Positions 1 through 64,000 are shown, numbered from the stretch's first letter. The stretch: 64,000 nucleotides of DNA from Candidatus Nomurabacteria bacterium (GCA_020631975.1 JACKGO010000002.1:7218-71217), one strand, 5' to 3'. Made by a program: numbers and translations. Notes: generated from the sequence alone by a model not told the origin.

Positions 1-1287
1 CGCCAGCGTTACAGTCACCCCACACTAAGGTTGTGCCGTTACTCGTTAGACACTGCCCATTAGTACCTCGTGCGAGTCGGGTAGCGTTCGTACCGTTGTA
101 GTACAGCAGATCACCATTCGTCGTCAGACCAGATAGCGTGTTAATGGCACCTTGAGCAGTGGTGGCGCCAGTACCGCCATTGGCGACAGCTAAGGTACCA
201 CCAAGTGTTAAGGTACCACTGGTTGTAATGGCTCCACCAGTGAGGGTTAAGCCGGTGGTGCCACCGCTACCAGATACACTCGTCACTGTACCAGTAGTAC
301 TGCTCGTACCAGCACCAATCGCCGTTCTGAAGCTAGCTGCATCGAGCGCTGAGACGGTGTTATCTGCATTCACTCGTAGGAACGAGATCGCACTAGGGTT
401 CGTTAAGGTAAAGAGGTTGCCACCGACAGTAGTTGCGCCAAGGTTCGTGCGAGCACCAGCGGCGGTAGACGAGCCAGTACCACCATCGGCGATGGCAATA
501 TCTGTGCCGTTCCAGACACCACTGCTAATGGTACCAAGCGTCGTAATGTTACTACTCCCTGCCCACGTACTAAGCGCGGTGTTTTCAACATTCGCTAAAC
601 CAACCTTGCTTTTAGCTAAGCTGGTAATCCAGCTTGGGTCAGCGTAGGAACCACTCGTTAAGACAATGTTGGCAGTTGTAATACCATTTACTTGTGTCGT
701 ACTGAGTGAACCACCCGTGATGGTCGCGCCATTCAGGGTGCCGCCGCTTAGGTTACCGTTCGGCGCGACACTAAAGACAGTTGAAGTATCGCCAGAGTCT
801 CTAACTTGAATGACATCGGCTGTTTGAGCAGCAATAGCTCTAAACTTAGCGGTGACGCTAGTAGTAGCAGCTGACTGCATATTAAAGTTGGCACTGTTTT
901 GGTTGGCGGTAGTGTTCTGGATATAGTTACCACTCCCGCCAGCGTTACAGTCACCCCACACTAAGGTTGTGCCGTTGCTCGTTAGACACTGACCATTAGT
1001 ACCTCGTGCGAGTCGGGTAGCGTTCGTACCGTTGTAGTACAGCAGATCACCATTCGTCGTCAGACCAGATAGCGTGTTAATGGCACCTTGAGCAGTGGTG
1101 GCGCCGGTACCGCCATAGCCCAGGCCAACTACTCCAGTGGTTATTTGGTTACCGTTAATGGCAATTGCTGTATTACCGGCGGCGGTTAAGCGACCTTGGG
1201 CATCCACTGTAAAGGTAGCCACTGTACCAGCACCACCATAGCTGTTAGCACTTACCGTGGTGTTAGCGAGGTTAATGGTAGTACGCT
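1..1287 (-). CDS. Tail-fibre-like surface protein, distal open frame of locus A (no in-frame start; continues past the left window edge)
   Basis: Manual minus-strand translation is stop-free from ~1287 to 1: RTTINLANTTVSANSYGGAGTVATFTVDAQGRLTAAG...GNYIQNTTANQNSANFNMQ...VANGGTGATTAQGAINTLSGLTTNGDLLYYNGTNATRLARGTNGQCLTSNGTTLVWGDCNAG. It uses the same repeat vocabulary as the 3965-aa ORF. It is absent from the ORF track, presumably because it has no in-window stop. Bases ~1-181 recur at ~936-1116. Confidence 0.55.
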
Positions 1288-1342
1288 ACCAAGAGCCACA
1301 CTACCACCGCCACATAAGCCAGTGCCGGCTGTGACGCTGAGG

Positions 1343-2962
1343 CTAGAGTATTAGACCTACTGTTAGGTTCCCATTCGCACCACCATCTGTGATGGAAATG
1401 TTACTACCGCCAGTTAGGACTCGTTCGTTAGTTAGGCTGCCGTCTGGACCAAGTGTGAGGTAGCTAGCGGCAATTGGTGCACTACCACTGCCACCTGTTC
1501 CACAGGTACTACTAAAGCTGAGGTTACCAGCTGCATCACCGACAATACAGTCACCACTACCACCATAGCCACTCGGGAGCTTAAAGGTTAGGTTACTAGC
1601 AATGGCAGCAGACTGCAGTGTAGTAGTGTTGCTAGAGCCATCGTTGAGCACGAGACTACCTAGTTGGGAGGTGGTACCAACGCTGATGGTTGCTCCCTGG
1701 ACGGTGAGGGTACCACTAAAGGTTGGGGAGTTGGCGACATTGATGGTCAGGGTGCCATTGGCACCTGTGTCAGCCACGCTAATGTTAGTGCCAGCGGTTA
1801 AGACTCGTTCACCCGTTAAGGTACCGTCTAGGGCGAGGGTGAGGTAGCTGGCACCAACTGGTGCGCCACCACCGCCTGAGCCACAAGTAGCACTGAAAGA
1901 TAGACCACCTGCTCCGTTGCCAACAATACAGTCACCACTACCACCGTAAGCATTTGGGAGGGTGAAGGTCAGATTGCCGGCAGTGGCAGCAGCTTGAATG
2001 GTAGTGGTGTTGGTACTGCCATCGCTTAAGGTGAGGACACCTGCTTGGGAGGTGGTGCCAATAGACACACTAGCACCCTGAAAGACACCAGTGCCCGCCA
2101 CGGTGAGGTTACCATTGGCGGCCAGTAGCAGTCGGTCATTGCCACTGGCTTGGAACTGCAGTAAGCTACCTGCTCCGGTTTGGTTGATCCGCAGTGCCGT
2201 GTTGGCTGAGTTGACAGTTTGGGTGGCACTAGGTGCCAGTTGGGCCAGTTGGTCAGCTGTAAAGGAGCCCGTGGCTCCTTTGAGGGTTTGGGCTTGTTGG
2301 GCAGCAAAGGCGTATGGTACAGCCGTTACCTTGATGCGAGGGTTCATCTCACCATTCCATGGTGGGGTGGCGGTTTGAGTAGGACCGCCGATGTTCATGC
2401 TGAGCCAGAGTTCTTGGCTCCAGTCTATGGTGCCAGGAAAGGCTGTACCACCAGCCGTGGTATCTGCCAGGCTGACGGTCAGGTAGCCGTTCTTGACCTG
2501 GACACGGTAGTCATTGCCAGGTGCGGCACCATTGGTGTCGTAGCGAGTGTCTGTCCAGAGTAGTGTGCCACCAGAGGCTGCATCGTACAGCTTAAACTGA
2601 ACGTTGTAGTAGCCATCAGGCACCAGGGCGCCTGTGTTGGTGAGGATACGGGCTTGGAAGTTAATGGTGGTGTTAGCGGCTGCTAACGCGTTGGGTGTGA
2701 AGGCGGGCGTATATAGATATACAGCGGTAAGGAGGCTGAGAGTGAGGGTGAACAAAAGAGAGCTGGCAGTGATGGTGCGATGGAATATACGGGTTGAGTG
2801 GGAATTGGTACTACCAGGATGTAGTACGTATGTACATAATTTTGTAAGTCTATAAAAAACAAAAAACACAGACCGACTGATGTGGCTGCTGCGTTGGTGT
2901 GTACAGATAGTGTTGTTTACGCCAGGCTTATTTTTGAACCTATGGCGCAATGCGCTGAGCAT
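1343..2962 (-). CDS. Surface fibre protein locus A, N-terminal ORF (basic leader + hydrophobic segment + conserved N-domain + G/T/S/N-rich repeats)
   Basis: 539-aa ORF. It has a hydrophobic stretch SSLLFTLTLSLLTAVYLY followed by an AxA-type site (NALA/AANTTINFQ). From AANTTINFQ onward it is near-identical to ORF 53133..54860, and its leader is near-identical to ORF 34501..37092. It ends at ...GNLTVGL, where paralogs continue (TNASLSITAGTG...). The homologous frame resumes out of frame at ~1340 and again at ~1287. Confidence 0.7.
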   Translation of the reverse strand: MLSALRHRFKNKPGVNNTICTHQRSSHISRSVFFVFYRLTKLCTYVLHPGSTNSHSTRIFHRTITASSLLFTLTLSLLTAVYLYTPAFTPNALAAANTTINFQARILTNTGALVPDGYYNVQFKLYDAASGGTLLWTDTRYDTNGAAPGNDYRVQVKNGYLTVSLADTTAGGTAFPGTIDWSQELWLSMNIGGPTQTATPPWNGEMNPRIKVTAVPYAFAAQQAQTLKGATGSFTADQLAQLAPSATQTVNSANTALRINQTGAGSLLQFQASGNDRLLLAANGNLTVAGTGVFQGASVSIGTTSQAGVLTLSDGSTNTTTIQAAATAGNLTFTLPNAYGGSGDCIVGNGAGGLSFSATCGSGGGGAPVGASYLTLALDGTLTGERVLTAGTNISVADTGANGTLTINVANSPTFSGTLTVQGATISVGTTSQLGSLVLNDGSSNTTTLQSAAIASNLTFKLPSGYGGSGDCIVGDAAGNLSFSSTCGTGGSGSAPIAASYLTLGPDGSLTNERVLTGGSNISITDGGANGNLTVGLIL

Positions 2963-3240
2963 GTTTTTTTAGATTTTGTTTTAGTTTAGTTGTTTGTGTG
3001 TGTATACCGCTGTTTTGGTTTACAGGTTTTAGTATATCTGATTGGCCAAAGAGAACAAGACACTTTGTATACAAAAATAGAACATAGAAAACAAGTGAAT
3101 AAGTCGTAAATAATGTGTACAATGTGTTGTGTGTACAACATCGTTACAGTAGCAATACAAAAACACAGAGCTACCAACAGTGCTTCACACTGTATACATT
3201 ATTACAACAACAATATTTGAGGTGGTGGATTTATCCACAG
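2963..3240 (-). promoter_or_regulatory. Conserved upstream module of fibre locus A (putative promoter/operator region)
   Basis: The block recurs upstream of all four fibre loci. It contains the perfect palindrome TTGTATACAA followed by AAATAGAACA (3065-3084), two TGTACA palindromes (3116-3121, 3132-3137), the motif CATCGTTACAG, and TTATCCACAG (3231-3240) at its distal end. Confidence 0.5.
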
Positions 3241-3351
3241 TCTAATGTAATGATTATTCATTAAAAACAGCTCTTGTAATTATAAAATGCCGTTTTTACT
3301 GACGTAAAACTACCCTTCATAAGGTCTATGTTCTGTCTATTTAAAAGTGTA

Positions 3352-3657
3352 CTAAACAATTTTACTAATGGTAATAGTTGTTTTGCGTTGGCGATGACCA
3401 CGTGTTTTATGAACGCGTTTTTTTGCTTTATAACGAATAGATACGACTTTATCTGTCTTGACGTCTTGTTCGTCTACCTTTGCAGTAACTTTAGCGCCTG
3501 TTACTACTGGAGTACCAACGAGTGTTTTGTCACCGTCAATCACCAATAGTGGCTCAAATGTCACGGTCTTATCTTCAGAAAGTAGTTCTACTTGCAACGT
3601 GTCGCCTTCTGCCACGATATATTGCTTACCACCGGTGGTGATTACAGCTTTTTTCAT
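3352..3657 (-). CDS. rplU: 50S ribosomal protein L21
   Basis: 101 aa, MKKAVITTGGKQYIVAEGDTLQVE...KVVSIRYKAKKRVHKTRGHRQ. Typical L21 length and motifs. Confidence 0.9.
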   Translation of the reverse strand: MKKAVITTGGKQYIVAEGDTLQVELLSEDKTVTFEPLLVIDGDKTLVGTPVVTGAKVTAKVDEQDVKTDKVVSIRYKAKKRVHKTRGHRQRKTTITISKIV

Positions 3658-3739
3658 TACTATCCTCTTATCATTTATGAATTAGTCAACTGATATGGTA
3701 CCAGATATAGCTCTTTTAGTAAAGAGTAGCTAGGGAGAA

Positions 3740-6619
3740 CTATTTCCCCAAGGCTATTGTTAGTGTTGCACCACCTATTGTAACGCTGTCCTTGTACATA
3801 GGGTTTTGTAATACGTGTGGTGATGACAGCGTCTCTTTAGATATATAAGCTTGATGATGCTCAATAGCCTGGGATAACTTCTTATCAGGAGTACTTAGCT
3901 CACATAAAATTCTATCTTCTACATTAAAATCTGCTTTTTTACGGGCTGATTGCACCTGCCTGACGACGTCTCGTACCATGCCCTCGGCTAACAATTCATC
4001 TGTTAGAGTGGTATCAATCGTTACCTTTGGCTCTTTACCATGCTGTAACATTACTGTTTTAACATTTAGCTCCTCTTGTAAGATTGCTGTGTATGCATCT
4101 GCTAGGTGTGACGGTATTTGTACAGATGTGTTTACCTGTGCGGATGCTAATGGTTGTCTTACTTTTATGCCTGCATCTGCACGTTGTGATAGCCCTATGG
4201 TTATGAGTTCCCTTATCTGAGCCATTTGTTCAATAACAGATGTATCTATAGACTGAAAATGTGGCCAGTCAGTGAGGTGAACCGACTCTTTACCAGTGAG
4301 GTTTCTGTATAGCGCTTCGCTCATAAACGGTGTGATTGGAGCCATAATACGGCTAAGTGTCATTAAAACGTAGTGCAAGGTCGCATAGGCATCTTGTTTG
4401 TCGGTGTCGTTGTCTGTCTTCCAGAATCGTTTACGACTACGGCGGACAAACCAGTTACTGGCATCATCTATAAACGGTAGTATGGGTTTGATTGCACCTG
4501 GCAAATCGTAGTCGCCAAAGCTCTTGTCTACTTCTATGGAGAGTTGGTGTAACCTAGATACTATCCATATATCTAAGAGGTTCTTTAATTTTGATATTTC
4601 TGGTTTATTCTTTGGATTATATTCCCATTTATCTACTTCTGCATACAATGTAAAGAAATCATACATATTCCAAACCATGGCAAGTTTGCGCTGCACGTCT
4701 AAAACTTCTTTATCTTTAAGTGAGAAGTCTTCGCCGTTAAGTAGCGGTGAACCGAGTAACAAGAACCGAAAGCTATCAGCTCCGTATGCATCCATGAGTT
4801 CGTTTGGATCGGTATAGTTTTTGAGTTTTTTACTCATCTTTTTACCATCCGCTGCATTTATAAAGCCTGTACATATTAGGTTCTTAAATGGCGCCTTACC
4901 AAATAAACCTACGTTGACCGCCATTAGTGAGTAAAACCAGCCACGTGTCTGGTCAATAGCCTCTATAATAAAGTCGGCCGGAAAACTTTCTTTAAACTTT
5001 GCGACGTTTTCAAAAGGATAATGGAACTGTGCAAAAGGCATACTACCACTTTCGAACCAACAGTCTATCACCTTACCAATGTGCTTTAGTTCTACGCCAT
5101 CTACTGTAAACGTTACGTCCATGACATTTGGCAAATGATAATCGCTAAGGCTTTTACCTGTTAACTCTTTAAATTCTGCGTAACTGCCTACAACCTTAAT
5201 AACCTCTGTACCATCGGGCCGTTGGCCTTTCCAAACTGGTATTGGAGTGGCCCAGTATCTATCGCGGCTTAAGTTCCAATCTGGAGCAGAATCTATAATG
5301 TTTGCAAAGCGGCCATCCCTTAAGGTGCTTGGTGTCCAGCTCGTTTTACTATTTGCCACAAGCATTTCTTGTTTTTGATCTTGGATATCCATAAACCAAC
5401 TCGGATGTGCCCGGTACATTAATTTAGACCCACAGCGATGGCAGTGTGGGTATTCATGCTGTATATACTCAACCTTCATTGCAGAACCTTCGGCGACCAA
5501 AGTCTTGGCAATTTCTTTGTTTACGGCCCAAATGTTTTGTTCTTGCCAACGGCCAGACGTATAACTACCGTTTTCGTCTACCATTGACACTATTGGAATA
5601 CCAGCTGTTTTACACAGCTCATAATCATCTTCACCGTACGCTGGTGCTTCGTGTACAATGCCCGTTCCGTCTTCGGCGGTTACGAATTCTGCATGCAGTA
5701 CTCTGTGTGCCTCTGGACCATGGTTTTCAAATAACGGATGATACCGCTTGCCAACCAGCTCGCTCCCCTTCACTTTTTTTAACACTTTGTATGCTAATGG
5801 TTGCTTTTTTCCATCTTTAAACACACGCTCTAAGGCCGCATCTGCTACATACACTTTTTTGCCATCGTATTCTACAAGTGCATATGTAAGTTTAGAATGG
5901 AGAGCGATTGCAACATTGGCAGGTAATGTCCATGGCGTAGTCGTCCAGGCAAGTAAGTGTTCATCGGTTTCTTCTAGTTTAAAATACACATACACGCTTG
6001 GGTCAGTATCTACTTGGTAACTATTTTCCATGGCAACTTCACTCTTTGATATCGGGGTGGCATCTTTTGTGCAATACACGAGTATTTTTTCGCCTTCGTA
6101 GATTTTGCCTTTTTCGTATAGCTCTTTAAAAGCCCACCATACCGATTCCATGTATTCGTTATCCATGGTTTTGTAAGCACCCTTAAATTCAACCCAGCGG
6201 CCTATTCTATCAACGGTGTCTTCCCATTCCGTTCCTGTCTGCACCATAGAGGCTCTACACGCATTTACGTAGTCTGGTATGCTAATTTTTACACCAATAT
6301 CTTTTTTATTGGTAATACCAAGTTGTTTTTCTACAAATACCTCAGCTGGCAAACCATGGCAATCCCAACCCCAACGACGCTCAACATGTTTACCTTTCAT
6401 CGTTTGGTACCGTGCAACCGAATCTTTGACTGCAGAGATAAGTAGATGGCCATGGTGTGGTGTCCCAGTTAAGAATGGCGGACCATCATAAAATACCCAC
6501 CTATCTTTATCTGGTCTGTTGGCGACAGATTTGTTAAACGTGTCATTCTGTTTCCAGTATTCAACAACCTCTTTTTCGTATTCAGCTGGCTTTTTACGTT
6601 GCTCTTTTTTGAACTTCAC
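3740..6619 (-). CDS. ileS: Isoleucyl-tRNA synthetase
   Basis: 959 aa with a class I HIGH motif (PHHGHLL) and a KMSKK-type motif (GKKMSKKLKN), plus a CP1 editing-domain-sized insertion. The start is GTG at 6619-6617, preceded by AAAGGA. Confidence 0.97.
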   Translation of the reverse strand: MKFKKEQRKKPAEYEKEVVEYWKQNDTFNKSVANRPDKDRWVFYDGPPFLTGTPHHGHLLISAVKDSVARYQTMKGKHVERRWGWDCHGLPAEVFVEKQLGITNKKDIGVKISIPDYVNACRASMVQTGTEWEDTVDRIGRWVEFKGAYKTMDNEYMESVWWAFKELYEKGKIYEGEKILVYCTKDATPISKSEVAMENSYQVDTDPSVYVYFKLEETDEHLLAWTTTPWTLPANVAIALHSKLTYALVEYDGKKVYVADAALERVFKDGKKQPLAYKVLKKVKGSELVGKRYHPLFENHGPEAHRVLHAEFVTAEDGTGIVHEAPAYGEDDYELCKTAGIPIVSMVDENGSYTSGRWQEQNIWAVNKEIAKTLVAEGSAMKVEYIQHEYPHCHRCGSKLMYRAHPSWFMDIQDQKQEMLVANSKTSWTPSTLRDGRFANIIDSAPDWNLSRDRYWATPIPVWKGQRPDGTEVIKVVGSYAEFKELTGKSLSDYHLPNVMDVTFTVDGVELKHIGKVIDCWFESGSMPFAQFHYPFENVAKFKESFPADFIIEAIDQTRGWFYSLMAVNVGLFGKAPFKNLICTGFINAADGKKMSKKLKNYTDPNELMDAYGADSFRFLLLGSPLLNGEDFSLKDKEVLDVQRKLAMVWNMYDFFTLYAEVDKWEYNPKNKPEISKLKNLLDIWIVSRLHQLSIEVDKSFGDYDLPGAIKPILPFIDDASNWFVRRSRKRFWKTDNDTDKQDAYATLHYVLMTLSRIMAPITPFMSEALYRNLTGKESVHLTDWPHFQSIDTSVIEQMAQIRELITIGLSQRADAGIKVRQPLASAQVNTSVQIPSHLADAYTAILQEELNVKTVMLQHGKEPKVTIDTTLTDELLAEGMVRDVVRQVQSARKKADFNVEDRILCELSTPDKKLSQAIEHHQAYISKETLSSPHVLQNPMYKDSVTIGGATLTIALGK

Positions 6620-6620
6620 A

Positions 6621-6845
6621 GGTATCCTTTCAAATAAAAAACCACCCGTTGCTTCGGATTCCGACTATTGCTAGCGGAAGGTACCATCCGAATAACTTGG
6701 TGGAGTTACTTTGTTACAACTACTTACGTGAGTTTCAAACGTTGCGGTCTAGTGTAGCGTTATGGGCTAGTTCTTCGCAATGCTTCGTGGCTGATAACCA
6801 CTCATCCATAAACGGAATGCATCTCATAAATTGTCTGTTATTACT
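6621..6845 (-). promoter_or_regulatory. T-box leader (Ile) upstream of ileS
   Basis: The sense strand shows a canonical antiterminator-type element at 6692..6653. Its parts are A1 5' strand TTCGGA, a 7-nt bulge TGGTACC (UGGU complements the ACCA end of the tRNA-Ile in this window), then A2 TTCCG / loop / CGGAA, then A1 3' strand TCCGAA. A hairpin GTGG-TTATCAG-CCAC (6801..6787) displays the Ile codon AUC in its loop. An outer extension CCACC...GGTGG is followed by T7, then the SD and GTG. GGTACCTTCC can alternatively pair with the SD region GAAAGGATACC. Confidence 0.7.
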
Positions 6846-6867
6846 ATATCTGTTATTGGTCGGAATT

Positions 6868-7140
6868 TCAACCAGCCATAGCTGGACTATAATAAGTTAC
6901 TTCATTAATGAGCGGCAGCGTGTCGCCTTGCCACATTTGTAGCATTTGTCCGTCATCGGCTAGCGCCAACACACTCGGATAGCGCATGACATCATATAAG
7001 CTTGCCATTGCAGCGCCATCACGAGTGTTGACGTCGTATTTAACAAAAGAGCGGCCTGTCCGATATTCAAATTCACGTTCAAAATTGCTGACTAATCGTT
7101 CGTGCTCTGAATTGCTCCGATACAAAACCGCTACTTTCAT
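6868..7140 (-). CDS. Hypothetical small protein downstream of the RNR gene
   Basis: 90-aa ORF, 18 bp downstream of nrdJ on the same strand. No cysteines, so it is not a classical NrdH/thioredoxin. No motif recognised. Confidence 0.4.
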   Translation of the reverse strand: MKVAVLYRSNSEHERLVSNFEREFEYRTGRSFVKYDVNTRDGAAMASLYDVMRYPSVLALADDGQMLQMWQGDTLPLINEVTYYSPAMAG

Positions 7141-7158
7141 TGATCCACCTATTCTGGT

Positions 7159-9915
7159 TTAACTACATCCTGTTGTCGATCCGCACGCTGTACATACGTA
7201 GCAGCTGCCTGATCGCTGAGTTTGGTTCCCACAGTTATAGCATAACGGTGCAGTGCTATCTTTGGCAACTTTTTTTGTTGATTGTGCAGGTGTAGGTTGC
7301 ACTTCATCTGTTGATTTTGACACTATTGTCTCCTCTGATTGTGGCTCAGGAGTGTCAAGTAATGAAGCCTGTTGCAGATCATCGATATCATCGATACTCG
7401 CCAGCCCTAATTCAATTTTATCGTCAAAAGACAAGTAGTCATGCCCAAGACGCTTAAAAATGTAATCGGTTATAGATGTAGCAGTGCGAATTTGGGGATC
7501 ATCTGTAATACCAGATGGGGCATACGAACGGCTCATCATCGTCTTGACGTAACTCTTTAGTGGCACACCGTACTGTAAGCCATGGCTCACCGATATAGCA
7601 AACGAGTCCATCAGGCCAGATAGTGTAGATCCCTGCTTCGCCACATGGATAAACAATTCACCCGGCTTGCCGTCTTCGTATTCGCCTACCGTAAAGAATC
7701 CTTTGGCGTCTGCAACCCGGAACTCATAGGTTTTACTATTACGCCGTTTTGGAAGCTCGCGTTTCATGGCACTTTTGACGATATATGCATCTTTAGTAGC
7801 CTGTAGGCTATCAGCTGGTTGTTCTTGGGCGGAATCTTTTTTGGCCGTAGAAAGCGGTTGTGCAACCTTGCAGTTGTCACGGTAAATTGCCACCGCCTTC
7901 ACTCCCATTTTCCATGCATCAATATGTAATTGTTCAATATCTTCTACGGTTGCTTCTTCTGGCATATTCACTGTTTTGCTAATTGCACCAGAAATAAACG
8001 GTTGAACCGCAGCCATCATTTTTACATGACCCAGGTAGTGAATGGTGTTATCGCCCATAGAACACGCAAATACTGGCAAATGCTCTTTCTTTAGGTGTGG
8101 CGCGCCAACAATAGTCTTTTCTTCGTCTATGTATGCCACAATTTCATCTGTTTGTGCTTTGGTATAGCCAAGTTCGCGGAGTGCCCGTGGTACCGTACGA
8201 TTAACGATACTCATCGTTCCACCACCAACTAATTTTTTATGCTTTACTAAGCTAAGATCTGGCTCTATGCCTGTTGTATCACAGTCCATCATGAGCCCAA
8301 TTGTTCCTGTTGGGGCTAAAACGGTAGCTTGGCTATTGCGTACGCCGTGAATTTCTGCGAGTTCAATGGCTTCGTCCCACGTTTCTGCAGCACTGCTTAA
8401 CAAGTCTTCAGCAACTCTGCGCGCGTCAATTTTATCTACTTCTGCGCGGTGCTGTCTAAGCACTCGTGTCATTGCCTCTTTGTCTTTATGATACCCTGCA
8501 AATGGCCCAACACGGCGCGCAAGCCGTGCGCTAGTGGCATAGGCATGTCCGGTCATAATGGCGGTAATTGCAGCTGCTTGCGCCCGACCTTCTTCTGAAT
8601 CATATGGTAAGCCTTGGGCCATAAGTAATGCACCAATATTTGCATAGCCCATGCCTAGTTCGCGGTAGGCCTTAGCGTTTTTAGCAATACTATCTGTTGG
8701 GTAACTAGAATAACCCACTAAAATTTCTTGTGCAGTAAATACCACTTCTACGGTATGTTTAAACGCTTCTACATCAAAAGTGTTATCGTCTTTGATGTAT
8801 TTCATAAGATTGATACTTGCCAAATTACAGGCTGAGTTATCTAGGTGCATGTATTCACTACAAGGGTTAGAGCCATTAATTCTGCCAGCGTTTGGCGACG
8901 TATGCCAGTGGTTAATCGTGGTGTCGTACTGCATACCAGGGTCGGCACATTCCCAGGCTGCCTCGGCAAATTGCCTAAAGATATCACGTGCCCGCACTGT
9001 TTTGACTGTTTCTCCGGTGGTAACCGCTTTTAAATCCCAGTCAGCGTCAGCTTCTGCTGCTTGCATAAATTCATCCGTTACCCGCACCGAATTATTAGCA
9101 TTCTGATACTGCACGCTAAAGTTATCTTTACCGTTCAAGCTCATATCAAAGCCAGCCTCTTGCAAGGCTCGTGCTTTGCGCTCTTCTATTGCTTTGGTCC
9201 ATATAAATTCTTCGATATCTGGGTGGTCAGCGTTCAGTATGACCATTTTTGCGGCCCGTCTTGTCTTACCACCGCTTTTGATGGTACCAGCACTGGCATC
9301 TGCCCCACGCATAAAACTCACAGGCCCGCTTGCTTTGCCACCGCTCGCACTCAATGATTCTGCACTAGAGCGAAGATTAGACAAGTTGATTCCAGCACCT
9401 GAGCCACCCTTAAATATCATGCCTTCTTCTACGTACCAATTTAATATTGAAGGCATACTGTCTTCTACTCCAAGAATAAAGCAAGCGCTCGCCTGCTGAG
9501 CGCGTGATGGTACGCCAATATTAAACCAGACGGGCGAATTAAAAGCTGCCCTTTGAGTGGCTAATATAAACTTCAATTCTTCCCGAAAGCTTTCTGCCTC
9601 TTTATCGTCTATAAAGTAATCTTCTTGAACACCGGCTCTGGTAATTGTATCTACAATACGGTCAATCAATACCTTAAGGCCGTCTTCTCTGTCGGCTTCA
9701 CCTGGCGTGCCTGCAAAATATTTTTGAGCGACAATATTAATAGCATTCAGCGACCAATCTTCTGGAAACTCAACGCCTTTTTGTTCAAACACCGCTTCAC
9801 CTGTCATTGGATTAATAATTTCAGAATCCCGTTTTACCCAAGTAAGCTGATCATACGCTTTCTTACCCGAACGCGTAAAATACCGCCCTAGCCCTAGTGT
9901 TGTTGTTTCTGCCAT
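7159..9915 (-). CDS. nrdJ: Class II (adenosylcobalamin-dependent) ribonucleotide reductase
   Basis: 918 aa. RNR core motifs are present (NPCSEY active-site loop, GGGTMS..., SKTVNMP) with a C-terminal Cys-rich tail CYNCGNQTQRSGSCYVCTACGSTTGCS. It is a single large subunit with no adjacent beta subunit, and nrdR lies immediately upstream. Confidence 0.88.
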   Translation of the reverse strand: MAETTTLGLGRYFTRSGKKAYDQLTWVKRDSEIINPMTGEAVFEQKGVEFPEDWSLNAINIVAQKYFAGTPGEADREDGLKVLIDRIVDTITRAGVQEDYFIDDKEAESFREELKFILATQRAAFNSPVWFNIGVPSRAQQASACFILGVEDSMPSILNWYVEEGMIFKGGSGAGINLSNLRSSAESLSASGGKASGPVSFMRGADASAGTIKSGGKTRRAAKMVILNADHPDIEEFIWTKAIEERKARALQEAGFDMSLNGKDNFSVQYQNANNSVRVTDEFMQAAEADADWDLKAVTTGETVKTVRARDIFRQFAEAAWECADPGMQYDTTINHWHTSPNAGRINGSNPCSEYMHLDNSACNLASINLMKYIKDDNTFDVEAFKHTVEVVFTAQEILVGYSSYPTDSIAKNAKAYRELGMGYANIGALLMAQGLPYDSEEGRAQAAAITAIMTGHAYATSARLARRVGPFAGYHKDKEAMTRVLRQHRAEVDKIDARRVAEDLLSSAAETWDEAIELAEIHGVRNSQATVLAPTGTIGLMMDCDTTGIEPDLSLVKHKKLVGGGTMSIVNRTVPRALRELGYTKAQTDEIVAYIDEEKTIVGAPHLKKEHLPVFACSMGDNTIHYLGHVKMMAAVQPFISGAISKTVNMPEEATVEDIEQLHIDAWKMGVKAVAIYRDNCKVAQPLSTAKKDSAQEQPADSLQATKDAYIVKSAMKRELPKRRNSKTYEFRVADAKGFFTVGEYEDGKPGELFIHVAKQGSTLSGLMDSFAISVSHGLQYGVPLKSYVKTMMSRSYAPSGITDDPQIRTATSITDYIFKRLGHDYLSFDDKIELGLASIDDIDDLQQASLLDTPEPQSEETIVSKSTDEVQPTPAQSTKKVAKDSTAPLCYNCGNQTQRSGSCYVCTACGSTTGCS

Positions 9916-10117
9916 AGTACTACCCTCACTTTATGTTAATTATTTGATATGTTTATTAAAGCTCGCCACTTTTTTTGAGCGACCAAATACCCTCCCACAA
10001 GTACTCGTCACTATGTTGTGTGGTGTGTTCGTCTTATAGCGCGCTTTGCTTTGTATCTTAAGCCTATGGGCACTACGCTACAAAACAAAACGAACAGCGA
10101 CGATTAGATAAGTAAGT

Positions 10118-10594
10118 TTACGGCGCAGTGTCTGCTACATTCTTTTTCGCTCTTATTTGGGCCAGTTCTGCCTCGAAGCCAGTAATATCATCAAAACGAC
10201 GATAAACACTCGCAAAACGGACATACGCAACCTCAGAAAGGTTGGCAAGCTCTGTCATGACGAGTTCGCCAATAGCGCGAGAAGAGACTTCTGGGTCACC
10301 TTGGCTGGCAAGCTTGTTTTCTATGTTGGCCACTAACTGCTCTAGTTGCAAATTTGTTACAGGAGTTTTTTCGCACGCTCTGTGCAACCCTGCCAATAAC
10401 TTGTTTCTATCAAACAATTGCCGAGAGTTATCTTGTTTTATCACCACGAGCTGTGGACGCTCTCTACGTTCATAGGTAGTAAAACGTGCGTCGCAGTGAG
10501 GACACTTGCGGCGGCGGCGCGTTGATTCACCGTCGGCCACTTCCCTAGATTCAATAACTTTTGTATCGGCAAAATTGCAGTTATGACACTTCAC
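10118..10594 (-). CDS. nrdR: Transcriptional repressor NrdR
   Basis: 158 aa, MKCHNCNFADTKVIESR...CPHCDARFTTYER: an N-terminal zinc ribbon plus an ATP-cone. Confidence 0.93.
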   Translation of the reverse strand: MKCHNCNFADTKVIESREVADGESTRRRRKCPHCDARFTTYERRERPQLVVIKQDNSRQLFDRNKLLAGLHRACEKTPVTNLQLEQLVANIENKLASQGDPEVSSRAIGELVMTELANLSEVAYVRFASVYRRFDDITGFEAELAQIRAKKNVADTAP

Positions 10595-10628
10595 TTGGTT
10601 TCCTTACTTATTTAGGCTTTAACGTACA

Positions 10629-10680
10629 ATCGCTATATATAGCGTGTATGTACTGTATGATATACCCATTATATAGCGTT
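10629..10680. promoter_or_regulatory. Putative tandem NrdR boxes upstream of nrdR-nrdJ
   Basis: A perfect palindrome CGCTATATATAGCG (10631-10644) and a half-conserved second box CCCATTATATAGCG (10665-10678) lie ~34 bp apart (centre to centre), between the ftsZ stop and the nrdR start. They resemble the AT-rich palindromic NrdR-box consensus recalled from the literature. Confidence 0.5.
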
Positions 10681-10728
10681 TTCAATACATTTAATGTCGT
10701 AATTTAGTACACAGCCAAATAATACTAG

Positions 10729-12156
10729 TTACTTTTTATCGGCAGATTTATCGTCGTCCTTGTTATCGGTTTTTTCGTCATCATCGTCTTCGTCCTGCTG
10801 TTTTTTGCCACGACGAGTAAATCGTCGCAAGAACGAAGGCTTATCAAACTTGTCTTCATCTTCATCTTTGTGGTCAGCATCAAAAGTCCAAATATTAGGC
10901 ACTGGCTTGTCGTCGGTAAAATCACTAGCAGTATGCGGCTTGTCGTCTACGTCTAAATTAATATCTTTTATGTCTTCTTCTGTCATTGTTTTCGTATCGC
11001 TCACTGTTTCTAGCTTTTTACTATCATCTTTTTCTGGTTCTTCTGATGTGTCATCACCAAGAGACACTTTAGTATCATCTGTCGTAGACTCGGGCGATGC
11101 TTTTAATTCAGATACTGGGGTGGCAACCAATGGTGCATCCTGTGATGGTGCAGCGTCTAGAGGTGCCTGTGTTTCACGAATTTGCTGGCGGTTGGCAAAA
11201 TATGACGCTTCAAAGCCCGTTGCAACAACCGTTATAATTACTTCTCCCTCGAGCTCTGGGTTGATGGTTGCACCAAAAATGATGTTTGCCTCTGGGTCAA
11301 CGGCAGCAGTAATTGTTTCGGCAGCAGCATTGATTTCGTGCATAGACATGTCTAAGCCACCAATCACGTTAAATAATATGCCACGAGCGCCATCTATAGA
11401 AACTTCTAGTAGTGGTGATTCTATGGCCTGGTGAGCAGCTTCTGTGGCTCTGTCGTCACCACTTGCCCTTCCTATACCCATTAAGGCGCTACCAGCGTTA
11501 CTCATGACCGCACGGACATCTGCAAAGTCAAGGTTAATAAGCCCATGCACCGTTATTAAATCAGAAATACCCTGCACTCCCTGCCTTAAAACGTCATCAG
11601 CTACCTTAAAAGCGTCAAGCAGTGGTGTTTTACGGTCAATCGTCTGAAGAAGTCTGTCATTTGGTACGGTTATAAGAGTATCTACTTCTGTACGAAGTTT
11701 GTCTACTGCATACTCAGCATTGCGGCGGCGTTTTTCACCCTCGAACGCAAATGGTCGTGTGGCAAATCCTACCACCAAGGCTCCTTGCTCTTTGGCAATT
11801 TCTGCAATGACATGGCCAGCACCGCTACCGGTACCACCACCAGCGCCAATAGTAACAAATACCATGTCTGCGCCTTCTAATATCTTTGCAATATCGTCAC
11901 GCGATACATTAGCGGCATCTTCTCCCACTTGTGGGTCAGCACCAGCGCCAAGCCCTTTGGTAGAATCTCCACCAATATGAAGCTTAGTCTGAGCCTTTGA
12001 GTGGTGGATTGCTTGAGCATCAGTATTAATAACAATAAACTCTACACCGGTAACTCCGGCTTCTACCATCCTATTTACAGCGGCGCCACCAGCACCACCT
12101 ACACCCACTACCTTTATGCGGGCAAACGTTTCAATTTCTGGGCTTACTTGAGGCAT
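10729..12156 (-). CDS. ftsZ: Cell division protein FtsZ (long acidic linker and charged C-terminal tail)
   Basis: 475 aa with the tubulin signature [15 protein letters not shown]-type motif (NTDAQAI) and a conserved C-terminal peptide-like DKPSFLRRF, followed by ~30 highly charged residues. Confidence 0.97.
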
Positions 12157-12281
12157 ACGATACCACTATCCTTTCGAGATACATTAACCTTGTGTTGCTA
12201 TCTATTGTACTTGCCATAGAAAATGTATTCAAGCATCTAAATATAAAAAAGATTTTGTACTAATAATTCGCACACCAAGGA

Positions 12282-13520
12282 CTATCTTTTTATAAAGCTT
12301 TTTATTTTTGTGAACACACCGCTGCTTAAATTACGAGCAGTAATACTTTGTGTGTTCATAGCATCTAAACCTAGAATACCATCTAGATTCATCAGCCCAA
12401 TTGCTGTAGCAAATTCTGTACTTTTTACCGTATCAGCTAAACCACCAATATGGTGTAACTTGCCTATTCTGGTGTGAAGCTCTAGTTGTTCACGAGCAAA
12501 ATCGGCGAGCCCTGGAGTATTAGCAACACCACCGACAAACACTACACCACCCGGCAAACGCCGTGACCGCTTGGCTTTTGCAAATACTTTGTCAACTTCT
12601 TCTAGTAATTCTTCAAATCGTGGAATAATAATGTCATATATACGGGATGTATCAAATTCATACACCACCCCATCGTCGGTGAACGATACTTTTTTAGATA
12701 CAGCAGCCTCTGGCTTAAGTGATGCATATTTAGTTTTTATTTTTTCGGCTATTTCTAAATCGGCTTTTAGACCAATAGCAAGATCATGCGTAAGGTGTTG
12801 CCCGCCTATCGGCAATACGGCAAGCGACACTATTTCTCCGTCTTCTATAATTGCAATATTGGTAGTACCTGCGCCTATGTCAACGAGTGCAGTGCCAGAT
12901 TCTTTTTGTCGCCTATCGAGTACAACTTCAGCTGCAGCCACACTAGAAACTGTGCGCTCAGCTATATGCAGTTGTGCTGCGTCGACGGCATCGTTAAGGG
13001 TTCGTATACACTGTAACCCTGCTGTTACTACTAAAATATCTGCCTCTAAACGCACGCCCTGCATGCCAACTGGATCTTTAATATTGTCTTGGCCATCAAC
13101 CCTATAGCTTTTTGTAAAAATTTGTATGATATCTCGGTTATTTGGCATATTTATGACCGTTGCTTGCTCTTCTACACGGGCAATATCATCTCTGGTAATT
13201 ATTCTGTCTGGGCTATTGGTAGATACCATACCACGTGACATCTGTGCACCAATACTGGCTCCATTTACATTAACCGTAACATCCTGTACACGAATACCTG
13301 CCATACGTTCAGCTTCTGATACCGCTTCGCCTATAGCACGCGTAACATCTTCTACGTGCGAAACACAGCCTTTTCTCATACCAGTGTTTTGAGCACTGCC
13401 AATACCTATTACCGACATTGTGTCGTCTGGGTTATTTTGCTCGGGCATGCCAATGACACACCGAACAGCAGAAGTACCGACATCTAAACCAATAAAATAT
13501 GAGTTTTTTTGCATTATCAC
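12282..13520 (-). CDS. ftsA: Cell division protein FtsA
   Basis: 412 aa. Actin-like ATPase motifs (IGLDVGTS, DIGAGTT, GGVANTPG). Immediately upstream of ftsZ. Confidence 0.92.
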   Translation of the reverse strand: MIMQKNSYFIGLDVGTSAVRCVIGMPEQNNPDDTMSVIGIGSAQNTGMRKGCVSHVEDVTRAIGEAVSEAERMAGIRVQDVTVNVNGASIGAQMSRGMVSTNSPDRIITRDDIARVEEQATVINMPNNRDIIQIFTKSYRVDGQDNIKDPVGMQGVRLEADILVVTAGLQCIRTLNDAVDAAQLHIAERTVSSVAAAEVVLDRRQKESGTALVDIGAGTTNIAIIEDGEIVSLAVLPIGGQHLTHDLAIGLKADLEIAEKIKTKYASLKPEAAVSKKVSFTDDGVVYEFDTSRIYDIIIPRFEELLEEVDKVFAKAKRSRRLPGGVVFVGGVANTPGLADFAREQLELHTRIGKLHHIGGLADTVKSTEFATAIGLMNLDGILGLDAMNTQSITARNLSSGVFTKIKSFIKR

Positions 13521-13569
13521 TAGTATACCGCCTACGCTTGGGCAATCGCAAGCAATTTACAGAGATATA

Positions 13570-14319
13570 TTACAGTCGTGTAAGGATTTCGGCGCCAGTA
13601 TCGGTAATTAACACCGTATCTTCAAAGTGAGCCGACAAGCTGTTATCTTTTGTTACAATCGTCCAACCGTCTGCAGCTGTGTATACAGCATCGGCACCAA
13701 GTGTAGACATTGGCTCTATTGCTATTGTCATACCAGCTCGTAGAACAGGGCCGCTACTGCGCATGCTAAAGTTAGGAATATTTGGATCTTCGTGTAGTTG
13801 ATGCCCAACCCCGTGCCCAACCAAATCTCTCACGATTCCAAAACTATTCCGCTGCATTTCTTTTTCTATAGCGGCGGCAATGGTACCAACCCGCACCCCA
13901 TCGCTTAGCGACCCTACGCCGGCATCTAAGGCAGCAAGGGTGCCTTTAACAAGCTTTTTTTTCTGTGGAGTAGACACACCAGCGATAAAACTTCTGGCGG
14001 CATCCGTTATCATGCCACCATACGTCACTCCAAAATCTATACTTACTATGTCGCCATCTTTCACAATGTAAGAACCGGGTATCCCATGTACTACTTCGTT
14101 ATTAACAGATATACACATAACATCAGGAAACCCACCATAGCCAAGAAACGTTGGTTTACCACCTAGTGCGCGTAACTCTTTAGCAGCAATATCGGCAAGT
14201 TGCTTCGTTGTTATACCTACTTCAATTGCATTGCCCACTAACGCAAGAATTGTGGCATTCATTTTGCCACTTTCTCGTTGTTTAACAAGTTCTTGGGCAG
14301 TTTTGATACGTGTCATCAT
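13570..14319 (-). CDS. map: Methionine aminopeptidase type I
   Basis: 249 aa with metal-ligand motifs (VVHGIP, DIVSIDFG, GHGVGHQLHE, IAIEP, FEDTVLIT). Its start overlaps the adk stop by 4 bp. Confidence 0.95.
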   Translation of the reverse strand: MMTRIKTAQELVKQRESGKMNATILALVGNAIEVGITTKQLADIAAKELRALGGKPTFLGYGGFPDVMCISVNNEVVHGIPGSYIVKDGDIVSIDFGVTYGGMITDAARSFIAGVSTPQKKKLVKGTLAALDAGVGSLSDGVRVGTIAAAIEKEMQRNSFGIVRDLVGHGVGHQLHEDPNIPNFSMRSSGPVLRAGMTIAIEPMSTLGADAVYTAADGWTIVTKDNSLSAHFEDTVLITDTGAEILTRL

Positions 14320-14864
14320 AGCGAAATACCAGCTGCCACGACACCTTTTTTAATATCGGCATGAACAACCTCGGCTGGTTGCTCACCATTTACTTCTATA
14401 ATGGGAATGCCTTTATTTGCGAATACCTGAAGCAGTGGTTTAATATCTTTTTCGTATTCTAAAAACCGTTCATTAATCGCTGCGGGTTTGTCATCTGGGC
14501 GCCCTCTGTGTAGCAACCTCTCTAGCACGACTTCTTCATGCGCTTTTAAATGAACTATCGCTTCAACTTTTTCATTAATAGCATGCGCCGTAGATAGCAG
14601 CCATTCAGTCTGTGCAACTCGGCGCGGAAACCCGTCTAATATTATTTTGTGACTACCAGCAATCTTGCGTAGTTCTGTTTCTAAAATTGCTTCTACTTCG
14701 TTATCATTCAGCAGCCTGCCACTATTCATTTCTTTTTCTAAATCACCAGTCAAGCTACTTCTTAGTAGCTTGCCCATAGAAATCCAATGCCAGCCCTGTA
14801 CAGTGGCCAGTAACTTACTCTGTGTGCTCTTGCCAGATCCAGCAACCCCTACGACGATTATCAT
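14316..14864 (-). CDS. adk: Adenylate kinase (short form)
   Basis: 182 aa with P-loop GVAGSGKSTQ, ISMGKLLR and ILDGFPR motifs. It has 4-bp overlaps with both neighbours. Confidence 0.85.
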   Translation of the reverse strand: MIIVVGVAGSGKSTQSKLLATVQGWHWISMGKLLRSSLTGDLEKEMNSGRLLNDNEVEAILETELRKIAGSHKIILDGFPRRVAQTEWLLSTAHAINEKVEAIVHLKAHEEVVLERLLHRGRPDDKPAAINERFLEYEKDIKPLLQVFANKGIPIIEVNGEQPAEVVHADIKKGVVAAGISL

Positions 14865-15298
14865 ACAATGTTCTCTATGTAGTTTTTAACGCGTTCAGAA
14901 ACAAGTCGGCCATCGGCTTTACCCTGCGCTTCTTTCATAACTAGTGGCATAATTTTCGCAAAATTTGCCTCACCAGCCATTGGCGCTACTGTCTGTATCA
15001 TTGCATCAATTTGCTCAGCAGATAAATCTGCGGGGGCATATTGGCTGTACAGGTTCCGCTCAAATTCTTCTTGGGCTGCTTGTTCTTGCCTATCGTTCGC
15101 TGCATATAAATCGCGTGCTTCGATACGCTTTTTCATTTCTTTCTTGATAACTTGCACAGCCCCATCGTCAGATAAAACGCCACCAGCTTCAATTTGGGCA
15201 TTTTTTAAGGCACTGTACAAAAGCCTGAGTGCTTCAGTAGTTTTTTTATCGCCCGCCTTTAACGCTGCATTGGCATCGTTATGTATACGATCAAGCAT
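14861..15298 (-). CDS. yqeY: GatB/YqeY domain protein
   Basis: 145 aa, ...ALKAGDKKTTEALRLLYSALKNAQIE...IKKEMKKRIEA.... Typical YqeY pattern and typical position after rpsU. Confidence 0.8.
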   Translation of the reverse strand: MLDRIHNDANAALKAGDKKTTEALRLLYSALKNAQIEAGGVLSDDGAVQVIKKEMKKRIEARDLYAANDRQEQAAQEEFERNLYSQYAPADLSAEQIDAMIQTVAPMAGEANFAKIMPLVMKEAQGKADGRLVSERVKNYIENIV

Positions 15299-15513
15299 TA
15301 CCGTAAGCCTAGTTTGGCTCGCTTATTCTTTTGTGCTTTGCGTTCGTTACGAATAATTGCTTTGGTACGACGATCGCGCTTGCTGATTGGCTTTTCATGA
15401 TATTGCAATTGCTTCACTACTGCCAAAACGCCAGCTTGCTGCACCTTACGATTAAAACGCCTAATAAGGCTTTCGGTGGACTCTCTCACATCTTTTTTAG
15501 TAACTTGGATCAT
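15298..15513 (-). CDS. rpsU: 30S ribosomal protein S21
   Basis: 71 aa, basic, ...ESLIRRFNRKVQQAGVL...HEKPISKRDRR... Confidence 0.9.
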   Translation of the reverse strand: MIQVTKKDVRESTESLIRRFNRKVQQAGVLAVVKQLQYHEKPISKRDRRTKAIIRNERKAQKNKRAKLGLR

Positions 15514-15564
15514 ACTTTAAACAATTCTACGGTACTTTGACATATTTTTCAAGGGTAAAATAGA

Positions 15565-15870
15565 TTATGGCCGCCGTAATTGACCTGCAGACGTCGGACG
15601 CTGGTTAGCACGTTGGCTTTTTAGCACAATACCTTGCAACTCTTTAAATATTGGAAAATTCTTATTCGTAGAATATATTTTCGTGTTCCCTTGCTTTTCG
15701 CTTGTTAAAAAACCTACTTTTTCTAAGCGTTTTAATTCACGCTGAATATTCCCAGCGTCTTCTTTAATAAGTTTTGCAAGGCCACGGACATGGGTTTTAA
15801 AATCAGGAAATTTAGCATAGACAACTATGATTTTTCTGCGGACCCGAGAAGTAATAAAAACATCTAACAT
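15565..15870 (-). CDS. Small winged-helix DNA-binding protein (ArsR/MarR-like)
   Basis: 101 aa. ...LAKLIKEDAGNIQRELKRLEKVGFLTSEKQGNTKIY is a wHTH recognition helix plus wing pattern. Divergent from priA. Confidence 0.55.
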   Translation of the reverse strand: MLDVFITSRVRRKIIVVYAKFPDFKTHVRGLAKLIKEDAGNIQRELKRLEKVGFLTSEKQGNTKIYSTNKNFPIFKELQGIVLKSQRANQRPTSAGQLRRP

Positions 15871-15963
15871 TTTTTCACCTATTGTTTATAGAACAACGTT
15901 AATTATAGACGTATTGCCTTGTTTTGTAAAACCGTTTTTATAAATATGCCGTATCATTACTAT

Positions 15964-17880
15964 ATGACATATATCGAGGTGAGTATCGCGGCACCTTTTA
16001 CTGGTAGAAAATTTTACACCTACGAATCAGTCAATATAATTGATATTGGAACAATTGTACAAATACCCTTTGGCACAAAAAAGTCGCTCGGTATCGTAAG
16101 AAACATAGTCAAAAAACCAACGTTTAAAACCAAGCCTATACAACAGATTACGCCGCTTATTGTTTCTGCCAAGTCACTACAACTACTGCGCTGGATGGAG
16201 CATTTTTACCCATACGACTTTGGTGAAATTACCAATTTATTTATCCCTCAAAATGCATTAACAAAATCACGCAGTGCGTCAAGCGTACGTCCCAAAGTAA
16301 CAGCAACCATCCAACCTAAGCTCACGAAAGATCAAACAGAAGCTCTGCAGATTATACAAAGTAATCAGCACGTTTTGCTGCATGGTGATACCGGCACTGG
16401 CAAAACACGAGTGTATTTAGACTATGCGAACAGCGTACTTGCCCAAGGTAAATCGGTACTTATTTTAACACCAGAAATAGGGCTCACACCTCAGCTAAAA
16501 CAAACGATTGCCGCTGCCTGCCCATATCCACTCCATGTGGTGCATTCACAAAATACACCAGCGTACAGAAAGTTAATATGGCAAACGGCGGCTGCAAACA
16601 CAGAACCTGCTGTATTTGTTGGGCCACGCTCAAGCTTGTTTCTGCCGTACCAAAATCTTGGGCTCGTTGTCATAGACGAAGCTCATGATAATTCATATAA
16701 AAGCATGCAAAGTCCAAAATATAATGCAGTTTATGTGGCAGCCCAGCTTGCAAAAGTTCATAAAGCACATTTTATACAAAGTACTGCAACGCCAAACGTA
16801 GCAGATTACGCAGCGATACAAAATCACCAAGTACCTATCGCCCGAATGACAACAATTGCCGTTGGTCCTATCAAGGCTTCTGGCCAGGTAATAGATTTAC
16901 GCGATAAACAACTTTTTACAAAACATCGTCTTATAGCAGATGAGCTACTACGTGCAATTGAAGACGCTTTACAAAACGGCGAACAAACCATGCTTTTTAT
17001 TAATCGCCGTGGCAGTGCACGAATTGTGCAGTGTAATGCATGTGGCCATATACGTGCCTGCCCTACGTGCGGATTGCCACTCACCTATCATCACGATACT
17101 CACAAAATGTCCTGCCATATTTGCAATCAAACCTACCACGCCACAAGCCAGTGCGCAGCGTGTGGTTCGGCTGATTTATTATATTTTTCGCCAGGGACAA
17201 AAGGTCTCGAACAAGAAATTCAAAGCCTATTTCCTAAGGCACGTGTTATACGGTTTGACCTTGATGTATCCGCAAAAGACACCATACAACGCAAACTAAG
17301 CGGCTTACAAACCGGCGCTTACGATATTATTATTGGCACCCAACTTATTAGTAAAGGGTTCGATTTACCCCACCTAAGTGTTGTGGGGGTGCTCAACGCT
17401 GATAGCGGCTTTTCTATTCCTGATTTTAGGGCAGAAGAAATCACCTTTCAGCAAATTTATCAGGTAACAGGTAGGGTTGGTAGAGGCCATACTTTGAGCA
17501 AATTTTTTATTCAAACAAGACAACCAACCCACCCTGTTATAGAAGCTGCCCTGCATAGAAATTGGCAAGATTTTTACGATTACGAACTGCACAAAAGAAA
17601 ACTCTTTACCTACCCACCATTCGCGTATTTAGCGGTGCTTAGTATTACCAAAAAAACCAAGGCGACTGCGCAAAAAATAGCCCAAAAAACCTACGATTTA
17701 TTAAATAACACAAGCCAACTAGAGCTGCTTGGGCCAACACCCAGCTACCATGAAACCTCGCACGGTGGCTATACCTGGCAAATACTCGCTAAGTCAACGT
17801 CTAGGGCAACCCTTGTAGCGGCACTCGTAAGCTTGCCTAGTGAATGGAGTATCGATATTGACCCCACTAGCGTTTTATAA
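15964..17880 (+). CDS. priA: Primosomal protein N' (PriA helicase)
   Basis: Walker A GDTGTGKT, DEAH-type box VIDEAHD and a Cys4-Cys4 zinc region (CNACGH..CPTCG...CHICN..CAACGS). The ORF track starts at 15919; the Met at 15964 (MTYIEVSIAAPF) fits PriA N-termini better. Confidence 0.9.
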   Translation: MTYIEVSIAAPFTGRKFYTYESVNIIDIGTIVQIPFGTKKSLGIVRNIVKKPTFKTKPIQQITPLIVSAKSLQLLRWMEHFYPYDFGEITNLFIPQNALTKSRSASSVRPKVTATIQPKLTKDQTEALQIIQSNQHVLLHGDTGTGKTRVYLDYANSVLAQGKSVLILTPEIGLTPQLKQTIAAACPYPLHVVHSQNTPAYRKLIWQTAAANTEPAVFVGPRSSLFLPYQNLGLVVIDEAHDNSYKSMQSPKYNAVYVAAQLAKVHKAHFIQSTATPNVADYAAIQNHQVPIARMTTIAVGPIKASGQVIDLRDKQLFTKHRLIADELLRAIEDALQNGEQTMLFINRRGSARIVQCNACGHIRACPTCGLPLTYHHDTHKMSCHICNQTYHATSQCAACGSADLLYFSPGTKGLEQEIQSLFPKARVIRFDLDVSAKDTIQRKLSGLQTGAYDIIIGTQLISKGFDLPHLSVVGVLNADSGFSIPDFRAEEITFQQIYQVTGRVGRGHTLSKFFIQTRQPTHPVIEAALHRNWQDFYDYELHKRKLFTYPPFAYLAVLSITKKTKATAQKIAQKTYDLLNNTSQLELLGPTPSYHETSHGGYTWQILAKSTSRATLVAALVSLPSEWSIDIDPTSVL

Positions 17881-17895
17881 GTTACCTCTGTTATA

Positions 17896-18486
17896 ATGAC
17901 AGCTATGACACAAAATCCGCGAGACTTAATAATATCTTTGCCAAACCCCCACCTTCGGCAACGTTCAAAACGCGTTGGTATCGTCACCAATGACACTACC
18001 AAGCTCATCCAAACGATGATTGACGCGACCCTCGATTGGGAAGACAGTCGCAAACACGAAGTCGGTGTCGCCCTCGCTGCGCCGCAAATAGATACCTTGC
18101 TACGCGTTGTTATCATTAGGGAAGATTTCGAAGACAAAACAAACCGCACATTTACCATCCTTATAAATCCGGAAATTACAAAATACGAAGGTGATCTTAT
18201 AGAAGATTACGAAGGATGTCTAAGCATTCAAGATATTTACGGAAAAGTTCCCCGCTATAATAAAGTGCGCGTTAAAGCGCTAGATGCCAATGGCAAAGAA
18301 TTTCGCTTTACGGCAGAGGGCTTTTTGGCACGCGTTGTCCAACACGAAATAGACCACACCAACGGAATTGTTTTTATAGATCATATAAAAGACGACCCTG
18401 CCGCATTTTATAAACTAGATGACGAAGGGCATTTAGAACCGCTTAATTATGAAGCAGACATTAAAGCCAACCATCTTCTTTGGTAG
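17896..18486 (+). CDS. def: Peptide deformylase
   Basis: 196 aa with GVALAAPQI, EGCLS and QHEIDH motifs. Confidence 0.93.
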   Translation: MTAMTQNPRDLIISLPNPHLRQRSKRVGIVTNDTTKLIQTMIDATLDWEDSRKHEVGVALAAPQIDTLLRVVIIREDFEDKTNRTFTILINPEITKYEGDLIEDYEGCLSIQDIYGKVPRYNKVRVKALDANGKEFRFTAEGFLARVVQHEIDHTNGIVFIDHIKDDPAAFYKLDDEGHLEPLNYEADIKANHLLW

Positions 18487-19360
18487 TGGACCCGTCGCTG
18501 CTAAGTCGCTCGCGCTGCTACGCGTATGGCACCCAGTAAGTTTGGTGGTTACTAAGCGCACACCGTCTCATCATAAAGAGCCAGCACCCATAGAATTATA
18601 TGCAAAAACAAACAATCTACCCATTACCTATGCAGACACCAAGCAAGAGCTAGACGAACTATCATTACCAGACGCAAACTATGGTATTGTCATAGATTAT
18701 GGCGTTATTATTAGCGAACACGTAATTCAGCACTTTCCACGCGGAATTATCAATAGCCATTTTAGTCTACTGCCGCAGTGGCGCGGAGCCGATCCAATAA
18801 CATACGCGCTTTTAAGTGGCCAAAGCCAAAGTGGTGTGAGCCTTATGATTATAGACAAAGGTATGGATACTGGCCCGCTTATTGCTACAAAAGCCCTGCC
18901 AATTGCAGCAAACGATACGAACCAAACATTAACAGAAAAGTTACTACTGCTAAGCGACAAGCTCTTGCAGGCAACACTTCCTCGCTATGTTCAGTCAGAA
19001 GTACTGCCTACTCCCCAGCCCCATACCATTGCCACATATTCACAAAAGCTTACTAAGCAGTCTGGCATACTAAACTCCAATAAGTTAGCCAGCGAATTAG
19101 CCCGCGAAGTACGTGCCTTTGCAGGGTGGCCAGGCAGTAGACTGTGCTATAACAACGTCTGGCTGACCGTTACACAAGCTGTGGCAAGCAACCTAGCAGT
19201 ACCTGTTGGCACCCTTGTGTTTCACGGTTCTGCATTGCATTATGGTTGCAAAAACGGCAGTCTACAAATAACCGAACTACAACCAGCCGGCAAAAACAAA
19301 ATGAGCGCAACCGCTTTTTATAACGGCTACGCTCACAAATTATCGCTTACAAAAATGTAG
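18449..19360 (+). CDS. fmt: Methionyl-tRNA formyltransferase
   Basis: 303 aa. IFFGSGPVA N-terminus, INSHFSLLPQWRGADPI formyltransferase motif, and a C-terminal beta-barrel-like domain. It overlaps the def 3' end by 38 bp. Confidence 0.9.
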   Translation: MKQTLKPTIFFGSGPVAAKSLALLRVWHPVSLVVTKRTPSHHKEPAPIELYAKTNNLPITYADTKQELDELSLPDANYGIVIDYGVIISEHVIQHFPRGIINSHFSLLPQWRGADPITYALLSGQSQSGVSLMIIDKGMDTGPLIATKALPIAANDTNQTLTEKLLLLSDKLLQATLPRYVQSEVLPTPQPHTIATYSQKLTKQSGILNSNKLASELAREVRAFAGWPGSRLCYNNVWLTVTQAVASNLAVPVGTLVFHGSALHYGCKNGSLQITELQPAGKNKMSATAFYNGYAHKLSLTKM

Positions 19361-19362
19361 CG

Positions 19363-19704
19363 CTAGGCTGCTTGCGGGGGTGTATCATTGGCAGCTTGCT
19401 GTGATGCAGAAAGTATCTGCGGTGCGCTCGCCTTAATTTCGCCTTTAAGCTTTTCTAGTTCACCCTTTACTACTTCTTTGTAGTTCGGAGCATTGGCTTC
19501 TAGCCACTTAAGGGCTCCCTCTTGATCATTACGGTTCATAAAGCCTTCAAATTCGGTCAGCTGAGCTTCTGTTAAGCCACTCGCCAATACGGTACCAACA
19601 CGCATTTCAAGTGTTTCTACTATTTGGGCAATTAAAGCTTGCTTTTCTGCCTCTGGCAATGCTGCCAAACCTAGTTCTGCTATAAAATCATTGTCTATCT
19701 TCAT
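19363..19704 (-). CDS. Small helical hypothetical protein (resembles CPR DUF5663-type proteins, from memory)
   Basis: 113-aa ORF, FIAELGLAALPEAEKQALIAQIVETLEMRVG...LTEAQLTEFE. The family assignment is unverified. Confidence 0.5.
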   Translation of the reverse strand: MKIDNDFIAELGLAALPEAEKQALIAQIVETLEMRVGTVLASGLTEAQLTEFEGFMNRNDQEGALKWLEANAPNYKEVVKGELEKLKGEIKASAPQILSASQQAANDTPPQAA

Positions 19705-19745
19705 GCACTTAATCCTTACTTATTTCTATTTTAGTATACAACGTT

Positions 19746-21233
19746 TTACCGTTTTGGCATGTATTCTGCCAGTACTTTAACTACATCTTTTGTATTCCAA
19801 CTACCATTTACACGTATCTTCCACTCTTTGCCTTCACCAAAAGTATCTACATCAAGCCCTGCTTCTTGCGCTTTTTTTACAGCTTCTTGTAAAGCGCTTC
19901 CAGCTCTATCACCATATGTGTTATGAGCGGCATCCCAAGGATAATTTGCTTTAGATTCAGCGAATTTTTCTTGTACACTTGTCAGATTACTGCTGTCTGG
20001 AGTTGATTCTATACCTGTTGGGGTTGCCATATCTGTACCACCCCCAGATCCACCAGTCGTAGTTGTAACCTCTGGGGAAGATTGCATAGATGGACTTACG
20101 TCTCCTAGCGAGCTTGCTTCAGGTGTCGGTTGAACAGAACCTTGTACCACACTAGGATTCGTCGTCTCAGAACTTAGTTCGGGTGTTGCCGACAAACTAG
20201 CGTCAGAGGGTGCCGCATCTGGGCTTACCGAATTATCAACACCAATTACTTGATCCGTACCGCCACTATCAAATCCACGCATTGCCATATAGGTACCCGC
20301 TACTACCAACGCTCCAGCCGCTATACCGCCAAGCAACTTATATCGTTTCTTGTTTTTTTCTGGCAGTTCTTTCCACGAGTTACTCATTTCAGCAAGCTTA
20401 GCCTTTGCAACAAGAAATAGTTTGGTCGGAACTTCTTTTACTTTCTGCATCGTCGTCTGTTCGTCTTCTTGGTCGCTAGTATCTACCTGTACAGAGTCAA
20501 ATGTACCTCCTGGTACCTTATCACCGTCACTAGAGTCAGCAACGATGCTAGTGGCGCTATCGCTTTCCCTACCACTATCTGCTACTTGAGTATCTGCAGC
20601 ACGTTCTTTAGAGTTTACATTTACTAGTTCGCTTTCTTGTATTCTCTTAACAAGTCGGTCATTAGTACCATCATTTGCCGGACGCGAGACTTTATATACC
20701 ACGCCCTCATCATTATTTATGATTTCTTCTACAGTCCATCCGTCTTCTATGACACCGCTCGTATGTTGAACACGCACAGAGTCACCTAACTCAAATTTAT
20801 TGGGAAATTCTTTATTTAACAATTCAGCAAGCATAGCATTTTGTTCAACTTCCCCTATAACTTCAAACTGACCAATGAATGATTTATACATATCTAGAGC
20901 ATGTTGCATATCTTGCAGACTACCGTTTTGACGAGCCTCGATAAAAATTTGCTGTAAATCAGCCCATTCTTCGTCTAGTTCTTCTTGTGCATCTAAATCA
21001 TCTTCTTCGGCTTCAAGAATCGATTGCTCGTATTCAGTATTATAGTCTTTACGTTCTTGGCTAGTGTGACCATATGCATTTAGGATATCTTCATGGCTTA
21101 AGTGCTTCTTCTTTCCAGTTTCAGGGTCAACACCGTATACATGAGTAGCTCCGTTTTTGTAGTTAGTTTGCTCGATTGTACTATATGTATCCAATACCAA
21201 CTTACTGGGTTCGTTTGATAATTTTTCTGACAT
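19746..21233 (-). CDS. Hypothetical single-pass membrane protein
   Basis: 495 aa: an acidic N-terminal region, one hydrophobic helix (LLGGIAAGALVVAGTYMAM), an S/T/P-rich linker and a small C-terminal domain. No recognisable motif. Confidence 0.5.
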   Translation of the reverse strand: MSEKLSNEPSKLVLDTYSTIEQTNYKNGATHVYGVDPETGKKKHLSHEDILNAYGHTSQERKDYNTEYEQSILEAEEDDLDAQEELDEEWADLQQIFIEARQNGSLQDMQHALDMYKSFIGQFEVIGEVEQNAMLAELLNKEFPNKFELGDSVRVQHTSGVIEDGWTVEEIINNDEGVVYKVSRPANDGTNDRLVKRIQESELVNVNSKERAADTQVADSGRESDSATSIVADSSDGDKVPGGTFDSVQVDTSDQEDEQTTMQKVKEVPTKLFLVAKAKLAEMSNSWKELPEKNKKRYKLLGGIAAGALVVAGTYMAMRGFDSGGTDQVIGVDNSVSPDAAPSDASLSATPELSSETTNPSVVQGSVQPTPEASSLGDVSPSMQSSPEVTTTTGGSGGGTDMATPTGIESTPDSSNLTSVQEKFAESKANYPWDAAHNTYGDRAGSALQEAVKKAQEAGLDVDTFGEGKEWKIRVNGSWNTKDVVKVLAEYMPKR

Positions 21234-21377
21234 GGCTAATAATTACCTTTCCTTAGGTTTCTTACGGTTGGAGTGTTATGGGTTTTTATGTTATTTACGT
21301 ATTACTATTGTTGTTTAAATAAATACTAGCATAAGAACATAAAAATGTCAATAGTCAAATAATAGGTGTAATGTTGG

Positions 21378-23147
21378 TTACAGGGTGCGTTCGTGGGTTT
21401 CGCTGGTGTAAAGTTCTATACGATCGCCTTCTTGTATGTCTAGGCGCGCAGTGGTTTCTATACTAATGCCACACATTTCGCCCTGACTAACGAGCTTGGT
21501 GTCGGTTGGGCCATGCTTTAAGTTGGTGACAACTAAATCTTTGGCAAGCTGCGTATCATCACGATAGATGTTGGCAAAGGCTGGTATGACAAGTTGGCCT
21601 TTTGTGACTTCACCACCACAAATGAGTTCAGTCTTGGTTGTTTTAAATACTCCCCGAACAACTAATCTACCCTGTTCTGTAATCACTTCTTCTGGTGCAA
21701 GGAGGTTACTCATTTCGGCGCGGGTATCGTCAATTAATTCATATATAACCTTAAACAATCTTACCCGTACGTTATCGCGCGAGGCGAGTTGCTTGACGCT
21801 TTGTGGCATACTTACATGAAAACCATAAATAATTGCATTACTGCTGGCTGCCATACGGATATCGTTTTCTGTTACACTGCCAACACTAGATCCAACAATG
21901 CGTATCGCAACCTCGTCTGTGTCTAGCGTTTTAAGGGCATCTACAACAGATGTCAAAGATCCTTGCACGTCTGCTTTTACAACAATATTTAGTTCTTGTT
22001 GTTTGGTTTTTTGGTTAATCAGCCGTATTAAATCTTTGCTCGACATGTTGCTACGCATGGCACTAGCGGCATGCGATATATGGTAAGCTTCTGCAGCATT
22101 CCTTGCTTCTTTTTCAGATGAAACAGTACTAAAACTTTCGCCAAATTCTGGCAGCGCCTTAAAGCCAATAATGACTACTGGTGTAGATGGAGGTGCCTGT
22201 TGTAATACACCATGTGTTGTAGATTCTAGAACACGTACTTTTGCATACGTATCGCCAGCCACTACAAAATCGCCTCGCTTTAGGGTACCTTGCTCTACAA
22301 GCGCAACAGCAATTGGCCCCTTGCCATGTTCCATGTGCGATTCTATAATCAAGCCTTCTGCAGGTACATCGGTATCTGCCTTGAGCTCTTCTATGTCTGC
22401 TACAAGTAGCACCATGTCTAGTAGTTTATCGAGGCCTTCTTTAGTCTTTGATGACACTCCTACAACAATAGTATTACCACCCCACTCTTCTGGTAACATT
22501 TCTTGTTCGGCAAGCTGCTGCTTTAAAAGCTCTATATTTGCGCCCGGTTTGTCAATTTTGGTAGCGGCTACAACCATATGCACGCCGGCTTTACGAGCAA
22601 ACCGTATCGCCTCTAGCGTTTGTGGTTTTATGCCATCGTCGGCTGCTATCACAATAATAGCTACGTCTGTTAAACGAGCCCCGTGTTCCCGCAAAGCGGC
22701 AAAGGCTTCGTGCCCTGGCGTGTCCAAAAAGGTAATTTTACGCTTGTTATGTTCTACTTGGTACGCAGATATGTGTTGGGTTATACCACCTGCTTCTTTA
22801 TCTACTACATGGCTACTACGAATAACGTCTAGCAAGCTTGTTTTGCCATGGTCTACATGGCCCATTACGGCCACAACTGGTGGTCGTTGCACCGCTTTAT
22901 CAGATACTTTGCGTTCGCGCGTTGCCAATGTCTCTGCCACAACGTCTACTTTTTTTACAACAAGCTCTATATCTAAGCCTAGTTCATCTTTAATTATCTG
23001 GGCTGTTTCAGCATCGATAGTTTCGTTTATAGTCACCATGATGCCATTCTTAAACAGCTCTGTAATTAGTTTAGATGCCGGTAAAGACAGCTTATCAGCG
23101 AGGGCGCCAACAGTAATTTGTTCGGTAATTTCAATCGTTCGTGCCAT
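21378..23147 (-). CDS. infB: Translation initiation factor IF-2 (short form)
   Basis: 589 aa with GTPase motifs GHVDHGKTS, DTPGHEAF and ATKIDK. Confidence 0.95.
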   Translation of the reverse strand: MARTIEITEQITVGALADKLSLPASKLITELFKNGIMVTINETIDAETAQIIKDELGLDIELVVKKVDVVAETLATRERKVSDKAVQRPPVVAVMGHVDHGKTSLLDVIRSSHVVDKEAGGITQHISAYQVEHNKRKITFLDTPGHEAFAALREHGARLTDVAIIVIAADDGIKPQTLEAIRFARKAGVHMVVAATKIDKPGANIELLKQQLAEQEMLPEEWGGNTIVVGVSSKTKEGLDKLLDMVLLVADIEELKADTDVPAEGLIIESHMEHGKGPIAVALVEQGTLKRGDFVVAGDTYAKVRVLESTTHGVLQQAPPSTPVVIIGFKALPEFGESFSTVSSEKEARNAAEAYHISHAASAMRSNMSSKDLIRLINQKTKQQELNIVVKADVQGSLTSVVDALKTLDTDEVAIRIVGSSVGSVTENDIRMAASSNAIIYGFHVSMPQSVKQLASRDNVRVRLFKVIYELIDDTRAEMSNLLAPEEVITEQGRLVVRGVFKTTKTELICGGEVTKGQLVIPAFANIYRDDTQLAKDLVVTNLKHGPTDTKLVSQGEMCGISIETTARLDIQEGDRIELYTSETHERTL

Positions 23148-23246
23148 TGCCTATGAGCTCCTTCCTCTTACCCGCAGGGGGCGCCCGCTCAATGTAGCGC
23201 CCCCAATTATTGTTGTTGTTTTAGCTACATAACGTTAGGGTAGCTG

Positions 23247-24308
23247 TTATGCATCTTTGAGGCTTAACGCAATTTTGCGAGCCTCTTTGTTAATCTCTAA
23301 CACTTTAAACTGTTTCTTTTCATCTAGTTTAAAGATTTTTTCTGGGTCTACAGCATCTTCTTCGCCATTGGTAATTTCTGATACATGTACCAATGCTTCT
23401 ACCGCGGGCGTAAGCTGCACAAACGCACCAAATGGTGTAATTCGTGTAATAGTACCTTCTACGGTTTGGCCTTTTTTGAACTGATCAACATCGTGTAACC
23501 ACGGGTCTTCAGATAACTGTTTGATACTCAGGCTCAGCCGGTCTTTATCAATGGCAATCACCTTAGCTTTAATAACTTCGCCATTTTTAACGTATTTACG
23601 TGGGTCTTCTACACGTTCCCAAGATATCTCAGAAATATGAATAAGCCCTTCTATACCGTCTACATTAACAAACGCTCCAAAATCTATGACACCTGTTACG
23701 GCTCCTTCTACAACGTCGCCAACATTTAGTTCGGCAAAACGTGCTTGCATGTCGTCTTTAATAGCTGCTTTTTCGCTAAAGATAAGTTTGTTATCTTTGC
23801 GGCTAGCATCTAAAATGCGTACTCTTAGTGGCTTATTAATAAGCGCATTAAGCTTTTGCAAGATTTCGTCTTTGTCTGCACCACTCACCCGTGGGTAGTG
23901 ATCTGCACTAAGTTGGCTTACTGGCATAAAGCCACGTATACCTTCTAACTCTATTAGTAAACCACCACGATTAGCATCGTATGCGGTTACTTCTATAACT
24001 TCTTCTGCCTCTGCAACGCGGGCGAGTTCATCCCAACCGCGGTCTTTGACAGCTTTTTTAAGGCTGAGTAGTGCGTGGCCTTCTTCCATTTCTGGGTCTA
24101 CCACACTGGCACTTACCACTTGGCCTTCTTCTAATTTTTGATTACCAATTTCTCGGCGCATGACTACACCAATGCCTCGTGGGCCTAGGTCTAGCCAAAT
24201 TTCATGCTTTTTTATGGTGCTGATAGTTGCTTCTACAACATCACCAGCTTTGAGCGCAGTCACTTCGTGCTGCGTTAATAGGTCGTCCATGGTTACCTTA
24301 GTTGACAT
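23247..24308 (-). CDS. rpsA: 30S ribosomal protein S1 (four S1 domains)
   Basis: Repeated S1 OB-fold pattern (G.VV.G.V......G..V.L). The ORF track starts at 24350, but the ATG at 24308 (MSTKVTMDDLL) is preceded by AAGGAG at 7 nt. Confidence 0.9.
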   Translation of the reverse strand: MSTKVTMDDLLTQHEVTALKAGDVVEATISTIKKHEIWLDLGPRGIGVVMRREIGNQKLEEGQVVSASVVDPEMEEGHALLSLKKAVKDRGWDELARVAEAEEVIEVTAYDANRGGLLIELEGIRGFMPVSQLSADHYPRVSGADKDEILQKLNALINKPLRVRILDASRKDNKLIFSEKAAIKDDMQARFAELNVGDVVEGAVTGVIDFGAFVNVDGIEGLIHISEISWERVEDPRKYVKNGEVIKAKVIAIDKDRLSLSIKQLSEDPWLHDVDQFKKGQTVEGTITRITPFGAFVQLTPAVEALVHVSEITNGEEDAVDPEKIFKLDEKKQFKVLEINKEARKIALSLKDA

Positions 24309-24460
24309 ATATTTACTCCTTATAGATATATTTCTGAGCCTCGTTAACAATGATCCGCCCGGACGTTAAGGCGTGCATCGTTGCCACCAAGAAAACAGAT
24401 TAGTCTTATTATACCGCATAGTCCCCTCTGTAGCAACAGAGGTTCACCCCTAACCCATCA

Positions 24461-25018
24461 GCCTATTCATACCTACTTTTCTCATCCAGCAAGAAAGGTA
24501 AACAAAAGTGCCTCGGCGGTTGCAGGCTCTTTATAGCTTCATTGTCAAACTAAACAAACAGCCTCCAGGACTCCTTTTAGTCGGCCCAACCAAATAGTAT
24601 AGATCAGGTTGGGCTTGGCTGTCGGCTTTCTTGTTGTTTATTTGCCATTCATCTATCAGGAGTCTACAAAGCCAACTGCGCCCCAGGGCGCATAAAAAGA
24701 AAATAGTTCATTTACCATCCGACAGCTGACGGATGGCTGGGTCTGGGCATATCCTCCTCGTACAGATTAGGATGATGTAAAACGTATCATGGCCAAGACA
24801 AAAAGGTGTTGAAGCCGGCTATTCATTGATAAATAAGAAAAAGCCGGAAAGTTCTTTTTGTGCCATGTGGGTTTTACTATCAGCCTAGTAAGATGAGGAG
24901 GCTGCCCAGCGCTTTTGTTACAACTTTTGGCGGTAAAAGTTGTACGTTACATAAATAAAGTAGAATAAGCTATTTGTTTACTTTTCTTGCTGGATGAGAA
25001 AAGTAAGTATGTATAGGA
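24461..25018 (+). ncRNA. Structured non-coding element R1 (bounded by ~50-bp inverted repeats; paralog of R2)
   Basis: No ORF of 60 aa or more. 24461-24511 is the near-perfect reverse complement of 24968-25018 (core TACTTTTCTCATCCAGCAAGAAA[A/G]GTAAACAAA). Many internal hairpins are present (GCCCAACC/GGTTGGGC, GCGCC/GGCGC, CCATCCG/CGGATGG, CCGGCT/AGCCGG). The 3' ~230 nt aligns with 26826-27150. The strand was chosen only because the element abuts the plus-strand ROK gene. Confidence 0.4.
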
Positions 25019-25051
25019 TTCTTTGTGTAGTACGTGTGGTAAGATAAAAGA

Positions 25052-25864
25052 ATGATATTAGCAATAGACATTGGGGGGTCAAAAACACTCATTGCCCCAT
25101 GCGACGAACAAGGTAATCCAGTACAAGAAATTAAGTTTCCTACGCCACAAAAATATAGCGATTTTAAAAAAGAATTGGCTGCTAACGTTGTGGCAATAAC
25201 AACTGATTATAATCTGGTAGTGGCTGCTGTACCTGGCAAGCTAGACAGGCAAAATGGCATTGCCCTTGCCTTTGGCAATTTGCCATGGAAGAACGTACCC
25301 ATTCGGGCAGATATCGCCAAAATTACTGGCAAAAAAACACTCATAGAAAACGATGCAAACTTGGCTGGTCTTTCAGAAGCAAACCGTATAAAACCACTAC
25401 CACACGTCGCGCTGTACATAACTATTAGTACTGGTATCGGAACCGGCGTCATTACAGACGGTGTGCTAGACCCTGACTTTTTTGACGCAGAAGGTGGCAA
25501 TATGCTGCTGGAACATGAAGGCAAATTACAAATATGGGAAAAGTTCGCAAGCGGCAGAGCCATTGTTGCAAAATATGGCAAACGTGCATCAGAAATAAAT
25601 GACCCAAAAGCGTGGCAAGACATAGCCAAGCTATTTGCCATTGGTATCGTAGATCTTACATGCGTTCTTGACCCAGATATCATTATTATAGGCGGTGGCG
25701 TAGGTACTCATTTTAAAAAATATGGTGCCTATTTACAGAGTTACATTAAAGAAATAACACCGGTGTTAGTAGCCACACCAAAAATCGTGCCTGCACAAGC
25801 AGCAGAAGAAGCTGTCGTGTATGGGTGTGCGGTACTTGCAAAACAGTATGCCCAGCGTAGCTAA
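25052..25864 (+). CDS. ROK-family sugar kinase (glucokinase-like)
   Basis: 270 aa, N-terminal ILAIDIGGSKT, ENDANLAGLSE, and a second phosphate motif IIIGGGVG. Confidence 0.85.
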   Translation: MILAIDIGGSKTLIAPCDEQGNPVQEIKFPTPQKYSDFKKELAANVVAITTDYNLVVAAVPGKLDRQNGIALAFGNLPWKNVPIRADIAKITGKKTLIENDANLAGLSEANRIKPLPHVALYITISTGIGTGVITDGVLDPDFFDAEGGNMLLEHEGKLQIWEKFASGRAIVAKYGKRASEINDPKAWQDIAKLFAIGIVDLTCVLDPDIIIIGGGVGTHFKKYGAYLQSYIKEITPVLVATPKIVPAQAAEEAVVYGCAVLAKQYAQRS

Positions 25865-26318
25865 TGTCTTATCGGTCCTAAAAACACAGTACCCTAACGT
25901 GAATTTTGTAAAGGGCAACAAGTTTGCGTGGTCGCCCAGTAATAAAACTGTGACCTACCATATAACCAATACAAATGATACGCAGTCTGCTTGGGCACTT
26001 ATACACGAGGTCGCCCACGCTAGCCTTAACCACATAGACTATAAAAGTGATGTCGATCTTTTACGACATGAGGTCGCAGCGTGGCAAGAGGCAAAGACCA
26101 TGGCGCTTGAGCTTGGTGTTCCTATAGATGAAGACCACATTCAAGATTGCCTAGATACATATCGCGACTGGTTACACAAACGCGCAACCTGCCCTTCTTG
26201 TACTGTTGTAGGGTTGCAGCGTAGTAACGGCACGTACGGCTGTTTTAATTGCCAAACCAGCTGGAAGGTCCCATCTTCGCCACTGTGCCGCGTGTCCCGC
26301 ACAATTGTCACCAGTTAA
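25821..26318 (+). CDS. Putative zinc metallopeptidase (HExxH, ImmA/IrrE-like) with C-terminal zinc ribbon
   Basis: LIHEVAHASLNH (HExxH) plus CPSC...CFNC. It overlaps the ROK 3' end; an alternative start is the Met at 25848. Confidence 0.55.
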   Translation: MGVRYLQNSMPSVANVLSVLKTQYPNVNFVKGNKFAWSPSNKTVTYHITNTNDTQSAWALIHEVAHASLNHIDYKSDVDLLRHEVAAWQEAKTMALELGVPIDEDHIQDCLDTYRDWLHKRATCPSCTVVGLQRSNGTYGCFNCQTSWKVPSSPLCRVSRTIVTS

Positions 26319-26825
26319 TTATGAATAGTTAGTATGGAATCATCTAGCGTCATTTAATAATTTGGTAGATTTCACTTATTAATACTTGTTTAAGCAACAA
26401 AACTGTCGAGAGGAATACTAGTACTCTTATCTATTTTTGTAATCCTACTTTGCATGCTATAGTAGGCAAACCACCGCAATGTATTCTCTTTCTTTGTCTG
26501 GTCAAAATACCCTATCCAACTTTATGCGCTAAAGTTGGGCAAAGCACCGGGGCTGCGTTTTACCTATGCGTGCACTATGGATAACTATAACAACTGCAAA
26601 AAGAATCCGTCAGTAGACGGACAGGCTCCACCCTAGCTTTATTACTTCAGATAATGGTGGCTTAACACCTTTTTGCTTATAAGTTGTTATTGTTACCGAT
26701 TGCATCCTGGGTAAAGCCGATGCCCCGGACCCCCATGCGCCACTTGTGACGCTTAGAAGAATACCTTCTTTGTTTGTGCCGATAGGCACAAAGGGCATCT
26801 TCTTTGCATAGTGATTTAGATGCCG

Positions 26826-27150
26826 TATTTATGACATGTCCAAGGCAAAAAGATGTTTGAGCAATTTATTCTGAAGTAAAAAGCAAATTGTTAGTTCTTT
26901 TTGCGATATGTCAGAAATACTGGCAAGTACGTCGTTGCAAAGAAGCGCCGAGGCTTTTTGTTACTTTTTAGCCGGCAGAAAAAGTAAGCAAATACTTTTG
27001 TGCCAATGTACTCATGTATCAATAGATAAGAACTGCGGTGCTACGCCCAGCGCTTTTACGCAACTTTTGGCGGTAAAAGTTGCAAAGGATCAGTCTAAAT
27101 ATGCTATTTTTATCCGCTAGCTGACAGACTGTTAGAAAAAGTAAGTAATA
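26826..27150 (+). ncRNA. Structured non-coding element R2 (paralog of R1 3' part)
   Basis: It aligns by eye with 24786-25018. The block GCCCAGCGCTTTT(3-4 nt)CAACTTTTGGCGGTAAAAGTTG (27045-27082 vs 24904-24942) is near-identical. Hairpins at equivalent positions have different sequences (CAATTT/AAATTG here vs CCGGCT/AGCCGG in R1; GGCATCT/AGATGCC vs CATATCC/GGAT(G)ATG). The only ORFs here are short and unconvincing. Confidence 0.35.
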
Positions 27151-27252
27151 ATTCTTGGAAAGCAGAGTAGAATTAAATGCATGTTTGAAATAATTGGTTT
27201 TAGCATAATTATATTGACTTTTTAGCAATAGCGTGTTAGATTAGTGTTTATA

Positions 27253-27295
27253 GAGGGTGTTCTCTGTCTATGCAGGCAGATGGCACTCTTTTTTT
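27253..27295 (+). terminator. Hairpin + T7 immediately upstream of the KGG gene RBS (terminator or attenuator)
   Basis: Stem TCTGTC/GGCAGA (27263-27280) with outer GAG../..CTC pairing, followed by T7 (27289-27295). AAGGGAGGA and ATG follow within 30 nt. Confidence 0.45.
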
Positions 27296-27321
27296 ATTTA
27301 GTAATCAAGGGAGGATACTAA

Positions 27322-27519
27322 ATGGCAGGTACAATAACAGGCGGTAAAAGTGCCGCTGCGACAAACAAGGCTAAATACGGCAAAGATTTTTATGCACGTA
27401 TTGGCGCAATGGGCGGCAAAAAAGGCACAACTGGTGGCTTTGCAGCCAACCGTGAGCTTGCTCGAACAGCAGGCGCAAAAGGTGGCCGTATTAGCCGCCG
27501 CACAAAAGCTACTAAATAG
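27322..27519 (+). CDS. KGG-repeat stress-induced protein
   Basis: 65 aa, ...GGKKGTTGGFAANRELARTAGAKGGRISRR.... Glycine/lysine KGG-type repeats. Strong RBS GGGAGGA. Confidence 0.8.
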   Translation: MAGTITGGKSAAATNKAKYGKDFYARIGAMGGKKGTTGGFAANRELARTAGAKGGRISRRTKATK

Positions 27520-27548
27520 TAATTTACATTACGTATTGAATAGCTAGT

Positions 27549-27581
27549 AAAAAACAGGATCTTTTTAGGATCCTGTTTTTG
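27549..27581 (+). terminator. Rho-independent terminator of the KGG gene
   Basis: AAAAACAGGATC-TTTTTAG-GATCCTGTTTTT: a perfect stem followed by a T-run. Confidence 0.75.
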
Positions 27582-27623
27582 CATTGTAGGCACTACGTGG
27601 GTACTAATTTTCTGGCAAAAGAA

Positions 27624-27661
27624 AAATGCAACTACCAGCTGCGAGATTAGTAGTTGCATTT
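27624..27661. terminator. 12-bp hairpin with T-runs on both strands (possible bidirectional terminator)
   Basis: AAATGCAACTAC...GTAGTTGCATTT. It lies ~215 bp downstream of the locus B stop on the minus strand. Confidence 0.45.
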
Positions 27662-27876
27662 AACTTTTTGAAATGTTTTTGTTTGTACTTACATTATTGC
27701 ACTGTAATGCTTATGGTGCAACACTTTTGCACAAAAATAGTGTTCACTTTTTTTTACCCCTGTAATTTCTGTGGATAAGTTTGGTAAAACTATACACCAT
27801 GCAACATATGTTTGAATAGCTCTGCCATTTTTATACTCAGCTTTATGCACACATATTAATAATTTAGTAGCCTATT

Positions 27877-30777
27877 TTACTGCACAATGATGTAGTCAAA
27901 CGTATACGTTTGGCCGGTTATTGGTGCATTAAGTGTTTGTATTATTAGTGTGTTTTGCTGCGTGCTATTAAATATTTGTAGGCTAGCTGTGTTGGCATTT
28001 TTGGCAGATAATATGGCTCTTGGTGCTATATCAAACTGTGCGTTAAAAGCTATTTCGGCTAAGTCGCCTGCTGTGGTGTTGGCACCAGCAATTATAGTTA
28101 TGGTTCCGGCGGTGTCGTTACCTTCTATGGTTACTTGTGGGGCTGGTATGTTGTTTAGGGTGTCTTCTGTACCTGCTGCTGTACCTGCTGTTGCTACTGG
28201 GGCGTTACCAGCTGTTATGATGTGGCCGTTTATAGTAATGTTAGCTACGGTGATGTTCTCTACTGTTAGGTTGCCGTTAAAGATAGCGTTGCCATTAACC
28301 GTAAGGCTTGTTAAGGTTGTGTTGCCAGATACATTCAGGCTACCGCCAATAGACATATTGCCATTAATAGTAGCGCTGCCACTAATGTCTAGGCTGGCAC
28401 CTTGTAAGACGGTACTTAGTGGTGGGCCTGGGTAATAGCCTTGTTCTACATAAACCATAACGGTAGTTTTACCACTTAGCGGATCCCAGGCTTCTAGAGC
28501 TTTACCTATAACGGTACCGGCAGCTTCAGCTTTTTGAGCTTTACCAGTGTCTGGTGAAGTAGTAATGTAGTCACCTGGTTGGATGTTGCTGGAAGCAACA
28601 GATATTTTAACTGGTACACGGCCGTTTAGAGCGACAGGCATTGGGTTGTCTTCTTCTTTTATGTTATGACCAGCCGAAGTGAAGTCCCCATAATTGTTAG
28701 ATACAATACCTATAACATTAGCTTGGTACGAACTACTGGTTTTAACTAGGCGAGTTACCTGGCCTTTTACTTTGTTCCAGTCTACATTACCGTCTGTTTC
28801 GTCGTAGGTATTAACCATTTCAGTGCCTATGGCCACAATGTCGCCATATTCAACACCACTAGTGACCGGGTACATTTCTGCGTAGTCAGCAGCTGGGGCT
28901 GCGTTACAGTCACGAAGTTGATAGGCAGTGTTGGCTGTTGGTGCGGTACCATTTGCTAGGCTAGAACAAACAGCGTTGGTACTAGCAGCATTACCTAGAG
29001 CAACACTTACAAAGCCCCGGGCGGTGGTGGTGTCTACATTTAGCAATGTGTTGCCGGCTGCATTTTGTACTTGGAAGGCAGTTGTTGAGTCAACTGAATT
29101 CTTAAATACACTTGGGGACTGTTCACTGGCGATTTTTAGGTAGACATCGTCGTAGTACCATGTACCCGTTGCACCTGTTCGTTTTGTTAAATTAAAGTTC
29201 ATAAAGTACTTGCCCGCAGGAACAACGACACTGTTAGTTCTGAGCGTGTAACTTGTGCCAGGATCTGTCCAGACATCTGTTGTGAAGCTAGGGTTGGCAA
29301 AATCTTTATCTGTAAACTCAACATAGAAACCACCAGTACCGCCACCACCGGCAGAACGCTTGACCCAACCTTCATAATAAATTACCTGCCCAGGTTGCAC
29401 AGGCACCCTTTTAACGGTACCCACATCTTTAGGTCCAGCCGCACTTATGCTATATGAATTATTGCCAGACCTAGCATTATTGTTGACTATATCACCAGTT
29501 GTCCACCACCCACTGGAACTAGCATTACCCAAACCAGACTCAAAACCAGGATTTTCAATTTCATTATTGTTATCTCTTATAGAATTGTTAATGATATAAC
29601 CTGTGCCTACAGTTGACCCAGTTTGATTATCCATATTGAATAATACATTGCCTGTAGCATTTTGAAGCTGAAATGCTTGGGTCGTATCTGTAATGTTTTG
29701 AAATACAGCCGAGCCGTCCGAGTACACACGAACTACATTTTGCGGAGAACCGCTAACTGTTAAGTAAATACCATTCTTACCTTGAAGCTGTAGAATATCG
29801 GTGTCGGTGGTTGACTGTTCACCTACCCAAACATTAGTACCAATGCCGTAATCGCCAAAGTAAAGTCTTGCTGTTGCTCCACTTGACGTTGGGTCATCGC
29901 CAATAATAACCCTACCGTTTGCTGTGTCCACCTTTAGCATTGCGACACCGGCTGCGTTCTGCACCTGAAAAGCGGTAGGCGAGTTGACTTGGTTTCTAAA
30001 TAAGCTTTCTCCATTGCTATTTATGCTAACTATGGGGTTAGTGGCACCCTGCAAGTAAAGTGGAAACCTGTTTGTGCCAGTAGTCAAATTCTCTACAAAA
30101 ATACCATAATTGTTGGCAATGGTGCCGTTGTTTAGTGGGTTGGCTACACTAATGCCAATAGCGTTTGTAATGGTTCCCGTGCTAGAGTTTCTTATTTGGG
30201 CATTAATACCTGTTGCGTTTGTAATTGTGCCTGTGGTTTGGTTGAATACTCTAAATTGTCCACCATATACATAACCGACTGTACCCGTTCCCTCGTTAGC
30301 TGCTTGTCCATTAACGCCATAGAGTAAGGCATTTGTCATGTTGTTACTGGTTGTTCCAGCCCAAGTACCGACTGCGGCATAAGATTCATTAGAAACTGAA
30401 GAAGGCGTAGCTGTTACAGTGAATAATGAACCATTTTGATTGAAGGTGTTGCTGGTAGCAACAGTATCAACATATAAACCAGAACCTCCAGAGACATTCT
30501 GACTTATCAGATTTTCTAAATAAATAGCTGACCCAGAAGTGTCTATTGTGAATAAACTGTTACTAGCGCTATTCTGCACCCTGAAGGCAGTGCTTGAATC
30601 TACTGTGTTTTTGAAGGTTGTAGCGCCAGTGTTACCTACTGTTAGCACATTGCTAGCGCCTTTTTGTAAGGTGAGTAAGTTACCACTTGCACCTGTTTTG
30701 TTAATGAATATAGAGCTGTTATTGGTAACTATCTGTTTGTGCGCTGGCTGGAGCGAGCTGTACAAAGCCAGTTCCAC
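27877..30777 (-). CDS. Locus B C-terminal ORF (fibre repeats, CBM-like jelly-roll, shared C-terminal module)
   Basis: 966 aa. It contains an NPGFE...W...YYDDVYLKI carbohydrate-binding-module-like segment. The last ~150 aa (NLTVENITVANITINGHIITAGN...TYTFDYIIVQ) are homologous to the C-termini of loci C and D. Confidence 0.6.
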   Translation of the reverse strand: MELALYSSLQPAHKQIVTNNSSIFINKTGASGNLLTLQKGASNVLTVGNTGATTFKNTVDSSTAFRVQNSASNSLFTIDTSGSAIYLENLISQNVSGGSGLYVDTVATSNTFNQNGSLFTVTATPSSVSNESYAAVGTWAGTTSNNMTNALLYGVNGQAANEGTGTVGYVYGGQFRVFNQTTGTITNATGINAQIRNSSTGTITNAIGISVANPLNNGTIANNYGIFVENLTTGTNRFPLYLQGATNPIVSINSNGESLFRNQVNSPTAFQVQNAAGVAMLKVDTANGRVIIGDDPTSSGATARLYFGDYGIGTNVWVGEQSTTDTDILQLQGKNGIYLTVSGSPQNVVRVYSDGSAVFQNITDTTQAFQLQNATGNVLFNMDNQTGSTVGTGYIINNSIRDNNNEIENPGFESGLGNASSSGWWTTGDIVNNNARSGNNSYSISAAGPKDVGTVKRVPVQPGQVIYYEGWVKRSAGGGGTGGFYVEFTDKDFANPSFTTDVWTDPGTSYTLRTNSVVVPAGKYFMNFNLTKRTGATGTWYYDDVYLKIASEQSPSVFKNSVDSTTAFQVQNAAGNTLLNVDTTTARGFVSVALGNAASTNAVCSSLANGTAPTANTAYQLRDCNAAPAADYAEMYPVTSGVEYGDIVAIGTEMVNTYDETDGNVDWNKVKGQVTRLVKTSSSYQANVIGIVSNNYGDFTSAGHNIKEEDNPMPVALNGRVPVKISVASSNIQPGDYITTSPDTGKAQKAEAAGTVIGKALEAWDPLSGKTTVMVYVEQGYYPGPPLSTVLQGASLDISGSATINGNMSIGGSLNVSGNTTLTSLTVNGNAIFNGNLTVENITVANITINGHIITAGNAPVATAGTAAGTEDTLNNIPAPQVTIEGNDTAGTITIIAGANTTAGDLAEIAFNAQFDIAPRAILSAKNANTASLQIFNSTQQNTLIIQTLNAPITGQTYTFDYIIVQ

Positions 30778-32930
30778 AACTACCCCAACTAGGTGCAGCC
30801 CCTACCCCATTAGATATTAGGCATGAACCACTGGCGACAGCTGCTAGTTTGCTTATGGTTGTAGCACCTGATGCATAGAGTAAGTCACCTGTGGTGTAGC
30901 TACTAAGACCAGTACCACCGTTGGAGACACTTAGGGTTGTATTGAAGTAAGTAGCACTGTTTCTGTCTACTGCTCCAGTGCTAAGCACACCAGAACCATT
31001 AGTTTGTAGTAAACCTGCAGTGTTTAAGCTACTAAATGTAATGGTACCAGAGCTAGTAATAGCGGTAGCGTTTTGGATAGCTCTACCTGAACTGATGACA
31101 GTTGTGGCTCCTACTTGTAAGTTACCACTTACTAGATTTAGGCTATCGCCAGTTGCTAAGTCTAAGCGGTTAGCGGCGCCACGGCTTAAGGCAGTGTCTC
31201 CACCAAATGTTAGACTGCCGCCAATAGTGGCATTGTTTGTAATGGCAAGGCTGGTACCGACACCTGTAGCACTTAGTCCACCACTAAAGGTAGAAGCTGT
31301 AGCAGTGCTGGCTCCTCTACCAGTAACGGTAGCTAGGGTATCTGCTTCTGTGAATGAGGTTAGACAGGTTGCAGTAGTACAAAGAGTGCCACTAGAGTTA
31401 GGTAGAGTCCATGTCTGGTTAGCGGTTGATCGGCACTAGTAATAGTTCCGTTGAATCTAGCTGCACCACCTGCTGTAACGGACAATATAAGCTGGTCGTC
31501 TGTAGCAGTGGCAGTCCCGGTTGTTAGGTTCCGCACATATGCGGTGTTGTTTAGTTAGTGCTCCGGTTAGAGTTGATGTGCCAGTTACGGCTAGAGTGCT
31601 ACTTAGAGTTGTGGCACCATTTAGAGTGTTAGCACCAGTACCTGTTGAGAAGGTGGTAGCACCAGATTGAGTGAAGTTACCTGATGTAGTGAAAGCACCT
31701 GTGCCAAGAGCTAATGTGTTTGCACCGGATACAGTAACTGAGCTATTGAAGGTGGTGGCACCATTTAGAGTGTTAGCACCAGTACCTGTTGAGAAGGTGG
31801 TGGCACCAGTTTGGGAGAAGTTGCCTGTGGTTGTAATAGCACCAGAGTTGAGTACACCTAGTGTAGTTGTACCGGTTACTCCGAGTGTTCCGCCGATGGT
31901 TGCGTTGTTAGTAACACTAAGGCCGGTGCCAGCACCTGTAGCGCTTAAGCCACCACTGAAGGTAGAAGCTGTAGCAGTGCTAGCTCCTCTACCAGTTACG
32001 GTAGCAAGGGTATCTGCTTCACTAGCTAGACCACAACTGCCCCATATAAGCGTAGTCGCATTACTAGTTAGACACTGACCATTAGTACCTCGAGCTAGTC
32101 GAGTAGAGTTAGTACCGTTAGAGTACAGCAGATCACCATTAGTAGTTAGACCAGATATGGCGTTAATGGCGCCTTGAGCAGTAGTAGCGCCGGTACCGCC
32201 ATTAGCGACGGCTAAGGTACCACCTAGAGTTAAGGTACCACTAGTAGTTATCGGGCCACCACCTAGGGTTAAGCCAGTGGTGCCACCACTACCAGATACG
32301 CTAGTAACTGTACCAGTAGTACTGCTAGTACCTGCTCCAATAGCGGTTCTGAAGCTAGCAGCATCTAGAGCTGAGACAGTGTTGTCGGCATTAACTCTTA
32401 GGAATGTAATGGCGCTTGGGTTAGTAAGAGTAAATAGGTTACCACCGACTGTAGTAGCCCCCAGGTTAGTTCGAGCACCAGCGGCGGTAGACGAGCCAGT
32501 ACCACCGTTAGCGACTGGGACACTAGCTACAGTACCAAGTACACCAGCTGCGGTATTGGTGACAATACCGGCTGTACTAAGACCACTAAAGGTAATAGTA
32601 CCAGAGCTAGTAATAGCGGTAGCGTTCTGGATAGCTCTACCTGAGCTAATGACAGTTGTGGCTCCTACTTGAGGTTGCCACTAGATACATTAACATTACC
32701 CGTACCATTTGGAGTTAGAACAATGTTACCGTTACCCGCAGTAGTTTGCACATTAAGATTATTAGAACCGTCTGTGTAAAGTTTGGAGAGTTGGTTGTTA
32801 TTAACCTGGTTAGTAGAAGTAAAATCACCACCGACATAGAGTGGGCCGTTATTTATCTTCTTAAGACTTATATGATCAATTAGAGTGGTTTCACCACCTA
32901 CCGAAGCATAGTTTGTTAAAATGATAACCC

Positions 32931-33758
32931 TTACATATTTGGTGCCAACTGGGAAGTTGGGGAATACCGTTCCTCTCCACTGGTGGTTGCATTAAATTTA
33001 TGCCAGTTGCCATCGTTAGGAATATTATAGGCAGAGGCAGCAAAATAACACCAACTACCACAAGGCGCGGTCAGAATAGCTACTTTCGATGCGTTATATG
33101 CTTTATATCCAAAGTATAATGTTCCTGGGGTTGAGCCAGTAACTGTTTCTTTGAAATAGCCTTCTAGTTGCAGAGTGTCTTTAGTTGGGTCAACCGGTAT
33201 ATAGTCATCTGACTCAATAGTGCCAGCATTAACCGACTGAGCTGTATAGTTACCAGAGTTAGCTCCGGTAACAATGCCAGTAATCCCTGACCATCCTGCG
33301 GTAGTATTTGTTTCAAAGTCACCATTATATAAAAGATTATCGTTATCTGGCACTAAGTAGCCGCCTTGAGTGATTTTACCCGTTACGGCTAAGTCACCAG
33401 TTACCTGAGCGCCTGTACTACTGACCCTAAATCGTTCTGTGCCACCAACACTAAAGCCGAGGTTGTTGGCATCTATACGGTACATACCCATGTTGGTAGA
33501 GCTACTAAAGCTGTAGCTTGGGCCACCGACTGCACCATCTGCTGCTTGGAAAAGACCGGCTGTAGTTAGCCTATTAGTACCGTTTTGTTGGATGTTACCA
33601 CTTACTAGGTTAAGACTATCACCAGATGCAAGGTCTAGGCGGTTGGCTGCACCACGGCTTAGGGTAGTGTCTGCACCAAAGGTTAATGAACCAGAACAAG
33701 CAAAGTTACCACTAGAATTAGTGATTGTACAGCCTGTAGAACTATTGCCACCAGCCAA
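32931..33758 (-). CDS. Locus B internal ORF fragment
   Basis: 275 aa. It contains the RGAANRLDLASGDSLNLVSGNIQQNGTNRLTTAGLFQAADGAVGGPSYSFSS block and a YNGDFETNTTAGWSG CBM-like domain, both also present in the 3965-aa ORF. It is truncated at SGEE.. by a 1-nt loss relative to the paralog. Confidence 0.5.
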   Translation of the reverse strand: MAGGNSSTGCTITNSSGNFACSGSLTFGADTTLSRGAANRLDLASGDSLNLVSGNIQQNGTNRLTTAGLFQAADGAVGGPSYSFSSSTNMGMYRIDANNLGFSVGGTERFRVSSTGAQVTGDLAVTGKITQGGYLVPDNDNLLYNGDFETNTTAGWSGITGIVTGANSGNYTAQSVNAGTIESDDYIPVDPTKDTLQLEGYFKETVTGSTPGTLYFGYKAYNASKVAILTAPCGSWCYFAASAYNIPNDGNWHKFNATTSGEERYSPTSQLAPNM

Positions 33759-34500
33759 TAGAACATCTCCCGTAGTATTCAGAACTTCAATTGGAGCATC
33801 TACATAAGTACCACCATTGTATCGCTGGACTTGAAATGCTGGGTTAGCACCTCCGCCAATAGCACCTATTGACCAGTTGGTAGTAGCACCATAGCTAAAT
33901 GATAATCTCTGAGAACCTGTGCTACCGCCAGTTATTACAGCGGCCGCTTCACCACTGCCCGGCCCAACAGTTAATCCACCACCAACAGTAGCATTGTTGG
34001 TAACACTAAGGCCCGTACCTGCTCCGGTTGCACTTAGGCCGCCACTAAAAGTTGAAGCAGTTGCAGTGCTCGCACCACGAGCTGTGACAGTTGCTAGGGT
34101 ATCTGCTTCAGAGAATGAGGTTAGACAAGTGGCGGTGGTACAGACAGTGCCAGTTGTTGGAAGCGTTAAGCTGGTAGCGCCACTAGTAGTAAAGAATAAG
34201 CTGTTACCAGCTGTAGATAACGGAATAATACCAGAGTTATCTTGTAGAGTGTAAGTTCTAGCAGCGGTTAGGTTGGCGTTGGTTATCGTACCGTCAAAAC
34301 GAGCACCAGTACCAAGAGCGGCTGAAGTAATAAGAATACGATCATCGGTTGCCGTAGCATTATCTACAGTTAGACCACGAATGGTAGCTCCGCCAGTGAA
34401 GGAGCTAGCTGTGGTAGTTGTAGCACCACGAGTAGTAACACTTTGAGGGTATCTGCTTCAGCCGCTAGCTTGCCATTAAAGGTTGTCCAATCGGCGGCAG

Positions 34501-37092
34501 TTAAGAAACCTTTAGTTGAACCACTAGCTGCTTGGCCGTTAGCGTAATCAAGGGATATAACGCCGGCGGCATCGTTAAAGTCGGCGGCTGTAAAGGTAGC
34601 AGCACCTTGGTAGTGCCATTAGCTGCGGCATCGGCAATAGTTAGAGCACCAGTCGTAGCACTAAGTGACAATGCTCCACTAGCACTGACAGCTACCGTAC
34701 CAGAACCGTCAGGTAGAGTAATAGTTCGAGCAGTAGCACCTAGTGTGGTTAAAGCTTGAAGAGTAATAGTGCTAGAACCAGCACCGGAACTTCTAAAGAC
34801 AACTCCACCATTATTAGAACCAGTTGTACCAAGGGTTAGAGCATTAGCTGCAGTGAAGGTGTTAGCAGCACTAAAGCTGTTAGCTTGGTCTTTGTAAGCA
34901 ACATTACTTAGTGTGCCGCCAGTATTAATGTTGGCGCCATTTAATAGAATGCTAGTTGTAGCATTAAGAGTGGCAGCAATACCAGTACCAGTACCAATAT
35001 TAAAGTTAGTGTTCTGGGCTGTACCTGGTGTAGTACCTTGAGCTTGGATATAGTTGGCCGAACCAGAGCTAGCTGCAAATGCGGTACAAGTAATGGTATC
35101 TCCTAGAGCAGTAATAGCGTTACCAGCACTACAGGCAGCTGGGTAATTGTTTAGAGCAGTCCAGTCAACTGTACTGCCAGAACCAATAGTTAGGGTGTCG
35201 TTAATATATGTATCTGTGATGACACTACCCTGCCAAGTACCACTAGTAATAGTGCCAGTAGCGGTAATAGCGCTTAAGTTACCAGTAGTTAGAATAGTAC
35301 CGGTAGCATTAGGTAGAGTGTAGGTTCTGTTAGCAGTTAAATCGGCGCTGGTAATAGTACCGGTAAAGCGACCGGCTCCACCAGTTGTGACACTGAGTAC
35401 TAATAGATCATCTGTAGCTGTAGCTGTGTCTACGGTTAGACCGCGGATGGTAGCTCCGCCAGTGAAGCTTGGGTTGTTAACCACATTAACCGTCAAACTC
35501 CCATTAGCCCCACCATCAGTGATGCTGATGTTAGAGCCGGCGGTTAGAACTCGTTCGTTAGTTAGGGTACCGTCTAAACCTACGGTAATGTAGCTAGCAG
35601 CAATTGGAGCGCTACCACTACCACCTGTACCACAAGTACTGCTGAAGCTTAGGTTACCACTAGCGTCACCAACAATACAGTCACCACTACCGCCGTAGCC
35701 ACTAGGTAGTTTGAAGGTTAGGTTACTAGCAATAGCAGCTGACTGGAGAGTGGTCGTGTTAGAGCTACCGTCGCTTAGGACTAAGCTACCAGCTTGGCTG
35801 GTAGTACCGACACTAACGGAAGCTCCTTGGACAGTTAGAGTACCGCTAAAGGTTGGAGAGTTAGCGACATTGATGGTCAAGGTGCCGTTGGCACCTGTGT
35901 CAGCGACGCTGATGTTAGTGCCAGCACTGAGCAAGCGTTCGTTAGATAGACCAGAGTCATAAGCTAGGGTGAGATACTGAGCATTGTTAGGAGCACTACC
36001 ACTACCACCTGCTCCACAGGTACTGCTGAAGCTAAGAACACCAGTGCCGTTAGTGACTAGACAGTCACCGCTAGTGCCGTTAGTAGCTGGGAGGGTGAAA
36101 GTCAGGTTAGAGCTAATGGCCGCTGACTGGATGGTGGTGGTATTACTGCTACCGTCACTAAGAGTGAGAACACCAGCTTGAGTAGTAGTACCAATACTGA
36201 CACTGGCGCCTTGGAAGACACCAGTACCAGCTACGGTTAGGTTACCGTTAGCTGCTAGCAGTAGTCGGTCGTTACCACCAGACTGAAGCTGGAGTAAGCT
36301 ACCAGTACCAGTTTGGTTGATCCGCAGTGCCGTGTTGGCTGAGTTGACAGTTTGGGTGGCACTAGGTGCCAGTTGGGCCAGTTGGTCAGCTGTAAAGGAG
36401 CCCGTGGCTCCTTTGAGGGTTTGGGCTTGTTGGGCAGCAAAGGCGTATGGTACAGCCGTTACCTTGATGCGAGGGTTCATCTCACCATTCCATGGTGGGG
36501 TGGCGGTTTGAGTAGGACCGCCGATGTTCATGCTGAGCCAGAGTTCTTGGCTCCAGTCTATGGTGCCAGGAAAGGCTGTACCACCAGCCGTGGTATCTGC
36601 CAGGCTGACAGTCAGGTAGCCGTTCTTGACCTGGACACGGTAGTCGTTGCCAGGTGCGGCGCCATTGGTGTCGTAGCGAGTGTCTGTCCAGAGCAGTGTG
36701 CCACCAGAGGCTGCATCGTACAGTTTAAACTGGACGTTGTAGTAGCCATCAGGCACCAGGGCGCCGGTGTTGGTGAGGATACGGGCTTGGAAGTTAATGG
36801 TGGTGTTGGCGGCTGCTAACGCGTTGGGTGTGAAGGCGGGCGTATATAGATATATAGCGGTAAGGAGGCTGAGAGTGAGGGTGAACAAAAGAGAGCTGGC
36901 AGTAATGGTGCGATGGAATATACGGGTTGAGTGGGAATTGGTACTACCAGGATGTAGTACGTATGTACATAATTTTGTAAGTCTATAAAAAACAAAAAAC
37001 ACAGGCCCGCTTATGTGGGATCTGTGCCTAAGATATCTGTTGGTAGGTGCGACGTTGCGGCCTTTTAGCCAATAACGCCATTTGCGCAGCAT
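34501..37092 (-). CDS. Locus B N-terminal ORF (leader + conserved N-domain + repeats)
   Basis: 863 aa. The leader MLRKWRYWLKGRNV... is identical to the locus D remnant. The N-domain AANTTINFQARILTNTGALVPDGYYNVQFKLYDAASGG... is shared with A and C. Confidence 0.7.
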   Translation of the reverse strand: MLRKWRYWLKGRNVAPTNRYLRHRSHISGPVFFVFYRLTKLCTYVLHPGSTNSHSTRIFHRTITASSLLFTLTLSLLTAIYLYTPAFTPNALAAANTTINFQARILTNTGALVPDGYYNVQFKLYDAASGGTLLWTDTRYDTNGAAPGNDYRVQVKNGYLTVSLADTTAGGTAFPGTIDWSQELWLSMNIGGPTQTATPPWNGEMNPRIKVTAVPYAFAAQQAQTLKGATGSFTADQLAQLAPSATQTVNSANTALRINQTGTGSLLQLQSGGNDRLLLAANGNLTVAGTGVFQGASVSIGTTTQAGVLTLSDGSSNTTTIQSAAISSNLTFTLPATNGTSGDCLVTNGTGVLSFSSTCGAGGSGSAPNNAQYLTLAYDSGLSNERLLSAGTNISVADTGANGTLTINVANSPTFSGTLTVQGASVSVGTTSQAGSLVLSDGSSNTTTLQSAAIASNLTFKLPSGYGGSGDCIVGDASGNLSFSSTCGTGGSGSAPIAASYITVGLDGTLTNERVLTAGSNISITDGGANGSLTVNVVNNPSFTGGATIRGLTVDTATATDDLLVLSVTTGGAGRFTGTITSADLTANRTYTLPNATGTILTTGNLSAITATGTITSGTWQGSVITDTYINDTLTIGSGSTVDWTALNNYPAACSAGNAITALGDTITCTAFAASSGSANYIQAQGTTPGTAQNTNFNIGTGTGIAATLNATTSILLNGANINTGGTLSNVAYKDQANSFSAANTFTAANALTLGTTGSNNGGVVFRSSGAGSSTITLQALTTLGATARTITLPDGSGTVAVSASGALSLSATTGALTIADAAANGTTKVLLPLQPPTLTMPPALYPLITLTAKQLVVQLKVS

Positions 37093-37370
37093 GTTGGTTT
37101 TTTGGTTTTTTTGTTTTTTTAGTGTTTGTGTGTGTATACCGCTGTTTTGGTTTACAGGTTTTAGTATATATGATTAGCCGCAGCAAGCAAGCCATTTTGT
37201 ATACAAAAATAGAACATGTGAATACACCCAAAAATGTGTAAATAATGTGTACAATATGTTGTGTATACAACATCGTAACAGCTTTAATATATAAAATCTT
37301 ATAGTTAGATAGCAAAATTAATTGTAATATTATTTACAACATTATAATTATACCACGTAGAGTTTTCCAC
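37093..37370 (-). promoter_or_regulatory. Conserved upstream module of fibre locus B
   Basis: T6-GG-T7-G-T7 tracts (37097-37119) next to the ATG, TTGTATACAAAAATAGAACA (37197-37216), TGTACA (37248-37253), CATCGTAACAG and TTTTCCACAG (37362-37371). Confidence 0.5.
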
Positions 37371-37407
37371 AGGTATATTTTAATTATCTTACAAAATTGA
37401 TTACATG

Positions 37408-38415
37408 TTACTCAAGGTTTTGTGTCATATGTTCATACACAATAACTGAAATTTTACCTATGTGTTGGCTGGCGAATTCATCACTACCATTAATCATTAC
37501 ACACAGTAAGTACGGGCGTGTTGGTACGTAAAATATGCCACAATCACTTTGAGTACTTTGCTCAAAACTCCCAATTTTATGGGCTATAGTGGGCATTGTA
37601 TCTTGCGGTATGTACCGTTTTAGCCTGTCATTAAATGTTGTATTTGTAAGTGTATACAACATTTCTTGGGAATGTTCTTTAGATATATAGCATGCAAAAT
37701 ATAAGCATTTTAAGATAGAAGAATACGCCTCTGCACCAATTAAAGTTGAGCCTTCTTTATCGCTAGCATAAGATAAATCAACAAAATTAAATACTTGATC
37801 AATTGTTTGTAAGCCTACTTTTTGTGATAATACATCTGCTAGTGCCCGCAAGGCTGTGTTGTCTGAATCTCGTAACATTGTTGTTACTAGATCGTCTAAT
37901 GTCAGTTTGTAGCCACTGCCCTTTTTATATAAACTACCGTACGTACTGTCTAGATTTGCTTGCGTTAAAGTAATAATATCGTCTTTTTTCAGCGTACCTT
38001 CTTCTAGCGCATGGTAGTATTGCATGGCAAAAGGCACTTTAAGCAATGATGCGCCAATTAAGGTGTGTGTTTCGTTAAGCCCAACAGATGTTCCGGTAGG
38101 TAAATACTCATAATAAATGCTGTAGTCAATGTTTTGTAAGTTCGCATCTGTGTAATCTGTTAACTTTTGCCTTAAATCTGTAAAATTCACGATTCGTTCA
38201 TTGCCATTAGTGCTAAGGATACGATCTGCTAGCAAATTATAGCGTTCCTGTTTGGTGTTTAGTGAATTCTTATAAATTACTACAGTTAAGACGCCCCCAG
38301 ACACCATGCCAAATACAATCAAAACGACTGCAATTGCCAGCCGCTTGGCCACCTGTTTTTTGTTTTGTACTCTTAGCATAAGCGTAAGTCTAATTATAGC
38401 ACCCAATAGCCCCAA
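37408..38415 (-). CDS. Membrane-anchored class A beta-lactamase-like serine hydrolase
   Basis: 335 aa with an N-terminal TM helix, SxxK (SLLK), SDN (RDSDNTAL) and a KTG-like HKIGS. Confidence 0.65.
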   Translation of the reverse strand: MGLLGAIIRLTLMLRVQNKKQVAKRLAIAVVLIVFGMVSGGVLTVVIYKNSLNTKQERYNLLADRILSTNGNERIVNFTDLRQKLTDYTDANLQNIDYSIYYEYLPTGTSVGLNETHTLIGASLLKVPFAMQYYHALEEGTLKKDDIITLTQANLDSTYGSLYKKGSGYKLTLDDLVTTMLRDSDNTALRALADVLSQKVGLQTIDQVFNFVDLSYASDKEGSTLIGAEAYSSILKCLYFACYISKEHSQEMLYTLTNTTFNDRLKRYIPQDTMPTIAHKIGSFEQSTQSDCGIFYVPTRPYLLCVMINGSDEFASQHIGKISVIVYEHMTQNLE

Positions 38416-39033
38416 TTACGGTGTATTGGCTATAAATTGCTTGATCACGTTAAGATCATCATGATACGCCTTATAATCTGCTACAAAATCGGCATAATTA
38501 ACATCATCAAATAGTTCTAAAATCTTATTTGACTTAACCCAGTCTGCAGTTTTATTGCCCAAATAATATGGCAAGCTAGACCATTCGTAGGTATTATAGT
38601 TATCTGGGTTTAAATGAATGTAACGGCTGATGTGTAGTAGCTGCGCATCATCAGTAATTCTTACTGCACGATACCTCTGCTGAAACACTGGCCCGACCCG
38701 TTTGTATTTTTTGTTAAAGTACATGCCGTACGCTGTGGCCAAACTCCGCATAAAATTTGTAATTGCTGTGGGGTCTTCTTTTTGGTAAATGAACAAATGA
38801 AAGTGGTTGCTCATTAAGCAATAAGCCAGTAGATCAACTTCGTTATAAAAATTTGGGTGGTTCGTTCTATTTGCCTTCTTCACTTTTTTTATACCAAGAT
38901 ACCGCTTTAATAGCGCTAAGAAAACAATAAAGTCTTCTTGATCCCTAAATATACGATTTTTATTTACACCCCTGTTATAAAAATGATAGTAACTCTCGGC
39001 TGCGTACTGCTTAATAAGGTTTCTTCCCGGCAT
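38416..39033 (-). CDS. Y1 (HUH) transposase-like protein, IS200/RayT-like
   Basis: 205 aa with the HUH motif NHFHLFIY and a C-terminal catalytic-Tyr helix ISRYIHLNP. Its stop abuts the start of the hydrolase gene (38416/38415). Confidence 0.75.
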   Translation of the reverse strand: MPGRNLIKQYAAESYYHFYNRGVNKNRIFRDQEDFIVFLALLKRYLGIKKVKKANRTNHPNFYNEVDLLAYCLMSNHFHLFIYQKEDPTAITNFMRSLATAYGMYFNKKYKRVGPVFQQRYRAVRITDDAQLLHISRYIHLNPDNYNTYEWSSLPYYLGNKTADWVKSNKILELFDDVNYADFVADYKAYHDDLNVIKQFIANTP

Positions 39034-39063
39034 ACCACCATCCTACCACACCCACCCCCTTTC

Positions 39064-39150
39064 TGCTATCGGGTCCAACCCGATAGCATGTTGTGAAGGT
39101 GTACGCCGCTGTGTGGTAGGCCACTTGCTATCGGGTCCAACCCGATAGCA
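39064..39150. repeat. Two identical REP-like hairpins upstream of the RayT-like gene
   Basis: TGCTATCGGG-TCCAA-CCCGATAGCA occurs at 39064-39088 and 39126-39150 (10-bp stem, same loop orientation). The second is preceded by GTAGG. A 10-bp inverted repeat CCTACCACAC / GTGTGGTAGG (39042-39051 / 39111-39120) brackets the first. Confidence 0.6.
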
Positions 39151-39744
39151 AAGGTTTTGAGGGGTTTAGGGGGGTTTGGGGGGTGGATTTGTTTGTTTTT
39201 TTGTTGGGGTAGATTGGGTGTAAAAGTATAGCCCATAGTTGTTTAAACTGTGGGCTATACTTATTTTATTTTTGGTTTGTATGGGTTTAGGCAACTCCGC
39301 AGTGTGCCTGCCCTGCTTGTGTTGGTTTTTGTTTTGTTTTAGCTGGCGAATAGTATTCGCGTTTTGTAGAGAACAAGCGATGATGCACTATTTGGGTGCA
39401 CTACGCCCGGCTCACTTTTTTATAGATATTTATTTTGGTTTTTTATGCCCTGCTTTGTTGGTACTACTTTCTTTAAAGTTCCGCAGCTTTATTGATGTAT
39501 GTACCATAGGGTTGGTGTAGTTTTTTGTGTTGGTGTTATTTTTAAAGTGTTTGTTTTTGGCTAAGGTTGTTTTTATGTATCTGCGATGGTACACAGACAC
39601 CTTAGCATCATGGTGGGCTATGCCCACCAATGTAGTAGATAGTAGTTTGTAGATAGTATTTTATAGTGCGCGCAATATGCATACCGCACTGTTTAGCTTT
39701 GTTGTCTTTGTTTTTACTGGTGATATTACTGTTATTATTCATGT

Positions 39745-42700
39745 TTATTCCACAATAAAGTACGTAAAGGTGTACGTCTTTCCGGCTTGAGGTGCCTGAT
39801 CTGTATAAATACTAAAGCTGGTGTTGGTGGTTGTAGAGCCGTCGTAATATGCGCCTACTTTGGCACTATCGCGGTTAGCTGGGCTAAATACTACGCGTGG
39901 TTTATTGGTAAAGGCAGTATTAAAGGTAACTTTTGCGAGTTCGTCTGCGGTTGTGTTTGCGCCGGCAACCACTGTAATAGTGCCGGATGTATCGTTACCA
40001 CTAACAGTTACTACGGGGGCTGCGATATTGTTCAGTACGTCTTCTGTGCCAGCTGCTACGCCTGTGCTGACCGTAGGTGTATTACCAGCAGTGATAATTT
40101 TACCGTTTACGGTGATGTTAGCGACGGTGATGTTCTCTACTGTTAGGTTACCAGCTATTACTACATTGTCTGTTACAGTTAGGCTCTTCATGGTTACTGG
40201 GCCGGTGACATTTAGGCTACCTACTATATTTAGGCTACCTTGTATTGTGCCACCGTTAGTGAGGTCTAGAATGTTGTTAGAGGCCGGTTGAATGGAGTTT
40301 TCAAGCGCGGTAAGGCGATTTTGAGCATCGGTTATCATGGCTTGTTGTTCTTGAACGGCGCCGATGAGAGGTGTGACGAGGCCTGCGGTATCTAGTAGCA
40401 GATAACCTTGACTATCTACGCTCACAAATTCAGGTAAAACCGTTTGGACATTCTGAGCTATTAGCCCGAGTTTTTGGGTACCAGGATCTGACTTGTATCT
40501 ATAGTAAGTGGGCTGTAGTTGCATTATCTTAGCAAGATTGCCTGTTGCTGAACTATCTATATATTTCAGCCTTTCATCTGATGTGCATGATAGAGAACCA
40601 TGTATAGTACAATTTGAAGTTTGGGTATAAAGACTCAGGCTCATTCGTTGACCTGGGTCACCAATTGTCGCCCATTGAGCACCGGGGTTTAGAGCTAGTG
40701 CCGAAGTAGAATTATTTACTCCTATATATGCAGCATTAGTACCAGTATTAGTCCAAAGTTGCATGTAATTATAGTTACCATACACTCTAAAACTATTGTT
40801 TTGATATGTTCGAACAACATTACTTTCGATAGAGTATATGCCCGCACCATAATTCTCGTTATACCATCCTGTCTGTCCATAAGACCTAAACCAGTTAGAT
40901 GCATAGACAGCACTATCAGCTGTAATGCTACCATTACTCCAAAAGCCACCATTATATATATTGGCATACTTGTTAGTAATTGACGCGCCATCTTGCCAAA
41001 TCTGCTCGCGACTATGAGTTATGACTGCAGCTGGTGAATACTGTACGAGTACATCACTATTTACATTGTTACCATCATTCTGGACCCCAATGATCAATGC
41101 GCCGTTTTCTGTACTATCACCCCAGTAGTTATAAGCATTATTATCGTTATCCCAATGTATATACCCATAATCAGAACCACCCGTATCTACCCCACCAAAC
41201 AATTCTTCTCTTCCAAAAAAGATATCCTTACCAGCATTGATACCCACACCAGTACTTGTAACGGCAAACGAGCGTTTTTGTGCTTGTATTTTGTCTACAT
41301 AAGCAGTTATCGCACCAGCGGCATCACCCTGGCCTGTACTAATAACTATTCTGCCTTTTAACTTGCCGGCAGGTATTTGGAATGTACCTCTACATTCTGC
41401 CCAGCTCGTTGTGAGGTTGCAATCTTTTACTGTGTATATGGCTGCTCCTGGGACAAAGAACATAGGGTCATTTGCACTATCGTTCAAAAGTATCCCAATG
41501 GAAAGATTTGGTACAACACCACCGGCGGTACCTGAGTAAAAACCATAGGCGGACACTTCTATAAATTCGCCGGGTGATACATCAAATGAATCTAACATAT
41601 CATACCGCTGGTAACCACCCCCACCCGGGTTTGCCGCAAAAGTGGCAGCCGCAGAATATGAACCAACATTGCCATAATGAGTGGCACTTCTGGTAGATGT
41701 TGAGCGGAGTTGCCAAAATGTACCATAGCCAATTGGTACATCATTTGCTGCGTTCCATTGTTCTAGATCACCGTTAACTAAAATGCTTTGTGCGTAGGAA
41801 TACGCATTAGCACCATTAACCTTTAGTAGGTCTGTTGTATTTACCATGCTCAACGCCCCGCCTGACGAAGTCCATACAGCAGCGCTAATATTTTGCCAAG
41901 AGCCGGCATTATTTTTTACCTGCAAGGTACCAGCATTGTCTCTTATGCCATAACCAGCTGAACCACTGGTTGAGCCGAAGTTGAGATAGCTGTTTGAGCT
42001 AGCAAGTATGTTGCCATTTACTGTTAATTTAGCTGCAGGATTAGTGTCGCCAATACCGACATTGCCATCGCTAAGAATTGTCAGTTTGTTACTCCAGCCG
42101 CTTGCTCCTCTAGTAAAGAATGAAAGGTTTGCGTATGCACTGCCATGATTGATATTCTGTGCAGCAATACCCGCCGCTATACTGCCATTGCCGTGAAACG
42201 CTAGCTCTGTCCAGTTATTTGTAGTTCCATCACTGTTCCTGAGAGCCATTTGAGCATTGCTACTAAATGCTCCGGTAGATGTATTGGCCTTTGAAACATC
42301 CAACAAATATTGTGGGTTAGTTCGGCCGATTCCCAAATTACCAGCTGTGGTTAATGTCATGTGTGCCGTTGCTGCACCGTTGGCATGGAAGGCTAAATTA
42401 TACCCGTTGTTCGTGACAAGTCTTGCTGTGGTATCGCCGGTGCTTGCGGCTACACCCAAAATGTTGGTTCCACCTGCTTGCCACATTTGGTTAAAGTCGC
42501 CTGCGGCATTTGTAAAGGTTGCGGGCGCTGTGTAGTTAACAGTTAGCCTATAGCTTGACCCCGTTGTACCGACCGAGACATTACCGTTGTTACCCATAAA
42601 CATAGTGCTTGTAGAAGAATTATTGCGAATGTTGAAGCCACTTGCACCATAGTTAAGATACATTACATTGTCGCTCCACCTTGGCCACAAGAACTGTTCA

Positions 42701-45700
42701 TATGTTCCACCAGAATTTTTAGCCTGCAAGGTAGCTGTGTTTTCAAACTGCAATACACCACCAGTGCCAGTAACAACAAGATTGTTCGCTTTACCTTCAC
42801 CGCTTATCCAATAATTGCTTGAACTTTGTGCACTACTGTTTTGGTTCTGAATATAGTTACCACTTCCACTAGCCGGAGCAAAAGCTGTTGAGTCTAGACC
42901 GTCTAGCAAATCGGCATTAAGGTTTGTAACTTTTGTTGTAGACGATACGGTAAATGGCGAAGTACCAGTTGCAATAGTAGAGGTGAACCTAGTACCTTGT
43001 ATTACGCCAGCAGCCGTTAGGTTGCCAGAACCATCTAAGACTAAGCCGTCTAGTTGGGTGCCCGATGAGTTAACTGTTGAAAAGCGCATTGAATTATCTA
43101 ACAAGCGAATCATTGAGCCACCGCGGTTGGTGTTAATGCGCGGGAAGCCAGTGGTGTTGTACATATTGTTAGCTATACCAACACCAGTGTATGTGTAGCC
43201 AGGTTCGCTTGCCCACAGCATAAGATCTGCTGTGTTAGTTGCACCACCATCACCAATAGAATGAAGCAATAGTTGCGTATCACCATGACCACCATATACT
43301 TCTAACTTGCGGCTAGGTGTAGCAGTGCCTATGCCTACTCTGTTGAGAGCTGCATCTACAAATAGTGTGTTTGTGTCAAAGGTGGCGTTACCAGTTACTG
43401 ATAGAGTTGATGTGATGCTGGTAGCACCATTCAACGTATTAGCACCGGTGCCAGTGCTAAAAGTTCCGCTACCGGTTTGGCTAAAGTTAGAGTTATTAGC
43501 TACAGTTATACCACCGTTGAAGGTACCAAGGCCCGTGAAGGTGCTGGTGCTGGTTACAGCTAGTGTACCGCTAAATGTTGCAGCACCAGCATTTGTAATA
43601 GTTAGTCTTGCGGTATTTGCTGTCTCTAATACAAGTGCTTGTGAATCGTTAGTGCCCAGAGTTGCCGTAGTACCAAAGCTGTTACCGTTTTGGATAAAAG
43701 GTCCGCTTTGGGAAGGCGTATTTATTAAAGTGTAATTAATAGGTGTAGTTTCGTCTGTTACTAATGCCCCACTCCATGCATCACCCCAGCCATCTATACT
43801 GCTATGGCCTGCTATTATTTCTTCTATAACCACCTTGGGGTACTGCCAAACTGTAGAAGTATTGCCTAGCATGATAACTGGATTTGTACCGTTACTAGCT
43901 AGTCTAATTGTAGTGAATGGTGCACTACCGCGTATTTCGGCCGAAGCATTTACCCAGCTTGGAGTAGTGTAAGCATATCCGCTAACTATTGCCTCCCACG
44001 CACCATAGCCCGAATAATCATAGCCCTTAATAGTGAATCTTAACATAGTAGCAGTAAAGCCTTTTGGCGCGGTAAGCACTATAGTACCAGTTTGGTTTGA
44101 AGCAGAAATGTTATACGTATAAACATTTTTATATGTTCTTACGTTGTTTTGAGACCTACTAGTGACGCCGTTTACATCAAGTGCTGTGTTCGGCGTAGTC
44201 GTACCTATACCTACATTACCGTTGTTTTGCACGGTTAGTTTAGTTGTGTCTGCAGTTTGCAGATATAGATTACCTGTACCGCGTGAGTTAAGTATTAGAT
44301 TTTGGTTATTTGTTGAACGAATTTCGTTTTGTAGTGGCGTACTGTCGTATGATGATCCTAGTAGCAAGCCTCTAGCCCTTATATTGGTAGCACCACTAGC
44401 AGTAGTTAGTACCGAAAGGTTACCAGCATCTGTCATGATTTGACCACTAATAACATTTAGGCTATCCCCGCTGGCTATGTCTAGGCGGTTAGCTGCACCA
44501 CGGTATAAGTTAACGTCTGAGCCAAACCGTAGTGGGTACGTAGCGCTGGAATCAGATAATGTTGTTAGGCCTCTTGCTGTAGTGGTGTCGGTGGCTGTAT
44601 CACCCAGTGTGGTGTTGCCGGCTACTGTTAAAATACCGGCTGCAGCTAGTGTGCCGGAAGCATTACTAACAGTAATGGTGCCTGTGCTTGTAGTTAGTAG
44701 GCTATAGTTATTCTGAGAAGAAAGTAGTGCGCTTGGTTGTATACGGAATGCATTGTTTGTACCTGCTCCAGTGATACCAAATAAAGTATTGCCAGTTATG
44801 TCTAGGCTAGCTATTGTAACTTCACTGCCACCAGCAGGCGCAGTAAAAGAAGTGGCGCTGAAGTAGTTCATACTAGAACCTTCAGAAGTTACGGTTACTT
44901 CGCTTGACTGACAAGCTGCCACAGCCTGAGCATCTATATAAGTTACATTAGGTGCACCGCTGTCATTAACCATACGAACATTGCTCCAACAACTTGTGCC
45001 ATTTTGACTGAGCATAGTTATTGAGCCAGATGTTCCCCAGTCTTTGACAACATTCATGACAATTTGGTTAGGAACTCCACTACCGCCACCATTAGACAGT
45101 ACTATTTTTGCTGCACCTCTACCTGCCCCACCACCCGCGCTAGTCGCTATACGGTACCAGTTACCAGCAACGAGAGTACCACCTTGTGTTGTAGTAGTTT
45201 TGGTAACGGCACCAATATCTGAAGCAACTTGTGCAGTCGTACGATATTTAAGAACACCACTGTCATTGGTGACAAAACCAGTAAAGGTTGCGTCATCTGC
45301 AGTTTGGTTTATAGTCGTAGCTCCACTAGTAACGGTTAAGCTGCCAGTAAAGTTAGCTGATGATGATATTGTTTGACCATTAATGAGACCAGAGCTTATG
45401 GTACCTATATTAACTAAGTTGCCACTGCTGTCTATACGATTAGTTCCTGCACCTGCACCAGTATTAATGCCTTGTACGCCATTCACAGATGAGTTAAACA
45501 GAAAGCCAGAGCCACTGGTTTTAGAGAATGAACCGTCGCCTAGGCTTATTGTACCTGTGGTGCCGTTACCTACATATACGGCACCGAATCTACCAGTGCC
45601 TGTAATGTTAAGGTTACCAGTTTGGGCTGTTCCTGGTGTACTGCCTTGCAATTGTACATAGCCACTGCCACCTGTAGCCGGCGCAAAGGCGGTAGAGTCA

Positions 45701-48700
45701 AGACCATCTAGCGTTGTTGCATCTACACAGTTGTTAGTTACACCAACGTTAGTAGCAGCCACAGTAATACAGCTACCAGCACCAACTGTAAGGGTAGTAG
45801 AGCCACCAAGTGCAGTGCTACCACCGCCAGTTAGACCATTGCCAGCTGTTACAGTTAGGGCACCGCTGCCAGTTAGATAAGTATTAGCGATGGTATTACC
45901 TTGGTAGGTTACATTTTGGAGGACTCCGGCGTTAGTGAGGCGGGTTGTGTTGTTGGTTAACAATGAGCCTGAAACGATATTTAAGCTGCCATTATAGATT
46001 GTTCCTCCATTGGTACTCACATACAGCTCTTGATATGGTGATGCTTCACCAAAGTCGAGATATAGATCTCCTATCTGAATACCGTTATTAGAAGCGTCTT
46101 CTGTTATGGTTATGCGATACCCTTTTACATACTTCCCCATAGAATTAGAAGCGTAGTAGTAGTTTTTGCTATAGCCCGTGACATTAGTAACTGTTTCCCA
46201 GTTATATGTGATGTTGTCTAGTGACGTATATAGCTCAATTGTGAAGTTAGTTGGTCTCCAGTACCTACTGTTCCACCCGTAAGATACTCCTCCTGTCTGT
46301 GTATTTCTTACAGGAAAATCAACTTGTACTATAGCAGGTGCTACTGCTGACACATCTCCACCTGATGTTGTAGTGGGTGTTGTGTCACCATCAAATAACG
46401 ATGCTAACGATGAAAATAGTCTTACGGCACCAGGCTGTGTAACAGTATAGCCGGGGCGTGATGTAGCATTATAAAGAATATTATATTCACCTGCTCTAAA
46501 ATTCATGGTATTTCCACCAACAGGGCTCGTAGCATTGATAATGTTATTTGCTAAGATGTTGACTGAGCCATCAGACTGTACCCTAAGTCTTTCATTTCCA
46601 CCGGTGCTAAAGCCGAGCGTATCAGCGCCGACTAAATACATACCAGTATTAGTATCACTACTAAAGCTGTAGGATGGGCCACCTACTGCACCATCTGCTG
46701 CTTGGAATAGACCGGCTGTGGTTAGTCTGTTAGTTCCGTTTTGCTGGATGTTACCACTTACTAAGTTAAGGCTATCACCTGTAGCGAGGTCTAGGCGGTT
46801 AGCGGCGCCACGACTGATGGTAACATCTGAGCCTAGGGTAAGGTCAGCGCCTGTCACTGTAAGATCTTGAGCAATGGTGACATTAGCCCCATTTAATGCT
46901 ATTCCACCGCCAGCAGTGTTGTTTATAACAAGGTTGTTTGAACCACCGTATTGGAAGTCTGCAAAGTTAATTGGTGTGCCATTGGCATCTGCTTGTAAGC
47001 GAATATAGTTATTTGAGCTATTAATGCTGTCGTTTTTAAACACCGCCATAGTGCCCCCACCATAGCCATCACCTATTCCATAAACTTGGAAAAAGCCACT
47101 GCCACTACCGTTTTGGAAGATATTGCTACTGCCCGTGAATGCTGAGCCAGTGTCTACAGTTAAACTTCCACCTAGGCGGCCATTGCCACTTATCCAAAAG
47201 TTGCTAGAACTTTGGGCACTTGCATATTGGTTTTGGATATAGTTACCGCTACCTGATGATGAAGCAAATGAGGAACAAGTTATTGTGTCGCCAAGTTGAG
47301 TTATGGCCTGCCCTGCGCTACAAGCACCTGGATAGTTTGTCAGTGCAGTCCAGTCTACTGAGCCTGCTGAACTGACCGTTAAGGCATCGTTTATATATAT
47401 GTCGGTTATGACATTGCCGTTCCATGTTGCGCCAGTAATGGTGCCTGTTGTAGAAACGTCTAAACCCGAACTATCTATGCTAAAGTTACCACCGCCACTA
47501 AACCCGTAAGCGCCACTGGATTGGCTGTAACCAGTGATGCTAGAAAGAGCCCCAGCGGCGCTAAGCCGTTGCGTGCCACCAGTGTATAAGTTGCTTGCAA
47601 TATTTACATACCCAGAACCATTAGGAGTTAGAACAATATTGCCGTTACCAGCGACGGTTTGGATGTTAAGGTTATTTGAACCATCTGTGTAAAGCTTAGA
47701 AACTTGGTTGTTATCTACCAAATTAGTACTAGTAAAGTCACCGCCAACGTAAAGTGGGCCATTATTTATCTTTCTAACACTAACGTGATCAATTAACGTT
47801 GTTTCACCACCTGCTGAGCTGTAGTTAGCTAGGAATAGTACCCGAACATATTTTGTACCCACTGGGAAGTTGGGGTAAGAAGTACCTTCTCCACTGGTTG
47901 TCGCATTTAGTTTATGCCAATTACCGTCGTTTGGAATATTATAGCTAGCTGAAGCGAAGTAGCAATACGTACCACATGGTGCAGTGGTTATTGCCGATTT
48001 TGCTGCATTGTAGGCAATGTAACCAGCGTAGATAACACCTGGAGTAGTGCCTGTAACAGTTTCTTTGACATATGCTTCAAACTGAAGTGTGTCTTTGGTT
48101 GGGTCTACTGGTATATAGTCTTCAGATAATACTGTTGAAGAGTTAACTACTCTTGAAGTGTAATTGCCTGAGTTACCGCCGGTCGTTGTGTCTGTCAAGC
48201 CCGACCAGCCCGCAGTTGTATTAGTTTCAAAATCTCCATTGTAGACTAAGTTGTCGTTATCTAGCGCTAAGTAACCACCTTGTGTAATTTTACCCGTTAC
48301 AGCTAAGTCACCAGTTACCTGAGCCCCAGTAGTAGTGACTCTAAGCCTTTCTGTCCCAGCTACACTAAAGCCAAGATTGCTAGCATCTATACGGTACATG
48401 CCCATATTTGTTGAGCTACTAAAGCTATAGGCTGGCCCACCAACTGCACCATCTGCTGCTTGGAAGAGACCGGCTGTGGTTAGCCTATTAGTACCGTTTT
48501 GTTGGATGTTACCACTTACTAAGTTTAGACTATCTCCTGTAGCAAGGTCGAGGCGGTTGGCTGCGCCACGGTATAGGTCAACATCTGCACCAAAGCGAAG
48601 TGGATAGGTGCTGCTTGAGTCAGATAGTGTTGTTAAGCCTCTGACGGTCGTCGTGTCTGTGTTCGCATCACCCAGAGTGGTGTTGCCGTTTACTTGTAGA

Positions 48701-51642
48701 GTGCTTGCAAGTGTTGTTGCGCCGTTGAGGGTATTGGTACCTGTTCCAGTAGTAAATGTCGTACTACCAGTCTGAGTAAAGTTGCCAGTCGTTGTAATGG
48801 CACCAGATGTGTTTAGGGTTCCAGCAACATTCAACTTGTACGTACTGGTGTCAGTAGAACCAATGGCGGTGTTGCCGGACGAAGTGTTGACGACGAGCTT
48901 GTCAGTATTGACCGTGAAGGTGCCAGCCACACTGAGCGCACCGTTCATCAGACCAGCACCAAGGTTGTCTATGCTAAAGCGGGTAATACCATTAGCTTGG
49001 AGTTCTATGCCAAAGGCATCGTCTGCCCCAATGATGACGTTACTGCCAAAAGTATTACCACCTTGCAGGATGTCACCATTGCCACCAGTACCAGCACAGT
49101 TGCCAGTTGTGAGACAGACCGTACCCGTGGCATTAGGGAATGTGATGGTACGGTTAACGGTTGGATCAGCAATCGCAAAGGTGGTGGTGTAGGCATTGTC
49201 AGTGGCTCCTTGGAAGACCAGTGCATTGGTACCAAGCAGTTGTGAGGTAACGGTTAAGCGGTCTAGGCTGGCGTTGTTACCAATGGTGGTATTGCCTTGG
49301 ACGGTAAGGTCACCTGTGGCGGTAAGGTTGGCAAACTGTACATTGCTGGTGGTGGTGAGGTTCTGGCCCGTGTCGTAGGCGAGTTGGGCATCACCAATAC
49401 TATCTGCGGTAATGCTGAGATTAATGTTTGGACTAGAAGCAGATACCGCTATTTGGCTATTGCCTTGGATGGTGAGCGCACCACCTAAGCCATTTAAGGC
49501 TGTCACGCCACCAGATCCACCAACACTGGCTTGGCTGACCCACGTAAAGCCACCCGTGGTGTTATCGTAGGTGAGGACATAGCCGTTCGTACCAGCACCA
49601 GCTACGTTGGTGCTTTCTAGATCAATTGCTTCTAAGGTACCGTTAGTAACTTCACTGCCCTCTATGGTGGTACCGAGACTGCTGGTGAGGGTGACACTGC
49701 CACCCAATGCCACCGCGCCACCACCTGTTAAGCCAGTGCCAGCCGTCACGGTGACTTGGCCACTACCAGTCAGACGAGCATTGGCCACCGTACCGCTACT
49801 TATGTTGCTACCATTAAGAGCACTTAAGGCTGCACCATTGCCACTGAATGAGGTAGCCGTGACAGCACCGGCGCCAGTCACACGGAAGTTACTAATACCG
49901 TTGGTTTGCCAGTTAACGTAATCGCCCGCGTAACCACTGCTGGCGTTAATACCAATGTAGGTACCGCTGGCACTGCCGGCAGCAATTGCACTACCAAACT
50001 TGAGGAGTGATGAGGTGGCCGACAAGGCGGGCACACCAGTGAAATCTGCAGCGACACCGCCGGTGACACTACTCGTCAGGGTTGCACTGAAGGTCTTGGC
50101 CCCACTGACGGTTTGGGTATTGTTAAGTAACATCACGTTACTGCTAAGACGAGCGTCAGCGACCGTGCCAGAAGCAATGTTACTACCATTTAAGTTGGTT
50201 AGGTTAATACCACTCACAGCTGGTAATTGGCTGCTGGCATTAAGCTGCACCAGTTGGCTGGCACCGTTAAAGCTATTGCCTTGTAAGGTAACGTTACTAC
50301 TAAGACGGGCGTCAGCGACCGTGCCACTGGTAACTTGGTTACCGTTAATAGCAATGGAGCTAGCGCCGGCAGCGGTTAAGCGGCCATCACTATCTACCGT
50401 AAAGGTTGCTACACTGGATGCACTGCCATAGCTACCACTCGTCACAGTCGTACTGGCGAGTTCAGACGCATTCACTGCTCCAGCAGCAATCTCACTAGAA
50501 CCAACACTATCTACTGCTAAGGAACTTGCTGTTAAGCTGTCATTGGCAATTTGGGCATCACCAATACTATCTGCGGTAATGCTGAGATTAATGTTTGGAC
50601 TAGAAGCAGATACCGCTATTTGGCTATTGCCTTGGATGGTGAGCGCACCACCTAAGCCATTTAAGGCTGTCACGCCACCAGATCCACCAACACTGGCTTG
50701 GCTGACCCACGTAAAGCCACCCGTGGTGTTATCGTAGGTGAGGACATAGCCGTTCGTACCAGCACCAGCTACGTTGGTGCTTTCTAGATCAATTGCTTCT
50801 AAGGTACCGTTAGTAACTTCACTGCCCTCTATGGTGGTACCGAGACTGCTGGTGAGGGTGACACTGCCACCCAATGCCACCGCGCCACCACCTGTTAAGC
50901 CAGTGCCAGCCGTCACGGTGACTTGGCCACTACCAGTCAGACGAGCATTGGCCACCGTACCGCTACTTATGTTGCTACCATTAAGAGCACTTAAGGCTGC
51001 ACCATTGCCACTGAATGAGGTAGCCGTGACAGCACCGGCGCCAGTCACACGGAAGTTACTAATACCGTTGGTTTGCCAGTTAACGTAATCGCCCGCGTAA
51101 CCACTGCTGGCGTTAATACCAATGTAGGTACCGCTGGCACTGCCGGCAGCAATTGCACTACCAAACTTGAGGAGTGATGAGGTGGCCGACAAGGCGGGCA
51201 CACCAGTGAAATCTGCAGCGACACCGCCGGTGACACTACTCGTCAGGGTTGCACTGAAGGTCTTGGCCCCACTGACGGTTTGGGTATTGTTAAGTAACAT
51301 CACGTTACTGCTAAGACGAGCGTCAGCGACCGTGCCAGAAGCAATGTTACTACCATTTAAGTTGGTTAGGTTAATACCACTCACAGCTGGTAATTGGCTG
51401 CTGGCATTAAGCTGCACCAGTTGGCTGGCACCGTTAAAGCTATTGCCTTGTAAGGTAACGTTACTACTAAGACGGGCGTCAGCGACCGTGCCACTGGTAA
51501 CTTGGTTACCGTTAATAGCAATGGAGCTAGCGCCGGCAGCGGTTAAGCGGCCATCACTATCTACCGTAAAGGTTGCTACACTGGATGCACTGCCATAGCT
51601 ACCACTCGTCACAGTCGTACTGGCGAGTTCAGACGCATTCAC
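39745..51642 (-). CDS. Giant tail-fibre-like surface protein (largest intact ORF of locus C)
   Basis: 3965 aa. Contents: 389-aa tandem repeats; three RGAANRLD(L/I)A(T/S)GDSLN(L/V)(V/I)SG.I blocks; two CBM-like jelly-roll segments (YNGDFETNTTAGWSG..., VNGDLEQWNAAN...); a peptidase-S74-type intramolecular chaperone motif CTSDERLKY...LGLIAQNVQTVLPEFV + coiled coil; and a ~170-aa C-terminal module shared with loci B and D. The Met start lies inside a repeat, so the true start is probably at 54860. Confidence 0.75.
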   Translation of the reverse strand: MNASELASTTVTSGSYGSASSVATFTVDSDGRLTAAGASSIAINGNQVTSGTVADARLSSNVTLQGNSFNGASQLVQLNASSQLPAVSGINLTNLNGSNIASGTVADARLSSNVMLLNNTQTVSGAKTFSATLTSSVTGGVAADFTGVPALSATSSLLKFGSAIAAGSASGTYIGINASSGYAGDYVNWQTNGISNFRVTGAGAVTATSFSGNGAALSALNGSNISSGTVANARLTGSGQVTVTAGTGLTGGGAVALGGSVTLTSSLGTTIEGSEVTNGTLEAIDLESTNVAGAGTNGYVLTYDNTTGGFTWVSQASVGGSGGVTALNGLGGALTIQGNSQIAVSASSPNINLSITADSIGDAQIANDSLTASSLAVDSVGSSEIAAGAVNASELASTTVTSGSYGSASSVATFTVDSDGRLTAAGASSIAINGNQVTSGTVADARLSSNVTLQGNSFNGASQLVQLNASSQLPAVSGINLTNLNGSNIASGTVADARLSSNVMLLNNTQTVSGAKTFSATLTSSVTGGVAADFTGVPALSATSSLLKFGSAIAAGSASGTYIGINASSGYAGDYVNWQTNGISNFRVTGAGAVTATSFSGNGAALSALNGSNISSGTVANARLTGSGQVTVTAGTGLTGGGAVALGGSVTLTSSLGTTIEGSEVTNGTLEAIDLESTNVAGAGTNGYVLTYDNTTGGFTWVSQASVGGSGGVTALNGLGGALTIQGNSQIAVSASSPNINLSITADSIGDAQLAYDTGQNLTTTSNVQFANLTATGDLTVQGNTTIGNNASLDRLTVTSQLLGTNALVFQGATDNAYTTTFAIADPTVNRTITFPNATGTVCLTTGNCAGTGGNGDILQGGNTFGSNVIIGADDAFGIELQANGITRFSIDNLGAGLMNGALSVAGTFTVNTDKLVVNTSSGNTAIGSTDTSTYKLNVAGTLNTSGAITTTGNFTQTGSTTFTTGTGTNTLNGATTLASTLQVNGNTTLGDANTDTTTVRGLTTLSDSSSTYPLRFGADVDLYRGAANRLDLATGDSLNLVSGNIQQNGTNRLTTAGLFQAADGAVGGPAYSFSSSTNMGMYRIDASNLGFSVAGTERLRVTTTGAQVTGDLAVTGKITQGGYLALDNDNLVYNGDFETNTTAGWSGLTDTTTGGNSGNYTSRVVNSSTVLSEDYIPVDPTKDTLQFEAYVKETVTGTTPGVIYAGYIAYNAAKSAITTAPCGTYCYFASASYNIPNDGNWHKLNATTSGEGTSYPNFPVGTKYVRVLFLANYSSAGGETTLIDHVSVRKINNGPLYVGGDFTSTNLVDNNQVSKLYTDGSNNLNIQTVAGNGNIVLTPNGSGYVNIASNLYTGGTQRLSAAGALSSITGYSQSSGAYGFSGGGNFSIDSSGLDVSTTGTITGATWNGNVITDIYINDALTVSSAGSVDWTALTNYPGACSAGQAITQLGDTITCSSFASSSGSGNYIQNQYASAQSSSNFWISGNGRLGGSLTVDTGSAFTGSSNIFQNGSGSGFFQVYGIGDGYGGGTMAVFKNDSINSSNNYIRLQADANGTPINFADFQYGGSNNLVINNTAGGGIALNGANVTIAQDLTVTGADLTLGSDVTISRGAANRLDLATGDSLNLVSGNIQQNGTNRLTTAGLFQAADGAVGGPSYSFSSDTNTGMYLVGADTLGFSTGGNERLRVQSDGSVNILANNIINATSPVGGNTMNFRAGEYNILYNATSRPGYTVTQPGAVRLFSSLASLFDGDTTPTTTSGGDVSAVAPAIVQVDFPVRNTQTGGVSYGWNSRYWRPTNFTIELYTSLDNITYNWETVTNVTGYSKNYYYASNSMGKYVKGYRITITEDASNNGIQIGDLYLDFGEASPYQELYVSTNGGTIYNGSLNIVSGSLLTNNTTRLTNAGVLQNVTYQGNTIANTYLTGSGALTVTAGNGLTGGGSTALGGSTTLTVGAGSCITVAATNVGVTNNCVDATTLDGLDSTAFAPATGGSGYVQLQGSTPGTAQTGNLNITGTGRFGAVYVGNGTTGTISLGDGSFSKTSGSGFLFNSSVNGVQGINTGAGAGTNRIDSSGNLVNIGTISSGLINGQTISSSANFTGSLTVTSGATTINQTADDATFTGFVTNDSGVLKYRTTAQVASDIGAVTKTTTTQGGTLVAGNWYRIATSAGGGAGRGAAKIVLSNGGGSGVPNQIVMNVVKDWGTSGSITMLSQNGTSCWSNVRMVNDSGAPNVTYIDAQAVAACQSSEVTVTSEGSSMNYFSATSFTAPAGGSEVTIASLDITGNTLFGITGAGTNNAFRIQPSALLSSQNNYSLLTTSTGTITVSNASGTLAAAGILTVAGNTTLGDTATDTTTARGLTTLSDSSATYPLRFGSDVNLYRGAANRLDIASGDSLNVISGQIMTDAGNLSVLTTASGATNIRARGLLLGSSYDSTPLQNEIRSTNNQNLILNSRGTGNLYLQTADTTKLTVQNNGNVGIGTTTPNTALDVNGVTSRSQNNVRTYKNVYTYNISASNQTGTIVLTAPKGFTATMLRFTIKGYDYSGYGAWEAIVSGYAYTTPSWVNASAEIRGSAPFTTIRLASNGTNPVIMLGNTSTVWQYPKVVIEEIIAGHSSIDGWGDAWSGALVTDETTPINYTLINTPSQSGPFIQNGNSFGTTATLGTNDSQALVLETANTARLTITNAGAATFSGTLAVTSTSTFTGLGTFNGGITVANNSNFSQTGSGTFSTGTGANTLNGATSITSTLSVTGNATFDTNTLFVDAALNRVGIGTATPSRKLEVYGGHGDTQLLLHSIGDGGATNTADLMLWASEPGYTYTGVGIANNMYNTTGFPRINTNRGGSMIRLLDNSMRFSTVNSSGTQLDGLVLDGSGNLTAAGVIQGTRFTSTIATGTSPFTVSSTTKVTNLNADLLDGLDSTAFAPASGSGNYIQNQNSSAQSSSNYWISGEGKANNLVVTGTGGVLQFENTATLQAKNSGGTYEQFLWPRWSDNVMYLNYGASGFNIRNNSSTSTMFMGNNGNVSVGTTGSSYRLTVNYTAPATFTNAAGDFNQMWQAGGTNILGVAASTGDTTARLVTNNGYNLAFHANGAATAHMTLTTAGNLGIGRTNPQYLLDVSKANTSTGAFSSNAQMALRNSDGTTNNWTELAFHGNGSIAAGIAAQNINHGSAYANLSFFTRGASGWSNKLTILSDGNVGIGDTNPAAKLTVNGNILASSNSYLNFGSTSGSAGYGIRDNAGTLQVKNNAGSWQNISAAVWTSSGGALSMVNTTDLLKVNGANAYSYAQSILVNGDLEQWNAANDVPIGYGTFWQLRSTSTRSATHYGNVGSYSAAATFAANPGGGGYQRYDMLDSFDVSPGEFIEVSAYGFYSGTAGGVVPNLSIGILLNDSANDPMFFVPGAAIYTVKDCNLTTSWAECRGTFQIPAGKLKGRIVISTGQGDAAGAITAYVDKIQAQKRSFAVTSTGVGINAGKDIFFGREELFGGVDTGGSDYGYIHWDNDNNAYNYWGDSTENGALIIGVQNDGNNVNSDVLVQYSPAAVITHSREQIWQDGASITNKYANIYNGGFWSNGSITADSAVYASNWFRSYGQTGWYNENYGAGIYSIESNVVRTYQNNSFRVYGNYNYMQLWTNTGTNAAYIGVNNSTSALALNPGAQWATIGDPGQRMSLSLYTQTSNCTIHGSLSCTSDERLKYIDSSATGNLAKIMQLQPTYYRYKSDPGTQKLGLIAQNVQTVLPEFVSVDSQGYLLLDTAGLVTPLIGAVQEQQAMITDAQNRLTALENSIQPASNNILDLTNGGTIQGSLNIVGSLNVTGPVTMKSLTVTDNVVIAGNLTVENITVANITVNGKIITAGNTPTVSTGVAAGTEDVLNNIAAPVVTVSGNDTSGTITVVAGANTTADELAKVTFNTAFTNKPRVVFSPANRDSAKVGAYYDGSTTTNTSFSIYTDQAPQAGKTYTFTYFIVE

Positions 51643-53224
51643 TGCTCCAGCAGCAATCTCACTAGAACCAACACTATCTACTGCTAAGGAACTTGCTGTT
51701 AAGCTGTCATTGGCAATTTGGGCATCACCAATACTATCTGCGGTAATGCTGAGATTAATGTTTGACTAGAAGCAGATACCGCTATTTGGCTATTGCCTTG
51801 GATGGTGAGCGCACCACCTAAGCCATTTAAGGCTGTCACGCCACCAGATCCACCAACACTGGCTTGGCTGACCCACGTAAAGCCACCCGTGGTGTTATCG
51901 TAGGTGAGGACATAGCCGTTCGTACCAGCACCAGCTACGTTGGTGCTTTCTAGATCAATTGCTTCTAAGGTACCGTTAGTAACTTCACTGCCCTCTATGG
52001 TGGTACCGAGACTGCTGGTGAGGGTGACACTGCCACCCAATGCCACCGCGCCACCACCTGTTAAGCCAGTGCCAGCCGTCACGGTGACTTGGCCACTACC
52101 AGTCAGACGAGCATTGGCCACCGTACCGCTACTTATGTTGCTACCATTAAGAGCACTTAAGGCTGCACCATTGCCACTGAATGAGGTAGCCGTGACAGCA
52201 CCGGCGCCAGTCACACGGAAGTTACTAATACCGTTGGTTTGCCAGTTAACGTAATCGCCCGCGTAACCACTGCTGGCGTTAATACCAATGTAGGTACCGC
52301 TGGCACTGCCGGCAGCAATTGCACTACCAAACTTGAGGAGTGATGAGGTGGCCGACAAGGCGGGCACACCAGTGAAATCTGCAGCGACACCGCCGGTGAC
52401 ACTACTCGTCAGGGTTGCACTGAAGGTCTTGGCCCCACTGACGGTTTGGGTATTGTTAAGTAACATCACGTTACTGCTAAGACGAGCGTCAGCGACCGTG
52501 CCAGAAGCAATGTTACTACCATTTAAGTTGGTTAGGTTAATACCACTCACAGCTGGTAATTGGCTGCTGGCATTAAGCTGCACCAGTTGGCTGGCACCGT
52601 TAAAGCTATTGCCTTGTAAGGTAACGTTACTACTAAGACGGGCGTCAGCGACCGTGCCACTGGTAACTTGGTTACCGTTAATAGCAATGGAGCTAGAGCC
52701 GGCAGCGGTTAAGCGGCCATCACTATCTACCGTAGCACATGGATGCACTATAGCTACCACTCGTCACAGTCGTACTGGCGAGTTCAGACGCATTCACTGC
52801 TCCAGCAGCAATCTCACTAGAACCAACACTAAAGGAACTTGCTGTTAAGCTGTCATTGGCAATTTGGGCATCACCAATACTATCTGCGGTAATGCTGAGA
52901 TTAATGTTTGGACTAGAAGCAGATACCGCTATTTGGCTATTGCCTTGGATGGTGAGCGCACCACCTAAGCCATTTAAGGCTGTCACGCCACCAGATCCAC
53001 CAACACTGGCTTGGCTGACCCACGTAAAGCCACCCGTGGTGTTTATCGTAGGTGAGGACATAGCCGTTCGTACCAGCACCAGCTACGTTGGTGCTTTCTA
53101 GATCAATTGCTTCTAAGGTACCGTTAGTAACTTCACTGCCCTATGGTGGTACCGAGACTGCTGGTGAGGGTGACACTGCCACCCAATGCCACCGCGCCAC
53201 CACCTGTTAAGCCAGTGCCAGCCG
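49385..53224 (-). repeat. Tandem repeat, 1167-bp unit x ~3.3 copies, inside locus C
   Basis: Identical ORF-track translations recur at +1167/+1166 bp in several frames (49607/50774/51940; 50000/51167/52333; 49878/51045/52211). Copies 1 and 2 look identical. Copy 3 and partial copy 4 carry the indels listed for locus C. Confidence 0.9.
51699..52760 (-). CDS. Locus C repeat-copy ORF fragment
   Basis: 353 aa. Apart from its first ~10 and last ~15 residues it is identical to one 389-aa repeat unit of the giant ORF. It is bounded by indels. Confidence 0.45.
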   Translation of the reverse strand: MVAIVHPCATVDSDGRLTAAGSSSIAINGNQVTSGTVADARLSSNVTLQGNSFNGASQLVQLNASSQLPAVSGINLTNLNGSNIASGTVADARLSSNVMLLNNTQTVSGAKTFSATLTSSVTGGVAADFTGVPALSATSSLLKFGSAIAAGSASGTYIGINASSGYAGDYVNWQTNGISNFRVTGAGAVTATSFSGNGAALSALNGSNISSGTVANARLTGSGQVTVTAGTGLTGGGAVALGGSVTLTSSLGTTIEGSEVTNGTLEAIDLESTNVAGAGTNGYVLTYDNTTGGFTWVSQASVGGSGGVTALNGLGGALTIQGNSQIAVSASSQTLISALPQIVLVMPKLPMTA

Positions 53225-54860
53225 TAATGCTAAGGCTGGCATTTGTCAGACCTACGGTTAAGTTCCCATTCGCCCCACCATCTGTGATGGAGATGTTAGA
53301 ACCAGCCGTCAGGACTCGTTCGTTGGTGAGGCTGCCGTCTAGACCAAGTGTGAGGTAGCTAGCGGCAATTGGTGCACTACCACTGCCACCTGTTCCACAG
53401 GTACTACTAAAGCTGAGGTTACCAGCTGCATCACCGACAATACAGTCACCACTACCACCATAGCCACTCGGGAGCTTAAAGGTCAGGTTACTAGCAATGG
53501 CAGCTGACTGCAGCGTGGTAGTGTTGCTAGAGCCATCGTTGAGCACGAGACTACCTTGTTGAGTCGTTGTACCAACGCTGATGGTTGCACCCTGGACGGT
53601 GAGGGTACCACTAAAGGTTGGGGAGTTGGCGACATTGATGGTCAGGGTGCCATTGGCACCTGTGTCAGCCACGCTAATGTTAGTGCCAGCGGTTAAGACT
53701 CGTTCACCCGTTAAGGTACCGTCTAGGGCGAGGGTGAGGTAGCTGGCACCAACTGGTGCGCCACCACCGCCTGAGCCACAAGTGGCACTGAAAGATAGAC
53801 CACCTGCTCCGTTGCCAACAATACAGTCACCACTACCGCCATAGGCATTTGGGAGGGTGAAGGTCAGATTGCCGGCAGTGGCAGCAGCTTGAATGGTGGT
53901 GGTGTTGGTACTGCCATCGCTTAAGGTGAGGACACCTGCTTGGGAGGTGGTGCCAATAGACACACTGGCACCCTGAAAGACACCAGTGCCCGCCACGGTG
54001 AGGTTACCATTGGCGGCCAGTAGCAGTCGGTCATTGCCACTGGCTTGGAACTGCAGTAAGCTACCTGCTCCGGTTTGGTTGATGCGCAGTGCTGTGTTGG
54101 CTGAATTGACAGTTTGGGTGGCACTAGGTGCCAGTTGGGCCAGTTGGTCAGCCGTAAAGGAGCCCGTGGCTCCTTTGAGGGTTTGGGCTTGTTGGGCAGC
54201 AAAGGCGTATGGTACAGCCGTTACCTTGATGCGAGGGTTCATCTCACCATTCCATGGTGGGGTGGCGGTTTGGGTGGGACCGCCGATGTTCATGCTGAGC
54301 CAGAGTTCTTGGCTCCAGTCTATGGTGCCAGGAAAGGCTGTACCACCAGCGGTGGTATCTGCCAGGCTGACGGTCAGGTAGCCGTTCTTGACCTGGACAC
54401 GGTAGTCATTGCCAGGTGCGGCGCCATTGGTGTCGTAGCGAGTGTCTGTCCAGAGTAGTGTGCCACCAGAGGCTGCATCGTACAGTTTAAACTGGACGTT
54501 GTAGTAGCCATCAGGCACCAGGGCGCCAGTGTTGGTGAGGATACGGGCTTGGAAGTTAATGGTGGTGTTAGCGGCTGCTTTAGCTACGGGTGTGAAGGCG
54601 GGCGTATATAGATATATATACAAGGAGAGGATGGTGACAAGAGCAAGAGCAAGCAAAGCAAAGCGGGAAAGCTTTGTTACGAGAGAAGACCGAGCTGCTG
54701 GATACAAGTTGTTGGATGATGGAGGAAGCACAGCATGCAAAAGAAGCACCTCGTGGATCATCTGCTTTGTTGTCTTGTGGGTAGGTGCGGCCTTACCACG
54801 ACGACGGAGGAGATGACGGGTGCGTGAAAGTATGTGACTAGTGCGGGATAGTCTGTTCAC
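53133..54860 (-). CDS. Locus C N-terminal ORF (distinct basic leader + TM, conserved N-domain)
   Basis: 575 aa with leader MNRLSRTSHILSRTRHLLRRRGK... and TM FALLALALVTILSLYIYLY. From AANTTINFQ onward it is near-identical to locus A. It ends at ...SSLGTTIGQ, where the repeats read SSLGTTIEGSEV. Confidence 0.7.
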   Translation of the reverse strand: MNRLSRTSHILSRTRHLLRRRGKAAPTHKTTKQMIHEVLLLHAVLPPSSNNLYPAARSSLVTKLSRFALLALALVTILSLYIYLYTPAFTPVAKAAANTTINFQARILTNTGALVPDGYYNVQFKLYDAASGGTLLWTDTRYDTNGAAPGNDYRVQVKNGYLTVSLADTTAGGTAFPGTIDWSQELWLSMNIGGPTQTATPPWNGEMNPRIKVTAVPYAFAAQQAQTLKGATGSFTADQLAQLAPSATQTVNSANTALRINQTGAGSLLQFQASGNDRLLLAANGNLTVAGTGVFQGASVSIGTTSQAGVLTLSDGSTNTTTIQAAATAGNLTFTLPNAYGGSGDCIVGNGAGGLSFSATCGSGGGGAPVGASYLTLALDGTLTGERVLTAGTNISVADTGANGTLTINVANSPTFSGTLTVQGATISVGTTTQQGSLVLNDGSSNTTTLQSAAIASNLTFKLPSGYGGSGDCIVGDAAGNLSFSSTCGTGGSGSAPIAASYLTLGLDGSLTNERVLTAGSNISITDGGANGNLTVGLTNASLSITAGTGLTGGGAVALGGSVTLTSSLGTTIGQ

Positions 54861-55195
54861 TGCGGATATTTATTTTTATTTAGGCTGCACTACATTGCGG
54901 ATGTAATGAGCGTTTTTTGTTGCGGTTTGTCTGCGGATGACTTTGTTTATTTAGTTTTTTGCTTTTGACAAACTTACTTACCAGCATATCTGAGGCAACA
55001 GAGATGTACAAGACTTTTTGTATACAAAAATAGAACACAGAAAGAAACATAAAAACACATACATAGTGTGTGCAATATGTAGCGTTACTTACATCGTTAC
55101 AGGAGCAATATATAAAACACAGAGCTACCAACAGTGCTTCACACTGTATGCATTATTACAACAACAATATTTGAGGGGGTAGAGTTATCCACAGG
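54861..55195 (-). promoter_or_regulatory. Conserved upstream module of fibre locus C
   Basis: TTGTATACAAAAATAGAACA (55018-55037) and CATCGTTACAG. The distal block AAACACAGAGCTACCAACAGTGCTTCACACTGTAT.CATTATTACAACAACAATATTTGAGG is shared only with locus A. TTATCCACAG is at 55185-55194. Confidence 0.45.
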
Positions 55196-55240
55196 GATAT
55201 AGAGAGTTTAAAGGTAATTTTGATAATTACTGATGCAACA

Positions 55241-57384
55241 TTACTCTATTACAAAGTATGAATACTTGTATGTTTTGCTGGTTTGCGTGGTGTTGGGTGT
55301 CCCAAAAGTAAAACCATTAGCAGTTGGTGTTGCAAATACTTGTATACTGGCACTGTCTATGTCTTGGCCAGTAATTACTACCTTGGGGGTGTTACCGAAT
55401 GCTTGATTAAACGTAACCTCTGCAAGCGTTCCAGCCGTAGTATTAGCACCAGCAACTATAGTTATGGTACCGGCGGTGTCGTTGCCCTCTATGGTGGTTA
55501 CTTGTGGAGCTGGTATGTTGTTATTGGTATCTTCTACTCCAGCTGCAGTGCCTACAGTAGCTGTTGGGTGTTGCCAGCTGTTATTATGTGGCCGTTGACT
55601 GTTAGGTTAGCTACTGTGACATTTTGGACTGTTAGGTTGCCGGCTATGACAACATCGTCTGTTACGGTTAGGCTACTCATGGTTACTGGGCCAGTGACAT
55701 TTAGGTTGCCTACTACATTGAGGTTACCTTGTATGGTGCCACCGTTGGTAAGATCTAGAATGTTGTTAGAGGCTGGTTGGATAGAGTTTTCTAGGGCGGC
55801 TAAGCGATCTTGAGCGTCAGTTATTTGAGTTTGCTGTTCGCCTATGGCTGCTATGGCATAAATAGGTAGTAAGTCGTAGCGCAGCTTTAGGTAGCCGTTT
55901 TCGTCAGTAGATACTAGTTCAGGTGCTACCTGTAATACTTGCTGAGCTATAAGGCCATATTGTATTTCGTTACCCGTAGCACCAGTATAGTAGTTTTACC
56001 AAGTTGGTTGAACTTATAGGTCACTGCTTGTAAGTTAGCAACTTTATTTAAGATACCACTCATACTAGTAACTTCTTCTTTAAAGCGTTCATCAGATGAA
56101 CATGTACCAGTTAATGCGGCACCATCAAACCGTTTTATACAACCATTGGTACCGCTGGTGCCCACTTTAACATCACCATAAACCCTTAGCTTGTCGGTGC
56201 CGTCTTGTACGCCACCAATACCTATACAGCCAGTACCTACGGTAGTACCAGTACCAAAGCCACCGCCACCAAAGATGACATTGCCTATTGATAGTTGGTT
56301 GGAACCTGTTGTGCTTTGGGCATCTATGTCATAGCCAATTATGATGTTTGTGTCGCCAGCAGTTAAATTATCTCCAGCCTGGTAGCCAATTGCGATATTA
56401 CTTGAACCTGTACTATTAATTAGACTACTTCTCCCGACAGCAGTATTGCCCCAGCCGGTGGTATTGTAATATAAACTATTGCGACCTATAGCAACATTTT
56501 CACTGCCATTAGTGTTAGAGTATAGGCTACTATCACCGACAGCAGTGTTACTAGAATTTTGATTGAAAAATAAGCTGTAAGTACCAACAGCGACATTAGC
56601 ACTTCCCCATTGATTATAGTATAGACTATACAAACCGATTGAAGCATTAGCGGTGCCATTGCTGTTATTGCGTTGACTATTAGAGCCGATGGCTGTGTTT
56701 GATGTGCCACTAGTAACAACACTTAGGCTATTAGCACCTATAGCCGTGTTATTATCGCCTGTTGTGTTTAATCTTAAAGAGTTTTGACCTAAACCAGTAT
56801 TATTGCTGCTTCTACTGGTCGCTCTAAGCTCTAATGCAACATTGTTCGAGCTGTCTTTAATTGCCAGTACACTTGTGTTAAAGCTAACTTCTCTAATACT
56901 GATTATGGTTATACTACCATTATATAAAATACTATTAGGATTGATATAAAAACCTGATGTATTTGTTGTCGTAATAAAAGCGGTCAGAAACAGTTGTATT
57001 GCTATTCATAGTTGCGCTAGATAAACCTAACTGAAAAGAAGCAGTTTGGGCATTAACTACAGTAGAATAGGTAATAGCATTGGAAGTTAATGGTGGTGTT
57101 GGCGGCTGCTAACGCGTTGGGTGTGAAGGCGGGCGTATATAGATATACAGCGGTAAGGAGGCTGAGAGTGAGGGTGAACAAAAGAGAGCTGGCAGTAATG
57201 GTGCGATGGAATATACGGGTTGAGTGGGAATTGGTACTACCAGGATGTAGTACGTATGTACATAATTTTGTAAGTCTATAAAAACAAAAAACACAGGCCC
57301 GCTTATGTGGGATCTGTGCCTAAGATATCTGTTGGTAGGTGCGACGTTGCGGCCTTTTAGCCAATAACGCCATTTGCGCAGCAT
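55241..57384 (-). pseudogene. Fibre locus D: small chimeric paralog (shared 5' cassette + Hep_Hag/YadA-head-like repeats + S74 chaperone motif + shared C-terminal module), frameshifted
   Basis: The leader ORF 57109..57384 matches locus B until an A5 (vs A6) tract at 57280-57284 shifts the frame. The body ORF 55947..56633 (…NTAVGDSSLYSNTNGSENVAIGRNSL…CSSDERFKEE…) breaks at ~55985. The remaining C-terminal module is readable to F-V-I-E-stop at 55241, with another shift near 55570. Confidence 0.6.
55947..56633 (-). CDS. Locus D body ORF fragment
   Basis: 228 aa with repeated N(T/S)A(V/I)G-type head repeats, then GTCSSDERFKEEVTSMSGILNKVANLQAVTYKFN (S74-type motif). Confidence 0.5.
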   Translation of the reverse strand: MYSLYYNQWGSANVAVGTYSLFFNQNSSNTAVGDSSLYSNTNGSENVAIGRNSLYYNTTGWGNTAVGRSSLINSTGSSNIAIGYQAGDNLTAGDTNIIIGYDIDAQSTTGSNQLSIGNVIFGGGGFGTGTTVGTGCIGIGGVQDGTDKLRVYGDVKVGTSGTNGCIKRFDGAALTGTCSSDERFKEEVTSMSGILNKVANLQAVTYKFNQLGKTTILVLRVTKYNMAL

Positions 57385-57665
57385 GTTGGTTTTTTGGTTT
57401 TTTGTTTTTTTAGTGTTTGTGTGTGTATACCGCTGTTTTGGTTTACAGATTTAAGTATATATGATTAGCCGCAGCAAGCAAGGCACTTTGTATACACAAA
57501 AATAGAACATGTGAATACTACAAAAATGTGTAAATAATGTGTACAATATGTAGTTATATATACATCGTTACAGATATAGCATGCATAGATTCATGAAATT
57601 ATTGCTAAATATATTGTATGTTAATTTACAACATAATAATTATACTGTGCAGAGTTTTCCACAAG
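57385..57665 (-). promoter_or_regulatory. Conserved upstream module of fibre locus D
   Basis: T6-GG-T6-G-T7 tracts (57390-57411), TTGTATACACAAAAATAGAACA, CATCGTTACAG and TTTTCCACAAG (57655-57665). Confidence 0.45.
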
Positions 57666-57835
57666 TATAATAGATAAAAGCTTTCCTGTTCGGAGGGCTT
57701 TTATAAATTACGGCACCGTGACAAGACCCCACAAAAATTATTTTGCGGGGAACCCCGCTATTTATCATAATATAGGGAAAATAGCACGCTGTAACAAAAG
57801 ATAAAAGCCCTCCTATTCGGAGGGCTTTTATATAA

Positions 57836-57949
57836 TTCGGCACCGTGCTATTTTCCCAGGCTTTGATTGGCCAAGTATTGTAACCGCTGCTAGGCTTAAC
57901 TACTGTGTTCGGCATGGGAACAGGTGTTTCCCTAGCGCCATGGGCACCG
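57836..57949 (-). rRNA. rrf: 5S rRNA
   Basis: The sense strand reads TCGGTGCCCATGGCGCTAGGGAAACACCTGTTCCCATGCCGAACACAGTAGTTAAGCC...CACGGTGCCGA. It has the conserved CCCATGCCGAACACAG core and a terminal helix, followed by hairpin AAAAGCCCTCC-GAAT-AGGAGGGCTTTT. Confidence 0.85.
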
Positions 57950-58321
57950 ATATTAGTCCCGCTCTATACTAGACTGCAGGGACTTATATCGACGTCCATC
58001 AACGATAGATATTGTTACAAAAAGCATTATGACAAACACAAATAGCTAGTTAATTACTGCCAATTTCTCGTACGATGCAACAAAACGATATTACATCATA
58101 CGAGATGCATAAAAAGTCGATGGATCTATTAGTACGCTTTGGCTGAATGTATTGCTACACGTACACCTTGCGCCTATCAACCTGATCGTCTTTCAGGGAT
58201 CTCTATAGGGAAATGCAATCTTGGGATTAGTTTCGCGCTTAATATGCTTTCAGCGCTTATCTAGACCGCACTTAGCTACCCAGCTATGCCTGTAGGTCAG
58301 ACAACTGGTACACCAGCGGTG

Positions 58322-58354
<33 letters not shown>

Positions 58355-58390
58355 TTCCCTCACATTTCCTATTGTCCACATCGGATATAA

Positions 58391-58424
<34 letters not shown>

Positions 58425-58452
58425 ACGTACCTCTTTAACCGGCGAACAGCCG

Positions 58453-58483
<31 letters not shown>

Positions 58484-58542
58484 AGATGAGCCGACATCGA
58501 GGTGCCAAACAGCGCCGTCTATGTGAACTATTGGGCGCTATA

Positions 58543-58575
<33 letters not shown>

Positions 58576-59070
58576 TGCGTTGCCGATTCCACACTCATAT
58601 ACATAATGTATGGACAACGGGTCACTTACTCCCACTTTCGTGCCTGCTTGGCTTGTAGGCCTCACAGTCAAGCTGGCTTATGCGTATGCACTATCACTAC
58701 GATTTCCATCCGTAGCTAGCCAACCTTTGAACGCCTCCGCTACTCTTTAGGAGGCAACCGCCCCAGTTAAACTACCCACCAGACACTGTCCTCGAACCGG
58801 ATAACGGTCCAAGTAAGAACAAAGTAACAACAAGGGTGGTATTTCACTGAAGACTCCACCATCGCTAGCGCGTTGGCTTCATAGTCTCCCACCTATGCTA
58901 CACATGTTGTCACCCAGCTCAATGTCAAGCTGTAGTAAAGCTCCACGGGGTCTTCTCGTCCTGATGCGGACAGACGGCATCTTTACCGCCAATGCACTTT
59001 CACCGAGTCCCTTCTTGAGACAGTACCCATATCATTACTCCATTCGTGCGGGTCAGAACTTCATATCGTT

Positions 59071-59765
59071 AGCTGTAATTTTCATTACAGATCAGACTAT
59101 ATCTTCATCTCGCTTCGATCACTTGGAGGAGTTCGTTCATGGTGTATTTTCGTTTACCTGATTCGTTCATGGCATATGCTTTTGTGATAATTGCCGCTAA
59201 TTTCACACTGTTAAGGTGTTGCAACGCTGCAATTTGATCGCATATCCAAGCAAAAGTTATATAATCATCTAACTTCTGCGTACGTAATGGATATTTCTTA
59301 AAATGTGGTAAGACTTTCGTTCTTAAATCGCCTACAGACCTGACTTCATACTTGTAAGTTTGGTCATGTTTGCTAAAACGTATAGCTCCACATCCGAAAT
59401 AGTCTTGAATATCTTTCAAGACAGAAAGGCTTCTCTTGTTTTGACCTATTGAAAAACTAGGTCTCACTTCGATACCTGTTTTCATCTTAGCTCTTTTGTT
59501 GAAAGAGACAGAAAAACAACCTTCCCCATCTACAAATCCGGTAATATACCATGCTTGCTCCGTAAGCGTCGTTTCTTGTAAGCGAGAGCCAACGTATTGT
59601 ACATTTTGCGTCATGTACCTCTCCTTTCGGATCAGTCGTTACGGCTTCCCCTTAGTTAAAGGGATTGCCACGAGATTACCAATCGTCTTGACCAGACGCT
59701 TAGGCTTCCTCGTTATTAGTTGGTTTACTTACATTGTGTTGCCACAATCTTCAGGCAAGTTTCTT
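59071..59765 (-). mobile_element. Intron (group I-like) in 23S rRNA at the E. coli U1951/A1952-equivalent site
   Basis: Exon sequence CCTTGTCAGGT | 695 nt | AAGTTCTGACCCGCACGAATGG, compared with E. coli CCUUGUCGGGU1951 A1952AGUUCCGACCUGCACGAAUGG. The numbering is anchored on m5U1939 and m5C1962. The 5' exon ends in U and the insert ends in G, as in group I introns. Confidence 0.75.
59105..59614 (-). CDS. LAGLIDADG homing endonuclease (single-motif type) encoded in the 23S intron
   Basis: 169 aa, ...WYITGFVDGEGCFSVSF... (LAGLIDADG motif), similar in size to I-CreI-type homodimeric enzymes. Confidence 0.85.
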   Translation of the reverse strand: MTQNVQYVGSRLQETTLTEQAWYITGFVDGEGCFSVSFNKRAKMKTGIEVRPSFSIGQNKRSLSVLKDIQDYFGCGAIRFSKHDQTYKYEVRSVGDLRTKVLPHFKKYPLRTQKLDDYITFAWICDQIAALQHLNSVKLAAIITKAYAMNESGKRKYTMNELLQVIEAR

Positions 59766-62383
59766 ACCTGACAAGGAATTTCGCTACCTTAGGACGGTTA
59801 TAGTTACCGCCGCCGTTCACTGGGGCTTCAGTTTGTGCCGTGAAGCACGCCCCTTAACCTTCCAGCACTGGGCAGGAGTCAGCCCCTATACATCCACTTT
59901 CGTGTTAGCAGAGACCTGTGTTTTTGGTAAACAGTTGCATGGGTTCTTTCGCTGCGGCCCCGTCACACTATTTATTACTAAATGTGTTATAAAGGCTGTA
60001 GCTTTCTTCTCTCAAATCTTCGGTTGCCCTAAAAAGAAGTTATAACTTTTTAAGGACTTTTGGCTGATCTTGTAATGATCAGTGTGAGTGTTTTCAAAAA
60101 GAAAACTTGCCAATACTGTTGTTGCTATTACAACAACTCCTTCACAGTAATAAACACTGTGACGGGGCAGACCTTATCCCGAAGTTACGGTCGCTGTATT
60201 GCCGAGTTCCTTAAGAAGGGTTCTCTCGTACGCCTTGGTCTACTCGACCTGAGCACCTGTGTCGGTTTGCGGTACGGTCGGCAATATCTATACACTCACA
60301 GACTTTTCTGGTCAGCTTGGGTCACTGGAATCGTGTCCGAAAGGACACTCTCATTCGCGCTTCAGACGAATCCTAGACGCTTAGACAGTCATACCATTAG
60401 ACTGCTCCAACTACCATGCCGCGAATCTGTGAGCAACAATATCGCCGGTACGGGAATATTAACCCGTTGTCCATCGCCTACGCTACGCGCCTCGGCTTAG
60501 GCCCGACTAACCCTGGGATGATTACCATGGCCCAGGAAACCTTGCTCTTTCGGCGGACAGGTTTCTCACCTGTCTTAAAGTTACTTATTCCAGCATTCTC
60601 ACTTGTTGCCGCTCCACCAAACCTTACAGTTCAACTTCACTGCAGACAACAACGCTCCTCTACCACTGCCACTAATGTGACAATCCATATCTTCGGTATT
60701 ACGCTTTAGCCCCGTTACATTTTCCGCGCAGGGTCTCTTGATGAGTGAGCTGTTACGCACTCTTTAAATGAATGGCTGCTTCTAAGCCAACATCCTCATT
60801 GTTTAAGAAACCCCACCTCGTTTCCCACTGAGCGTAAATTTAGGGACCTTAGATGATGGTCTGGGCTGTTTCCCTTTCGAGCGCCGAGCTTAGCCCCGAC
60901 GTTCTAACTGCTGTGCTTACACAAATGGTATTCGTAGTTTATCAAGGGTGAGTACCCTCGCGGGCCTCAGTCCGAAACAGAGCTCTACCCCCACTTGCTA
61001 CTACACAACGCTAGCCCTAAAGCTATTTCGAGGAGAACCAGCTATCTCCGAGTTCGATTGGCATTTCACCGCTAACCACAGGTCATCCGGGAGTTTTGCA
61101 ATTCTCTACGGTTCGGCCCTCCACGTAGTTTTACCCACGCTTCAGCCTGCCCATGGTTAGGTCACCCGGTTTCGGGTCTATTAACAGATACTAATCGGCC
61201 TATTCAGCCTCGCTTTCACTACGCCTCCGGTATAAACCTTAAGCTCGCACCTGCCAATAACTCGCTGGATCGTTCTACAAAAAGCACGCCGTCACAGTCT
61301 AAAAGACCGCTCCGACTCCTTGTACGCACACAATTTCAGAATCTATTTCACTCCCCTTTCGGGGTTCTTTTTACCTTTCCCTCGCGGTACTTGTTCGCTA
61401 TCGATCGTAAGATATGTTTAGCCTTGGAAGGTGGTCCTTCCAGCTTCAGTCAGAGTTTCTCGTGTTCCGACCTACTTGAGTGTCAAAACAATCTAATAAA
61501 TTAGGTTGTTTCTAGGGATATATCCCACCAAATAATAAGGTTAGCGATACTTTGCATACCGGGCTCTCACCGTCTATGGCATATCGTTCCAAACATTTCT
61601 GCTCGCCTCGCTAATTTTTTACCTTACATACAGAAATGACAGTCTGTATTCTCAAGTGAGACGACTACGCGAACGTAGTATTCTCACTTGGCTATTTGAT
61701 CCTCACAACCCCCTTTTAATATTCGTCTGTCAACTTATCCGTTTTGCAACGGAAACTAAAAAGGTTTGGGCTCTTCCGGGGTCGCTCGCCACTACTGCCG
61801 GAATCGTTGTTTACTTTCTTTTCCTCTCCCTACTAAGATGTTTCAGTTCAGGAGCTTACCTCTACCTATCCTATGTGTTCAGATAAGAGTGACTAGGTAT
61901 GACCCTAGCCGGGTTCCCCCATTAGGACATCCGCGGTTCACCGTTTATTTGGCAACTCCCCGCGGCTTATCGCAGCCTATCACGTCCTTCTTCGGTATCT
62001 TACGTCAAGGCATCCGTTATGTGCGCTTATGTAACTTTTTATGCATTGATTTCATTAACTAGCTATTGGTGTTTACCAATAGCTGTTTGCCGTTTGTCAT
62101 ATTTACTACTGTATACATTATCCTGTGAGGTGTATACAGTATGCTCTAAATTGTTAAGATACTAACTTGAACAGAGATTATCTGTTAGATACCCTGTTTC
62201 AAGTCTACACGTTTGTTTAAGGATTTTTATGCGCCTCAAACAAGCGCCTAGACTTGACCCATATCATAGTAGCAACTGTCATCAATAAAGTAAAGCAATT
62301 ATTGTTGCGACATTTACTACTATTTTATATCTGTTTTTATGGTTATGCTTATTTACTACGGATCGTAATTATAAGCTTCATTT

Positions 62384-62426
62384 TGGTGGGCGATGGAGGA
62401 CTTGAACCACCGACCTCGTCATTATC
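62384..62426 (-). other. Orphan copy of the tRNA-Ile 3' half (anticodon loop to CCA)
   Basis: 43 nt identical to 62461-62503 (sense GATAATGACGAGGTCGGTGGTTCAAGTCCTCCATCGCCCACCA), 34 nt downstream of the full gene. Confidence 0.8.
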
Positions 62427-62460
62427 TCTGTTGAGAAAATGATAAGACATAAGCCCCAAC

Positions 62461-62537
62461 TGGTGGGCGATGGAGGACTTGAACCACCGACCTCGTCATT
62501 ATCAGTGACGCGCTCTAACCAGCTGAGCTAATCGCCC
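62461..62537 (-). tRNA. tRNA-Ile (GAU), CCA encoded
   Basis: Sense strand GGGCGATTAGCTCAGCTGGTTAGAGCGCGTCACTGATAATGACGAGGTCGGTGGTTCAAGTCCTCCATCGCCCACCA. Cloverleaf arms pair; anticodon loop is CTGATAA. Confidence 0.93.
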
Positions 62538-62575
62538 ATCCCAGTTGTGACTTACGAATTGTTAACTTGCATTTA

Positions 62576-62611
62576 CAGTGACACGCTCTAACCAGCTGAG
62601 TTAATCGCCCC
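62576..62611 (-). other. Orphan copy of the tRNA-Ile 5' half (acceptor to anticodon stem)
   Basis: Sense strand GGGGCGATTAACTCAGCTGGTTAGAGCGTGTCACTG has 2 substitutions relative to the full gene. It ends in the anticodon loop, 38 nt upstream of the full gene. Confidence 0.75.
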
Positions 62612-62705
62612 TGCCAATAGTTACTTAAAGTACATTTAAAAGTACTGTACCAGTGACTACCAATTGTAAGTGACACACCAGGCCACTTGTCTCGTTGTTA
62701 TACAC

Positions 62706-62782
62706 TGGTGGAGCAACGGGGACTCGAACCCCGGACCCCCTGCTTGCAAAGCAGGTGCTCTAGCCAACTGAGCTATTGCCCC
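62706..62782 (-). tRNA. tRNA-Ala (UGC), CCA encoded
   Basis: Sense strand GGGGCAATAGCTCAGTTGGCTAGAGCACCTGCTTTGCAAGCAGGGGGTCCGGGGTTCGAGTCCCCGTTGCTCCACCA. G3:U70 is present. Confidence 0.93.
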
Positions 62783-63018
62783 ATAAATACTAGCCTAACA
62801 AATTGTACCTAATAATAGCATATTTGTAAAAGTACTTATTATGCAAAAGGGTGCTTCTTGCTATACGAGAAGCACCCTTTGTACGTTAAATATTGAATAG
62901 TGCGCGTCAACGATTTTTTTGAAATCATCTGTCACCCCATAAGAGGTGATAAAGCAACAAGTGATTTCAACTTGCTACCAGACCGACCATCTCGCATAAT
63001 GCGAGATTGCTACTCCCT

Positions 63019-64000
<982 letters not shown>

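Follow-up and report, generated by a model that had tools for sequence, protein, structure and literature searches.

The window analysed here is a 64,000-nt stretch (JACKGO010000002.1:7218-71217) of a MAG (GCA_020631975.1) that is labelled Nomurabacteria, yet is Saccharimonadales-like. The host is a Saccharibacteria-type (CPR) tiny symbiotic bacterium and not a phage, a point that the original prediction overlooked. A giant gene of ~15 kb runs along the minus strand from 54860 to 39745 and carries within it a head-to-tail array of 1167-bp units. GenBank covers this gene with locus tags H6795_02385-02400 and presents one ~5,045-aa fibre gene as at least three annotated proteins (H6795_02385, _02390, and _02400) plus an unannotated 118-aa ORF. 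In the direction of the gene, and all on the minus strand, these pieces are an N-terminal ORF (53133..54860; H6795_02400, 542 aa counted from an internal ATG), which terminates at a stop made by a -2 indel in the partial copy of the array (c4); the 118-aa ORF found by ORF scan (52723..53079), which extends from the frameshift in c4 to that in the next copy, c3; a 353-aa ORF fragment within c3 and c2 (51699..52760; H6795_02390, 349 aa), with frameshifts at both bounds; and a main ORF of 3,965 aa (39745..51642; MCB9817369.1, ‘tail fiber domain-containing protein’), which contains the remaining 2.3 units, the mosaic shaft, and the tip. Exact-match searches with the truncated products (575 aa and 542 aa) turned up neither in any other assembly.

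The fibre gene sits in an island of paralogs. Two of them share its N-domain (1315-2721, 96%, and 35499-36856, 84%) and a third is a C-terminal/S74 paralog (27877-30777). Immediately upstream lies a paralog with its own S74 domain (55244..56972, minus strand), which is read in three different frames and is broken by two 1-nt deletions in short homopolymers, an A-run at ~55990 and a C-run at ~55567. The other genes examined near the fibre gene include an rRNA operon, IF-2, fmt/def, IleRS, RNR, a Y1 transposase, and a beta-lactamase-like gene.

The encoded protein begins at its N-terminus with a hydrophobic anchor, continues with a beta-sandwich domain and a mosaic shaft of tail-fibre-like character, and closes with a Peptidase_S74 chaperone at the C-terminus. 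The N-terminal ORF comprises the hydrophobic anchor/signal FALLALALVTILSLYIYLY, the beta-sandwich domain, and two ~128-aa shaft sub-repeats. The beta-sandwich is predicted with a pLDDT of >90 across about 120 residues, and a comparison of this model with the PDB gave no specific match. In sequence, the N-domain appears distantly related to that of the Bdellovibrio MAT fibres: it scores 18.9-21.1 bits (E 1e-3 to 2e-4) against the NCBIfam model Bdello_MAT_N (NF053851), below the 60-bit cut-off, and the same model is matched by 17 of 50 N-domain homologs at E <= 0.01, with a best value of 2.6e-8. The N-domain also occurs at 27 chromosomal loci of Saccharibacteria, where the ORFs that carry it range from 800 to >3,500 aa. 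At the other end of the protein, the Peptidase_S74 intramolecular chaperone/autoprocessing domain (CTSDERLKYIDS; 40423..40581, minus strand, aa 3688-3740 of the main ORF) scores 44.1 bits against a cut-off of 22 (PF13884), and this region also matches a PHROG long-tail-fibre family.

The array lies directly after the N-terminal domain, at 49371-53225 on the minus strand, as defined by the concordant results of a repeat search, self-BLASTN, and a MAFFT alignment of the copies. It spans 3855 bp, which corresponds to about 3.3 copies (3.30-3.32), with start-to-start spacings of 1167, 1166, and 1147 bp. The original prediction had placed 3.3 copies at 49385-53224, so that the array itself stands and its limits are slightly adjusted. 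As had also been proposed, the unit is in frame, since the period equals 3 x 389 codons, and it forms a shaft segment right behind the N-domain; the unit peptide quoted at that time is matched exactly in the translated sequence. The minus-strand orientation of gene and array had been missed, and the copies formerly numbered 3 and 4 are therefore those proximal to the N-terminus. In the copy alignment these are the partial c4 (52851..53225, 375 bp) and the damaged c3 (51704..52850, 1146-1147 bp), followed towards the C-terminus by the perfect c2 (50538..51703) and by c1 (49371..50537). In gene order the array reads as unit' 1-1167 three times and then unit' 1-376, and its peptide begins with AGTGLTGGGAVALGGS and ends in ...ITADSIGDAQ. 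The claimed identity of the two C-terminus-proximal copies holds except for four substitutions within the first 14 nt of c1 (49375-49383), which are simply the edge of the array. Perfect identity over >1 kb cannot have arisen by chance. One block of 85 nt (53141-53225 and its counterparts) is shared by all four copies at 100% identity and lies, in gene order, upstream of the first lesion. Tandem Repeats Finder did not report the array because the longest period it handles is 500. A tandem repeat is in itself a familiar phenomenon and an ordinary kind of feature. An AlphaFold monomer model of the 389-aa unit was uninformative (pLDDT 50), and a ~55-aa sub-module of the unit, VTSGSYGSAS-VATFTVDSDGRLT, is common to the unit and to viral contigs in IMG/VR, with up to 78% identity.

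All six indel events, and with them every indel that breaks the reading frame, fall in c3 and c4, in agreement with the original prediction. The lesions of c3 are a -1 (about 51763), a substitution (52697), a complex -8 (52735-52739), a -3 (52749), and a -9 (52831), and those of c4 are a +1 T (53042) and a -2 CT (53140). There are 6-8 indels vs a single substitution within 1.4 kb of the 15-kb gene. When the perfect unit is swapped in for the damaged copies (+22 nt), a 15,138-nt ORF of 5,045 aa with a single terminal stop is obtained; therefore, the indels alone break the giant gene.

Comparison with relatives bears out the earlier suggestion that the copy number is labile, on an evolutionary scale. 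In the ortholog of a related species (L044), the unit is exactly 389 aa long and 76% identical to the window unit at the amino acid level, with a dS of 1.89 and a dN/dS of 0.11. There the N-domain reads in frame into an array of at least 1.43 units (the assembly is from short reads, in which copies may be collapsed) in a different phase, with a within-array identity of 99.4%. For L061 (GCA_041402185.1), a strain with ~99% identity, the count is ~1.9 units, taken from sequence that is noisy across the fibre gene. As the N-domain of this strain is only ~83% identical to that of the window, its array junction may reflect paralog exchange instead of simple unit loss. Junction phases differ among the genomes, and identity within an array is 99.4-100% (100% for c1 vs c2) compared with 76% between genomes. 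On this sequence evidence, the sharing of a diverged 389-aa unit with the related species and the ~1.9 units in the close strain indicate that the array undergoes concerted evolution and changes length between strains.

The array itself is shown by the sequence. We consider it probable, although by no means certain, that it arose when a shaft module of 389 aa was duplicated in tandem within one cell-surface fibre gene of ~5,045 aa. With the same degree of confidence, the six indels most probably stem from long-read consensus errors that persisted in a multi-copy repeat and are not signs of pseudogenisation, because they are indel-dominated, clustered, and located beside perfect copies, and because repair restores the frame exactly; this signature had not been recognized before. 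The lack of any indel in 21 kb of the window compared with independent short-read contigs and the open frame of the remaining 11.9 kb of the gene also fit a technical origin. A distinctly less probable reading, which nevertheless carries some weight, is that the array and the indels are both real and that the fibre gene was very recently inactivated, leaving a young pseudogene in four ORFs. GenBank does list the pieces as separate proteins, and three of the six events (the -3, the complex -8, and the -9) are unlike classic homopolymer errors. Moreover, the frameshifts of the adjacent paralog, together with an in-frame TAA in its ortholog in the short-read assembly of the related species, indicate that genuine pseudogenes exist in the island, and 21 kb of the window aligned to independent short-read contigs without any indel, so the assembly is generally accurate. 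However, six indels vs one substitution is the reverse of normal bacterial decay, every lesion lies within the same 1.4 kb beside two perfect copies, the flanking ORFs of 11.9 kb and 1.7 kb are completely open, and the unit is under purifying selection. Technical noise in the related long-read MAG is likewise obvious and limited to the fibre gene, where identity is 90-94% with dozens of gaps, as opposed to 99.35% and no gaps in housekeeping DNA.

It is unlikely that the array, while real, owes its copy number of 3.3 and/or the identity of c1 and c2 in part to the assembler or to polishing. Polishing with multi-mapping reads does drive copies toward the majority sequence. The array is crossed by no independent assembly of the strain; short-read contigs end at or before it, as would be expected if they break there, and one of them (L007) would end ~68 nt inside if colinear. 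Additionally, in a collection of 15 billion proteins the unit found no close match, and the cluster of the main ORF held no unit-bearing member besides the pieces of this MAG. Nevertheless, ordinary long reads easily span 3.9 kb, and two other genomes independently show near-identical copies repeated at a period of 1167 bp, which makes high identity a property of the lineage. A recombinational ON/OFF switch, in which the frameshifted N-proximal copies represent OFF and an unequal crossover at the 85-nt block gives an in-frame gene of 1.3 or 2.3 units, is very improbable: it needs the indels to be real, it would work in one direction only, and no variants are in evidence, even though the block is perfect in all four copies ahead of the first lesion and deletion of whole units keeps the frame. 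Least probable of all is a tail-fibre gene of an integrated prophage. The GenBank product name, the S74 and PHROG matches, and the occurrence of the sub-module in viral contigs would fit such an origin, but no phage-structural match was found among the window genes examined, the neighbours are the rRNA operon, translation and other genes listed above, the protein begins with a membrane anchor/signal, and its N-domain is common to several paralogs here and to the Saccharibacteria chromosomal loci.

Returning to the favoured reading of an intact fibre gene with a real array, we infer a trimeric fibre for host attachment, a recombination mechanism behind the array, and a technical origin of the indels. 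The anchor/signal and the conserved beta-sandwich would form the cell-proximal end, from which the long mosaic shaft of tail-fibre-like sub-modules would extend, and the Peptidase_S74 chaperone would direct the folding of the trimer and afterwards remove itself by self-cleavage. Unequal homologous recombination or gene conversion between units may keep the copies essentially identical, and the same recombination may gain or lose units, so that shaft length would vary between strains. If length is scaled roughly from the long tail fibre of T4, each unit would add ~20 nm of fibre. Short-read polishing would have failed on c3 and c4, because reads from the repeat map best onto the already perfect copies, and the true gene would be intact. 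The split GenBank annotation is probably due to a perfect kb-scale repeat that escaped polishing, and the locus would offer a concrete case of long repeats corrupting MAG annotation. It also forms part of an island of tail-fibre-like, putatively surface-exposed fibres whose N-domain appears to be a distant relative of Bdellovibrio MAT fibres. In PMC11623550, host recognition by ultrasmall episymbionts is described as largely unknown beyond type IV pili. A family of mosaic fibres that vary in length may therefore reasonably be considered for a role in host attachment. A bolder proposal, which we regard as unlikely, is that Saccharibacteria, which are obligate episymbionts, own a MAT/tail-fibre-like adhesin branch whose fibre length is set in each strain by a recombining array of 389-aa cassettes, and that the damaged N-proximal copies are a real, recombination-resolvable OFF state. 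If true, the cassette array would adjust the reach of the fibre across the host envelope in each strain.

Several known systems resemble this locus in part. The C-terminal S74 domain with its S-D-E-R-x-K motif and a composition rich in Gly, Thr, Ser, and Asn are shared with phage long tail fibres and tailspikes (K1F endosialidase, T5 pb1; PF13884), whereas the window gene is chromosomal and cellular, its product bears a membrane anchor, and virion genes are absent from the neighbours examined. Gram-positive surface proteins (alpha C/Rib, Esp/Bap, SasG, Ebh, and others) contain in-frame, near-identical repeats of hundreds of bp to >1 kb, which vary in copy number between strains through recombination, serve to form a stalk or to set length, and cause trouble in assembly. 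Those repeats are independently folding Ig-like/Rib domains of monomeric, sortase-anchored proteins; in contrast, the unit found here combines sub-modules of tail-fibre-like type and belongs to a fibre that is presumably trimeric and matured by S74. The mosaic adhesive trimer (MAT) proteins of Bdellovibrio bacteriovorus are, according to PMC10769870, chimeric fibre proteins of an S74 subfamily, and in the passages of that paper considered here no perfect tandem array on the kb scale is mentioned. The window protein differs from them further in its host phylum (CPR/Saccharibacteria), its hydrophobic N-terminal anchor, and its ~5-fold greater length (5,045 aa vs ~1,030 aa for the MAT protein Bd2133). 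The two systems have in common several paralogs per genome, in which the N-terminal domain is conserved and the distal parts are variable and mosaic, a shaft akin to that of phage tail fibres, a C-terminal autoproteolytic S74 chaperone, and an organism that lives by attachment to other bacteria.

The giant minus-strand fibre gene (54860 to 39745) contains a tandem array of a 1167-bp unit, which repeat search, self-BLASTN and MAFFT alignment of the copies together place at 49371-53225, with start-to-start spacings of 1167, 1166 and 1147 bp and 3.30 copies. This agrees with the original prediction of 3.3 copies at 49385-53224, and the peptide quoted there for a unit of 389 codons, the length found here, was recovered exactly in a three-frame translation. 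All copies lie on the minus strand. The first two in window order, c1 (49371-50537) and c2 (50538-51703), had been called identical and are so in the MAFFT alignment apart from four substitutions confined to the first 14 nt of c1, which mark the array edge. The N-terminus-proximal copies are damaged: c3 (51704-52850) carries a -1, one substitution, a complex -8, a -3 and a -9, and the partial c4 (52851-53225) carries a +1 and a -2. Tandem Repeats Finder did not report the array solely because its maximum period was 500.

Two relatives place this array in an evolutionary frame. The 7.1-kb contig L044 comes from a related species, has an N-domain of ~78% nucleotide identity and is syntenic with the S74 (intramolecular chaperone) paralog upstream of the giant gene. 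Its N-domain continues without a change of frame into a unit of exactly 389 aa, 76% identical to that of the window at the amino acid level and present in 1.43 copies with a period of 1167 bp and 99.4% identity between copies; the entry and exit points of its array are unlike those of the window. Between the two species the unit has diverged with a dS of 1.89 and a dN/dS of 0.11, whereas copies within one genome show a dS of about 0. Taken together, the shared period, the near-saturated divergence between species and the near-identity of copies in one genome indicate that the array is under concerted evolution, presumably by unequal recombination or gene conversion. The second relative, L061, is a 617-kb contig of a closely related strain (GCA_041402185.1) whose housekeeping DNA is 99.35% identical to the window without gaps. 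Its orthologous gene reads, in gene order, unit positions 501-1167, 1-1157 and 1-376, or about 1.9 units against 3.32 in the window. Comparison of the two assemblies thus shows array length to vary between strains, as expected from the lability of copy number proposed originally. On lability that proposal was largely right, but it left out the strand and the organism, and that the indels are probably artefacts. No short-read contig of this species spans the array; if colinear, the longest of them (L007) would reach ~68 nt into it.

In the window, the giant gene is listed as four minus-strand open reading frames (53133-54860, 52723-53079, 51699-52760 and 39745-51642), and three-frame translation of the array region shows the same peptide passing from frame to frame across the indels. 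Replacement of the damaged copies by a perfect unit (+22 nt) gave a 15,138-nt ORF with one terminal stop, encoding 5,045 aa of which residues 546-1837 form the array; the indels are therefore the sole lesions in the gene. The 3,965-aa ORF is exactly GenBank MCB9817369.1, a "tail fiber domain-containing protein" on a MAG contig of 137,678 bp, and the 349-aa and 542-aa pieces are H6795_02390 and H6795_02400. Exact-product look-up found no other assembly with the truncated N-terminal products of 575 and 542 aa, nor any match to the exact products of P0121 and P0122; these two were considered as a second MAG and rejected, both being paralogs on the same contig as the giant gene.

We consider it probable that the frameshifting indels of c3 and c4 are errors of technical origin. 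The alternative, a recent inactivation of the giant gene, would have had to produce six to eight indel events against a single substitution, confined to 1.4 kb of a 15-kb gene directly adjoining two perfect copies, with the frame restored exactly on repair and the remaining 11.9-kb ORF fully open. Moreover, ~21 kb elsewhere in the window contain zero indels relative to independent short-read contigs, so wherever reads map to one place only, the assembly has been polished. L061 is only 90-94% identical across the giant gene, with dozens of gaps between clean flanks, noise that cannot have a biological cause at 99% ANI. A known polishing effect would give exactly the pattern of c3 and c4: repeat-derived reads map preferentially to the copies without errors, so that the others stay unpolished.

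Genuine inactivation nevertheless draws some support from the -3, -8 and -9 events, which are not homopolymer errors, and from the upstream S74 paralog (55244-56972, minus strand), which is split over three frames by two 1-nt homopolymer deletions, one in an A-run (~55990) and the other in a C-run (~55567). The ortholog of this paralog at L044 1-2100 has an in-frame TAA in place of the Glu of an S-D-E-R-F-K motif and, as this is a short-read assembly, real decay does occur among these fibre genes; in both genomes the upstream paralog is perhaps a true pseudogene. For the giant gene itself, we regard recent inactivation as unlikely and favor technical error.

Paralogous fibre genes surround the giant gene at 1315-2962, 27877-30777, 32689-33758, 34501-37377 and 55244-57669. 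They have in common the N-domain (84-96% nucleotide identity), 5′ leader regions or C-terminal parts: N-domain paralogs lie at 1315-2721 (96% identical to that of the giant gene) and 35499-36856 (84%), C-terminal/S74 paralogs at 27877-30777 and 55244-56972, and similar leaders at 57080-57669, 36787-37377 and 2654-3149. The locus is a fibre-gene island, and a prophage reading of the giant gene was rejected on the context of those genes that were examined. Identity between the giant gene and the paralog at 1343-2962 stops 17 nt inside the array start, and L010, a short-read contig of another strain, breaks ~5 nt before it, at a point equivalent to 53230. Such endpoints suggest that the AGTGLTGGG module serves as a recombination junction. 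Downstream of this truncated paralog are dispersed direct repeats (1-180 and 937-1116, 98%; 18-484 and 32040-32506, 84%). When L061 13037-16988 was compared with window 24973-28275 and 55431-56298, the C-terminal end of its giant gene resembled the upstream paralog of the window and joined directly to window ~28275; ~11 kb (~28-39 kb, with several fibre paralogs) are therefore absent or rearranged there.

The window also encodes a bacterial rRNA operon, IF-2, IleRS and RNR. All relatives found, including the near-identical ones and every N-domain homolog, are Saccharibacteria or Saccharimonadales, and the GenBank label "Candidatus Nomurabacteria bacterium" is therefore probably a taxonomic mislabel. 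The 23S rRNA gene (58108-62041, minus strand) exceeds the Rfam model by ~1 kb and contains a 169-aa LAGLIDADG_1 homing-endonuclease ORF (59105-59614, minus strand; E 5e-28), pointing to an rRNA intron of the kind common in CPR bacteria. Directly downstream of the giant gene, a Y1 (IS200/IS605-type) transposase (205 aa) and a Beta-lactamase2-family gene (37408-39033, minus strand) form a pair kept in many short-read assemblies. A 495-aa ORF without a Pfam match (19746-21233, minus strand), between IF-2 and a DUF5663 gene, is present in the window and in three relatives' contigs (L001, L005 and L006), missing from L002 and L003, and replaced by a 541-aa ORF in L004, a distribution that we read as a strain-level insertion/deletion polymorphism.

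The giant-gene protein begins with a hydrophobic anchor or signal, read directly from the sequence, followed by ~120 residues modeled as a β-sandwich (pLDDT >90) whose structural neighbors in Foldseek searches of PDB and BFVD are only generic Ig/FN3-like β-sandwiches. This N-domain matches NCBIfam Bdello_MAT_N, the model for the N-domain of Bdellovibrio mosaic adhesive trimer (MAT) fibres (PMC10769870), weakly (19-21 bits; cut-off 60). Because 17 of 50 N-domain homologs match it at E ≤ 0.01 (best 2.6e-8), profile similarity suggests a distant homology between the saccharibacterial and MAT N-domains. A Peptidase_S74 domain (44 bits), an intramolecular chaperone, lies at the C-terminus, as does a PHROG long-tail-fibre match. 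The unit itself had no match in Pfam, NCBIfam, PHROGs or PDB sequence searches, nor a close one in a protein search of a database that lists cluster representatives only, the giant gene's being a C-terminal fragment. A single unit was modeled by AlphaFold2 at pLDDT 50. Viral contigs share a ~55-aa sub-module of the unit at identities of up to 78%; a search of IMG/VR for an exact 40-mer of the array found none. In other Saccharibacteria MAGs, the N-domain heads ORFs of 800 to >3,500 aa at 27 loci, and the genome-contig scan found no near-perfect kilobase array among these relatives, all distant (≤63% identity). One Saccharimonadales contig, L035 (13112-16605), encodes a 3,273-aa N-domain ORF with diverged tandem repeats (periods of ~1218 bp at 74% identity and ~810 bp), so the family also includes older shaft duplications that have not been homogenised. 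We found no description of this fibre family in Saccharibacteria in the literature and no paper citing the assemblies.

The giant gene would encode a trimeric fibre, either membrane-anchored or secreted, that matures through S74 self-cleavage and in which the number of 389-aa cassettes may set shaft length and recombination between identical cassettes may change that number. The T4 long tail fibre measures ~145 nm for ~2,900 aa, and rough scaling from it would make the whole fibre ~250 nm long, with ~20 nm contributed by each unit. The analogy with MAT fibres makes contact between this episymbiont and its bacterial host a likely role. Long identical intragenic repeats in giant surface proteins are a well-known class, to which this array belongs, and MAT-like fibres in Saccharibacteria provide a moderately interesting setting for it.
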